From: Hydrolagus colliei
Taxonomy: Eukaryota
DNA: 64,000 nt
Direction of reading: 5' to 3'
NCBI GenBank assembly: GCA_035084275.1
Contig: CM068743.1
Span: 40,734,001-40,798,000, forward strand
Positions 1 to 64,000 of the stretch are shown piece after piece (position 1 is the first letter of the stretch; each line of letters begins with the position of its first letter). The translations under genes and the position numbers were made by a program. Below the pieces are notes generated by a model that ran no database searches, was not told the DNA's origin, and saw only the letters and a list, made by a program, of their open reading frames with translations.

Positions 1-971
1 GGTTACACTGGGCTTCAGAAACATGACTGGGTGTGAAAGGGCTTTCAAATTCTAACACAGATATTAGATTGGTTTGAACATTTGTGAGGCTGGTACTGGT
101 TTGGCATGGAGGGTGCAATAGAAATCCAAGTTGTTGTTATTGTTGTTGTTGGTACTATAATAATCGTGCATTCGATATAGCGGCTTAACACGTCTTCAAG
201 ACGTCTCACAACACTTTGTAGAATGTTCTCTTGATGTCTTTTATCATGCAGCACTGAGCTAGGGCTTCATTCAAACTGAATTTTGACTAGTTAGCTATTG
301 TGAGATGAAACTATCTTTGGGCTTCAGTTAAATTATCCTCCTCACTCCTGCACACCTTATATAGTGACTTGCAGGCCATCAGCTAATTGTTGAATGGCAC
401 TGATTCAGCAGTTTTGGACGAGAGCAAACGTCATAATGAAGGTTAGAGTATTATTAATAACAATAATCCTTGCATTTGATACAGCGTATTTCACATCTTC
501 TATACATCTCAAAGTGCCTCACAGAATATCCTGTAAAGTGAATTGACTGTATATTTGTGGACGAAACGTGACTGCCAATTGCCCACAGCAGTGTTGGATT
601 CATAGCTCAATCCTAAAAATAATTAAATGGTGATCAGGTATTGTAAATGTACAATAGACGTAAAAGCAAGTTCTGGTTATAATAGTATAAGTAGGTTCTA
701 GTTAGAACAGTGGGTTTTTGATCTATCGACACAGATTCAGTGATATAATAGGCTAGTTATATGGACTGTGACATCGTATGCTTTCGGCCACAGTATTGAT
801 GCCTATTTTAGCAGGAGTTTACGAGGATACAAAGTGGACATTATATCTATCACTATACTCCATGTGGTTTCCATCGAGTTGGATTGGATGAATCGTATAT
901 GCATTTGAATCAATTAGGTTTGGCTAATTTGTAAAATTTACCGTCAGAAATAAAGTTAGTGTCTCCCTCAG

Positions 972-1238
972 CGCTACCTGTGCTTTTCAAACGAGAGCTT
1001 CTGAACGTAGAGGCCGAAAAGGATGGTACAGCCACCCTAAGCTGTGAGGTTAGCAAACCTGACGTCCCAGTGACGTGGAGGAGGGGATCTGTAGAGCTTC
1101 ACTCCAGCGACAAGTATAAAATGAAGCAGAAAGGTTCCAGCGTTGAGTTAGTTATCCACAAGCTGAAGATGGAAGATGCTGGAGATTACACCTGCAGCAC
1201 TGGGGACCAGCAGAGCTCGGCTACATTGAAAGTCAAGG
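972..1238 (+). CDS. OBSCN: Exon 1 in window, Ig type A
   Basis: AG/GT-bounded, 267 bp, phase 1-1; LPVLFKRELL...DYTC...LKVK. Confidence 0.92.
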
Positions 1239-1423
1239 GTAGGAAGACAAATCTTACTCATTATAATTCCAATGTTGTTTATTTTCACTACAAAGTTTCT
1301 CATGGAAATCTTCATCGTCATCACACATGGCGTTTATTCTCCCTTACCTGTTCATGGACTGTCAGAAATCTCTTTAATATTAGGAAAGTGTATCATCATG
1401 AATAAAATTACTGTCTCCCTCAG

Positions 1424-1690
1424 CTCTACCTGTGCTTTTCAAACGAGAACTTCAGAACATAGAGGCTGAAGAGGATGGTACGGCCACCCTGAACTGTGAG
1501 GTTACTAAACCAGGCGTCCCAGTGACGTGGAGGAGGGGATCTGTGGGGCTTCACTCCAGCGACAAGTATAAAATGAAGCAGAAAGGTTGCAACGTTGAGT
1601 TAGTTATAGAGAAGCTGAAGCTGGAAGATGCTGGAGACTACACTTGCGATACAGGAGATCAGCAAAGCACTGCATCCTTGAAAGTGAAGG
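1424..1690 (+). CDS. OBSCN: Exon 2, Ig type A
   Basis: 267 bp, AG/GT, phase 1-1. Confidence 0.92.
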
Positions 1691-2004
1691 GTAGGACAAC
1701 AGTCCTCTATCTTCTATTCAATTCTATACTAATAAAATAATAATGTGTGTCTCTGTCTATCTGTCTGCCTGCCTGCGTCAGTCTCTCTGTATCTGTCTGT
1801 GCTTCAGGAAGTATCTCAATAACTGATGGACATAGAGACCGTATTTGTACCTCATCCGAAAGGTCTTGTGCCTGGGAGAGACAAGGGCCTAATTTTTTGT
1901 GGGGTGGGGGTTTGTTGTCACCTATCGTTCAAGATTTATGATCTAAACTGCATTTCAGTTTTGTGTTTCTTGCTGCAGTTTAGATCATAACCTTCTATTT
2001 AAAC

Positions 2005-2756
2005 TAGGGTCCGTCGATATGGAAATTTTCCGATTTAGATATATCGATGGGCTCATATCGAGATATACCGATATATCGATATTTTCGGGGTTTTTGTACT
2101 GCGCATGTGCGCACGTCGCGAGTGGCGCGTGCATTCGCGGTGCATGCGCATTCGGAGGTGTGTGCGCATTCGGGGCCTATCTCCTCAGGAGGTAAATATC
2201 TTTCTCTTTGTGTCTCACACTATCACTCTCTCCATCTCTGTGTTTTTCTGTCTGTGTCTCTGTGTCCCTCCTCTCTCACATCCTCCCCACCTCTCTCTCT
2301 CTCTGTTTCTCTCTCTCTCTGTCTGTCTGTCTGTCTGTTATCACATCCCCCCCATCTTCCCCCCCACCGTCTGTCCCCCCCCCCCCCCACCGTCCGTCTC
2401 TCCCCCCCCCCCCCGCCGCCGTCCCTCTCTCCCTGCCCCCCCCCCCCCCCCATCGCCGTCCCTCTCTTCCCCCCCCACCACTCCCCACCATCTCTCTCCC
2501 CCCACCACCCCACCCCTTGCATACCTGTATATTGTATTCGAGGACTATGAATACAATATGGCAGCTTGCACCTCGGTCTGTGCATTGTGTATAGAGATGA
2601 GCATTCTGGGTCTTGTAGTTCAGTGCGCGCACATTCCGATTTTTTCGATATATCGACTTTTTCGATATATCGATATTTTGAAAATGTTTATATCGGCGTA
2701 TCGATATGAAGATTATATCGGATATAATCAGTATATCGATATATCGCCGGACCCTA
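2005..2756. mobile_element. hAT-type non-autonomous DNA transposon, copy 1
   Basis: Ends TAGGGTCCG...CGGACCCTA; 8-bp TSD ATTTAAAC/ATTTAGAC; ATCGAT-rich subtermini; absent from the paralogous intron. Confidence 0.88.
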
Positions 2757-2864
2757 ATTTAGACCTTTGCTCCCTCCTCCTGGCTGGGATTTAAATGTTA
2801 AATGCTCCGAGATGCTGGCCTGGTGGCGCTATATAAATGCAGGTTTCTGTTGTTGTCTAATAAC

Positions 2865-3440
2865 TAATGGGGCAGGAGTTTCAATCTAGTGACTATAGCA
2901 GGAAGATATAGATAAAATGGTAAAGTGGGCAGACACATGGCAGATGACTAAGTGGAGAGAAGTGTGAGGTGATACATTTTAGGAGAAGAAATGAGGGGAG
3001 GCAATATAGGCTAGATAGTACAATTTTAAGGGGTGTGAGGGAACAGAGAGACTTGGGGATTTGTGTTAGTGACTCTTTGAAGAGTAGACAGGTAGACAAA
3101 GTTGTTACAAAGGCATATATGGCTTGATAAATAGGGGTATATAGTACAAAAGTCAGGAAGTGCTGACTAACCTCTATAAAACTTTGGTTAGGCCTCAGCT
3201 GGAGTACTGTATTCAATTCTGATCACCACATTGTAGAAAGAATGTTAAGGCATTGGAAAAGGTGCAAAGAAGGTTTACTAGAATGGTACCAGGATTGAGG
3301 GACTTCAGTTATCTAGATAGGCTAGGTTTACTCTCCTTGGAACAGAGAAGGTTGAGAGGAGACCTAATAGAGGTTTATAAAATCATGAGGGGATTCGACA
3401 GGGTGAATAAGGAAAAACTGTTTCCACTGGTGGGCGAGAA
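2865..3440 (+). mobile_element. CR1-clade LINE 3' fragment
   Basis: LEKVQRRFTRMVPGL...LEQRRLRGDLIEVYKIM, CR1 ORF2 C-terminal motifs; decayed. Confidence 0.88.
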
Positions 3441-3504
3441 TGGATTGCATTAAGAATCAGATGGAAATCTCTGCCATCACCAATTGAATTACTGTCTCCT
3501 CCAG

Positions 3505-3771
3505 CTCTGCCTGTGCTTTTCAAACGAGAACTTCTGAACGTAGAGGCTGAAGAGGATGGTACGGCCACCCTGAGCTGTGAGGTTACCAAACCTGACGTCC
3601 CAGTGACATGGAGGAGGGGATCTGTGGGGCTTCACTCCAGCAACAAGTATAAAATGAAGCAGAAAGGTTGCAGCGTTGAGTTGGTTATTCACCAACTAAA
3701 GCTGGAAGATGCTGGAGATTACACCTGTGACACTGGGGACAAGCAGAGCTCGGCTACATTGAAAGTCAAGG
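3505..3771 (+). CDS. OBSCN: Exon 3, Ig type A
   Basis: 267 bp, AG/GT, phase 1-1. Confidence 0.92.
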
Positions 3772-3955
3772 GTAGGATGACAAATCTTACTAATTATAAT
3801 TCCAATGTTATTTATTTTCACCATAAAGTTTCTCATGGAAATCTTCATCGTCATCACACATGGCGTTTGTTCTCACTACCTGTTCATGGACTGTCAGAAA
3901 TCTCTTTAATGTTAGGAAAGTGTATCATCATCCATAAAATTACTGTCTCCCTCAG

Positions 3956-4222
3956 CGCTACCTGTGCTTTTCAAACGAGAGCTTCTGAACGTAGAGGCTG
4001 AAGAGGATGGTACGGCCACCCTGAGCTGTGAGGTTACCAAACCTGACGTCCCAGTGAGGTGGAGGAGGGGATCTGTGGAGCTTCACTCCAGCAACAAGTA
4101 TAAAATGAAGCAGAAACGTTGCAGCGTTGAGTTAGTTATTCACCAACTGAAGCTGGAAGATGCTGGAGATTACACCTGTGACACTGGGGACCGGCAGAGC
4201 TTGGCTACATTGAAAGTAAAGG
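3956..4222 (+). CDS. OBSCN: Exon 4, Ig type A
   Basis: 267 bp, AG/GT, phase 1-1. Confidence 0.92.
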
Positions 4223-5273
4223 GTAGGACGTTCATCATTATTCCCCCAAAACTAAATCATTCTTGATCCTCAACATTAATAAATGTTTTACAAAGCTCAT
4301 CACCTTGTAACCTCAAACACAATCACTCAACCGTTTCCTTTCTTACTCGACGGTTACCCTGGGCTTCAGAAACATGACTGTTTGTGAATGGGCTTTCAAA
4401 CTGTAACACAGATATTAGATTGGTTTGTTTATTTGTGAGGCTGGTACTGGAGGGTGCTATAGAAATCCAAGTTGTTGTTGTTGGTACTATAATAATCGTG
4501 CATTCGATATAGCGCCTTAACACGTCTTCAAGACATCTCACAGCACTTTGTAGAATGTATCTTGATGTCTTTTATCATGCAGCACTGAGCTAGGGCTTCA
4601 TTCAAACTGAATTTTGACTAGTTAGCCATTGTGAAATGAAACTATCTTTGTGCTTCAGTTAAATTATCCTCTTCAGTCCCGCACACCTTATATTGTCACT
4701 TGCAGGCCATCAGGTAATGGTTGAATGGCACTGATCCAGCAGTTTTGGACGAGAGCAAACGTCATAGTGAAGGTTAGAGTATTATTAATAATAATAATCC
4801 TTGCATTTGATACAGAGTATTTCATGTCTTCTAACGTCTCAAAGTGCTTCACAGAATATCCTGTAAAGTGAATTGACTGTATATTTGTGGGCGAAACGTG
4901 ACAGCCAATTGCGCACAGCAAAATTGGATTCATAGCTCAATCGTAAAAATAATTAAATGGTGATCAGTTATTGTAAATGTACAATAGACGTAAAAGCAAG
5001 TTCTAGTTATAACAGTGGGTTTTTGGTCTATCGACACAGATTCAGTGATATAATAGATTAGTTATATGGACTGTGACATCCTATGCTTTGGGCCACAGTA
5101 TTAATGCCTATTTTAGCAGTTTACCAGGATACAAAGTGGACATTATATCTACCACTATACTCCATGTGGTTTCCATTGAGTTGGTTTGGGTGAATCGTAT
5201 GTGCATTTGAATTAATTAGGTTTGGTTAATTTGTAAAATCTACCTCCTGAAATAAAGTTACTGTCTCCCTCAG

Positions 5274-5540
5274 CGCTACCTGTGTTTTTCAAACGAGAGC
5301 TTCTGAACATAGAGGCCGAAGAGGATAGTACGGTCACCCTGAGCTGTGAGGTTACCAAACCTGACGTCCCAGTGACATGGAGAAGGGGATCTATGCGGCT
5401 TCACTCCAGCGACAAGTATAAAATGAAGCAGAAAGGTTCCAGCGTTGAGTTAGTTATTCACAAGCTGAATATGGAAGATGCTGGAGATTACACCTGTGAC
5501 ACTGGGGACCAGCAGAGCTCGGCTACATTGAAAGTCAAGG
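5274..5540 (+). CDS. OBSCN: Exon 5, Ig type A
   Basis: 267 bp, AG/GT, phase 1-1. Confidence 0.92.
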
Positions 5541-5724
5541 GTAGGAAGACAAATCTTACTCATTATAATACTAATGTTATTTATTTTCAACACAATGTTT
5601 CTCATGGAAATTTTCATCGTCATCACACATAGCATGTGTTCTCATTATCTGTTCATGAACTGTCAGAAATCTCTTTAATGTTGGGAAAGTGTATTATCAT
5701 GAATAAAATTACTGTCTCCCTCAG

Positions 5725-5991
5725 CGCTACCTGTGCTTTTCAAACAAGAACTTCAGAACGTAGAGGCTGAAGAGGATGGTATGGCCATCCTGAGCTGTGA
5801 GGTTACTAAACCAGATGTTCCAGTGATGTGGAGGAAGGGATCTGTGGGGCTTCACTCCAGTGACAAGTATAAAATGAAGCAGAAAGCTTGCAGCGTTGAG
5901 TTAGTTATTCACAAGCTGAAGATGGAAGATGCTGGAGATTACACCTGTGACATTGGAGACCGGCAGAGCTCGGCTACATTGAAAGTCAAGG
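5725..5991 (+). CDS. OBSCN: Exon 6, Ig type A
   Basis: 267 bp, AG/GT, phase 1-1. Confidence 0.92.
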
Positions 5992-7044
5992 GTAGGACGT
6001 TCATCATTATTCCCCCAAAACTAAACCATTCTTGATCCTCATCATTAATAAATGTTTTACAAAGTTCATCACCTTCTAACCTCAAACACAATCACTCAAC
6101 TGTTTCCTTTCTTTCTCGACGGTTACCCTGGGCTTCAGAAACATGACTGTGTGTGAAAGGCGCTTTTAAACTGTAACACAGATATTAGATTGGTTTGAAC
6201 ATTTGTGAGGCTGGTAATGGTTTGGCATGGAGGGTGCAATAGAAATCCAAGTTGTTGTTATTGTTGTTGTTGGTACTATAATAATCGTGCATTCGATATA
6301 GCGGCTTAACACGTCTTCAAGACGTCTCACAACACTTTGTAGAATGTACTCTTGATGTCTTTTATCATGCAGCACTGAGCTAGGGCTTCATTCAAACTGA
6401 ATTCTGACAGTTAGCCATTGTGAGATGAAACTATTTTTGTGCTTCATTTAAATTATACTCTTCAGTCCTGCACATCTTATATAATCACTTGCAGGCCATC
6501 AGCTAATCGTTGAATGGCACTGATTCAGCAGTTTTCGACGAGAGCAAACATCATAGTGAAGGTTAGAGTATTAATAATAATCCTTCCATTTGATATGTAT
6601 TTCACATCTTCTAGACGTCTCAAAGTGCAGAATAGAATATCCTGAAGTGAATTGACTGTATATTTGTGGGCGAAACGTGACACCTAAATGCGCACAGCAA
6701 AATTGGATTCATAGCTCAATCCTAAAAATAATTAAATGGTGATCAGTTATTGTAAATGTACAATAGATGTAATAGCAAGTACAGTGTACAGTTAGTTCAC
6801 AGATTCAGTGTCGATAGACCAATATATAATAATAGACAAGTTATATGGACTGTGACATCCTATGCTTTGGGTCACAGTATTAATGCCTATTTTACCAGGA
6901 TATAAAGTGAACATTATATCTACCACTATATTCCATGTAGTTTCCATCGAGTTGGTTTGGGTGAATCGTATGTGCATTTGAATCAATTAGGTTTGGTTAA
7001 TTTGTAATATGTACCGTCAGAAATAAAGTTACTGTCTCCCTCAG

Positions 7045-7311
7045 CGTTACCTGTGCTTTTCAAACAAGAGCTTCTGAACGTAGAGGCTGAAGAGGATGGT
7101 ACGGCCACCCTGAACTGTGAGGTTACCAAACCCGACGTCCCAGTGACGTGGAGGAAGGGATCTGTGGGGCTTCACTCCAGTGACAAGTATAAAACGAAGC
7201 AGAAAGGTTATAGCATTGAGTTAGTTATTCACAAGCTGAAGATGGAAGATGCTGGAGATTACACCTGCGATACAGGAGATCAGCAAAGCACTGCGTCCTT
7301 GAAAGTGAATG
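7045..7311 (+). CDS. OBSCN: Exon 7, Ig type A
   Basis: 267 bp, AG/GT, phase 1-1. Confidence 0.92.
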
Positions 7312-7739
7312 GTAGGACAACAGTCCTCTATCTATCTTTTCTCCTCTTCTGTATTAATAAAACAATAATGTGTGTTTCTGTCTGTCTGTTTGTCTGTCTG
7401 CGTCAGTCTCTGTGTATCTGTCTGTGCTTCGGGAAGTATCTCAATAACTGATGGACATAGAGACTGTATTTATACCTCATCCGAAAGGTCTTGCGGCTAG
7501 GACTGGCAAGGGCCTATTTTTGGGGGGGAGGTGGGTTGTTGTTATCGCCTATCGTTCAAGATTGATGACCTAAAATGCATTTCAGTTTTGCGCTTCTCGC
7601 TGCAGTTTAGATCATGACCTTCTATATAGACCTTTCCTCCCTCCTCATGGCTGGGATTTAGTCTTCGCCAATGTTAAACGCTCCGATTCGCTGGCCTGGT
7701 GGCGCTATATAAATGTAGTTTTCTGTTATTGTCTTAATA

Positions 7740-8627
7740 ACTGAGGGAGCAGGAGTTTCAATCTAATGACTGTAGCAAGAAGATATAGATAAAATGATAA
7801 AGTGGGCAGATATATGGCGAATAAAGTTTAATGCAGAGAAGTGTGAGATGATACATTTTGGGAGAAGAAATGAGGGGAGGCAATATAGGCTAGATAATAC
7901 AATTTTAAGGGGTGTGAGGGAAAAGAGAGACCTGGTGATTTGTGTTAGTGACTCTTTGAAGGTGGTAGGACAGGTAGACAAAGCTGTTAAGAAGGCATAT
8001 GGCTTGATTAATAGGGATATAGAGTACAAAAGTCAGGAAGTGCTGACTAACCTCTGTAAAACTTTGGTTAGGCCTCAGCTGAAGTACTGTATCCAATTCT
8101 GATCACCACACTATGGAAAGAATGTTAAGACATTGGAAAAAGTGAAAAGAAGATTTACTAGAATGGTACCGGATTGAGGGACTTCAGTTATGGGGAAAGG
8201 TTAGATAGGCTAGGTTTATTCTCTTTGGAACAGAGAAGGTTGAGAGGAGACCTAATAGAGGTTTATAAAATCATGAGGCGATTCGACAGGGTGAATAAGG
8301 AAATACTGTTTCCACTCGTGGGTGAATCTGTGACTCGTGGTCACAGATTTAAAATAGTTTCAAAACAAAGCAGAGGGGAGCTGAGGAGAAATGTTTTCAC
8401 TTAGCGGGGTGTTCGAATCTGGAATGCATTGCCTGAAAAGGTGTTGGAGGCCGATTCGATAACAGCTTTTAAAAGGGAATTAGATCTTTATTTCGGGAGA
8501 ACAGATCTGTTAGGTTATGGGGCGAGAGCTGGGCAGTGGGATTGAGTTGCTCTTTTTACAGAGCCGGCACAGACTAGATGGGCTGAATGGCCTCCTTTTG
8601 TGCCGTAAAATTCGATGATTCTATGAC
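7740..8627 (+). mobile_element. CR1-clade LINE 3' fragment with terminus (paralog of 2865-3440)
   Basis: Same motifs; ends GATGGGCTGAATGGCCTCC...GATTCTATGA. Confidence 0.9.
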
Positions 8628-8905
8628 TTGTGGACCTTACCTTTGATTTAAAGAATGAAGAAGGCTCAACAGAGAAAGACAATCTTCCTTATTCACAGTT
8701 AAGATCTCTATCTTAGTGCAGCAGATCCTGATTTAACTCCGAACAATGTAAAACTCATTCGGAAACAATAAAGTAGATAGAATTGAAGCTGCAAGTAGGA
8801 GTATAAATTGTATGGCAGGAATTCCTTACAGTGGATTTGAATGGATTGAATTCAGAATCGGATAGAAATCTCTGCCATCACCAATTGAATTACTGTCTCC
8901 CCCAG

Positions 8906-9172
8906 CCCTGCCTGTGCTTTTCAAACAAGAACTTCAGAATGTAGAGGCTGAAGAGGATGGTACGGCCACCCTGAGCTGTGAGGTCACCAAACCTGATGTC
9001 CCAGTGACGTGGAGGAGGGGATCTGTGGGGCTTCACTCCAGCGACAAGTATAAACAGAAGCAGAAAGGTTGCAACATTGAGTTAGTTATACAGAAACTAA
9101 CACTGGAAGATGCTGGAGATTACACCTGTGACATTGGGGACCGGCAGAGCTCGGCTACATTGAAAGTCAAGG
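8906..9172 (+). CDS. OBSCN: Exon 8, Ig type A
   Basis: 267 bp, AG/GT, phase 1-1. Confidence 0.92.
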
Positions 9173-9458
9173 GTAGGACTTTCATCATTACTCCCCCAAA
9201 CTAAATCATTCTTGATCCTCATCATTAATAAATGTTTGGGAAGGTTAGAGTATTCGATTCATAGCTCAATCCTAAAACTAAAGCTCATTCAAAGGTGATG
9301 GGTTATTGCAAATGTACAATAGATGTACAGTAGTAGCAAGTACTGTGTACTATTGGTACTAGTTATAATAGTGCGGTATTGGTCTATCGACACATATTCA
9401 GTGTTATAATAGACTAGTTATGTGGATCCTATGTTTCGGGCCACAGTATTAATGCCTA

Positions 9459-9942
9459 AAACAAAACACAAAATGCAGATGCTGGAAATCTGAAACAAAA
9501 ACAGAGAGATCTGGGAAAACTCAGCAGGTCAGGCAGCATCTATGGAGAAAGGAAATTGAGTCAACGTTTCAGGTCCATGACCCTTTGTCACAACTGGGGC
9601 ATGTTGGAAGGGAAGTTTTTAAGGACACGTTGGAGAGGCGGAGGCAGGACAAGGAAAGCAAAGGAGAAAAAGAAGACAAAGGAGAAAATGTGTTCATTGA
9701 TGAGTCGTTATCACAAGGTGATAACGACTTAATAGAAAAAGAGGTGGGTTGAAACAAAACTGGGGAGAAGAGGTGTTAATAGTGAAGAGTAGATAGATAA
9801 GATGCTGTTCCTCAAGCTTTCGCTATGGATCATTGGAACAGCGCAGGAGACCAGGATGGAGAGGGCAGACTCTGAAACGGAGTGTGAATTGAAATGGAGG
9901 GAGACTGGAAGATTAGGGTTGTCCTTGCGTACAGAACAAATG
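9459..9942 (-). mobile_element. 5'-truncated Penelope-like element
   Basis: TSD AATGCCTA at 9451-9458 and 9943-9950. Minus-strand decayed peptide SVRKDNPNLPVSLHFNS...RKLEEQHLIY resembles the GIY-YIG C-terminus of Penelope-like elements. Confidence 0.78.
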
Positions 9943-10116
9943 AATGCCTATTTTAGCAGGAGATTACTAGGATACAAAGTGGACATTATATCTACCACTA
10001 TACTCCACGTGGTTTCCATTGAGTTGGTTTGGGTGAATTGTATGCGCATTTGAATCAATTAGGTTTGGTTAATTTGTAAAATCTACCGTGAGAAATAAAG
10101 TTACTGTCTCCCTCAG

Positions 10117-10383
10117 TGCTACCTGTGCTTTTCAAACGAGAGCTTCTGAACACAGAGGCTGAAGAGGATGGTACGACCACCCTGAGCTGTGAGGTTACCA
10201 AACCTGACGTCCCAGTGACGTGGAGGAGGGGATCTGTGGGGCTTCACTCCAGTGACAAGTATGAAATGAAGCAGAAAGGTTGCAGCATTGAGTTAGTTAT
10301 ACACAAGCTGAAGCTGGAAGATGCTGGCAGCTATAGCTGTGACTCTGGGGACCGGCAGACCAGTGCCTCCTTGAAAGTGAACG
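10117..10383 (+). CDS. OBSCN: Exon 9, Ig type A
   Basis: 267 bp, AG/GT, phase 1-1; 3' end more diverged (AGSYSCDSG). Confidence 0.92.
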
Positions 10384-10732
10384 GTAAGAGATTCTTATTT
10401 ATGTAGTGCTGGGGTCTCGGTGGCTTCCCAGCTGTGGTCCTCATGACAGGGCAACAATGAAGGAAAATTCAATAAAGGAACAGTTATTTGGTTGGCCGAC
10501 CATAAAGGTTGGCAACCACTGGTGCAGGAGATTTAAACCCTTGTCATTGTCAACCGGTGAGGTTCCGTTTTTGACAGGACTGTGTGAGCTGTGTATTTCA
10601 TGATCAACAATCATATCCATACCCAGCAACCCAGCAGGAATGCCCATGCTTTTATCTAGCGATGCTTTGCAGTTGGTAATTAATTTCTTATCCATTTGAA
10701 GTAAAGTTTTCACATTGTAAGTTGTGCCAATT

Positions 10733-11160
10733 AGAATCATAGAATCTTACGGCACAAAAGGAGGCCATTCGGCCCATCGAGTCTGTGCCGGCTCTTTAAA
10801 AAGAGCAATTTAACCCCACTCCCCAGCTCTCTTTCTATAACCTCGCAAACCCGTCTTCCCCAAATAATGTCTATCTCTCTTTTAAAAGTTGTTATCGAAT
10901 TGGCCTCCACCACCTCTTCAGGCAATGCATTCCAGATTCGAACAACTCGCTGAGTGAAACAAATTCTCCTCAGCTCCCCTCTGCTTCTTTTTGAAACTAT
11001 TTTAAATCTGTGACAATGAGTCACTGATACTCCCACCAATGGAAACAGTGTTTCCCTATCTACTCTGTTGAACCCCTCATGATATTAAGAACCTCTATTA
11101 GGTCTCCTTGCAACTTTCTCTGTTCCAATGAGAATAAACCTAGCCTCTCTAGCCTTTCCT
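10733..11160 (-). mobile_element. CR1 LINE 3' fragment
   Basis: FTQRVVRIWNALPEEVVEA; (ATTCT)-type tail. Confidence 0.88.
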
Positions 11161-11171
11161 TATTGAACTGA

Positions 11172-11830
11172 TAAGAACATAAGAATTAGGAGCAGGAGTA
11201 AGCCATTTGGCCCTTCGAGCTTGTTCCGCCATTCAATAAGATCATGGCTGATCTTCTCACCTAACTCTAATTACCTGCCCCATCCCCATATCCCCTAATC
11301 CCCCTATTTAAAAAAAAAATCTATCAGTCTCAGTCTTGAAAATGTTCAAGGACTGAGCATCTACAGCCTTCTGGGGGTAGTGAATTCCATAAATTCACTA
11401 CCCTCTGAGTGAAGAAATGTTTCCTCAACTCTGTTCCAAAAGGCTGACCCTTAATTTTAAGACTGTGACCCCTGGTTATAGATTCTCCTACCAGAGGAAA
11501 CAGTCCCTCAGTGTCTACTTTATCTAGCCCTTTAAGAATCTTATATGTTTCAATAAGATACCCCCTAATTCTTCTGTACTCCAGAGAATACAGCCCTAGT
11601 TTATTCAGCCTATCCTCATAGGTCAGTCCCCTCATCCCAGGAACTAACCTAGTGAATCTACGCTGCACCCCCTCTAAGGCAAGTATGTCATTTTTTAAAT
11701 AAGTAGACCAAAACTGCACACAGTTCTCTAGGTGCGGTCTCACAAAGCCCTATACAGTTGCAGCAAGACTTCCCTATTCTTATACTCTAAACCTTTTGAA
11801 ATGAACGCTAACATGCCGTTCGCCTTCTTA
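11172..11830 (-). mobile_element. CR1 LINE 3' fragment, second subfamily
   Basis: RPHLENCVQFWS...LEGVQRRFTRLVPG; CTTATGTTCTTA tail. Confidence 0.88.
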
Positions 11831-12312
11831 GTTGCTTGCTGCACCAAGGTACTATCTGTAGATAGGTGCATTTAGTGAGTTAATAGGAGTACCAAGGTTA
11901 TACTATAATAATGATGATCCTTGCATTTGATACAGCCTTTATCATGTCTTCTAACCATCTCAAAGCGCTTGGCAGAATATACTATAGAGTGAATTGACTA
12001 TATGTTGTGTGGGTGAACAATCCTGTTGTAATGCCAGTCAGTGTTGGAAACCGGGTGTACCCTGGTTCAAGATAGCAGTGGTTTAAGCAGATTTGTGCTA
12101 ACTGAGTTCCAACTTTATTTCAGTTCTTTATTTTGTCCATCAAGTTCTAGGCACAGTTCAAACCATACAATGAATTACTTCAAGAAATCCTATTTGATCC
12201 TGCCTGAAATCTGAACCACTTGAAGGGAGAGTTATATCCCTCCAATGCACATTTCAGCTCCATTCTTTCTAGTCCTAACATGGCCGTGCGTTTCTCACCC
12301 TAAATCACGCAG

Positions 12313-12579
12313 CCTTGCCTGTTCTCTTCAAACAAGAGCTTCAGAACCAAGAAGCAGAAGAAGGGGATTCAGCGACGCTGCTCTGCCAGTTGACCAAAGC
12401 TGATGTTCCAGTGGAGTGGAGACAGGGTTCTGTGGTCCTCGAAGCTGGGGACAAATACGAAATGAAACAGATAGGTTCCCACGTCGAGTTGTTGATCCGC
12501 TGTTTGAGAGTTGAAGACACCGGAGATTACACTTGTTGTACGAGAGATCACCAGACCTCTGCCTTTCTCCGAGTGAATG
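12313..12579 (+). CDS. OBSCN: Exon 10, Ig type A
   Basis: 267 bp, AG/GT; LPVLFKQELQNQEAEEG. Confidence 0.92.
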
Positions 12580-13120
12580 GTAGGAAGCAAATACTTTACA
12601 AGTTCATCATTTCATCTGCACTGGTCATGTTATATTTGCCGTGGTCTTCATTCAGCAGCAAGTTGGAGCAGTTGCCTATATGGCTACATATGTGTCTTGC
12701 CTTCCTATTGAAGAGGATGTTGTGTGAGTTTTATATTTGTTGTGGGGATGTTTTAATCTGCTTCATTCTTATAAAAAGCGTTAATTTTAGAAATGATCTA
12801 GAAATACTGTATATTTGCAGAGGTTTTCTATACTGTACCTTTGCAGAGGTTTTTGTGCCTATTAACTTTTTTGCAATCCTTTTCTCCAGAAGGACAATTG
12901 GTTGAATGGTCTTTAGGGACTTAAGAACCGTGTACTAATCACTAACCTGTTCTGCTCTCAGTCACATATCATCCTATTCCCCTGATTATTTTCTCCTTTA
13001 ATCCCACTGTACTCTCAAATATTTTTTGCATAATTTAAACTCAAATACAATCCACCATCCCTCAACTTCCTAAATTTAGCTTCTCGGTAATCACACTGGT
13101 TATCAATATGATTCCACATC

Positions 13121-13510
13121 AACAACAACAACTTTGATTTATATAGCGCCCTCCACGCTGGATGGCATCTCAGAGCGCTTTACAATAGCGGATCCCGGGA
13201 CCGAGCCAGGGGCAGGGGTAGAAAGGTGACCAAAAGCGCGGTTGAAGAGAAAGGTCTTCAGCTGTGACCAGAAACTGGGAAGAGAGGGGGCAAGGCGAAG
13301 GGAGTGAGGAAGGGAGTTCCAGAGCCTCGGGGCGCAGTGGCTGAAGGCACGACCGCCGAGAGTGGAGCGGAAGGATTCAGGAGACATGGAGGAGGCCAGA
13401 CCCAGAGAAGCGAAGGCAGCGGGTGCTGGGTTGGGGGGAGAGGAGATCAGAGAGATAGGGGGGTGCAGAGGAGTGGAGGGATTTGAAAACAAGGATCTTG
13501 AAGTAGATCC
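13121..13510 (-). mobile_element. L2-clade LINE 3' fragment
   Basis: GGRAFSHCAPRLWNSLP; hairpin then (TTG)n tail. Confidence 0.85.
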
Positions 13511-13914
13511 TCTCTGGGATAGGGAGCCAGTTTCATGTTTCAGCGTTTTAAAACCCTGATTTCTTCAAGCCTTCATTTCATTTCTCTTCTTGTGGTTGAG
13601 GTCCTCAGCTAAGAACATGCTGAGATCCTAACACAAGATAATTTTTGGAAACCTATCAACTGAAAGCATGCCTTAGATTTGTTAACAATTCCAGTGACCC
13701 AGAGCACTGTACTAAAAGCTGGAGTTGTGATGTTGCCAGAATACATAAACAATAATCCTTGCATTCGACACGTCGGGAGAATGCTTCAAAATGTGAGAGC
13801 CTCGTGAGATTGAGTGTGTTTATTGGTTATTTTCTTCCCCTCAGTTCTTCCCACCCTCAGCTTGGCTCTGTGAACCACTTTGAGGCATCCTCCCAACATG
13901 AAAAGCACTATATA

Positions 13915-14809
13915 CAGTAGAAGCCCATTTAAGCCCACCCTCGGGACCTGGCCAGTGCCGGTTAAAGCGCCTGCCGGATATTCGGCAGAAAACCCAACAC
14001 AAAAAAAAATCACATTTTTAAAAACATAGTATATTAATAATAGACTAAATAATAATTTATATGATAATATAATATATAAATAATAACAATAATCCTTTTA
14101 CACACAGCGACCAGGCAGTTCAGAGAGATCTTTAAACTAGTGCAAAAGTTACACGTCTGAATGATACTGTTCTCATTGGGGGCAGAAGAGAGGAAAGCAA
14201 ACGTGTTATTGAGAAAGCAGCCCCGCTGTCACTGTTCAGTTAACTTTCTTTCCAAATGATCCAAGGATCGGCATTGAAAGCAAACGTTTCATTTCACTTT
14301 TAAAGTTAGATTTGTTTTTAACATCAAACTGGGGTAAGGGGAGAAGCGCTGAGTGTGTTTCTGATATGCACTGCAGCTTCCCAAGCTTAAAGGTAAAATA
14401 AACCAGACTTGAGAGGTGTTGCAGGGGTTTATGTTTTTTATTAACTTATTGAATTTATTAAAATAAAAGCTAAGGCTGTGATATGCATTATCTGCAAGCT
14501 TTGCTTGTGTGTGTGTGTGTTTTGCTGCTTTGTTGTTAAATTAATGAACTCACCCTCACTCTCCCTCTCAAACCTGGAGAGTGTATCTCTGTACCTCTGT
14601 ACACTCTGCGGAATGCTGTACCGGCATCATTCTGAGCTAGCACCACCACCAGGCACCTAGTAGCAGCATTCCAAAATACTGATACAAAACACCACAAAAA
14701 TGCATTTTTCTGGATAAATTCTGGTTTATCGAATGCGGACCTTTTTTTTGCGGTGCCGGTTATACAGAAGTTACGGTTGATTGGGTTACGGAAAAACGGT
14801 CTTCTACTG
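13915..14809. mobile_element. Tigger/pogo-like non-autonomous element
   Basis: TA-CAGTAGAAG...CTTCTACTG-TA: 9-bp perfect TIR with TA flanks. Confidence 0.55.
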
Positions 14810-15232
14810 TAATACTAATTATAATAATAAGAATAATCCTTGCATTTGATGGAGCGCTTTTCACATCTTCTAGACGTCTCAATATTTGTGTAATTATCAT
14901 TTATATTTGTATAATCCCTCCAAAAAACCACAATAATAAAAAATTGTCATCTCAATCCACGACTGTGAGGACGCTGCTGTGTGCAATTGGCTGCCACGTT
15001 TCACCCACAAATATACAGTCAATTCACTTCACAGTATATTCAGTGAAGCGCTTTGAGATATTGATAAGATGTGAAAAGCGCTATATCAAATGCAAGGATT
15101 ATTCTTCTTAGTATTATAAATGTAGAGTTACTATATTTTGTAGGTAAACATCAGCCTAACGAAGCAAGATAGTGTTGTAGGTTTAACAGAGGGAAGAATG
15201 ATTGATGGTTTTCTTCGGTTAATATTTCTCAG

Positions 15233-15499
15233 CTTTACCAGTGCTTTTCAAACACGAGCTTCAGCCTGAGGAAGCGAGGGAGGGTAGCACAGCCACACTG
15301 CGCTGCCAGCTCACTAAAGCCAATGCCACAGTGGAGTGGAGAAAGGGGTCAGTGGTGCTCCTACCCTGCCGTAAATATCAAATGAAGCAAGAGGGTCCGA
15401 TTGTGGAGTTGTTCATCACTGACCTGGAGCCCGAAGATGCCGGGGAATATACATGTGATTCTGGGGATAAACAAACCACTGCTTCTCTTACAGTCAATG
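15233..15499 (+). CDS. OBSCN: Exon 11, Ig type A
   Basis: 267 bp, AG/GT. Confidence 0.92.
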
Positions 15500-15639
15500 G
15501 TAAGAAACAACAATAAGAACAACAAAATCACATTTGTACGGTGCCTTTCACGTCGGGAGGATGTCCCAAGGTGTTGGACAATCAATGTTTCAGAAAGAAG
15601 GTATTTTGCATTGGAAATTGAGGTACAGCGAAGACGTGA

Positions 15640-15915
15640 TAAGAACATAAGGATTTGTTGGCCAGAGAAGACCAGGGTCTATCTAGTTTGCTTTCCACCA
15701 ATTGTGGCAGTCGCTCGACATGCTGTGTCCCAAATTATATACTGTATCCCCAAATATTATTTTTGAACAGAAATCTATCTAATTTCTTCTTGAAACGGGT
15801 GTCTGACACTCTTTATTTCCACCCTCTGTCTCCCCAGGGAGCCTGCTCCATAAGTTTACTACTTGCTCACCAAAGTAGTGTTTCTGCAGATTTGTTCTGA
15901 ATTTATCACCCACAC
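15640..15915 (-). mobile_element. CR1 3' UTR fragment (third subfamily)
   Basis: Begins TAAGAACATAAG; homologous to 51935-52087 plus 53593-53715. Confidence 0.65.
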
Positions 15916-16154
15916 CCCCAACACTCCCTTCGATGATAGCGGTCTTTAATATGATAAGGGGTTTCCATAGAGTAGAGATATTCTGTCTGTGTTTTCTGGT
16001 AGAGGGAGTGGGCAGTTTGTTAGGGCTTCAGGACGTTACAGAGGTTCGTCAGAGCAAGAGAGCTTCAAGGGCGAGAACAAAGATCACGACCGTTTCTTGA
16101 AACTTCTTAAGTTGTTCCTACATGTGCAATAAATTGTTTTTGTAAATTATCCAG

Positions 16155-16421
16155 CTTTGCCTGTGTTCTTCAAACAAGAGCTGCATAGTGAAGAAGCTGA
16201 AGAAGGTGACACTGTCACTTTTCATTGTGAACTGACTAAACCTGGTGCCCCAGTACACTGGAGAAAGGGGGCTGTCGTTCTTAAGCCCAGTCACAAGTAT
16301 GAAATCAAACAAGTTGATGTTTTTGTTGAGTTATCAATCCATCATTTGAAAACAGAAGATTCTGGAGAATATGTATGTGATTCTGGGGATCAACAGACCA
16401 CGGCTTACTTGAAAGTTAATG
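16155..16421 (+). CDS. OBSCN: Exon 12, Ig type A
   Basis: 267 bp, AG/GT. Confidence 0.92.
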
Positions 16422-17545
16422 GTAGGAACAGTTAATGGTGAAAAATTAAACACAAATTAATATGTTTTCACTGAGTGTGGTTCAGTAGATGTACTAAAGA
16501 GTTTGGTTCAGCAGTGGTTTGGATATTTTCACTTCATAACCATGAGATGTTTTAACTGTGTATTGCACTAACTTCCCCCCCGCTTGACTTGTTGGTTTTT
16601 CCTGTTGTGTAGCAGAATTCAACAACTATTAACCGTTGCAACACCAACAAAAAAATTATATTTGCAAAGTGCCTTTCACTTCGGGAGAACGTCCCAAGGC
16701 GCTGAAGTCAGGGATTACTACCTGAGTGAGCCGAATGGCCTTTTTCTGTGCTGTTGATTTCAGTGTTTGAGTTGAGCTTAGAATGTAATTCATTAAAATA
16801 GACTCCCAAGAAACTACTTATAATTAAAATCTTAATAGTTGATGTTTTTTCTTGTCCACACCAGTCTATCCACCGAAGTACAATATTCTCTGTCTAATCA
16901 TACCATTTTTTTGTTGCATTGATGCTTCTCTATCATAATCCTTTCTCTAACCATTAATTAATTTTGTGAAACAAAGACCAAAGTTGGTGCTTTTTAAAAA
17001 TTATTGCTGTTGTATACAGTACAGTATCTCTTGAGTGGACAAAAATCTGTTTGTTTCTTACGTGTTGAATGACACATGCGGTGTCTCAAACCATTCCATT
17101 CTAACAATCTGTTGCTTGGATTTCCAGGTGTAGGGAAAAAATGATAAACATTTAATAATAATAATCCTTGCAGTTGATATAATGTGTTATCATGTCATTG
17201 AGATGTCTCAAAGCGCTTCACAGAATATTCTGTCTGTTAATTTAATTTACATACGTTACCACTTAATGAGTATCTTTAATTTACCTTTAATATTGCTGAG
17301 AGATCAGTTACTTGAGAATGGGCAGCATCTATGGAGAATGGAAAGTGAGTTAACGTTTCAAAAGGACATTGACCTGAAAGGTTAATTCACATTCCTCTCT
17401 CCGTAGATGCTGCCTGAGCTGTTCCCAGCCACTACTGTTTCTAATTTCCAATTTCCATCATCTGCAGTATTTTGCCTTTTAATTACTTGAATTGCAATCA
17501 TAAATCTCAAGTTGTTCCCTTTTGTCATCTTTCCCATATTGCCAG

Positions 17546-17818
17546 AGCCAGACATTACTATAGTGGAGGGATTGAAGAATGTTAAAGTGTTTGAAGATGA
17601 AGATGCCTTGTTTAAATGCCAAGTTTCTCACGAAAATGCACGTGATGTGCAATGGAAACTTGGATACGCCACACTTCAGAACAGCTCGCTTAATGAGATC
17701 TCTGTGGAACGTGGAAAGATTCATTTGCTGCATGTTCGGAAAGTCGCAGAAGAAGATTCTGGGACCGTGACCTTCCGAGTTGGACCTTATGTTTCGTCAG
17801 CGGAGTTGACTGTGAAAG
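17546..17818 (+). CDS. OBSCN: Exon 13, Ig type B
   Basis: 273 bp, AG/GT; EPDITIVEGLKNV...DSGTVTF. Confidence 0.92.
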
Positions 17819-17923
17819 GTAACCAACGTCCAACACCAAAGGAAGAGGCAAAGGACAGAATGTTCTCCTGGTGACTGAGAACAGTGAAGAATTTTGCCCA
17901 AATTTCGGCAGATTGATGTGAAG

Positions 17924-18250
17924 AATAATAATAACGATAATAATTCTTGCGTTTGATATAGCGCTTTTCATGTCTTTTAGATGTCCCAAAGCGTTTCACA
18001 GAATATACTGTAAAATGAATTGATATATTTGTGGGCGAAATGCAGCAGCCAATTGTGCACAGCAGCAATTGTCCCCACTGTTTGTCCCCACAAATAGTCG
18101 TGGGTTGATATGACCAATATATTGTTTTTTTGAGGAATTATTATTAGGCATGTGGAGGAAGCAAACTTTCCTACGGTTTCACCCTGTCTGGATTAAAACA
18201 CAGGTCTCACGCTTGTAAGGCGAGTGTTCTAACCACTGAGCTACAGGAGC
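17924..18250 (-). mobile_element. tRNA-headed SINE, full length
   Basis: A/B-box-like head, shared body, hairpin and (ATT)n tail. Confidence 0.85.
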
Positions 18251-18622
18251 TCCACTGTAATGATTTGGATTTATTTGGATATAGAATAGAGTTTTCAACA
18301 CATTTCTGTGCAATGTTTTCCTTGTAATCCTTGCATTTGATAGAGTACCTTATCGGGTGGTTCTGCTGTCTCAAAAGTGCTTCACAGAGAATGCAGTGAA
18401 GTGAACTAACTATGTAATTGGTGGGCGGAACGCGGCAGCCAATTGCACACAGCAGCATCCCACAAACAGTCGTGGTTTGAGTGACCAAATGATAACCAAA
18501 TTATAAGGGATTATAATTGATTTTTGTTATGTATAGGGTGAAGCTGTTTATCATGGCTGCACTGTATAATTATTTTTTAAAAAGCAGAGAATTTTTAACC
18601 ATTTTATATTGCTCCATTGCAG

Positions 18623-18889
18623 CTACTCCAGTCTACTTCAAACAAGAACTTCAGCACACAGAGGCTGAGGAGAATGGAACAGCAACTCTCCAGTGTGAGC
18701 TCTCTAAACCCAGTGGAGCAGTGACATGGAGCAAAGGGTCACTAGCAATTGCTTCAGATAAGAAGCACAAGGTGAAGCAGGAAGGTCCTCTCCACACGCT
18801 ACTGATTCACAACCTGGAACCAATGGACTCAGGAGATTACACCTGTGCTTCTGAGGGTCAACAGACAACAGCTTCTGTAACCGTCAAAG
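18623..18889 (+). CDS. OBSCN: Exon 14, Ig type A
   Basis: 267 bp, AG/GT. Confidence 0.92.
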
Positions 18890-19548
18890 GTAAGGAGTTC
18901 ATGGAATAAAAACCAGGGATTCATGGAATAAACCATGGAATAAATACATTTTTATTCATAAAAATAATAATTCTTGCACTTGATATAGCGCTTTTTACGT
19001 CTTCTAGATGTCTCAAAGCGCTTCACAGAATATAGTGTCAAGTGAATTGACCGACCATATTTGTGGGCGAAATGCGGCAGCCAAATTGCTCACAACAGTG
19101 TCCCACAAACAGTCAAGGAAGTGGGATTAGGGGAAAAGGTGGGGGAAAGATGGCAAGGGGAGGGGTCAGGTAGGGGGAAGGAGAGCAGGAAAGCTGACTG
19201 TTTACTTGTGGGAGAAAGTGTTTTGTTTCTCCACAAACAGTGGTGGGCTGAGATGACCAATTTATTATTTGTCTTTCGACTGAACAAAAAGATTTTCTTA
19301 ACTGAAAACAACTAACTGGAGTGCTCAGGGGGTCAGAATGCATCTATATAGAGAGGAAATTGGGTTAACGTTAACTCACTTTCCTCTCTCTCTCTATAAA
19401 CTGCTGCCTAACCTGCTGAGTGTTCCCAGCAACTTCTGTTTATATTGCAGATTTCTAGCATTTGTAGTATTTTGCTTTGTATAAACATGCTTCTGGTTAA
19501 GGGCAAAACATTTGACGATATTTAATTAAATTTTATTTTTGTCCTCAG

Positions 19549-19815
19549 CCCTGCCTGTACTTTTCTTGAAATGGCTTCAGAATGAGCAAGCAGAGCATGG
19601 TGGCACAGGCAAACTGCGCTGTGAGCTGACTAAACCTGGCGCTAAGGTGGAATGGAGGAAGGGCAGTCTGGTAGTTCATGCTGGTGACAAGTATGAAATA
19701 CTTCAGAAAGGAGCGGTTGTCGAGCTACTTATCCACAATTTGACACCAGAAGACACAGGAGAATACACATGTGATTCTGGGGACCAGCAAACTACTGCCT
19801 GCGTAACGATCACAC
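19549..19815 (+). CDS. OBSCN: Exon 15, Ig type A
   Basis: 267 bp, AG/GT. Confidence 0.92.
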
Positions 19816-20289
19816 GTAAGAAACAAAATCACCCCTGCTTTAACACTTCCTGACATGAAAAGACAAGTAGGATTCTTTTTATCAACAGCCAGTCTTGGCT
19901 TCAATTGAGAAAGATTAAATCGCAACTTGAAGCCCTCCCGGATAACTCATGGCGTTAACCTCAAGACCAATCAATCTCTTAAAATTTAACATCAGAGTCC
20001 TGTAGTGTAGTGTTTACTCCACTCGCTGTGCAAGCGAGAGGACCCAGGTTCGATTCCTGGGCAGGGCGGAACCTTAGGCATGTTTCCTTACACCACACTT
20101 ACACACATACACATACGCCTCTGTTTACCTAGCAGTAAGTAGGAGCCCGGTTGTTAGTCGATTGGGGGAATTGCTTTATGGGGGTAATAATCCCCTCAAT
20201 CAAAAATCTGGTCAGAGCGTTGGGGCATTCACAGGTGGATTGATTTGCAGGCGTTTGAGTTGTCCTGAATGTGTGGTTTGTATTGACAG

Positions 20290-20562
20290 AGCCAGATGTA
20301 AGAATTGTTGAGAGTTTGAAGGACGTGGAGGTATTTGTGGGCGGGGACGCTGTGTTTGAATGCAGAGTCTCCCAGGAGAGGGCGGGTGATGTGCGGTGGA
20401 GCCTGGGAGGCATCGAGTTGCAGAATAACGAAATGAACACGATTTCAGTGAAGAAAGGCAACGTTCACAGCTTGATGCTGAGAAAAGTCACACGGGATGA
20501 TTCCGGTGCCGTCATCTTTACGGTTGGGAAAGACACATCTACGGCTGAATTGAAAGTCAAAG
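20290..20562 (+). CDS. OBSCN: Exon 16, Ig type B
   Basis: 273 bp, AG/GT; EPDVRIVESLKDV. Confidence 0.92.
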
Positions 20563-21187
20563 GTAAAAAAGATTTCAACTCTTGGTGTACATCTCCCAAG
20601 TCTGACCCTACTTCAGTGGTCGGCTCAAGCCCCATGTTGTCTACTCCAATGCAGGGCTGGTGGTGTCCATTGTTTGAATTGCTCCCCTTTTTTTGGTGAG
20701 ATGTTAAACCGAGGCATTGTTGTGTAGGTGTAAGTGTAACCCTAACCTTATCTAAACCTTCACCACTCAGATCAAAGACTTAACTGAAGCGTAGAACCTC
20801 ATCAATGCTGCATGCCCCCAGCTCCACATTGGAGCATCAGCCGAGATTAACTAACTTGTGACGTGAGGCTTGAATCCACAAGCTTGTTTCCCAGAGGCTA
20901 GACTGCTAACCATTGAGCTCGCCTGATGACACACACTCTAGTTTATACTGCGGTATGAATTTATAATGGCAATAATTCTTGCCTTTGACACAGCGCCTTA
21001 TCGCGTCATTGAGATGTCTCAAAGCACTTCACAATGAATTGTAAAGTGAATTGACTGTTTCTTTTGTGGGTGGAACGGCATTTCATGAAGGATGCACTAT
21101 ACAAATGTACTTTTGTTGTTGTTGTTGCTTCTCTCAGTATCAGATTTGCCAAATGCCAAGATTGTTATTATCACTTTGGTTTTTCAG

Positions 21188-21454
21188 CCACTCCTGCAAG
21201 TTTCACACTACAACTGGAAACCACAGAGGCAGGGGAGACCGGAACCACAAGTCTACACTGTGAGCTCTCACAACCTGAGGCTTCTGTCACTTGGAAGAAA
21301 GGATCAGTTACAATCCAGCCAAGTGGGAGGCATGAAATTAAACGTGAAGGAGCCACACAAACGTTAGTGATTCGTGACTTGAAACTGGAGGATTCAGGAG
21401 AGTATTCCTGTAGCTCTGGGGATCAACACACTGCAGCTTCCTTAACTGTGAAAC
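21188..21454 (+). CDS. OBSCN: Exon 17, Ig type A
   Basis: 267 bp, AG/GT. Confidence 0.92.
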
Positions 21455-22139
21455 GTGAGTTCAAAGCCAAATGAGAATCTCCCTTTAGGTTTGTGTTTTA
21501 GTGATTTGGGATTTTAAAATTCAACCTGAACAGGCAGGTAGGACCTTGGATTAAAGTCTAATCCGAAGGACAGAACAACAACAAGCAACAAGTGTGTGAG
21601 TGTGTACAGTGCCTTTCACATTGGGAGGATGTCCCAAGGTTCTGGCCAGTCAGTGTTTCAGACCTGAGCTGGGGTTGGGATCGGGGAGGGTGGAGGCAAG
21701 GGAGGTGAAGTGGGTGACCGATGGCACGGTCGAAGAGAGGGTCTTGAGGTGGGACGTGATGGAGACCAGGGAGGGGGCAAGGCGGAGGAATTACGAGATG
21801 GAATTTGCCAAATTGATGACTTCACCTGTCGGTGTTGGAGTTGGGGAAATAGAAATAATCAAACTCAACGGTAACACTAATAAGTAATAAAAATAATCTT
21901 TGCATTTGATGCAGCGCCTTATCATGTCTTCGAGTAGTTTCTAAGTGCTTCACAGAATATACTGTAAAAGTGATTTGACTGTAATTTGTGGCTGAGACTT
22001 GTATGATTTGAAATTGCTCTTTGCGATTCTTGAATATAATTGGGTCAAATTTAGGTGACTACATACATGCACACACACACATACATATATAAGCAGACCA
22101 CTTTCAACTGTTTTGATATTTTCTAACTAACTTTTGCAG

Positions 22140-22345
22140 ATACCAAAACAGAAATGACTGGGAACACTCAGCAGGTCAGGCAGCATCTATGGAGAAAGGA
22201 ATAGTGAGTCAATGTTTTGGATCCATGATGCTTTGTCAGAACTCTGAGGTGTTTCCTCTCTCCAGATGCTGCCTGACCTGCTGAGTGTTCCCAGCCATTT
22301 CTGTTTTGGTTTCAGATTTCCAGCATTTGCAGTATTTTGCATTAT
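22140..22345. mobile_element. Fold-back Penelope-derived element (relatives at about 17300-17480, 19310-19490, 42775-42970)
   Basis: About 40-bp inverted repeat CAGAAATGRCTGGGAACACTCAGCAGGTCAGGCAGCATCT, matching the tail of the 9459-9942 element. Confidence 0.7.
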
Positions 22346-22390
22346 TGTTTAGCTTTTGCAGATGATTAATATCTTTGCTTTACTGTGCAG

Positions 22391-22663
22391 CATTGGAACT
22401 GAACATCATCAAGGGGCTGCAGAACGTGACAATATATGAAAATGAAGATGCTTTGTTTAAGTGCGAGGTCCATCCGGAAAATGTGGGGGATGTACAGTGG
22501 TGGTTGGCGGGCGTTCCCTTACAGCACAACGAAATGAACAAATTGGGGCTGGAACATGGAAAGATTCACACCCTGAGGTTACGGAAGGTCACACTGGAAG
22601 ACTCTGGCACGGTTACCATTAAAGTTGGGAGTCTCGCTTCCTCCGCAGAGCTGCTTGTCAAAG
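22391..22663 (+). CDS. OBSCN: Exon 18, Ig type B
   Basis: 273 bp, AG/GT. Confidence 0.92.
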
Positions 22664-23124
22664 GTAAGTAAGAAAAAATCGACGTATTTTTCATTGATGA
22701 CCATTTTATGCAGTGATTCAGTTCCTCGTTTAGTAATAATAATGGTAATATTGATAGCCGCAACTGTTTGTGGGACGCTGCTATGCAAAATCACCTGCCG
22801 TTTTTTCGCCCCTAATATACAATGAGTTTACTTTTTTTTTCAGTATATTCTGTGAAGGGCTTTGAGACGTCTTGAAGACGTGATAAGGCGCTTTATCAAA
22901 TGCAAAGATTATCATTAACTGTACTTGAGTTATAGGAACAGGAGTGGGTCATTCAAGCCCCAGTTCTGCCATACTATTAGCTCATGGCCTCCATTGGAAT
23001 TAGATGGACTAATTTGACACAGGATCAAAGCAGTCGTATAAAAGCAGTATTAGATTCTTCTCAGCATTAGTGTTTGACTTTAACCAGCAGGAGCTATTAA
23101 CTAATTTTCCATCCACATTTCCAG

Positions 23125-23403
23125 AACCTCCAAAAATTATCCGCGGTCTGGAGGACACCAAAGTGCTGGAGCAAAGCAGCGTGAGCTTCCAGTGCGAGCT
23201 TTCTCAGGAGGGTGTTCCAAACGCACAGTGGTGGTTGGATGGGACACCTCTTCAGAAGAATGATCTGAATGAAGTTTCTGTCTGTGGTCAGGTGCACACC
23301 CTGATTCTGAGAAACCTGACGCCCAAGGATTCAGGAACCGTGCTCTTCAAAGTTGGCTCGAAAAGTTCCTCGGCAAAGTTGACGGTGGAAGAAATACCCA
23401 AAG
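23125..23403 (+). CDS. OBSCN: Exon 19, Ig type B (279 bp)
   Basis: AG/GT, phase 1-1; EPPKIIRGLEDT...TVEEIPK. Confidence 0.88.
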
Positions 23404-25027
23404 GTACCTCAATGATTAGTTTGTACTTTGTAGATTGTCACAAGAGCTGGAATGCTAAATCCATTGTAAAACAACTAGAGCATGTCTTGCTTGTGACGAG
23501 ACCCATTTGACAAAGGTCTCCATTCTCTAGAATGGTTAACAAAACTTTCATTAATTGTTGAATGCATTTCCTTGTCAAACTGAGGAGAAATTCCGATAAT
23601 AATGATGGTGATTGGCCTGGCATTTGATATAGCCCCCTCACCAACATTGTTGAAACATCTCAAAGCAATTCACAGAATATATTATAAAGCAGGTTATTGA
23701 CTGTGGGGAAAAATTATTAGAACATTTTATGTAAATGCTCTCTCCCTCAATAATCTTGGTTGAGTAATTTCAAGATTATCAAAAGTAGTGTATTGCTGTA
23801 TTGTACTGTATTGTACTATTGTTCAGAAGTCTTATTCACATGCATTAAATAATAATTATCCTTGCATTTGATACAGGGTATATACTGTACTTACAATGCA
23901 GACCTTGTCTTGGTCAGGCATGTATACCCTGTTAAAGGGTTTGGATTACTTCAGATGCATCCACTAAAATGTTTTGAGTTCTTTTGATACTTATGATATA
24001 TTTATACCCAATTATAATAATAATCCTTGCACTTAATATAGCGCCTTGAAACATCTTTGAGACATCTCCAAGCGATTCCCAGGATATACTGTAAAGTGAA
24101 TTAATTGTATATTTTGTGGGAGAATCGCAGCAGCCAGTTGCACACAGCAGCGTCCCCACAAACAGTCAAGGATTGAATTCTTATTGAGTTGCATGGAGCA
24201 AAATGTAAAATGTAGTGACGGAGTATTTTGTAGATGAATGATTGAAAAGATTAATACAAGAAGCATAAAAGCATGAAAGGATTAAAAATGGTTCACATAA
24301 ACATTACCACTGGTTGAGGAGTTCAAAACCAGGGGACACAAATATTAGATTGAAATTTAAACAAGAATTAGGTAAACATTTGAAAAATAATAATAATAAT
24401 ACTTACATTTGATATAGCGCCTTATCACATCTTTGAGACATCTCAAAGTCCTTCACAGAATATACTCTCAGGTGAATTGACTTTATCCCATAAACAGTTG
24501 TGGATTGAGTGACCAATTTTTTTTTTGCAGATTATAAAACGATATGAACAAAGGGTAGGAAATTAGGAATGGAGTATACAGTAGATTGTTCCAGTATGTT
24601 GGGTTGAGTGAGTTCCTTTTGTGCTAAAATCTTTGTAGATTCTATCTAGTTATAGCTTTGCCTTGGCTTTTTGCACATTATTTACTGCTTGAGAAATGAA
24701 TGCAAAATAGTAACAATCCTTGTATTTGAAATAGCACCTTATCATGTCTTCGAGATGTTTCAAAGCGCTTCATAGAATATACTGTAAAGTAAGGAAACTT
24801 GCCCAATGTTTCAGCAAGCCTAGCCCGGGAATCCAGTTTAGCGATCTAACCCCTAAGCTACAGGACTTCACCAAATATAATAAATGTTTCAGTTCCCTGT
24901 GACAGACAGCAACAACAAAATTACATTTGTAGAGGGCCTTTCACAACGGGAGGACAGAGAACTTAGTGTCAGTCAAATAGCAGGAATATTGGTTCCATAT
25001 ATTAAGTTTCATCTGCATGTGCTGCAG

Positions 25028-25294
25028 CCTCACCTGTCCATTTCCAACGAGAGCTTGAGAATGTGGAAGCTGAGGAGGGTGACACGGGGATACTGTGCTG
25101 TGAGCTGTCTGAAGCTGACGCTCCTGTGGAATGGAGGAAGAGACTCGCAGTTCTTCAAGCGGGCGACAAGTACGAGATGCAGCAGAAAGGCACCATTGTT
25201 GAGTTGTGCATCCATAATCTGAGACTGGAGGATGCCGGAAAATATACCTGCTGTTCTGGGACTCAACAGACTACAGCTGCTTTAACTGTTAAAG
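25028..25294 (+). CDS. OBSCN: Exon 20, Ig type A
   Basis: 267 bp, AG/GT; SPVHFQRELENVEAEEG. Confidence 0.9.
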
Positions 25295-26101
25295 GTGATA
25301 CTGCAGTGACTTCACTTCAGACTGGATCCTCATTGTCACGTTTATTTAGATATGGAAAGGTACCTGGGTAGTTACAGAGTGAATGTCAGAGACAAAGCAC
25401 ACTGATTGTCCATTGTATATCCAATACACATCACAGGCTGATGGTTATAGAAGATTGCTGCTAGCTTTCGTTAATTTATTTTTGGGAGATCAGCTGGGTG
25501 TCTGACACTTGCTGAAACCCATCACTTGCTTAAGAGTCTCCAAAACAAACTGAAATTGTTCCATATATCCCATCTACACATGGAAATCCAAGGGATAGAT
25601 TGATAGAATGGACTGCGCTCTCTCTCTCTCTTTTTCTCCCTGGTGGGACACAAACTGCTTACCTAATTCTAGAAAGTATTAGGCGTAGGTTGGCAAGAGC
25701 CAAGGCTTGGGGGGAGACTAGAGTGTGTATACTATATAGATTTGCTTGTATCATAGAAGAATAGGAGTGTACTTCCTGAGTAGAACACTTACAAGTGTCA
25801 GTATATGTCAAAGTGCTTCACAGAATATATTGTAAAGTAGATTGTCTGTGTATTTTGTGGTTGCAACTTATCTATTACTGGTGAGTGAAGTCACAAGCTG
25901 GGAGGATTGTTTTACATTAATTATTCAACATAATTTGGCCTTAATTTATTTACTGTAAAACCACTTAGAGGTATTTTATTTACTTAATTTAACTCTTAAT
26001 TTAACATAATTTGAAGGAAGAAATAAAAACCGGTGGTATTTTATTTCTCCACACAAATTCAACCCCCATCGAGTTTACTTTTTTTTTGCTTCACTTTACA
26101 G

Positions 26102-26374
26102 AACGTGAAATAAAAATAGTTTGTGGTTTAAAGAACACCGACGTCTTTGCTGGTGGCTTGGCTACATTTGTCTGCGAGCTCTCGCACGAGGGCACGGAGA
26201 ACGTGCAGTGGTGGCTGGATGGCTCACGGCTTCACAATACCTACCTGAACCAAATATCCGTCCGAGATGCCAAAGTCCACACATTAATCTTAAACAACCT
26301 GGGACCAAATGACTCTGGCACTGTCACCTTTAAAGCTGGGGCTCTACACTCTGCAGCCAAGTTATTAGTGAAAG
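26102..26374 (+). CDS. OBSCN: Exon 21, Ig type B
   Basis: 273 bp, AG/GT. Confidence 0.92.
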
Positions 26375-26520
26375 GTATTGCCGTGTGTAAAAAAACAAAC
26401 AGGAGTTGTTTCAGTCCTTTCCTGTAGGGGAAGGGGGGCTATTTTCATTGAGCTGCTTTTCAATATTGGTGAATTGTAATGAATGGGATAGGGATTGTTT
26501 GGGAATTACAGAGACAGTTA

Positions 26521-26851
26521 GAATTACTCAGTGGTTAGAATTACTCAGTGGTTAGAGCACTCACCTGGCAAGCGAGAGGCCTGGGTTCGAATCCCGGCCT
26601 GGGCCGAAACCTTGGGCAAGTTTCCTTACCCCACATGCCTGATAATAATCCCTCAAGTGAAAAAAGAATAATAATTTGGTCACTGAAACCATGACTGTTT
26701 GTGGAGACACCACTGTATGCAATTGGCTGCTGCGTTTCGCCCACAAAATATAGTCAATTCACTTTACAGTATATTCTATGAAGCGCTTTGAGATGTCTAG
26801 AAGACGTGACAAGATGCTGTATCAAATTCTAGTATGATTATTATTATTATT
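26521..26851 (+). mobile_element. tRNA-headed SINE, full length
   Basis: GGTTCGAATCC B box; short duplication at the head; (ATT)n tail. Confidence 0.88.
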
Positions 26852-27912
26852 AAATCTGCAGCAAAATGATAGCAAATCTCTATTTACCAGTATGATTGGC
26901 GTGATTTGAGCAGCCTCTTCTCAGTGAAGGGATTAAAACAGGGCGCTCTAATGCTTGTTTTAAATACACGCTTTGGCACAGTGACTGAATAATCAATTAA
27001 AAGCCACGTTTAATACAGAAAATCCATTTTCTTTATATTCACAACATTTTGATAATCCATCGCTCCTCCTCATAAGATGAAACAGTCAAACACTCGTACC
27101 TTTATGAGATTTTGGTGTATGAAATTCCTTTCCTCTGGTGCAGCCAGGACTCCTGATATTAACACTGACCATGTCACAGTGTTTCAATTGTGCAGTGTTA
27201 CCTTGGCCTCACCTAACCAGCAAAATGTTTGTTTTTTTTAAAAACTCTACATTACTACATTTTATAAATAATATCAACTAGGTTTTCACCAAAGAATCTA
27301 AGACATATTGGAGTTGAAATGACATTGAGAAACCAGGAGAAGTATAATTTCAGTTCATAATTTCAGTTCGTTGATTGGTACATTATAATACACTCCTACA
27401 TTCCCTGCCTTGTGTACCTTAACCAGGTACCTTATTTTATGGGCAAAGGATTCCACGGTTTACTGTGAATGTAGTGTTGTTTCTCAAGCCACTGGCAATC
27501 AAAGTGTCATTGGAATACATAAAACCACAAAAGATCACTGTAAGCATTGGTATCGTGAGAGATAAGGTTGTGATACTCTTGAAAGCTCTACGAGTGGCTA
27601 CTCTAAGTGACTATATAAATGCGAGTTTTGGTCGGTACTGATCAATGATGTTAGTGGATCACAAGGGAGGAGGAAGAACAATTTATGCTATTTTTCCTGC
27701 TTAAATGGTTCATCGACATATTTCATGATATGGGGGGAAAATGAATCCAGCAAAACAACTTGTGGTTATAAAACACCTTCCGTTGAGGAAAGTGTCTCAA
27801 AGTGCTTCACAAGAGGCGGAATGGGGGCCCGAGCAGGGTGGGAGATGGGGGAAAGATGTCCAAAAGCCCAGGCCAAAGAGAAACTCACTGAGCCAAATAA
27901 TCTCCTTCAGTG

Positions 27913-28200
27913 GAGTCTGGTAGCTCAGCAGTTAGAACACTTACAAGGCGAGAGCCCTGTGCTCAATTCGGGCAGGTCAGGGAGAAATCTTGGGCAGGCT
28001 TCCTTACTCCACGTGCCTAATAATAATCCCTCAAAACAAAAATTGGCCATTTCAATCCACGACTGTTTATTGGACACTGCTGTGTGCAATTGGCTGCCAA
28101 ATTTTGCCCACAAATATACAGTCAATTCACTATACAGTATATTCTGTGAAGTGCCTTGAGACATCTAGAAACTATCAAATGCCAGTATTATTATTATTAT
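27913..28200 (+). mobile_element. tRNA-headed SINE
   Basis: Same family. Confidence 0.85.
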
Positions 28201-29623
28201 TTGAATGTTTGTATTCTCATCTAGCGTTATATGGCTATAAATTTTACTGTTGAGATTATAAATGTGAAGCCAAATCCATTCCCTGAAACATCAATGCCAA
28301 AGAATCATTCCTTATCTGAAGTCACAGTTATTGAAAGCGTTGAGAATCAAATGCAAAGTAACACAGGTTCAAAAAGTACCTTGGTTTAAAAAAAAATAGT
28401 TCTACATTCAAGATAAAGAAAATGGCTGTGGTTCACTTTCACACTCGTCCATATAACTACACCGGGCAGTGCAATGGATATTGTATCTCTTGCAATTAAT
28501 AGGCCGTGTGTGCATTTATTCCTGCATCTGCATGTGTTCAATCGCGAAACTGACTCATTTCCTTAGCATTAGCCATCACTCTCGCTTATAGATTTGAGTC
28601 ATTCACTATTCGCCATGCTTGCTTGGCAGAACTATGTCAGTATTGTAGTTTAGTTTGCAATTAATACAATAACACACTTGTCAAGCACTGCTATTAATGC
28701 AGTCATAGTTTTGTTTGCAAAATTGTGTGTTTTGTTTTGTGGGATGAAATTAGACTTGAAAATTAAATGCTGAAGTGATCAGTCAATTAAATGTTCAGGT
28801 TTTGCTGAATTAGAAGAGTCAGAAATATGAAAAGCATATGTTGCCTGTTGGTAAAGCAGCGTGATATGCAGTGCACAACGCTCATGGTAAAGATATCAGT
28901 TCATATAATACTGCCATAGTCCCTGATGGATAAGGTCACGTTTTCACTGTTGACAGGAGAAACAGGAGCAGTGTGTATTGGGGCTTTGCAGTTAATTGAT
29001 GGAGTTATCAAATATCTGCTCAGTAAGCAAGTGTTTGTTAATTACTAATCATTGCCAGAAAGCCCAGCTATATTGGTTTTGTGTCCACTTTGATCTGTCC
29101 AGTTTATTGTAGTTCTTGTGGTTTTCAAAAGAACTGCAGCAACAGGACCTAACAAACACATCTTTATATAAGGCAACATTGCACTATTTCTAACCAGATT
29201 CAGTTCCCTATTTCAGGGATAGCATTAAAATGTGTTTAGAATTTGCCCGACTTTCTAGCTGAATTTGATTTAGAATTTCACCTGCGAGTTTCACTAGAAT
29301 GATACCTGAGATGTAAAGGTTAAATTATGGGAATAGGTTGCACAAACTTGGTTGTATTCTCAGGGGATCAGAAGGTTAAGGGTTTTTCCAATTGAGGGAT
29401 TCAGTAGGGTAGAGGTAGAGAAACTGTCTACATGTTCGAGCTAGGGCTAGGCCATTGAGGAGTGAGAACAGGAAGCTTGCTTTTCCACCCAGATAATAGA
29501 ATGGATAACCTCCACTACTAATGTTGTGTGTGGTACCTCAATGATCCCACATTGCAAACTATTGTCAAAGAAGCAGAAAGTCTGTGCTGCTAATGCATGT
29601 CAATGTGACATATTGGTTGACAG

Positions 29624-29893
29624 ATCCAACAGTTGAGGTAGTGAGCGAAATGGAAGACCTGACTATAGAGGAACACGGCACAGCAGTTTTTATCTGCCAG
29701 TACTCCAGGCCAGTACAGGCTGTGTGGAGGAGAAATGGCCAAGAGATTCAGGCTGATTCAGGCCATCGGATCACTATTGAGCAGGACTGGAATGTGGCGA
29801 AACTGAAAATCAGTAACGTTATCCCTGAGGATGGAGGAAATTACACTTGCGAAGCTTCTGGAACAGTGGTTTCTGCTGTGCTCAGTGTTCCAG
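29624..29893 (+). CDS. OBSCN: Exon 22, Ig (270 bp, distinct type)
   Basis: AG/GT, phase 1-1; DPTVEVVSEMEDL...DGGNYTC. Confidence 0.88.
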
Positions 29894-30027
29894 GTGAGCC
29901 CCAGGATACTGTAACGTGGCTTTGCTTAAAGTATAAGGCAACCAGCAGACTTTCAATGTGACATGACCTTGAGGTGGACACTATTGTATTTACTCCCCTG
30001 CGGCTTGTTGTAATCCTTGGGACAAGC

Positions 30028-30450
30028 CATGAGCCAATCGCTGTGCACAATGGGCTGCCCCCTTTTGGCCCCCTTTTTGCCCACAACATATACACTCAAT
30101 TTGCTGGGCAGTATATATCCCTTGAAGCGCTTTGAGACATCTCAAAGATGTGATGAGGTGTTGTATGTGTGAGACCTGTGTTTCTAATCCAGGCAGGTCA
30201 AGGCGAAACTTTGGGCAAGTTTCCTTACTCCACACATCTAATAATAATCTGTCCAAAAATACAATAATAAATTGGTCATTTCAATCTACGACTTTTTGTG
30301 GGGACGCTGCTGTGCGCAATTGGCTGCCGCATTTCCCCCACAAATACACAGTCAATTCACTTTACAGTACAGTATATTCTGTGAAGCGCCTTGAGACGTC
30401 TAGAAGACATGAAAAGCACTATATCAAATGCGAGGATTATTATTATAATT
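30028..30450 (+). mobile_element. Two adjacent partial SINE copies
   Basis: Same family body and tail. Confidence 0.8.
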
Positions 30451-32050
30451 AGTTGATGAAATAATCGGGGACTTTTAACTGCCTGTCTATATTAAGCTTA
30501 ATAAAGAGACTTGTCAAGGCAACTGGCAGAACTGTAGAATTAACTGTTTTTCTCAGTTCCATTTCTGACTGATCTCTACCTCACAAACTGGATATTATGC
30601 AATATTATATCTTCCCCCCACCTCCCCGCTCCTCGTTTTATTTCAGTCTTTCAGTTTTAACGTATGTACAGCAATAATTATAGATTACAATTCATAACAG
30701 TTGTCAAGTGGGATTGTCAATCGCATGGGATTTGAGAGCCATTGGGTTTATGCTTCCCATGCACAGTTTACTCCAACTTATTTGAGGGAACGGCTATTTA
30801 AGAAGCTTATCTTAGTTGTTCTTATTCTCCACATCCACACTGTGATTTACATTCTATCCGGTCATACTGTTGTCTAAGGTAAACGATTCCCAAACTTCAG
30901 GTTGAATTGTTTTACGCAGTTTGGGGAATATGTGGCCTGATAATCCAACGAGTTAGTAACAGTAGATTCTGTTAATAAATTCAAGAGGGAATTAATTAGC
31001 CCAGCTATTTGGTGAAGAAATTGATTGATGAGTGTGAGATTTTAAGGAGTGTAATTCTTTTTAACTTTGCGATCAACCAGACTTTGTTCTGTGCCTGTTA
31101 ATGTTACTCAATATTTCAAAGCCTAGTATCATACCACAAGACGCCACATGTTTAAGGCACCGTAATTGCCAGCCTTGCAAGATCAGGTAATATCATGCTA
31201 ATATTGTGCTCTGCCTTGTGTGGCGATAGCTTTCTGTTGCCGGTCACTGTGTGAAGAGGAAGTAATGGATGTGTGTTGTCAATGGACCCCTTAGGAGACC
31301 TGAAACTTTAGAAACAGAGTAAAAGGGCAGTGTGATGTATTGCCCCTTTCCTAACTCTGATTGATTTTACTGATTTTCTATTTGCTGCAGAACTGGAAGG
31401 CACAAAGCGCTCAGTTCATTACAAATTTGAATTACTCACGCCTGCCTGCCCGACCACCCATCTGTGCTTGTCCTATTTGACGTATATTGTTAGAATTCCT
31501 CCCCAACCTCCTCAGCTCCTCCCCAACCCCCTCAGCTCCACCCCATCCACCCCGCAGCTCAGGTACCAAGACAGGATTAAGAGTATTGGGAATGTCCTCC
31601 CGTTGTGAAAAGTGTTACTTAAAATGTAAATTTATGCTTTGCATGTATTATATTGTTTATTCTCAACTGTTTCTTTCCTCTATTACCTGCACTGGCTCCC
31701 TGTCACAGAGTGGATTGACTTCAAGATCCTCATTCACTCTTGTGTTTAAATCCCTCCACTCCTCACACTCTCCACACCTCTCTAACCTCCTCTCTCCTCA
31801 CAGCAGTACCTGCTGCCCCCACTCTACTGGGTCTGGCCTCTTCCTTGTCCCCCCGAATCCTCGCTCCACCATCGACGGTCATGCCTTCACAATGTAAAAT
31901 ACTGGTGTATAGTTTGAAAAGACTCACTTTATTCTTACTTCCCAAAATCATCTCCCCATTAAGGGCAGATGAAAGGATTTGCAAGGTTTGCTTTTGCTTG
32001 ACATTTAATTTTGGAATTGAAGTCAGCCGCAGTGATCAAGTTGCAGAATA

Positions 32051-32348
32051 TGGTGAAGCCCCCATTATAACACGGTAATCAAAGATCATAAAATTCCAAT
32101 AGTAGTTATAACAGAGCTATGATAGCTGCTTTCCCTGCACATGCTTACATTAGGTCACTGCAGCATTCAGGAGTAATCTCAGCGGTGACCCAATGACCCA
32201 GAGGTTGCCACCTTTAGAGCAGGAACTGGCTGGCATATATGAAGCAGCCAGCTGACTGTCTCTATGCTCTACGAATGGGATCCATATATCAATCGTATTA
32301 AAAGTGAACCTGTATTATAATGAACACTGTTACAATGGGATTCTACTG
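32051..32348. mobile_element. Tigger-like MITE
   Basis: TA-TGGTGAAGCCCCCATTATAACA...TGTTACAATGGGATTCTACTG-TA. Confidence 0.55.
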
Positions 32349-33204
32349 TATGAGTTGGAGATAACTAGGAATTGTCATAATTAATGGAGAAATCTTTGCA
32401 AATAGCACCTACTGTGGCAATGACCATGACTATAATTAAAAGTCAGCAACCGATGAGGTTAATATCTGACAGGAAGGACTGCCATCATCATTACACATGT
32501 AACCAGCGGGAAAGAATATTAATGCAAAATGAAGTTGCTTGCAGAGCATAAAGACAGTAAAATACCTGTTGCAAATATATATTTGCAAAACAATGCAGGT
32601 GAGAATATGAGTTCCTTCAGAATATTGACCCTCTTCAGTTTATGTCTCTGGGATTAAAGTCGGAAACAGTTTCCAGGTCAATAACTGTTCCCCTCTGGCC
32701 TCAAATCTGTTCCTCGATGGGAAGTGAGAGACCATGTGGACAGTTGAGTGAGGGATCAGATCTTAACGGTGCTATGGTGTCTCCATATGGTCATTAATCT
32801 GCCACCACTCACTCACTGCTATAGTAATTGTCAATTGTGTCACACATCAGAGGGTGACTGGAACCTGAGGCTCTGGAACTCCCTCCCTCAACCCACTCGC
32901 CTCACCCCCACTCCTTCCCGATTTTCAGGTCGCGCCTGAAAACCTTTCTCTTTGACTGTGCTTACAGTCACCATCACCCTCCCACTGGCTCGGCCTCAGG
33001 CTCAGCTATAGTGATGCACTCTGAGACGCTGCCTGGCGTGGAGGGAGGGCAATATATAAACACAAGTTGCTACTACTGTTGTTGTTATCTGTATTGCTTC
33101 TTTGCTAGAGTTCAACCAATATGTTAACAGGTAATGTTTATGAGCCAAATGCACAACTGATCAATGCCCTCTTTCAGTGAAAATCATCCAAATTATGTTG
33201 CAGT

Positions 33205-33565
33205 GTTCTGTGGTGTATTGGTTAGAACACTCGCCTGGCAAGCGAGAGGACTCAGGTTCAATTCCAGGGTGGGACGAAACATTAGGCAAGATTCCTTACT
33301 CTACATGCCTCTGTTTATCTAACAGTAACTAGGAATCCAGTTATTAATTGATTGGCAGATTGCTTTACTCGGTGTAATAATCCTTTTTTTTTTTAATGTG
33401 GTCACTCAACCCATGACTGTTTGTGGGACACTGCTGTGTGCAATTGGCCTTTGTGTTTCTTCCACAAAACACATAGTCAATTCACTTTACAGTATATTCT
33501 GTGAAGTGCTTTGAGACATCTTGCAGGAACAATAAGGCGCTGTATCAAAAGCAAGGATTATTATT
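33205..33565 (+). mobile_element. tRNA-headed SINE with extra internal module
   Basis: Contains TCTGTTTATCTAACAGTAACTAGGAATCC...GATTGGCAGATTGCTTT. Confidence 0.82.
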
Positions 33566-33704
33566 TTTGTTATATATTTACAAACCACTTTACAATACAC
33601 TCTGAAGTGCTTTGAGACATCTCAATGATGAGAGAAGGCGTTATAACAAATGCAAGGCTTATTAATATTATTACTATTGTAAGTAATCTTTCCTTCTTTA
33701 GCAG

Positions 33705-33977
33705 AGCGCTCTGACATTGTTGAAGGTTTACAGAATGTGGACACCACAGAAGGGGGCGAAGCTTTGTTTGAATGCCGCTTATCCCGACCAGAGCTACACG
33801 ACTACAAGTGGCTGTTGGATGATGCTCCCATTTCACAGTCGGAAAACATAGAAATGGCCACCTTCGAAGGTGGACAAAGACATATGTTGCTTTTGAAGAA
33901 CCTGACTCCGCTGGACAGCTGTATTGTGACCTTTGTGGCTGGAAACACAATGTCGTCGGCATATCTGAATGTTAAAG
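33705..33977 (+). CDS. OBSCN: Exon 23, Ig
   Basis: 273 bp; EGGEALFECRLS...DSCIVTF; alternative acceptor 3 nt upstream. Confidence 0.9.
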
Positions 33978-34829
33978 GTAAAACAAAATCACAACCAAAG
34001 AGAATTCTGTTACCAGGAGCCTGCATTAGATTATTCCATGTCACACATACCAGTTGTGCGTTATTGAATAATCTAAGATTCAGAACACTAATCTTTTTAT
34101 GTGATTATGATATTTCTGCATCACCAACATACCAGAATCGAATTGTTTGAATTAAACTTACATCTCAGTCTAATATGCTCACTGAGGGTTTATCAGAGGA
34201 TTATTGAACAGCTCAGAAATAGGTCATTTAGCCCATCAAGTCGGCACTGGCTTTCTGAGTAAACCTTACATTCAATCCCCGCTTTAATCCCTTATCTCTT
34301 TAAGCTTTTTATTTAGCACTTGCCTCTTTTCTTTTAAAACAGTCACTTATACGTATGTACTTCATTCATACATCATCCCTTTTATAAACGCTTCTCCAAG
34401 AAATAGGTACATTAGAAATCTTAACATGTGTTGGTAGCTTTTGTTCCAGACATACAGGAAAGAGCCTTAGATGATACAACAGAGGCGGTAAACACATGGG
34501 AAGCCAAGGAAGAAGTGTGTATTTGCTCCATATAAAGCAGTCTTGGTTCATGTTTCTTTCTTGTCCAAATTTATTTCAATATTTCTGACACATTAGCTGC
34601 TCATGTATCTTGGGCGCCATTGCGTGAAAATATTTTTTTTGTTTGAAAGAAGGAATTGCCACCATCAATCACAAGTGATCACTGTGTTAAGTCAGAGAAT
34701 AATCTTTTGCTCTTATGCATTTTAGTGATTATGGACCTAAACTGTGGGCTCAATATTAAGAAAATTAGATGGAAAAAACATGCTGGTTGATGTTATCTTC
34801 CAGCCATGTTGTTGTGTTGTCGGTCGAGC

Positions 34830-34970
34830 TCAGTTGGTAGCACTCTTGCCTCTGAATCAGGTTTGGGTGTTCAAACCCCACATTGGAACCTTGAACTTGT
34901 ATTTTTGGCTGACATTTCAGTTCAGTGCTGGGGGATGTGCTGACTTTTTGGATGAGATGTTAAAGTTAAT
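34830..34970 (+). mobile_element. Old Deu-domain SINE remnant (SacSINE1/AmnSINE1-like)
   Basis: AGCTCAGTTGGTAGCACTCTTGCCTCTGA...TTTTTGGATGAGATGTTAAA; family name from memory. Confidence 0.6.
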
Positions 34971-35505
34971 AGGTTTCCAAACTTAGACTGAATTTGAGAA
35001 TCGTTTTTCCAAGTTCTGGAAGAACTTTGATTTATGGCTCTGCTTTTAATATCATGAGATACATTGGGACCTCAAATATCTAGAAACATAATAAAACTGC
35101 ACTCTGCCGTTTTGTTAGAGCACTCACTTCACACCAAGTGGACCTGGGTTCGATTGTTAGTTGATTGACAAATTGCTTTTCTGGGGGTAATAACTCCTTA
35201 CAAAATAATAATAATTTAGTCACTCAACCAAAGACTGTTTGTGGGGACACTGCTGTGTTCAATTGGCAGCCACGTTTTGCCCACAAAATATAGTAAATTG
35301 AGACGTCTCGAAGACATGATAAGCCACTATTTCAAATAGAAGTATTATTATTGTTTTGCATTAATTTCTCGAGCAGTCAGTAATACACAAAAAGCCGAGG
35401 CAACTCGGAAGACGTGATAAAGCGCTGTATCAAATGCAAGGATTATTGTGCTCACCGCGATCGAGGAGAAAACACTGCAATATGATGTATATTTGTTCTG
35501 CCTAG

Positions 35506-35778
35506 GTTGGCATATTGACGTATTGGAGCCCATGAGAGATGTTGAAGTGGTGCAGGCAGACAGTGCTGAATTTGAGTGTGTGTTAAACGAAACAATCCCC
35601 GTGTCTGAAGTAAGCTGGTATCTGAATGGAGTTGAAATCCATCCAGATGAACACTGGGAGAAAAAGGCAGAGAAAAGCACTCACAGGCTCATTCTGACCC
35701 ACGCACTAGCTCGTCATTCCGGGGAAATCACTTTGGCCTGCAGGGATGCCATTACTGCAGCCAAATTATCAGTTATTG
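35506..35778 (+). CDS. OBSCN: Exon 24, Ig
   Basis: 273 bp, AG/GT; GWHIDVLEP...ACRDA. Confidence 0.92.
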
Positions 35779-35934
35779 GTAAGACGTTAGATCTTTACAT
35801 CCTGCGAGCTTTGTTTGGCTTTATGTCTGCTGAGCTGCACCACTGCCCTGTCTGTGTCGTAACCCACCATGCTTGTTGGATAAGAGTTGTCGTTTTGAGT
35901 TTTTTTTCTCTCTCTCTCTCTCTCTCTCTGTGGA

Positions 35935-36530
35935 CTTCCCAACTCTTCCATCTACAAGCTCCAGATTATTCAGAACTCTGCAGCTTGTGTTCTCTCCTGC
36001 CTCACCTCACCCAGCTCCACTGGTCCGCTGTCTCCTCGAGGATTGAGTTTAAGATCCTTCTTCTCACTATTAAAGCCCTCTAAGCTCTTGTCCCTCCCAA
36101 CCTCTCCAACCTACTTCAGCTTTACCTATCTGGCCTCTCTCTCTCTCTCTCTCTCTCTGCTGGACTGCTCTGCATTCCCCCCGACATGCCTGCTCCACCA
36201 TTGGCGGTCGGGCCTCCAGCCTCCCTGCCCCCACCCTTTGGAACTCTGTCTCACAGTGCCTTCATCTCGTCCCCCCGTTGCCTCCTTCCAGGGGCATCTC
36301 AAGACCTTTGTCTTTGACTATGCTTTCTGTCACCACCCCACCCTACCCTACCCCACCTTATCCCACCCTACCTCACCCCACCCCACCTCACCCCACCCTA
36401 CCCTGCCCACCCCATTTGTCGTCTCCACCCCTCTTGTTTTCAACCCCCAGTTCAGGTTCTAACCTTTGACTGCCCAGCACCTCCTGATGTGAAAGGTACG
36501 ATATAGATGCAAATTATTGCCTGGGTGATG
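35935..36530 (+). mobile_element. L2 LINE 3' fragment
   Basis: LHWSAVSSRIEFKILLL; GTGAAAGG..ATATAGATG tail. Confidence 0.8.
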
Positions 36531-37374
36531 TTGAGCTCAATCTGTCAGGGAGTTGTGGTTTCTCTGCAGGAGCATCAGCTTTCAGTAATAGGTAGAGATA
36601 TCTACAGTTTGTCATGTGAAAATACAGAAGAGACTGTTGTTGCCCTTATTGCCTGGTTGGAATAAAATACACCTTTATATTCCTAAATCACTTCACTTCC
36701 AAAAAACCTATTCAGTTCCCTCTTAAATTACCAACACAGTTCAACTTCATCTGTCTCCCGGGCTGTTCCCTATCTAAGTTCTCACTACACTGCTGTTGAG
36801 TATGCTGCGGAGATGCCGTCCGGGGTGGAGGGCACTATATAAATCAAAGTTGTTGTTGAGTAGTTCCTTATTGTACAATGTGTTCTTCTGCCTTGTTGTC
36901 TGTTGGCTCATCATATATTTGCAGTGCTTGATGTGCTTGGGAAAGTTACCCGCTTGGCCACTCCTGTCCTTGGCAAGGCTGCATGGAAACAAATGTCTAT
37001 CAGAGAAAAGGCTAGTGTTATTCTGTAAGCACAGACTTCACTAAATTATGCCATTGCATTCATATAAAGCCAACATATTATAGTCATTGTATTTAAACAG
37101 TGGTCAGACTGTACATTAAGTGTGACATCCTCCTGATGTGAAAGGCGCTATACAAGTGTAATTTTGTTGTTGCTGTTGTTGTTGCGATGTATAATTGTGA
37201 CAGAAGAAAGCAATGAGGCTGATCCCCAGGGTTAGAGGAATGAGCTATGAGGAATGATTAGATAAACCAAAGCTATTTAGTCTTGGAAATAGCTGTCATG
37301 GGACTTAATAGAGGTACTGGTATATATGATTATTAATATTAACATGGATTGGCCGATCGTTTTTTTTTGGTAAC

Positions 37375-37705
37375 AATAACAACAACATTACACTTGGATA
37401 GCACTTTCATATCAGGAGGGCGTCCCAAGGTGCTGGACAGTCATTGTTTCAGACTCGAGCTGGGGTCGGGGATGGGGAGGGAGGAGGGAAAGGAGGGGAT
37501 TGGGGTAACCGATGGGACTGTCGAAGTGGAGAGTCTTGAGGCGGGACTTGAAGGAGGCCAGGGAGGGGGCGAGGTGGAGGGACTGCGCGATGGAGTTCCG
37601 AGGTTTGGGGCAGAATGGCTAAAGGCTCGCCTGCCAATGGTGGGGTGGGTGGGTCGGGGGACTTGGAGCAGGCCAGAGCCTGCTGAGAGGAGGGAGTGAG
37701 CAGGT
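37375..37705 (-). mobile_element. L2 LINE 3' fragment
   Basis: Reverse complement of the L2 3' end with (TTG)n tail. Confidence 0.8.
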
Positions 37706-38059
37706 TGGTAGGGTAATCACAGTACTTTTTGTGAAGCACTTTGAGACATGTCAATGATGTGATATGTACAGTTTATTATTATGATATCATTATGTTTGCA
37801 TTTGATTGAGTGTAAAACCTGAGCCAGTACCTGAGATACACTAAATTAGCAATACAATGTGTCCCAGGGTCAGAGAGCGTGAAGGAGAAATTTGTGACTG
37901 GCACGAGGAAGCCTGTTAGATTGTTCTGACGTAGGGAATAATAAACAACTGGAACTGGTAACCAGAAAGAGTGGCAGCAGGAGGGTGAAACGTTAGTAAT
38001 TTGGACACATTTGTGTTTGATATCGTATCTTAATAATTTTAACTCTGCACCTCTCCCAG

Positions 38060-38350
38060 GTCTCCCTGATCCTCCTGAAGATCCAGAAGTTCTTAGCACG
38101 ACGAGCGAGTCTATAACACTGTCTTGGTTTACGCCACTGAGCGACGGTGGCTGTAGTTTGCTAGGCTACAGCGTTGAGATGAAGTCTGCTGACAGCGACC
38201 ACTGGTTGCCGTGTAACACCGATGCGGTCGAGGACACAGAGCTGACTGTTGATAATCTGGTGCCAGGCAGGGGTTACAGATTCCGCATCTCGGCTCTGAC
38301 CAGGGCTGGAGCTGGCGAACCTGTTCACTTACCGCAGACAGTTTGGTTGG
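38060..38350 (+). CDS. OBSCN: Exon 25, fibronectin type III
   Basis: 291 bp; LPDPPED...LSW...YRFR...EPVHLPQTV. Confidence 0.93.
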
Positions 38351-40583
38351 GTGAGACTGGTAGGGTTTGAAGCCACGTGTATATATAGCAACGCAAATTC
38401 AGCATGTTTTTCACGCTTTGCCAACTTAAAGCAAACTCCGCAGCAGTACCGAAACCTGCTCATCCATATCAATAAGCAACTAGATATTTTCAAACAAATG
38501 CCACGCTTCTGTCTATAAACATATATATATATATATAGTGTGTGTATATATGATATATGGTCAGATCTTTTAAGAGAATTGTGTGATCTCTTGGACCAAA
38601 ATTCTGTCTAGTCTTCGGCTGTAAGACCACTTTGTCTCCAGATTTAAGATTGAGCAGAATTGTGAAAAACTCTTAATTGGACACCTGATTCTGTTTAAAG
38701 CTCATGGAAAACAAACCGGATTCCAGATTAAGACCAAATTGAAGAAGTTTCCCCCAATTCTGTGCCGTTTTAAGTCAAAATAGACTCTTAAAAAGTGTGG
38801 AATTTTGGCCCATTGCAGCACTTGTTACATTTGGGAAAAGTTGCAGAATTTGACCTCGTGAGCAGTTGTTCCTGATTGTTTTAAATACATTTTTCTAAAA
38901 CACAAAGAGATAAATATTTTCTAAGACTCTTACACCAGGGGAACACACAGGCAAGTCATGAACCTTGACAGGGAAAATAATCTTTGTTGTTCGACTCTGG
39001 AATGGTCAACATGAAGTTAATGTTATCGCATGGATTTTCTAAGCAGTGTTTTTTTCCTAAGAAATCTCTCTATACTTTAACCACCTTTATGCCACTGTGA
39101 CGGGTGTCATGTATATATTCATGCTAGAAAGATGGAGTCAAATGTATCTGCTCACATTCCATGTCCACTGATTCCATCTCTCTTTTTGTGCCAATATATT
39201 TTGATAGAGGAAGAGAACACTCGATTTGCTAATCAACCACATCTTGATATTGTGCATCACGGTCTTTTCATTTCTTTACAACTCTTTCTCTTTGCGTCAC
39301 TGTCCTTCTTACCTGAAGAAACCTTTTCCGAGGGTATCCGTAACCCATGTGCCTACTCTTACTAGTTGGGTGGCACAAATGTTTTAACACAGCTGAGAAT
39401 CTATCTTCTGTGTACTCTGAGCATGTAAAGGTCTGATCACATCATTGATAAAGCAGCTCGATGGTGGGGGTCAGTAGAGTGATTGTTCTCGGGGTATCAG
39501 AGCAGATAGGCCAAAGCACCTCTTCATCCAAACTATTATTGTGATCTTGCGAACAACATTGCCATATAACAATGCACAGTCCGAAGGATTTGAAGATGTG
39601 TTTACTACCTAGCTTTTGTGCTTCACACTTTTACTGTATAAGAAGAAATCACGACAATTAATTAAATGTGCATTATAATCCCCGACTGGAAGTTTCTACA
39701 AAGACTAAGATCTGAAAGGTTTTGACAGGCTGTACAGCACGGCTTTTGCTTGCAAGGCGTTTCTGGGGCCGACATTTCTTACAATCCTGCCTTAAATTGA
39801 AGATTTTTGGAGAATTTTCGGAAATCAGTCTTAAATTCATTCACTCTGTATTTTATGCTGCTTTCTTTTTCACGATTGGAGACAACCGATCTCCAAATCC
39901 AGACCGACATCCAAAATTTATAATATAATAATAATGCTTGCATTTGATATAATGCCTTTATCACGTCTTCAAAATGTCTCAAAGCACAGTCATGGATTGA
40001 GTAGCCAATTTAATATAAAGTTTTTTTAAAACCATTATACATTTACATTTTAATTTTGGGGGCAGGCGGGGAGAGGGGGAATCATTTTGTTTGGGAGAAG
40101 AAAAAGAAAACTTTGTAAATATTGTTATTCACTTTTGACATGTTTGTTTGAATAGTGGTCGCTGTGTTGGGCAGTGGCCGGTTGAGAGTTGCTGTAGCCA
40201 GCACTATACGAGAGGTGACTTGGCATGCAGGTCACATAAACCAATGTCACCAAGCACTAATATTCCCCTCTCCAACCCAAACAATATCAAATACTGTAGC
40301 GGCTTCAATACATCAATTTCTGAATAATACTCAAACAGACTTTGTGGTTTGAGCATTTTGGAACGTCCTCCCGATGTGAAAGGCGCTATACAAATATCAA
40401 TTTGTTGCGCCATTTTGTAATGATTGCAACATTATAATTACTCCTATTTCTTAACGTTTATGCAAATTGTAGTGTCATTGGTGTTTGATGTAGTGACCTT
40501 TCCCACTATCTCCATTGCAGTGAAATCATGAACTGAACGGGTGTCTGTTTTCCATCATTCTAACACTTACTGTCCTTACGCAG

Positions 40584-41936
40584 TGGAACCCCAACCTGTG
40601 GCAGAGACCGAGCCTGACTTGGATGCCATAGAGGAGGCCACGCAGGTTATAACCGAACTGACAGGTGAGGAAGAGGAGACGGGAGAGCTGCAGGCCAAAC
40701 CAAGCTTGCCTCCCGAGGCAGCACAGGAGGGAGATCTGCACCTACTGTGGGAGGCCCTGGCCAAGAAACGGCGAATGAGCCGGGAGCCAACCCTGGATTC
40801 CATCTGTGAAGTCCCAGAGGAGGACGACAAGGCCCTGAGACGGCGGCGGCAGAAAGCCGCGGAGAGCGAGGACCTGTCTGCGGATGAGACGTCCCGGGTT
40901 TGGGATTCCTACACGAGTTCCGACGAGGATTCCAGATCGGGCACCCCGAGCCTCGTCCACTACCTGAAGAAAGCGGGCAAGTCCACCATTACCGTGGCTG
41001 GGAGAATCCAAACTGTGTCCACCAGCAAGTTCTGGAAGCACTGGGAGACGTCGGTGACAGAAGCTGAGCAGCCAGGAATCCCAGCTGCTGGCCCGGAGGA
41101 GGACCCGTCACTGGTGGAGGCCGCCACCAAGATACAGGCGGCGTTCAAGGGCTACAAGACCAGGAAGGTGCTGAGGCAGCAGGGCGCCCCCGTGCTTGGG
41201 GAGGTTTTCAAAACCCAGGTGAGCGAGCCGGGCCGGACACTGCACCTGGAGTGTGTGTCTCTGAGCAAATCTGAGATCAAGGTGCGGTGGCTGAAGGACG
41301 GGGAGGTGCTGGTGGACGGGCGCCATTACCACATCGACAACTATGCCGACGGGACCTGCTCCTTGATCATCACGGGAGTGGAGGAGAAGGACACAGGGAA
41401 CTACACCTGCGAGGTCTCCAACGCGTCCGGCGCCATCTCCCACAGTGCCAAGGTTTACGTGGCAAGCGGCGCCCAGCAGGCCGGCCAGAAGCCCAAGCGA
41501 GAGGTGGCCAAGAAACAAGGCAGTGACAGCGACCTGGAAAGCTCGTCGGGCAGCGAAATGGATGACGCATTCCGTAGAGCAGGCAAACGGCTCCACAGGC
41601 TCCTGCACTCCAAGCTGTCTCTCGAGTTCTCGGATGTGGAGGAAGAGTTCTTTGTCAGCGCCGATGAGGGAGAAGACCTGGAGGACAAGCAGACCTACCA
41701 CGAGGATGAGAAGTACATCTACGTGAAGTTCGACACCTTAGCAGAGGCCGAGCTGGCAGCGGCCAGGTTCAAAGAAATGTTTGTTGGCCGGGGTGTTCCC
41801 GTGCATATTGATATCTGCGAAGACGGGGCGAGAGCACAAATCCGGATCACAAAGACCTCTCAGTTCTCCACTTCCGAGTCTGAAGAAGGTCGGGCTCCTA
41901 CCCGGGCGGGATCGGCCTCTGTCGGTGTGGAGGCTG
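40584..41936 (+). CDS. OBSCN: Exon 26, large exon: acidic linker, IQ motif, Ig, linker
   Basis: CAG acceptor at 40581-40583. Donor CTG/GTGCGT preferred, giving ...VEA-APLF; in-phase alternative donors after 41888 and 41924. Confidence 0.85.
41117..41167 (+). other. OBSCN: IQ calmodulin-binding motif (coding)
   Basis: EAATKIQAAFKGYKTRK fits IQxxx[RK]Gxxx[RK]. Confidence 0.9.
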
Positions 41937-41944
41937 GTGCGTTT

Positions 41945-42590
41945 CTCAAATTTCTCCCACTCCTGACCTCTCACCGATCTCTCAAACTCCACCAACCAAT
42001 CAGCTCCAAAGTTGCCCAAATCTCCCCCCCACCCCCACCCCCCCACGCGTTGCATAGTCCTTGCCTGCACGCCCATCACCTCAGGACCTACCCACTCTCC
42101 ACTGGCTCCCAGTGCGTTGATATCAAGATTCCTATCCTTACCTACAAATCCTTCCACTCCCTGGTACCTTCTTATCTCTCCAAACTTCTCCTGCCCTACT
42201 CCTCCGCTTGCCCCTGCACTCAGCTAACTCCGGTTATAGCCGGACTCTGTGGCTCAGCGTCAGTGGCCTTGCCTTCAATTCCTACTTTCCCAATCTTTGG
42301 AACTCTCTCCCTTGACCATTTGTGTTTGATTCTTAAACATCACAAACACACGGGCCTTCAGCCTCTCTGCCCCATGCTGTGGAACTCTATCCCATATTCG
42401 CTTTGCCTCACTACATACCCTGCCTCCTTTAAGGCGCGTCTCACAACCCTCCTCTTCAACATGCCTTTGCCCACCCTCCTACCACTACCCTCCTCCCTGA
42501 TCATGACCCCCAGCTCATGTCTAAATCCCTGACTATCCAGCGCCTTGGGAGGTCCTCTCGATGTGAAAGTCGCTGTAATATTGTATTGTA
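41945..42590 (+). mobile_element. L2 LINE 3' fragment (older)
   Basis: CTCCACTGGCTCCCAG...ATCAAGATTCCTATCC; CGCCTTGGGAGGTCC tail. Confidence 0.8.
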
Positions 42591-42964
42591 GAACTTCGCT
42601 TATGCACCATTTGAACAGGCTCGAACATGGCACATAAATCTGACTTATTTTCTATGGTTAGAACCGTGAGGAATAAACCTCAACAGCGGCAATGGTCTGT
42701 CAGTTAATACAGTAACATCCTTTACACTTTGAGAAAGAAAATTCCACTGTGTTGCATCTTAAAGTGAATTGTACTCTAGATATCAAAACAGAAGTTGCCG
42801 GGAACATGCAGCAGGTCAGGCAGCATCTATGGAGAGAGGAGATTGAGTTAAACTTTTTGTCAAAAGGTCATCGATCTGAAAACGTTAACTCATTCTCCTC
42901 TCTCCATGCTGGGCGTTCCCAGTGGCTGATGTTTTTATTTTATTTCAGATTGTCAGCATCTGCA

Positions 42965-43400
42965 GGAGTTTAAGATCCTCGTCCTCACCTACAAGGCCTT
43001 ACACGGCCTTGCCCCATCCTACCTAACCGATCTACTCTCCCCCTACACGCCCACCCGGACCCTCCGTTCAACAGGACTTGACCTGCTCCAAGCCCCCCGC
43101 CTGAACCGCCCCACCATCGGAGGCCGGGCCTTCAGTTTCTCCGCTCCCACCTTATGGAATGCCATCCCTCAATCCCTCCGTTTCGCCTCTTCCCTTTCCT
43201 CTTTCAAGGCCGGTTTGAAGACTTTCCTCTTCGATCGTGCCTTTTGTTCCACCCCGAACTCTTTTACCTCCCCTTCGTGTTTCACCCCTTCCCAAACACT
43301 CCCCTCCCAGCTCGGGTCACACGCCTCTTGTTCAGCGCCTTGGGACGTCCTCCCGACATGAAAGGCGCTCTATAAATGTAAATTGTTGTTGTTGTTGTTG
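42965..43400 (+). mobile_element. L2 LINE 3' fragment (younger, CpG-rich)
   Basis: FKILVLTYKALHGLAPSYL-type coding; (TTG)n tail. Confidence 0.88.
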
Positions 43401-43472
43401 TATTGTGCCTTTGGCACTCTGGGTATCATTCACTATCTAATGCTTTGATGTTTATTGTTCTATCACCTGAAG

Positions 43473-43751
43473 CGCCCCTCTTTGTATCCGAGCTCCAGAA
43501 CCAGGAGGTTCAGGAAGGCTACCCCATCAGCTTTGACTGTATGGTGGGTGGGTTCCCACCTCCCACCGTGCGATGGTTCAAAGACGGAAAGATTCTTGAC
43601 GAGAACGACCATTATATGATCAACGAAGACCAAGATGGATGCCACCAACTTATATTGACATCAGTCAATTTGAGTGACATGGGAGTGTACAGATGTGTGG
43701 CAGAAAACTACATTGGCATTAGCTCAACAAAAGCTGAACTGAGAGTGGATG
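43473..43751 (+). CDS. OBSCN: Exon 27, Ig
   Basis: APLFVSELQNQEVQEGYP...AELRVD; AAG acceptor. Confidence 0.92.
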
Positions 43752-43994
43752 GTAAGTAATAATAATAATAATCCATGTATTTGACATAGCGCCTTATCTC
43801 GTCTCAAAGTGCTTCACAGAATGTACCCCAAATGTAAAGACTGTGTTGTTGTGGATGAATGTATCACACGGCGCTAAATTTGGGTGGAAATTACTATTTA
43901 AATGGGAGAATTAACTACAGTCAATGTTATCTTTTAGGAAAATTGTAAAATGCTCAATTTTCCTTTTCTAACAGTTTTACGATATGTTTTACAG

Positions 43995-44070
43995 TTACCA
44001 GTTCAGATTACGATACAGCTGAAGCCACAGAGACATCCTCCTATGTCAGTGCTCAAGCCTCCCTCATACG
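43995..44070 (+). CDS. OBSCN: Exon 28, linker (76 bp)
   Basis: TSSDYDTAEATETSSYVSAQ; phase 1-2; not in ORF track. Confidence 0.88.
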
Positions 44071-45575
44071 GTCAGTGTTAGTGGTAACAGTGGTATATCG
44101 TTGTTGTTGTGGTCAGCCAGGTGTCTGACATTGGCGCAAGCTCACCAAGAAAGCTTAAGATTGTCCAAACTAATCTGAGAGTTTCCGACATGGAAATCGC
44201 CGCGTTTGGAATAAATTGCGCACACTGTCCCCTGGAGGGATGCATCCTGCTTACCTGATTCCAGAGAGTAGCAGGGACAGCTTGGCAAGAGCCAAGGCTA
44301 GAAGCATGCGTTGAAGAATGCTGGAGTTTTAAGCAGCTGAAGTCAAACTGCACAAGAGCAGTTTGCTCTTGTGCAGTTTGCCATTAAGAGCAGTTTGCTC
44401 TTGTGCTCTTTGCCATTAAGAGCAGTGTCTGGCAAGGTTTCTGCCACTTGCCTGATTTTTAAAAGTTACTGTGATAACTAATGGTATTCTTCAGATGTAA
44501 TAATAATAATAAGCTTTAGACCTGATACAGCACCTTACCACGTCCTCGCAGCGTCTCAAAGCACACTGTAAAGTGGTTTTGACTATATATTTTGTGGGTG
44601 AAATGCAGCAGCCAGTTTACGCACAGCAGTGACCCACAAACAGCCACAAAGTGAATGAACAAGTTTATGTGGGGATTTGTTGGCCAGGGCACAGGAGGAA
44701 TTCATGCCATGAGATGTTTGAAGAGGCGCAGGCACAGTTTAACATCTCATCCGATAATATCTTATCAGATACTTGATATAATATCAAGTGCAGTGTTAAC
44801 TGAAAGGAGCAGGCCGACACCTTGCATTCATTCTTAATAACTTAGTCAGTCATACACTGGGCCAGTTAGAAAAGAGCAACCGTGGAAACAGCTACAAATT
44901 CCCTCCTCCGCTACACACAGGCTACAAACACCCATAGGCACCAATCAACCCTCTGCAATTTCCCGCAAAATTTATCAAAAGCCCACAATTTTTGGCAAAG
45001 ATTTCCGCCCTTCTCTATGGCCCAGGTCATACCTAAGCCCCGGAATTCGAGCTTGCCTTAGGATATTTGTGTCTCAGAGATCGAGTTGAATTGTGTGAAG
45101 TTCTTAAATTTAGTCTTAATTAGTCTTGAAGCTGCTTTTCCACAGTTCTCTTTTTATGTTGAAACATCTCACAACAACAAAAACTACAAACAATTACATT
45201 TATAGAGCGCCTTTCACATCGGGCGGACAAAACTTCACAACAAGAACATCATTCAAAAATTTATGGGTGACATTTGATGTTGCACCTCTCATTTCAGGAG
45301 GATAGTTCAAAGCGATTTACACTGTTAAGGAGCCTGGTATTTCAAAGCGCTTCACAGGATTTGTGCAGTTAGTGCCCGTATGGTGCAGTATAGTGACTGT
45401 TTATTCATTGGCAAACAGCTATTCAGTTCAGAGACTGTTGTGTTGGCTTTTTGGGGCTACGTTGTTTGTTTGCCATTCAATAACAGCCTCACTAATGACT
45501 GGAGGTTTGGTTTCAGAGGCTTATTAATAAGGGATCGATGGCATTAATTCTTGCTGTCTTCACTTGCCTCAACAG

Positions 45576-45703
45576 GGAGCAGAATTTGGAAGGTTTGGAG
45601 TCGCAGGCTGAAGAGGAGCAACTGCCGCAGATAGTGGAGGAACTTCACGATGGCTTTGTCACCCTCGGGGCTCCAATGACAAAGCTTCAAATTGAAGTGA
45701 AAG
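45576..45703 (+). CDS. OBSCN: Exon 29, linker and Ig N-half
   Basis: EQ...QLPQIVEEL...EVK; phase 2-1. Confidence 0.9.
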
Positions 45704-45867
45704 GTTTGCTGAACGATTGGCTCACTGGGCCACCAGTTTACGGAGACTCTACTGTGTTTATATCATCTGAAAGCACTTTTTACACACCTGCCTGGGCATC
45801 AGAGCCAGTGGGGTGGGGTGGGGTGTGCAAGATGACTAGAAGCACAGTCTTACTTATTAGTAGTACT

Positions 45868-46172
45868 TAATAATAATCATAATAATAATAATCCTTACAT
45901 TTGATAGAGGGCCTTACAAAACATCTCAATGTACTTCACAGAATATACTGTAAAGTAAATTGACTGTATTTGTAGGCGAAACGCAGCAGCTAATTGAGCA
46001 CAGCAGCGTCCAGCGAACAGTCGTGGACCAAATTATTATTGGGTTTTTTTCTTGAGAGATTATCATCAGTCGGTGGCATAAGGCAACTTGCCCAAGGTTT
46101 TGCCCCTGACCGGGAATCGAACCCAGGTCACTCCCATGCGAGGAGAGCACTCTAACCACTAACCTACAGGGC
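45868..46172 (-). mobile_element. tRNA-headed SINE, full length
   Basis: Same family. Confidence 0.85.
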
Positions 46173-46222
46173 ACTGAGCTACAGCGATGATGTAAGATTG
46201 TTCAATGTCCTCACTGCCACAG

Positions 46223-46420
46223 GCTATCCAGTGCCTCGAGTGTATTGGTTTCGGAATGGTAAACCTCTGCGTGGCACTGACAAGGTGCTGATGATGGATG
46301 AGGGAGGGATTCATTCACTGGAAATCCTTGACGTTTCCAAAGAGGATGATGGTGAATATGCCGCCTACGTCAGCAATTCCTCAGGCTCCGCATATACGGC
46401 TGCTGTCCTGCATGTACAAG
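46223..46420 (+). CDS. OBSCN: Exon 30, Ig C-half
   Basis: GYPVPRVYWF...DDGEYAAY. Confidence 0.92.
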
Positions 46421-46961
46421 GTAAGCGGGGTCTCCTCGGACCTCAACTGGCTCCAAGGCGACATGTTTGGGAATGCAATGTTAGATTCAAGGCCACCCTA
46501 TGTGATGGTCTCTAATCTCCGGTTCCTGAGCCAGGCTGAGGCTCGCAGTATATCCAGGACTCTCTCTCTCTCGCTCTCACTGCTGATGACAGCACAGCCC
46601 CAGTCCTAGCTACTCAGCGGGATTTGTAAGGGCAGACCATTCACAGGGGGCAGTGAGCCATGGTGAGAGAGCCTGGGTGGTGATTCTCAGCAGCCTAATT
46701 CAACAACGGGATACAACAATAACAACAACTTGCAGTTATATGGCGTGTTTCATGCTGGGCAGGGAGGGAGGGAGGCTGGGTGAAGGGATTGAGGGAGAGA
46801 GTTCAGAAGCTTTGGGGTATAGTGGCTGAAAGCAATACTTCATACTTGAGCTTCCGATCCTGTCGTGGACAGTTAGAAACTCTAATGTTCCACTCTTTTG
46901 AAGCACAGTAGTCCACTACCCAAGAAAGCTCTTAATTCTGTGTGTTTCAATCCTATTCCAG

Positions 46962-47003
46962 CCCCTGGAGAGGAGATCGAGAAGAGAGTGCTTGAAACTA
47001 AAG
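46962..47003 (+). CDS. OBSCN: Exon 31, 42-bp linker micro-exon
   Basis: ttccag/...AAAG/gtaaat; PGEEIEKRVLETK; phase 1-1. Confidence 0.7.
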
Positions 47004-47428
47004 GTAAATTTACAACTTATCTCCACAACTTTACAGTATATTTTCAAAGCAATAGTTGTAGAACCTCAGGCCTTGAAAATGTTATGGCCATTTAACAGCA
47101 TTGTTCAATTGGATTGTGCAGCTGGAATCAAAAACTGTTGAGAAATTCTGTGGTTGCAGATCTATTCTATTTAGCTAGCAGTAAGTAGGAACCCGCTTGT
47201 TAGTCGATTGGCGGATCGCTTATCCTGACTTGATAGCTGTTGTGAAGTGTTGTGAGTCCATTAGACATTATAGGTGCTATGTTGAACTCATGATTATTTT
47301 CTCACAAGCTGCGGTTAATATCCAGTCAGTTAGTTTTCCAACAGCCCTTTATGATCTAACACTATCTCTTCACTTAACACTGGTGTGGAGGGCGCTATAT
47401 AAATTGAAGTTGTTGTTGTTATCAACAG

Positions 47429-47524
47429 CAAAAGAAAAGTTAGTTCCACCACGATTTCTGGAACGCTTCACAAACAAGCGTGTGAAGAAGGGAGCGAGCA
47501 TTACCCTGACTATCAAGGTTGAAG
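47429..47524 (+). CDS. OBSCN: Exon 32, Ig N-part
   Basis: EKLVPPRFLERF...IKVEG. Confidence 0.9.
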
Positions 47525-48433
47525 GTACGATGGGTCTTATCTCTGTTAGTAACTATAAAAATACTCATCTAACGCTGTGGTATACTTTCCGTATGGTGTT
47601 TTAAACGTGCAACAGTCTCGCTCTGTTGTTTGTTGAGTGAGTAGCTGAACCATATAGACTGAGTAGATCCCATATTTGATCCTTGGTCAGTTATGAGTTA
47701 ACTGAGGCAGCCAGTATTCCTGCCTTTGGTTAACCAATGAGCCTTGGCTGGAACAACTATTAGACAAGCTAAGACTCTTCAGGTTTAGAGGGAGGTTAGT
47801 CTGAGAGAGGACTGTACTCGGATGCAGTTTTCAATGGGATTGGGAAAGTAGCATCAGAATAATACTAATAAACTGGGCACTGAGGCAGGAGAACAGGGGA
47901 CATGGGTTTAGATCATAAAAGGACAATTTCAGTACAAACACCAGGAAGTGTTTCCTTACCCAGATGGTAATTAACAATTGGTACTGGGTTTGCCAGCAAC
48001 CATGGTTGAAGCTAGGAAACTCGTTCTAAAAAACAGTTTGATGTTGTAATGGGAGGGAGGTAGAGTAGGTTTTTAGATATGGATGAGATCAGATGGGCTG
48101 AAGGGCCTCCTTTCAACTGACTCAAACTTGTGATTCTGTGTTTTCTCATTCCACACATCTCTGCTTACCCAGCAGTAAGTAGGAAATTAGTGGTTAGTTG
48201 GTTGGCGGGTCGCTTTGCTGAGGAAATAATCTGTCCCCAATAAAACTAGTCACTCAATCCCCGGCTGTTAGTGGTGCACATTTGAGTGCAATTGGCTGCT
48301 GCCTTTCACCTATAAAGTACAAAGTCAACTCACTTTACAGTATATTCTGTGAAGCGCTTTGATAAGGTGACGTGATAAGGATCTATATCAAACGGAAGGA
48401 TTATTATCATTATTATTATTATTGAATCTGTAG

Positions 48434-48652
48434 GCTCTCCCGTGCCTGACATCACATGGCTTAAAGAGGAGTCTGTGGAAGATGTCATCTGGATCAAACA
48501 CGACACACCCGGCTATAGATTAGCCAGTTCCAACATGCAGCACAGTCTGATCCTCCTGGATGTAGGCAAGGAATATTCTGGTGTCTACACCTGCATTGCC
48601 ACAAACAAGGCCGGCCAGTCCATTTGCACCGCTCGTCTCGATGTCACTGAAG
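48434..48652 (+). CDS. OBSCN: Exon 33, Ig C-part (GC donor)
   Basis: SPVPDITWL...YTCIA; ends AAG/GCAAGT. Confidence 0.87.
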
Positions 48653-49280
48653 GCAAGTAACTGCCAGCTTTCCAGTGAAAGTTATGTTGTAGATTCTTCA
48701 CCAGCTGAATAATCTCTGTCTATCCAGGGTCTTTGCAACAACAACAACAATTTTTACGTTTATATAGCACCCTTCACCCCGGGCACCTAGAGCACTCTGG
48801 TCTCAAAGTCTCGGGATGTCCTCCGACATGAAAGGCGGTGTACAAATGGAGATTGTTGTTGTTAGTGTTGTGCTATATATATGTAATTTGTTGTTGTCAC
48901 CCTATAGTTTTGACATCAGAAAGCAGATTATTTTAAACGGTTTACACAATTGTTTTTAAAAAAAGTTAAAGTAGATATATAACAACAAAGGAATTTTTGA
49001 TTATTTTTATTGAATTCATGGGTTTGCTTTTGTGAATTAATTCATCCTCATTCCAAACGAAATATACTTGAAAAGTAATCTTGTGCTTATAGCTATAGTT
49101 TAAATATATTATTTACATATAAAGTTTAAAAATATTATTTAAATCTAAAGTTTAAATATACTATTTAACTATAAAGTTGAACTACTGTATAATGTTTAAC
49201 TATAGATTTAATACGTAGGATTATTATTGGGTAGAGCAAACTCCGTAGTTTATACTTTTGTCTGTCCTTTGCATTTTCAG

Positions 49281-49353
49281 TGCAAGAAACTGGAGTTTCT
49301 ACAAAAGAAAGCACAACTGTGAAAGAAAAGCTAATGCAAACATTCTTAAATGG
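49281..49353 (+). CDS. OBSCN: Exon 34, linker (73 bp)
   Basis: VQETG...VKEKLMQTFLNG; phase 1-2; strong pyrimidine tract. Confidence 0.8.
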
Positions 49354-50338
49354 GTAAATTTACCAATATAACGACAGGTAGCTTCTGCTGGTTAAATGCA
49401 AATCATGCCTGCGAGGTCAGATCAGTTTGTTCATTTTAAATTTGCTTATCCTTCTCTGCTCAGACGGTGTTAAACAGAGTTAGGACTAACCAAGTTTTGA
49501 TGCCAGGCCTGTCATTAGTTTGTTCATCTCAACTAGGCTACAGCAATTAAAACCATTTTTGAATTTGCGCTTCTGAAATATTTTATAGTATGACTTTGGT
49601 ATCGGTCGAGAGTTAAGAGATGCAGTAATGATGGCAGACTGAGAAATATAACACCCCAAACTATAACATCCTAAACCAATGGATCACTGACTGAGGGATA
49701 ATTATTCTTTTCAGCACTTGGTGTCAGTCTAGCTCATTTGACATTTGATGCAGTGTTAGAGGGTCTGTCCTTTGGATGAAACATTGAACCAAAGTCCCAT
49801 CTGTCTGTTCAGGTGGAGGATAGAAACACTATAGACATTGATGTCAATAGCAAATTGTGGTTAGTTAGACACCATAAGTTATCCACAGCTATTTTGGACT
49901 TCCCCCGCCCCGCTCGCCCCACCCCTCAAGCCTTGGCTCTTGCCAACCTGCGCCTAATACTTTCCAGAATTAGGTAAACGGAGAGAGAGAGAGAGAGAGA
50001 TTCCATTCCACCTATCTATCTCTGGGATTTCCATGTTTCCATGTGTAGGTAGGAGGCCTGGAAATCTCAGTTTGGTCTGACACCCGACTGATGTTCAGGA
50101 TAACAATCCCTCCAATAAAATTGGTTGTTGACTTCACGGCTGTTTGTAGGACATTACTGCGCTCAGATTGGCTCCTGTGTTTGTGACAGTAATTCCTGTG
50201 AAGTGCTATCAGGAGTCTCAATGACTTGATAACAGTGACGTCAAATGTAAAACAATTCTAATCTTCATTTAATATTAAATCTGTGTTTATTTTTTCCCCT
50301 TTAACCATGGCTTTGTGCTATGCGCTGTGTGGTTATAG

Positions 50339-50385
50339 ATCACCTCTAGAACTCGACCACAGAGGGCTGGAAGGGCCACAAGTGG
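50339..50385 (+). CDS. OBSCN: Exon 35, linker micro-exon (47 bp)
   Basis: tag/A TCA CCT...GTG G/gtgagt; phase 2-1, the phase needed to bridge exons 34 and 36. Confidence 0.7.
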
Positions 50386-51115
50386 GTGAGTGACTGTCAG
50401 TGGATCCTTTACACCCTCAAACTAAGCTTTAACAGAGAAACCTGGTACTGTGTCAGTCTGTCAGTCAGTATATCTGTCAAATTCTACATGTTAAATTTGA
50501 ATAACATCTTCAAATTAAAAAACACTCAAATACTGTAAATATGAAATAAAAAGCCAAATTGCTAAGAATAAAGGCAACTCGAGGAATCTCTCCAAAAACA
50601 AGATGAATTAGTGTTAGCTTTTCCACTGTAACTCGTAATCAGAAGTATTTATTGTAAGTAAATATTAACCCGTTGTTAGTTGATTTATGGATGGCTTTCT
50701 GGGGTTAATAACCCCTTCAAAATAAAGTAATAATGATAATCATTTGGTCACTCAATCCACTGTGCGCAATTGGCTGCTATATTTCAGCCACAAAATATTT
50801 AATTCACTTTACAGTTTGTTCTGTGAGTTGCTTTGAGACATCTTTAAGATGTCTAAAAGACGTGATGAAGTGCTATATTAAATGCAAGGATTATTATTAT
50901 TGTTATTATTCTTGTTCTGTTCCTAAGGCAGAGTATGCCTTGCCAAGTTGTTGCATTGTATATGAAGTATTGTAATGTAGTTCACATTATAGAACAACTT
51001 TAACAAGGGCCTGACGTGATGTTGATATGTTGCTCAGGCAAAGTATTTAGGCTTTGTTATATTCTTTTGCCACAACAAAGTCTTGCCATCCCTCAGTGTT
51101 TATTCTCTAACGCAG

Positions 51116-51226
51116 GTACAACTACAGCCCCACCACATTTCTCACTGGCTGATGTAGGGACAGAAGAATTCCTCCAGAAACTGACCTCTCAGATCACTCA
51201 GATGGTTTCTGCAAAGATCACCCAAG
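51116..51226 (+). CDS. OBSCN: Exon 36
   Basis: FSLADVGTEEFLQKLTSQITQMVSAKITQ. Confidence 0.92.
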
Positions 51227-51254
51227 GTAACTCTCAGACACTAAAGGTGTGCGT

Positions 51255-51570
51255 GGATTCCTGTAGCTCAGTGGTTAGAGCACTCGCCTTACAAGCAAGA
51301 GACCTGGGTTCAATTCCCATGGGTCAGGGCAAAACCTTGGGCAAGTTTCCTTACGCCACACACACACGACTGATAATAATCCCTCAAGAGAAAATATGAT
51401 AAATTGGTAATTTAAATCCACAACTGTTTGTGGGGACGCTGCTGTGTGCAATTGGCTGCTGCGTTTCGCTCACAAAATATGCAATTAATTCACTTTATAT
51501 TCTGTGAAACGCTTTGAGACACAGTCTAGAAAACGTGAAAAGTTCGATATTAAATGCATGGATTATTATT
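51255..51570 (+). mobile_element. tRNA-headed SINE, full length
   Basis: CCTGTAGCTCAGTGGTTAGAGCACTCGCC head. Confidence 0.88.
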
Positions 51571-52087
51571 ACATCACAGAATGTAAGGCAAAAGCGGCCC
51601 AAAATTTGGCCTATAAGATCACATTGTCTTTAGATGGCTTAGAATTCTGAGAAATTCTTATATTCAATCTGAATTCCTGGGGTCTTATAGTTGGAACATT
51701 TGCCTCAAAAGTAAGAAGAACTGGCTTTGTTTCCCAAACTGCAGACTGGTTTCCTTACTCTACACGCCTAACAGAAAGTAAGAACCTGGTTGTTAGTTGA
51801 TTGGCAGATCACTTTCTGGGGATACTATTCCCTTCAAAAATAAATAAATAATTTGACTACTAACTACTCAGTGAGTGTCTCAGGGTGTCCTGGCTAACGG
51901 TCTCTGGGATTAGCTGCCCCATTTCCCTACAAAATACACAAAAACATAAGAGTTTGCTGGACAAAGGAAGACCAAGGTCTTTCCATTTCCCTTTCCACAA
52001 TCCTGGCAGTCGCTTGTACATATCATGTATCAAACTATATATCGTATCCCCAGATATTATTTGCTAAAATAAATCTTCTCTAATTTG

Positions 52088-53592
52088 TAGGGTCCGTCGA
52101 TATGGAAAATTTTCCGATTAGATATATCGATGGGCTCATATCGAGATATACCGAAATATCGATATTTTCAGTTTTTTCGTACTGCGCATGCACGCGCGCA
52201 TTCGGAGTGCGCGCGCATCCCGGGCGCGCGCGCATACGGGGCCTATCTTCTCAGGAGGTAAATATCTTTCTCTCTCTGTGTCTCTCACTCTCTCCATCTC
52301 TGTGTTTTTCTGTCTGTGTGTCTCTGTGTCTCTCTCCCTCTCTCCTCTCTCACATTCCCCCCCATCTCTATCTATCTGTATATTATCACATCCACACCCC
52401 CCCCGCCGTCCCTCTCTCGCACCCCCCACCCCCGTCGTCTCTCACCCCCACCACCCCCCCAGCCGTCTCTCTCCCCCTCTTCCCCCCCCCCCCAGCCGTC
52501 TCTTTCTCCCTCCCCTCCCCCCCGCCGTCTCTCTCCCCCTCTCCCCCCCCAGCCGTCTCTCTCCCCCTCCCCCCAGCCGTCTCTCTCCCCCTCTCCCCCC
52601 CCAGCCGTCTCTCTCCCCCTCCCCCCAGCTGTCTCTCTCCCCCTCTCCCCAGCCGTCTCTCTCCCCCTCTCCCCAGCCGTCTCTCTCCACCTCCCCCCAG
52701 CCGTCTCTCTCCCCCTCCTCCCCCCCCAGCCGTCTCTCCCCCCAGCTGTCTCTCTCCTCCTCCCCCCAGCCGTCTCTCTCCCCCTCTCCTCCCCCCCCAG
52801 CCGTCTCTCTCCCCCACCACCCCCCCAGCCGTCTCTCTCCCCCTCTCCCCCCCCAGCCGTCTCTCTCCCCCTCTTCCCCCCCCCCAGCCGTCGCTCTCCC
52901 CCTCTCCTCCCCCCCCCCAGCCGTCTCTTTCTCCCTCCCCTCCCCCCCGCCGTCTCTCTCCCCCTCTCCCCCCCCCCAGCCGTCTCTCTCCCCCTCCCCC
53001 CAGCCGTCTCTCTCCCCCTCCCCCCAGCCGTCTCTCTCCCCCTCTCCCCAGCCGTCTCTCTCCCCCTCTCCCCAGCCGTCTCTCTCCCCCTCCCCCCAGC
53101 CGTCTCTCTCCCCCTCCCCCCAGCCGTCTCTCTCCCCCTCTCCCCCCCCAGCCGTCTCTCTCCCCCTCTCCCCCCCCAGCCGTCTCTCTCCCCCTCTCCC
53201 TCCCCACAGCCGTCTCTCCCCCCCCCCCAGCCGACTATCTCCCCCTCCCCCTCCCCCCAGCCGTCTCTCTCCCCCTCATCCCCCCCCCCAGCAGTCTCTC
53301 TCCCCCTCACCCCCCCAACCCCAGCCGTCTCTCTCACCCCCCCAGCCCTTGCATACCTGTATATTGTATTCGAGGACTGTGAATACAATATGGCGGCTTT
53401 GCACCTCGGTCTGTGCATTGTGTATAGAGATGAGCATTCTGGGTCTTGTAGTTCAGTGTGCTCACATCCCGATTTTTTACCTCGATATATCGTTTTTTCG
53501 ATATATCGATATTTTTGAAATGTCTATATCGGCATATCGATATGAAAATTATATCGGGTTTTATCGATATATCGATATATCGCCGGACCCTA
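52088..53592. mobile_element. hAT-type non-autonomous DNA transposon, copy 2
   Basis: Same TIRs; perfect 8-bp TSD CTAATTTG at 52080-52087 and 53593-53600. Confidence 0.92.
52392..53345. repeat. C-rich minisatellite, unit about CAGCCGTCTCTCTCCCCCTC(C)n
   Basis: Dozens of imperfect tandem units inside hAT copy 2. Confidence 0.92.
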
Positions 53593-53814
53593 CTAATTTG
53601 CTATTGAAACAATCAATGCTTTCTACTTTTACCATCTCCCCAGGGAGCTGGTTCATACATTCACTACTCACTCACTGAAATAGTATTTCCACAGATTTAT
53701 TTGGAATTCACACCCTAAATAGACAGTGAATCCAGTTGAGATGGGTTTCTGAGTGAAAGGCATTATACAACAGGCAGGGATTGTTCTTAGTGTAAAGTTC
53801 CTGTTGTCTCTCAG

Positions 53815-53954
53815 CTTCTCTCCGAGTCCCGGGAGCGGACAGTGATGATGAATCGAAGACTCCATCACCGTCTCCACGCCATGGGAGATCCAGACCTTCC
53901 TCTATCGTCAATGAATCCTCTTCTGAGTCTGAGGACGGGGAAACAAGAGGCGAG
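53815..53954 (+). CDS. OBSCN: Exon 37, Ser-rich linker
   Basis: LRVPGADSDDESKTPSPSPRHGRSRPSS...SESEDGETRGE; phase 1-0. Confidence 0.92.
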
Positions 53955-54277
53955 GTAGTGCCGGCTGTTTCTTATTCCTCATTTTCATTGTACAGTTGTT
54001 ATATTTTATAACAGTGTATTTGATCCAGAACTCGATCAGGTTAAAATGTCTTAAAGCACTTATAGAATCCCGAAAGGTGGCCACAAATATACAGTCAATT
54101 TTCCTACTTTTCTTCATCCTGCCCCGACCCTTCCCCCCTGCTCTTGTTCCTACCTAACTGTACAGCACCTTGGGATGTCCTCTTGATGTGAAAGATGCTA
54201 TATAAATGTAAGATTTGATTGATCATTTGGCCCATCGTGCCATTTGCTATCTCCTCCACTAGAGGGTAGTAAACCAA

Positions 54278-54515
54278 GAGTCCTGTAGCTCAGTGGTTAG
54301 TACCCTCACCTCGCAAACGAGAGATCTGGGTTTGGTTCCAGACAGGTCAGGGTGAAACCTTGGGCCAGTTTCCTTCCTCCACACACCTAATAATAATCCC
54401 TCAAAAAAATTGGTAATCTTCAATCCACAACTGTTTGTGGGACAACACTGTGCACAATTGGCTGCTGGGTTTGGCCCACAAATATACAGTCAATTCACTT
54501 TACAGTATATTCAGT
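54278..54515 (+). mobile_element. tRNA-headed SINE, 3' truncated
   Basis: Same family. Confidence 0.82.
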
Positions 54516-54669
54516 CACTCTGTTATACAAATGTAATTTTGCATTGTATTGTAGTGTGCTTGTCTTGGCGATACCATACAACCATAGAAAGCACACGGAC
54601 CAAGTATAATGCTCAGGTTAGAGACAATAATAGGTTGTTTCAATAAAACATTTCTCCGTCTCTTGGCAG

Positions 54670-54870
54670 ATATTTGACATCTATATGGCCTCAGCAGATT
54701 ATAACCCAGTACCTGCTGACAAGGAATCCATCCACCTGAAGGAGGGACAGTACGTGGAGGTTCTGGACTCTGCCCATCCTCTCAAATGGCTGGTGAGGAC
54801 CAAACCAACCAAGTCCACACCTGGCCGGCAGGGCTGGGTTTCGCCTGCCTACCTGGACAAAAGATTAAAG
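54670..54870 (+). CDS. OBSCN: Exon 38, SH3 domain
   Basis: [11 protein letters not shown]...EGQYVEVLD...GWVSPAYLD. Confidence 0.95.
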
Positions 54871-55012
54871 GTATTACAGCAGCAAAATTCTGGCATACTT
54901 ACCACTCACTCAGTATTGCTCCCTTCCTCCATGGAGAGAAAGAGGTGGAGGGTTGGCGCTCATGTTAAATATGTAACAATTCACACGGTAATGTGTGTGG
55001 CCAAACAGACTA

Positions 55013-55353
55013 CAGGTATCCCCCACTTAACGAAAGGGTTAGGGACTTCAAAACTCCTCGTTAAGTGAAAATTGCATTAAGCGGGCGGGAGGGAGGTCCC
55101 TACTGTGTTTCCATATATGAAAAAAATTATTCTCAGTAATACCTTGCGTCTAGCCTAGCGCCTAGCGCTAACATTTACAGTGTATCAGCGACAGCATAAG
55201 ATGGGTACTGGGTAGCACTGCTATTGAAGGCAGGGAGAGAGAGTTAAAGAAAAAGACTGAGAGAGAGAGATAGAGAGACAGTGAGATTGTGACAGCGAGA
55301 GACTCAAACAGAGAGAGAGAAAGAGACACAGAAAGAGAGAGAGAGCGCGACCG

Positions 55354-55394
<41 letters not shown>

Positions 55395-55718
55395 CACACA
55401 CACACACAGGGGGAGACTGAGACAGAGAGAGAGACTGAGAAAGAGAGAGACAGAGAGAAGGAGAGACAGACAGACAGACATCCTACCACTTAAGCTCCTC
55501 CCATACTGCAGCGCTTTCTCTTGGATTAGGTGGTGCTGCAGTAAGTGTGTGTATGTATGTGCGCTTGTGTCGCGGAGGCTGCCGGGAGACAAGAAGCGCG
55601 AGATTTAAACTTTCGTTATAGCAACGCAGCCTTCGCTAAGCACATAGAGGGTACAAATAGAAACCCTCATTATAGTGAAGTTTCATTAAGAGGGCGTTCG
55701 GTAAGCGGGGACCATCTA
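55013..55718. mobile_element. Tigger-like element containing a (GA)n-rich tract
   Basis: TA-CAGGTATCCCCCACTTAACG...CGGTAAGCGGGGACCATCTA-TA, imperfect TIR. Confidence 0.5.
55225..55480. repeat. (GA/GACA)n simple repeat
   Basis: Seen directly. Confidence 0.9.
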
Positions 55719-56372
55719 TATTATAGCTCACACATAGGCAGCCAGTCCCAATGTTCATACCACTCAACCACCCAATAGCTGTTCAACTCCTGTCTTGAAT
55801 TTGCTGCCACAGGCTGCCTCCCCCACTGCTCCTGATAGTGCGTTAATAATCCTTGAGGTTTAACAAACCTCTACCGTTATTAAACGTCAATTGTTTGTTC
55901 ACCCACAACAACATGTGTAGAAACATGTACATCATCCTAGTTCTTCACAACAACAGCCTGCTAATCCTGCATGTGCTGTCAATGGAAGCTGTATTTCTGC
56001 TGCTGGGAACAAATTTCCTGGAAAGCTTCTCACACTAAGAAATGCTCTTTGCACACATCTTTTCCCATATGTTATATAACAGAATTTTACTATATATTGT
56101 ACATACATTCAGCGCCTCTCACACCAGCAGGATGTCTCAAACTACTTAACACACATGGTGGGCACTTGAGTGGGTGTGTGTGGGGAGAGTGGGGGAAAGA
56201 TGGTTAAAAGGGCAGTCAAACAGTTAAATCTGAAGAGGGATTGTAAATGTAAGGATGGAGGCAGGTGAATCGAAGGGATTTCGGGATGGAGTTCCAGAGA
56301 GCAGGGGCAGAGTGGTTGAAAGTTCCTCCTCTTTCAGTGACCTTGAATTGAAACAGTTTTTCTTATTGACAG

Positions 56373-56452
56373 TTGTCACCCGAAGTCGCAGTGGACAGCC
56401 TGGAATTCCTGGGGGAGGTGGTATCAGAAGATGAATACAAGAAAAAGCTATA
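56373..56452 (+). CDS. OBSCN: Exon 39, SH3-DH linker
   Basis: LSPE...LEFLGEVVSEDEYKKKL; phase 0-2. Confidence 0.88.
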
Positions 56453-56678
56453 GTGAGTACATTGGCTTCCATGTCCCACTGCATTGCCAGCCATTAGGGC
56501 TAGTTCTGCCGATCATTAGACTAGAAGGATCAAGAATTTGCAGAGTCTAATGCTGGTCTGTATTGAATCAGCTAATGTCAGCAAGCGTGATTAAGTTGCC
56601 ACAATTGGCCTGAGCAGGTTGAAGGGGAATGTATTGAGAGTGAAGTGTGGATTAATACCTCGCGTTTTCTCTTCACAG

Positions 56679-56852
56679 CTGCCTTGTGCAGGATCTGATT
56701 ATATCGGAGGAGGAGTATGTTAGAGACATGCAGTTCTTTGTCAAACACCATGTAAAACACACAGAGACCAGTCCTGATGTCCCACTCTCGGTTGTGAATG
56801 CCAAAGGAGATTTATTTCGGAATATTAATGAAATTGCGGATTTCCACTTCAG
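56679..56852 (+). CDS. OBSCN: Exon 40, RhoGEF (DH) part 1
   Basis: VQDLIISEEEYVRDMQF...LFRNINEIADFH. Confidence 0.92.
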
Positions 56853-56916
56853 GTTGGTATGATAGAGGTTTGCAGTCAATGAAGATGAATTTGGAAAACA
56901 CTCTCTCTCTCTCTCT

Positions 56917-57239
56917 ATAATAATAATCCTTGCATTTGATATTGTGCTTTTCACATCTTCTAGATGTCTCAAAGTGCTTCACAGGATATACTGTAAAGTG
57001 AACTGACGATGTATTTTGTGGGCGAAACTTGGCAGCCAATTGCGCACAGCAGCGTCCCCACAAACCAGTTATGAATTTACATGATCAATTCATTATTATT
57101 TTTCTTGAGGAATTATTATCAGGCGCGCATGCATATGGAGTAAGGAAACTCGCCCAAGGTTTCACCCTGACATGCTGGGAATCGAACCCTGGTCTCTTGC
57201 TTGCAAGGCAAGTACTCTAACCACTGAGCTACAGGACTC
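56917..57239 (-). mobile_element. tRNA-headed SINE, full length
   Basis: Same family. Confidence 0.88.
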
Positions 57240-57358
57240 CACAGGCCTCAGCCTTACCCCCTCCTTCCCCATTTTCAGGTCACACCTGAATACGTTCCTC
57301 TTGGCACTGTCAAGCGCACAAATATTTGCCGACTGAGAATTTGTCTGTTTTGTTCCAG

Positions 57359-57518
57359 CACCTTCCTGAATGATCTGAGGCAATGTCAGACAGACGATGA
57401 CATAGCTTTGTGTTTCATCCAGAACAATGATGGGTTTGATAAATACCTGCAGTACCTGGTTGGAAGGGTACAAGCCGAATCTCATGCTACCAACCCAGCT
57501 GTCCAGGAGTTCTATAAT
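57359..57518 (+). CDS. OBSCN: Exon 41, DH part 2
   Basis: FLNDLRQCQTDDDIALCF...VQEFYN; phase 2-0. Confidence 0.92.
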
Positions 57519-57588
57519 GTAAGTATCTTTCAGTGAATCACACTGTTCAGTTACTAATCCAGATTCAGCTATATTGCAGACTCAGTAA

Positions 57589-57907
57589 AGTCCTGTAGTT
57601 TAGTGGTTGGAGCACTCACCTGAGAAGCGAGAGACCAGGGTTCAATTCTAGGCCAGAGCAAAACTTTGGACAAGTTTCCTTACTCCACATCCCTACCTAA
57701 TAATAATCCCTCAAAAAAAATTTGGTAATTTCAATCCATGGCCCAGGTCTCTCTTAGTGGGGATGCTGCTGTGTGTAATTGGCTGCCGCGTTTTGCCCAC
57801 AAAATATACAGTCAATTCACTTTACGGTATATTCTGTGAAGCGCTTTGAGACACAATTTAAAAGACGTGGAAAGCACTATATCAAATGCAATTTTTAGTA
57901 TTATTAT
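57589..57907 (+). mobile_element. tRNA-headed SINE, full length
   Basis: Same family. Confidence 0.88.
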
Positions 57908-58058
57908 TAAATCGATGACTGAGGTATTGAACCACACAGATCAGGAAGGTTCCTCTGGGAGGTGAGCAGGAACTTCCTGGAGGTGAACTGGCTCTGAGGT
58001 GACTGAACGCCATGTCGGAATGGAGTTGTCTTGCTTACAGCTTGTGTTGTTTCCTCAG

Positions 58059-58175
58059 AAATATGCGGAGGAGGTGTCAGTCACACACGGCTCAGCCGAG
58101 ACTCCTGTGTTGTCCGTAGACGCTTACCTGGAAAACCCGCCCAACAGACTCCTGAAATACCAATGCGTTCTGAAG
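58059..58175 (+). CDS. OBSCN: Exon 42, DH part 3
   Basis: KYAEE...YLENPPNRLLKYQCVLK. Confidence 0.92.
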
Positions 58176-58804
58176 GTGATCAATGTTTTGCACGACCAAA
58201 TAATCGGTTTTGGTACAGTGCCTCATCACTTCCTTTTACGTCACCTCACCTAGAAAGTGAAACATTTGGTTTATATTTTGCAACTAGTCTATTACATCCC
58301 CGCTTCCCCCCCCCCACCCCCCCCGCACACACACCATACCACCTCCACAACAAATCATTTATACGTATACCTAACTGCATTAAATAGACCAGATTTTCTT
58401 ACACAGGACCTTTCTAAGGAACCATGTGCTAGTATTCCTGGCAGAGTTTTGCTGTGAGTTATGCTGTTCAGCTTGTGCCAGAAGCCACCATTAGTCACAA
58501 GATCCAGGATTTTGATGTTCTGACACTTCAGGATGTCTCACTATCCTGGAGTTTGGATTCCATTTGATGGATCAAGACTTCAGGGAGAGATTCCCAAGGG
58601 ACCCTTCTCCTGTCGTGTCTGCCATGAAACACAGTTAATCCCAGACTCCACCGTCTGCGTACTCAGCCACACTAAACTCCATACCTGCCTCACACCGGGC
58701 TCCATTGTAGCCAGGCTCCATATGACTCGCCACCCTGTGTGAAGAGTGCAAGTTGTTGTTGTTGGTGAAGTAAAACCACTATGTCCTACCCTGATTACCC
58801 CAGT

Positions 58805-59006
58805 CCTTGGCAAACTGCACTGGCTCCCTGTCACAGAGCGGGTTGACTTCAAGTCTTGTTTTTAAATCCCTCCACTCCTCTGCAGCTCCCGACCTCTCTA
58901 ACCTCCCCTCTCCTCACTGCTGTACCCACTGCCTCCGCTCTACTGGGTCTGGCCTCCTCCTTGTCCCCGAATCCTCTGCTCCACCATCAGCGGCCGTGCC
59001 TTCAAC
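58805..59006 (+). mobile_element. L2 LINE fragment running into the gap
   Basis: CTGCACTGGCTCCCTGTC...GGCCGTGCCTTC. Confidence 0.8.
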
Positions 59007-59185
59007 NNNNNNNNNNNNNNNNNNNNNNNNNNNNNNNNNNNNNNNNNNNNNNNNNNNNNNNNNNNNNNNNNNNNNNNNNNNNNNNNNNNNNNNNNNNNNN
59101 NNNNNNNNNNNNNNNNNNNNNNNNNNNNNNNNNNNNNNNNNNNNNNNNNNNNNNNNNNNNNNNNNNNNNNNNNNNNNNNNNNNNN
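59007..59185. other. Assembly gap (179 N)
   Basis: N run; intronic, and the DH reading frame is continuous across it. Confidence 0.97.
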
Positions 59186-59233
59186 TGATTGGACTTTTAT
59201 TCGCTTTACGAAGGAAAGATTTGTCTTTTTCAG

Positions 59234-59398
59234 GAATTGATTCGGAATAAAGCAAGAAACAACAAAAACTGTGCTTTGTTGGAAGAAGCTTACGCTGTAG
59301 TGTCTGCCCTGCCCAGACGCGCTGACAACAGCCTCCACGTCTCAATGATTGAGAACTACCCAGGCACCTTAGAATCTCTCGGTGACCCCATCAGACAG
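59234..59398 (+). CDS. OBSCN: Exon 43, DH part 4
   Basis: ELIRNKARNNKNCALLEEAYAVVS...GDPIRQ. Confidence 0.93.
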
Positions 59399-60577
59399 GT
59401 AATCTCCTCAGCACCTTCTCTTTGCCTAAACAATAATAAACAATCATTGTATCTGATACAGGTTCCCACCTCATCACCAAAACCTCTCAAAGCACAAGGT
59501 TTGATGGGTGAAAGATCAACGTCCACTAACAGCCTTGAAATGAACAACTAATTTTCAATCTGAAAATAAAAAAAAGTTTGGGATAACTTGACTTCAGACT
59601 TGACTTCATTAGTGAAAACTATATCTTCCATATCTATAATGTAACAAAAATTGTGTTTTTTGTAAGAAGAATAGGTAGAATATTCAATTAGAGTGCTCTA
59701 GTCTCAGGAACTCTACCCTAGACTCCCTTCACTTTACACCTTTCCTCACCTCCTCCATTGTTCACCTCAAGACTTTACTCTTCCATCCATCTTTCTCCCT
59801 TCCAACCTGAACTCCCAGTTCGGGTGTGAATCCTAGACTGTCCAGTCAGTGCCTTGGGATGTGCTCCTGACTTCAAGAGCACTAGGTAAATTTGATTTGC
59901 TGTTTGTTGTGTAAGATGGCATGCTGCAAGAATCTGCTGCTGTGTTTGTGAGACACAGGTCTATGCTCAAACTCACATAACACCAGCCACTCGGTGTGTT
60001 CATCGCAAAATGTTGGCCCCGTGTGTTCGGCCAACACAAATTTACAGCCTTTGGCCTCCCCTTCTCTCCCACACCCCACCGGCCTCCACTGGTTTCACCA
60101 TGGACACTGCAGTCTCCCGCTGCACTGCTTGCTGTTAGTGACAAATGGATAAAATGTTGACTGATCATGTTTCCAACTAATATACATTCATTCACCGTGT
60201 TGTAGCTTCATTAAGCTTTTCAGGAAATAATACTTTTGAGAAAGCAATATCTCGGGATTCAGTACATAGTCTGGGACCTGACCTGGCAACAACAACAACA
60301 ACAAAATTCCATTACAGAGCACCTTTCATGTCAGGAGGATGTCCCAAGGTGCTGACATGCAGACATAACAAGCCGAAGTAGTGGAAGATGAACTGGATGG
60401 ACCTTGGTCTTTGGTTTAGCAATTCTTATATTCTGATGATCTAAGACTGAAGGTTGGGTCTGTAAAACCGTCTGGTAAATCAATTGACGTTACGCGGCTG
60501 AAGTGAAGTCTGCTATTCTGTTTTTAATGGTGCAAAACCTGCCAATAAGCTGAATCCCTGTGGGTTTTGTTTTTCAG

Positions 60578-60736
60578 GGACACTTCATTGTGTGGGAGGG
60601 AGCTCCTGGAGCACGCTTGTCTTGGAAAGGTCACAAGAGAAACGTCTTTCTGTTCAAGAACCACGTCCTGATCTGCAAGCCCAAAAGAGACAGCAGGACT
60701 GATACGCAGAGCTACGTCTTTAAAAATCTAATGAAG
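60578..60736 (+). CDS. OBSCN: Exon 44, PH part 1
   Basis: GHFIVWEGAPG...YVFKNLMK. Confidence 0.93.
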
Positions 60737-61511
60737 GTTGGCACATTCCCCGCACTGCACATACACTTTAGACATGACAACTTTTGGAATGTTAATTCAT
60801 GCAAAACGTGGAGTGTGGCCTAGACTATATGAGCAAAGATTCTGACCAGGATCTTGAACCTTTCTGACTCGGAGGCGAGAGAGAGCGCCAGGCTGACACC
60901 ATAATAATATTTTAAAAAATACATCATAATAATAATAATCCTTTGATTAATTGGATAATCAAATAACTATTTGATACAGCTCCTTGTCACATTATCGAGT
61001 CATCTCAAAGCGCCATACTGGAAAGTGAAGTGACTGTGTTTTGTGGGAGAAATGCAGCAGCAAATTCTGCACAGCAGTGTCCCACACACTGTCGTGGATT
61101 GAGTGACCTTATTACTATATCATAATTATATTATTCTATGTAATACAAGTCACAAAATCCTTTGAAGATTATTGTGTACATAGAATATTTTCTTTTCCTT
61201 TGACAAGAAGTATGTGAGGAGTTCTTAGTCAGGTTCAGCTCAGCTGCTGCTTTCGGCATTTCCACTTGCTGCCGCCTCACCTCTATCTCTACCTCTGTTT
61301 TCCTCCTTCCTGACCATAGCAGGAAGTCAACACAATAAATGGTGGTGAAGGACTTTGTTGTGTCTAAAATGTTTAAAAGGAGCGAAAAGAATAATCTCTT
61401 TACGTTTCTAAACGGGCAAATCTTTATAAACAGTAGATTTGATTCAGGATTTCCTAAATCCTCGTCAAATATAATTTTTTTCTTAAAACACCTACGTTTA
61501 TCTCCCCGAAG

Positions 61512-61689
61512 CTCACAAACATTGATCTGAATGACATGGTGGAGGGCGACGAAAGGTCCTTTGAAATCTGGCACGAGCGCGAGGATTCTGTGCGTAAATA
61601 CACCCTGCAAGCCCGGACCGTCAACACAAAAACCTCGTGGGTGAAAGACATGTGTGGTATCCAACAACGCTTCTCTCTGCATGATTGGA
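61512..61689 (+). CDS. OBSCN: Exon 45, PH part 2
   Basis: LTNIDLNDMVEGDERSFEIW...SWVKD; AAG acceptor. Confidence 0.92.
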
Positions 61690-62062
61690 GTAAGTGGTGC
61701 CTGGCCAGGGCTCAAATTCTGATTTACGAGTTATTCCTTTCTTAACCATCATGCGTCCTGTAAACCCTGCAAGTCAAAGCCCCAACACATTAGGCAGCTT
61801 TACATACAAGTGTCATTTGTTATTTTGTTGCTGTTGTATGAATAATAATAATAATAATCCTGGCATTTGATACAGCGTTTTTCACGTCTTTTGGACGTCT
61901 GAAAGTGCTTCACACAATATACTGTAAAACAAATTGACTGCTATACAAGTCTAATGTTGTATATATTTGTGGGCAAAACGCAGCAGCCAATTGCACAAAC
62001 AGTCATGGGTTGAAGAGACTTTGTTATTGTTATTAATGAAGGATACTGTGTGCGCGTTTTAG

Positions 62063-62176
62063 ATCCCCCACAATTTGTGGAGAACTTGGCGGATTGTACC
62101 CCTGAGGTGGGAGAGACTGTGAAGCTGGCCTGTCAGGTAGTCGGGAATCCCAAACCTGGTATCACCTGGTACAAAG
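62063..62176 (+). CDS. OBSCN: Exon 46, Ig N-half
   Basis: PPQFVENLADCTPEVGETVKLAC...WYK. Confidence 0.92.
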
Positions 62177-62269
62177 GTAACCACTCTGCCTTTCTCTGGA
62201 TATGTCACAGCTAATGTTTTACAATATCAGCTCAACCAAATGAATGATTAACTACTTATTGCTCGACTG

Positions 62270-62360
62270 ACCGACTGACCCACAGACTGACTGACTGACC
62301 GACCCACTGACTGATTGACTGACTGACCCACTGATTGACCCACTGACTGACTGACCGACT
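62270..62360. repeat. (ACTG)n-type simple repeat
   Basis: Seen directly. Confidence 0.88.
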
Positions 62361-62496
62361 TTTGACCAAGTAAGAAAATAATCTGGCGTCTTTTGAAAAG
62401 GAAATTGTACATTGCTGTGTATTGGAGATATTTTAGAACAACAGAACCATTGACAATGTGTGTATGTGTGTGTGTGTTTGAATGTTTTGTAACTAG

Positions 62497-62664
62497 ATGG
62501 CAGAGCTGTGGAAGTGGATCGACATCATATCGTCATAGAGGATGAGGATGGCTCGTGTACCCTGATCCTGGACACCCTGGCCGCTGCCGATTCAGGACAG
62601 TACATGTGTTTTGCAACTAGCACGGCAGGGAACGCCAGCACTCTGGGAAAGATTGTTGTACAAG
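62497..62664 (+). CDS. OBSCN: Exon 47, Ig C-half
   Basis: GRAVEVD...DSGQYMCFA...KIVVQ. Confidence 0.92.
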
Positions 62665-62754
62665 GTAATAAGGGCGCTGTTCCTGTATGCTGATGACAAA
62701 CTTGGAACGGATTTGGTTGGGATCATTTTGTACAAAGTGTTGTAATGCCCCCTC

Positions 62755-63070
62755 TGACCAGCAGGCTCTGGCCTGCTCCATGTCCCCCAACCCACCCGCC
62801 TCACCATTGGGTGGCAGCGTTTAGCCACTCTGTCCCCCAAACTCTGGAACTCCATCCCGCAATCCCTCCGCCTCGCCACCTCCCTGGCCTCCTTCAAGTC
62901 TTGTCTCAAGACTCTCCACTTCGATTGAACCATTGGCAACTCCTACTCCCTCCCTTCCCCTCACCTCCAGTCCTCAGCTCGGGTCTGAAACAGTGACTGT
63001 CCAGTGCCTTGGGATGTCCTCCTGGCGCGAAAGGTGCTATACAAATGTAATTTTGTTGTTGTTGTTGTAA
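62755..63070 (+). mobile_element. L2 LINE 3' fragment
   Basis: Same 3' end and (TTG)n tail. Confidence 0.82.
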
Positions 63071-63192
63071 TGTGGACGCCACTCACCTTATCTTTACTGG
63101 TGTATCACTGGAGATCAATGAAACGGAGATTAACCCTGAGAACCTGCCAGGAAGACATCGTCAGTAACTGATATTGTTGTCATACCCTCCAG

Positions 63193-63295
63193 TGCCTCCA
63201 AGGTTCTTAAGCCGTCTTCGAAACATACCCTTTATAGAGGGTGAAGATACACAATTTGCCTGCACGATTGAGGCTGCACCAGCCCCTCAGATAAG
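63193..63295 (+). CDS. OBSCN: Exon 48, Ig N-half
   Basis: VPPRFL...EGEDTQFACTIE...QIR; gene continues beyond the window. Confidence 0.9.
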
Positions 63296-63911
63296 GTGAG
63301 TTGACCTCTATTTCTCTACTCAATTTCTCTTAACTTATTGCCTCACTTAGTAAAAAAAATTAGGCTGCAAGAACTGGGTCGTGTTCCATATGTGAAAGGC
63401 GCTGTATATATATGTCATTTTGTTGTTGTTGTAGTCTTGGTGCACATTCTGTGCGATGTGTTGTTATCTGTGTCCTTCACCAAATATTTAACAACTGTTA
63501 TTGCTACAATGCGTTTCATTTAACTTCACTTCTAACCTTTCATTGGCTTTGCAAACTGTCCAGCCATTTGGGACGTCCTTCTGACGAGAATGTGCTAGCA
63601 GATTATTGCAAGTTGTTGTTATTGTTGTGTTGAATAATCCAGGTTTCAAAGTGAATTTCAGTCAATGTTTTATAATTGCCCAATGTTTCTCCGCTCACCC
63701 CAAGCCCTGTCCTGAAATGCAAACTTTTGTACAATTGTTAACCTAAGATTTTAAAATCCTGTAGAAATTTAGAAAATTCGTCAGATGGAATTCTGAATTT
63801 GAAAAAGCCATTGATTGTCCTGGCTGATTTTAACACTGGCTTCCAAACTTCAGCCAGAACTTGAGAATTTAAAAAAATATTCTGCGCAATCTTCAAATTT
63901 ACATCAATGAG

Positions 63912-64000
63912 GATCATAGAATCTTACAGCACAGAAGGAGGCCATTCGGCCCATCGTGCCTGTGCTGGATGTTTGAAAAGAGCTATTCAAAGTCAATCCC
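63912..64000 (-). mobile_element. CR1 LINE 3' terminus
   Basis: CATAGAATCTTACAGCACAGAAGGAGGCCATTCGGCCC, as at 10735. Confidence 0.82.

Follow-up and report, generated by a model that had tools for sequence, protein, structure and literature searches.

The triplicated region of nebulin is a known case of intragenic exon-block duplication similar to the one described here. In human obscurin, a central block of Ig domains has been known since 2001. The domains of its clusters Ob9-18 and Ob36-42 were described as "extremely homologous" tandem Ig domains, and the clusters were read as recent duplications or expansion of exon units (Young et al. 2001, PMC2196875). Exons 48-56 of human OBSCN are skipped during development, and many central Ig exons are skipped after birth (PMC11871629). 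In titin, the super-repeats of the middle Ig region and the PEVK triplication consist of symmetric-phase module exons multiplied in tandem together with their introns (PMC12241362).

Here we analyse a window of 64,000 nucleotides (the whole stretch of DNA under study) from the cartilaginous fish Hydrolagus colliei, which begins with an array of similar Ig exons. We put at about three in four the probability that this array is the 3' part of the homogeneous Ig-exon block at the centre of OBSCN and is subject both to recombinational homogenization and to purifying selection. Beside the human block, the array is an ordinary feature, neither new nor especially young.

Results

Predicted domains and homology assign the gene to obscurin (OBSCN), the gene named in the original prediction. 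Pfam I-set matched the sampled exons, and 21 exons in a row, all symmetric in phase and 267-279 bp long, form an open frame of 1879 amino acids. The encoded product is a long, linker-free chain of I-set domains, with most exons supplying a single domain. The downstream order is Fn3 - IQ - Ig - SH3 - DH - PH - Ig (Table 1). The short DH exons gave no Pfam match by themselves; they align at 64-90% with the DH region of Pristiophorus obscurin. The best full-length representatives for the IQ exon were the obscurins of Latimeria, Vulpes, Monodelphis and others, and the top 120 matches of exons 10-21 were all obscurin (120/120). By tblastn, the window is colinear with Pristiophorus obscurin from about residue 3160 to 7231, with 70-90% identity in the unique parts. 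These best matches and the colinearity identify the gene as obscurin rather than titin, OBSL1, SPEG or hemicentin. The closest Ig fragments, from Callorhinchus milii (82-86% identity), have intron-derived residues in common with the window. Exons 10-21 are only about 50% identical to the elasmobranch and coelacanth obscurins. By these matches the source is a cartilaginous fish and probably a chimaera near Callorhinchus.

Table 1. Features of the array and of the downstream gene, in window coordinates
Feature	Coordinates	Strand	Description
Intron X0	1-971	+	type X, cut by window edge; 88.8% to 4352-5273; also aligns to X6
e1	972-1238	+	267 bp, phase 1-1, AG/GT sites, open; Pfam I-set E=9e-16
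Intron S1	1239-1423	+	type S, 185 bp; K2P 0.056 to S3, 0.106 to S5
e2	1424-1690	+	3' half of 'B' type, common to e7
Intron Y2	1691-3504	+	type Y; LINE-like ORF fragment at 3253-3453
hAT-like non-autonomous DNA transposon	2005-2756	.	752 bp; in Y2 only
e3	3505-3771	+	267 bp, AG/GT, open
Intron S3	3772-3955	+	type S, 184 bp
e4	3956-4222	+	267 bp, AG/GT, open
Intron X4	4223-5273	+	type X; tail of tRNA-derived SINE at 4776-4920
e5	5274-5540	+	267 bp, AG/GT, open
Intron S5	5541-5724	+	type S, 184 bp
e6	5725-5991	+	S before, X after, as for e4
Intron X6	5992-7044	+	type X; 87.8% to X4 over 1081 columns, K2P 0.083
e7	7045-7311	+	hybrid: upstream flank X-type, 3' half e2-type, then Y
Intron Y7	7312-8905	+	type Y; full LINE 3' fragment kept
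e8	8906-9172	+	Y before, as e3; X after, as e4 and e6
Intron X8	9173-10116	+	partly type X
Last homogenized tract	9942 to about 10300	+	final 175 bp of X8 and about the first two-thirds of e9
e9	10117-10383	+	chimeric: array-type 5' part, old unique 3' part
First unique intron	10384-12312	+	inverted LINE fragment at 10732-11171
Exon 10	12313-12579	+	first diverged Ig exon beyond the array
fn3	about 38000-38350		Pfam
IQ + I-set	40584-41888		Pfam
SH3_2	54634-55065		Pfam
NGEF-type PH	60554-60820 and 61458-61742		Pfam

The array comprises nine exons on the + strand (972-10383), each of exactly 267 bp, in phase 1-1 and open in the same frame, with a pyrimidine-rich acceptor ending in cag and the donor GTAGGA or GTAAGA. 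Each encodes one I-set Ig domain. Spliced onto the next 12 exons, e1-e9 give an uninterrupted frame of 1879 codons. Nine open exons of this kind, each preserving the frame, had been predicted, and both points are borne out by these sites and this splice. Self-BLAST of the window gave array matches down to E=0.0, so chance is excluded. The description of the exons as nearly identical in DNA was overstated, since DNA identity among e1-e9 is 85.4-95.1% (mean 88.9%, with 85 of the 267 sites variable and K2P distances of 0.05-0.16) and protein identity is 80-94%. Neighbours e3 and e4 are the closest pair, at 95.1% in DNA. Adjacent domains within e1-e9 are 81-94% identical in protein, a run at least as alike as the 72-90% of the human clusters, as compared with 60% at e9/e10 and 22-62% beyond. 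Exon 10 has 64-68% DNA and about 63% protein identity to e1-e9. The Ig core, with both cysteines, the tryptophan and the tyrosine-corner motif, is kept in all nine copies; the motif reads EDAGDYTC in eight of them and EDAGSYSC in e9. The best single-domain PDB matches of e1 were human obscurin Ig domains. Because window position 1 falls within an X intron, the array probably continues upstream, and nine copies is a lower bound.

The introns of the array sort into three recurring types, X, S and Y, in the order X-e1-S-e2-Y-e3-S-e4-X-e5-S-e6-X-e7-Y-e8-X-e9. The types and their order are as originally predicted, but the last X, between e8 and e9, is X-like at its ends only. Its first 65 bp are 94% and its last 177 bp 92% identical to X, a 207-bp middle part (9252-9458) is 74% identical, and the remainder, with a short mobile element at 9459-9595, is unrelated to X. 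K2P distances within intron types are 0.056-0.106; X0 lies at 0.068 from X4 and 0.097 from X6. Periodicities of 1769 bp and 4351 bp were found, the unit being 1, 2 or 4 exons. From exon 10 onward, self-BLAST of the window found no mutual matches of introns other than interspersed repeats, as expected from the prediction that these introns are unrelated to each other.

Several insertions mark the introns. About 40 copies of the SINE tail found in X4 are present across the window, so the tail was already part of the X unit before that unit was copied. Blocks 1691-2004, 2757-3437 and 3438-3504 of Y2 are 86.6, 88.2 and 92.5% identical to Y7. The transposon in Y2 ends in inverted repeats (TAGGGTCCG...CGGACCCTA) and is flanked by a target duplication of 8 bp (ATTTAAAC/ATTTAGAC); the corresponding site in Y7 is empty. 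A 513-bp part of Y7 (8326-8838), belonging to the LINE, is absent from Y2. The hAT-like element thus entered Y2, and the 513 bp were lost, later than the Y duplication. A relative of the transposon lies at 52088-53592. Y7 8184-8623 matches the reverse complement of 10732-11171 at 85%.

The irregular order had been taken to need several unequal crossovers, and the exons themselves support this. All pairings of intron types occur around the array exons, and grouping the copies by their 5' halves gives a different result from grouping them by their 3' halves. In the four-gamete test, 45% of informative site pairs were incompatible (43 informative sites). The observed value of a PHI-like statistic, 0.347, lay below the permutation mean (0.453), and none of 5000 permutations was as low (p<0.0002). 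Exons e6, e7 and e8 are hybrids. The 3' half of e2 is 90% identical to e7 vs 82-84% to the other copies. Over the tract from 9942 to about 10300, a sliding comparison with the other X-exon units gives 88-96% identity; this drops to 68-82% in the last 80-90 bp of e9, and there is none beyond. The 5' half of e9 is 89-95% identical to the other copies and its 3' half 80-83%. The array is therefore a mosaic and e9 is a chimera. Mosaic copies, hybrid exons and a high-identity tract on an older background are direct traces of exchange, and the tract can be taken to mark the 3' edge of the array.

Across the array copies dN was 0.080 and dS 0.281, giving an omega of 0.28 (bootstrap interval 0.18-0.45). 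The copies are under purifying selection. Exon K2P distances are no lower than those of the adjacent introns (0.06-0.11), so the constraint is modest or the copies are of mixed ancestry. Because the frames are open, the splice sites are present and omega is below 1, e1-e9 are probably included in the mRNA and the modules expressed.

We parsed 11 other gnathostome obscurins, and in all 11 highly similar Ig domains form one cluster or two. For nine of the proteins the best within-protein Ig identity was 93-100%; for Rhincodon (whale shark) and Stegostoma (zebra shark) it was about 82%. In sharks, ray and coelacanth, the cluster to which e1-e9 map immediately precedes the e10-e12 orthologues on their N-terminal side, and e10-e21 map colinearly to the post-cluster domains of Pristiophorus, Scyliorhinus, Narcine and Latimeria. 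The homologous clusters are Ig33-41 in Pristiophorus, Ig33-43 in Scyliorhinus, Ig31-41 in Narcine and Ig29-44 in Latimeria, at the same position in the protein; their 9-16 copies, counted from single predicted isoforms, are lower bounds. Within a cluster, identity averages 84-95% for the window, Pristiophorus, Scyliorhinus and Narcine, and 74-77% for Latimeria and Carcharodon, as compared with 55-84% between species.

In domain trees, which were built from 88 columns and leave many forks without resolution, e1-e9 form one clade (SH-aLRT 98), and the clusters of Narcine (100), Scyliorhinus (99) and Latimeria (99) each form their own. The flanking domains group across species (SH-aLRT 96-98). 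Paralogues within a species are thus closer than arrays of different species, and the flanks are one-to-one orthologous. The last Pristiophorus cluster copy groups with a Scyliorhinus copy (SH-aLRT 91), which suggests that the array is older than the split of those two sharks. We regard such species-specific clusters at the same position as marking a conserved site where the copies undergo concerted evolution or turnover. Species-specific clades are predicted equally by concerted evolution and by independent expansion in each lineage, starting from a single ancestral exon or a few of them; only boundary-copy orthology and similar copy numbers speak for an ancient array over independent expansions.

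Discussion

Each 267-bp phase 1-1 exon supplies one complete I-set domain of a linker-free tandem-Ig chain. Gain, loss or skipping of a module would therefore shift the protein length by 89 residues and leave the frame intact. We propose that unequal crossing-over and short-tract gene conversion repeatedly swap exons together with their intron flanks, generating the mosaic of three intron types and the hybrid exons, and making copies more alike within species than between species. Purifying selection holds every copy as a working Ig domain. Annotated isoforms of the coelacanth (Latimeria) and the gar (Lepisosteus) differ only by multiples of 89 residues in the homologous cluster. By analogy, it is plausible that obscurin length varies by splicing in this species. 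Copy number may tune the length or elasticity of the protein.

The original prediction called the array young, and this we do not uphold. A young, lineage-specific burst would mean that a single ancestral Ig exon underwent several recent duplications together with its intron, in this lineage alone, that the other clusters arose independently, and that neither an ancient array nor gene conversion was involved. The copies do group by species in the tree, introns were duplicated together with exons, and the human clusters have been read as recent duplications (Young et al. 2001, PMC2196875). However, the copies have diverged by 5-16%, with the intron distances given above, and the transposon insertion and the 513-bp loss postdate the duplication of Y. 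Duplication alone does not yield the old background of X8/e9 (68-82%) under a tract of 90-96%, and the four-gamete incompatibility is pervasive. Shark, ray and coelacanth each have a cluster of 9-16 copies at this position, and a boundary copy is orthologous in two sharks. We therefore consider a recent burst unlikely, though it is the strongest of the alternatives. Because same-position clusters of similar size occur elsewhere and group by species, the array is better read as an old, continually homogenized block than as a recent invention, and we infer that homogenization acts on a multi-copy array of ancient origin and not on expansions that arose afresh each time.

The copies might instead be decaying relics that are rarely or never used in mature obscurin mRNA, as the skipping of many central human exons after birth (PMC11871629) and an exon divergence no lower than that of introns would allow. 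With open frames, both splice sites and intact Ig core residues in 9/9 copies, an outcome improbable for neutral sequence at such divergence, and with an upper bootstrap bound of 0.45 on omega, we give this idea little credence. Assemblies often contain errors at tandem repeats, and a shorter array could in principle have been inflated to nine copies by mis-assembly or by the merging of haplotypes, as the original prediction itself allowed. Haplotype duplicates are expected to be about 99% identical or more, yet the copies differ by 5-15% with private substitutions. The indels of their introns are likewise specific to single copies; one of them is a transposon that has a target-site duplication of its own and whose site is empty in the sister copy. 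Positions 1-10383 contain no runs of N. An artefact is therefore very hard to credit. An old block of working Ig exons, homogenized by exchange, remains our preferred reading.

The array resembles the human clusters Ob9-18 and Ob36-42 in having one linker-free Ig domain per exon, in lying within the central tandem-Ig region, ahead of Fn3 and IQ, and in within-cluster protein identity (72-90% in human vs 80-94% here). The extra exons of the human clusters are in alternative use. The array differs in its cartilaginous fish host and in that its intron-level anatomy (three types, periodicities, hybrid exons and a conversion tract) is resolved here; in the literature consulted we found no intron-level cluster analysis for the human obscurin gene. 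Between the copies of the array and those of human or shark, similarity does not exceed that of ordinary orthologous domains.

The elasmobranch and coelacanth clusters are like that of the window in position relative to the e10-e12 orthologues, in similar copy number and in forming species-wise clades. However, the elasmobranch clusters are far more uniform (mean protein identity 93-95%, with many copies at 98-100%, vs 84% in the window). In elasmobranchs, moreover, four extra, unique domains (Pristiophorus Ig42-45) separate the cluster from the exon 11 orthologue, where the window has exon 10 only.

As in titin, there is one module per exon, with transposons inside or beside the units (PMC12241362). 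The Ig duplications of titin are super-repeats of 6 or 10 domains in which adjacent domains are strongly different, unlike the similar neighbours of the array. The Dscam clusters of arthropods, like the array, are tandem, similar Ig-coding exons that evolve by duplication and homogenization. The array sequence gave no sign of mutually exclusive splicing; Dscam exons are mutually exclusive and encode half-domains, whereas those of the array are consecutive, cassette-type exons that encode whole domains.

Array exons and introns

Long direct repeats are limited to the first 10.4 kb of the window (64,000 bases, 43% G+C), as found by self-BLAST. This part holds nine 267-bp Ig exons of obscurin (OBSCN), e1-e9, separated by three recurring intron types, X, S and Y, which we number by the preceding exon (X0, S1 and so on). 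Reading of the junctions upheld the coordinates, length, phase and open frames predicted for the exons. All nine share one common open frame with phase 1-1, and their splice sites consist of a pyrimidine tract ending in cag at the 5' side and GTAGGA at the 3' side (GTAAGA after e9). The predicted order, X-e1-S-e2-Y-e3-S-e4-X-e5-S-e6-X-e7-Y-e8-X-e9, also holds, with the fourth X intron (X8) being X-like at its ends only. The description "nearly identical" was too strong. Pairwise DNA identity is 85.4-95.1% (mean 88.9%) with 85 of 267 positions variable, and pairwise protein identity is 79.5-94.3%. The array has at least nine copies, because position 1 of the window falls within an X intron.

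Coordinates of array exons and mobile elements in the window, and Ig-domain clusters compared
Feature	Position	Strand	Description
e1	972-1238	+	267 bp, upstream intron X, downstream S
e2	1424-1690	+	267 bp, upstream intron S, downstream Y
e3	3505-3771	+	267 bp, upstream intron Y, downstream S
e4	3956-4222	+	267 bp, upstream intron S, downstream X
e5	5274-5540	+	267 bp, upstream intron X, downstream S
e6	5725-5991	+	267 bp, upstream intron S, downstream X
e7	7045-7311	+	267 bp, upstream intron X, downstream Y
e8	8906-9172	+	267 bp, upstream intron Y, downstream X
e9	10117-10383	+	267 bp, upstream intron X, downstream unique
SINE copies, examples	26544-26848, 51253-51571, 56917-57242, 45882-46170
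SINE tRNA-like heads	19997, 33204, 46102, 57168		called tRNA by Rfam and ARAGORN
Short-element copies	17321-17480, 19324-19480, 22139-22350, 42785-42907		matches on both strands
Pristiophorus cluster	Ig33-41		mean within-cluster protein identity 93.6%
Scyliorhinus cluster	Ig33-43		mean within-cluster protein identity 94.5%
Narcine cluster	Ig31-41		mean within-cluster protein identity 93.0%
Latimeria cluster	Ig29-44		mean within-cluster protein identity 73.9%
Window cluster	e1-e9		mean within-cluster protein identity 84.4%

The S introns measure 184-185 bp and differ by K2P distances of 0.056-0.106; X0, X4 and X6 align end to end (K2P 0.068-0.097). Every full X intron contains a 145-bp SINE tail. 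Since this tail is common to the X introns and its family has about 40 copies in the window, the SINE was present in the unit before the unit was copied. In X8 the resemblance to X is limited to the first 65 bp (94%) and the last 177 bp (92%). Identity to X is 74% over a 207-bp stretch, and the remainder is unrelated and includes a small mobile element. Y2 and Y7 have three blocks in common (86.6-92.5% identity), and Y2 is without 513 bp of a LINE 3' fragment that is kept in Y7. Identities of 53-75% obtained for X8 and the Y introns by global MAFFT alignment were rejected as artefacts of large indels, and BLAST block maps were used instead. About 40-45 bp upstream of the exon are common to all intron types. 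From exon 10 (12313-12579) onward the intron matches found by self-BLAST are interspersed repeats only, as expected from the prediction that these introns are unrelated.

Mobile elements

An insert of 752 bp in Y2 has terminal inverted repeats (TAGGGTCCG...) and shows an 8-bp target-site duplication; at the corresponding place Y7 has an empty site. By these features the insert appears to be a non-autonomous transposon of hAT type, acquired after Y was duplicated. A larger copy of this element (2005-2756 in Y2) lies at 52088-53592; its terminal repeats are again TAGGGTCCG, and it has a separate 8-bp target duplication, CTAATTTG. The interior of this copy (about 52391-53347) consists of an expanded C/T-rich minisatellite; as a result, three frames contain long but spurious proline-rich ORFs (418-518 codons). 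The SINE family is tRNA-Ala-derived, about 320 bp long, and its approximately 40 full or partial copies in the window lie in both orientations. A short element of about 100-160 bp is found at 9459-9595, in the non-X part of the e8-e9 intron; the both-strand matches suggest a palindromic MITE. LINE-like fragments at 7624-8623 and 10732-11171 (reverse strand) contain open ORFs resembling a reverse-transcriptase tail, with 85% mutual identity and no match in Pfam. One LINE-like copy was already in the ancestral Y intron.

Gene identity and downstream exons

In Pfam the array exons are I-set Ig domains, and among single-domain PDB entries they are matched best by Ig domains of human obscurin. A tblastn search of the window with an array-type Ig query detected another series of Ig exons, which are diverged. 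Twenty-one exons (972-29893) splice to an open 1879-codon frame. They are followed by three Ig exons, an Fn3 exon, a large IQ + Ig exon (40584-41888) and Ig exons, and then, 3' of those, by SH3, DH exons, two PH exons and another Ig. Among 1.8 billion representatives, the best full-length matches of the IQ exon are proteins named obscurin, from coelacanth, frog, fox and opossum. Pristiophorus (sawshark) obscurin is colinear with the window over residues about 3160-7231, and the unique parts are 70-90% identical. Single DH exons had no Pfam match and were confirmed through alignment to shark obscurin. The Pfam, PDB and IQ-exon matches and the shark colinearity all agree with the assignment to obscurin made in the original prediction; titin, OBSL1 and hemicentin are ruled out by the downstream architecture and the best matches.

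The sole N run of the window (59007-59185) ends 3 bases before an open frame (59189-59548), which holds a DH-domain exon aligned to shark obscurin from 59225. The gap thus lies in the intron just upstream of this exon, or the exon is clipped. In exons 12-19 (16155-23403) two Ig subtypes alternate, an older interleaving downstream of the homogeneous array. The exons of the "DVQW" type (17546, 20290, 22391 and 23125; 273-279 bp) are 22-26% identical to their neighbours and 48-56% to each other.

Exchange between copies

Every combination of neighbouring intron types occurs at the exon flanks. The 3' halves of the exons form three groups, {e1, e3, e4, e5, e6, e8}, {e2, e7} and {e9}, and the 5' halves are all 85-95% alike. 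At the 43 parsimony-informative sites, all four gametes are found in 45% of site pairs. Incompatibility is lower between neighbouring sites (0.347 vs. 0.453 permuted) in our own PHI-like test, and none of 5000 permutations of site order gave a value as low. Long-range repeat periods of 1769 bp (e-S-e-X) and 4351 bp (X-e-S-e-Y-e-S-e) were observed, and no single unit accounts for the order of the introns. The closest S pair, S1 and S3 (K2P 0.056), lies within one putative 4-exon unit, and the closest exons are the adjacent e3 and e4 (95.1%). These two relationships contradict a simple history of a pure 2-exon or a pure 4-exon unit and indicate that the history is reticulate.

At the 3' edge of the array, a tract from about 9942 to about 10300, comprising 175 bp of intron and the first two-thirds of e9, is 88-96% identical to other units. 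After about 10300 the rest of e9 is 68-82% identical, with nothing beyond, and X8 further upstream of the tract is 74% identical by BLAST. Such a profile is that of an older copy overlaid by a conversion or crossover tract. The several unequal crossovers originally proposed are supported by this tract, the mosaic order and the site incompatibility, and gene conversion should be added to them.

Comparison with other species

Eleven full-length obscurins were parsed with an HMM made from the window's own Ig exons; the comparison with other cartilaginous fishes is at the protein level. One or two clusters of highly similar Ig domains were found in all eleven. Within one protein, the best identity reaches 93-100% for nine of the eleven, with Rhincodon and Stegostoma at about 82%. 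The best match of e1-e9 is the cluster immediately N-terminal of the e10-e12 orthologues. The window array (84.4%) is less homogenised than the Pristiophorus, Scyliorhinus and Narcine clusters, and cluster identity between species (55-84%) tracks phylogeny. A maximum-likelihood tree built from 86 domains places e1-e9 in a single clade (SH-aLRT 98). The clusters of Narcine (100), Scyliorhinus (99) and Latimeria (99) are each a clade of their own, and flanking domains of different species fall together as orthologous groups (96-98). The last copy of the Pristiophorus cluster pairs with a Scyliorhinus copy (91), a hint that the array may already have been in the common ancestor of these two sharks, and that edge copies may escape homogenisation, as e9 does in the window. 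The Scyliorhinus torazame gene spans more than 100 kb.

A length-filtered search with the 800-aa e1-e9 protein returned partial models only, at no more than 50% identity, from birds, reptiles and fish. Full-length obscurins were found with a 4990-aa query, the window's spliced protein repeated, of which only residues 802-1879 were scored, so that the padding affects the length filter only. Over exons 10-21 the elasmobranch obscurins are 47-53% identical and the coelacanth obscurin 49%. A single array exon is matched most closely by two fragments from Callorhinchus milii, P0297 and P0298, with identities of 86% and 82%; both also carry translated intron sequence that agrees with the intron ends of the window. 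The window encodes neither of them. The two are nearly identical to each other, and their substitutions AAL, DAP and YGMKQKGSRVELL occur in none of the nine window copies. They are probably further array copies from outside the window, or from a sister species; further copies would lie upstream of the window, where a second sub-family with this signature is expected. Together with the elasmobranch values, these fragments suggest a holocephalan source, probably C. milii or a close relative. In three elasmobranch obscurins (P0304, P0306 and P0303) the cluster is separated from the exon 11 orthologue by four Ig domains that are unique and orthologous among these proteins (Pristiophorus Ig42-45). 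The window has exon 10 alone at this place, hence the number of domains beside the array also differs between lineages.

Origin of the array

Both cysteines, the tryptophan and the tyrosine-corner motif are kept in all nine copies (EDAGDYTC, but EDAGSYSC in e9). By the Nei-Gojobori method, dN is 0.080, dS 0.281 and omega 0.28 (codon bootstrap interval 0.18-0.45). On this evidence e1-e9 look like constrained, working domains, and it is unlikely that such intact copies are dead relics. An assembly artefact is very unlikely, given the 5-15% divergence between copies, the copy-specific indels and the transposon with its own target duplication. For exons and introns alike, matched distances are 0.05-0.14, and one transposon insertion and one deletion have occurred since duplication. 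These observations suggest that the array is not very young, and the youth ascribed to it in the original prediction is not demonstrable. Assuming a neutral rate of about 1e-9 per site per year, the intron distances of 0.056-0.106 would correspond to about 30-50 million years. According to a statement quoted in PMC12241362, the elephant shark evolves slowly; such a source would give a larger age.

A purely recent burst explains neither the old background under X8 and e9 nor the conserved position of the cluster. The comparison with chondrichthyan OBSCN suggested at the outset, run on proteins, placed the cluster at the same site. These data are better explained by concerted evolution, or by continual turnover at a conserved site, than by a recent invention. 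The clusters may also be independent expansions in each lineage. A bolder reading, held tentatively with a probability of about 0.4, is that the central Ig cluster is an ancient multi-copy array, dating at least to jawed vertebrates, and that each lineage has homogenised it on its own over more than 400 million years. In the vertebrates compared, adjacent domains that are 81-100% identical persist at a single conserved site. Examples are e3-e4 at 94%, e8-e9 at 83% and a shark pair at about 99%. Ig neighbours that share more than about 70% identity reportedly tend to co-aggregate (Wright et al. 2005, cited in PMC12241362). Because the cluster values are far over this level, homogeneity would be either selected for or specially tolerated if the array is indeed ancient. 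This raises the question of why obscurin tolerates or needs near-identical Ig neighbours, which are thought to risk misfolding. The chimaera array offers a slow-motion record of the process, in its hybrid exons, three intron types and a conversion tract ending inside an exon.

Relation to known obscurin clusters

Our literature search for concerted evolution or misfolding in obscurin found nothing specific. Clusters themselves have been described. Human obscurin has two clusters of "extremely homologous" Ig domains, Ob9-18 and Ob36-42, whose copies are 72-90% identical in protein and whose neighbours differ by as few as 20 bases (Young et al. 2001, PMC2196875). Each domain is encoded by one exon, ten extra Ig exons are missing from the cDNA, and a splice variant replaces Ob10-16 (PMC2196875). 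Human exons 48-56, all Ig-coding, are developmentally skipped (2025 study, PMC11871629). We compared annotated isoforms of coelacanth (Latimeria P0305, P0322, P0121 and others) and gar (Lepisosteus P0308, P0310, P0367 and P0400). All differences fall inside the homologous cluster (Ig30-48) and their lengths are, with few exceptions, multiples of 89 residues, in predicted models whose gap placement is ambiguous within near-identical repeats. Length variation of the array through splicing would be in line with this known biology. The Ig block accounts for OBSCN models that fragment or vary in this region, and any copy count taken from one window or one isoform is a lower bound. Young et al. (2001, PMC2196875) ascribed the human clusters to recent duplications aided by the exon structure. 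The array documents this known peculiarity of a giant muscle gene at the DNA level in an early-branching vertebrate; it is a new example, in a chimaera, of a known property of obscurin and not a new kind of element.
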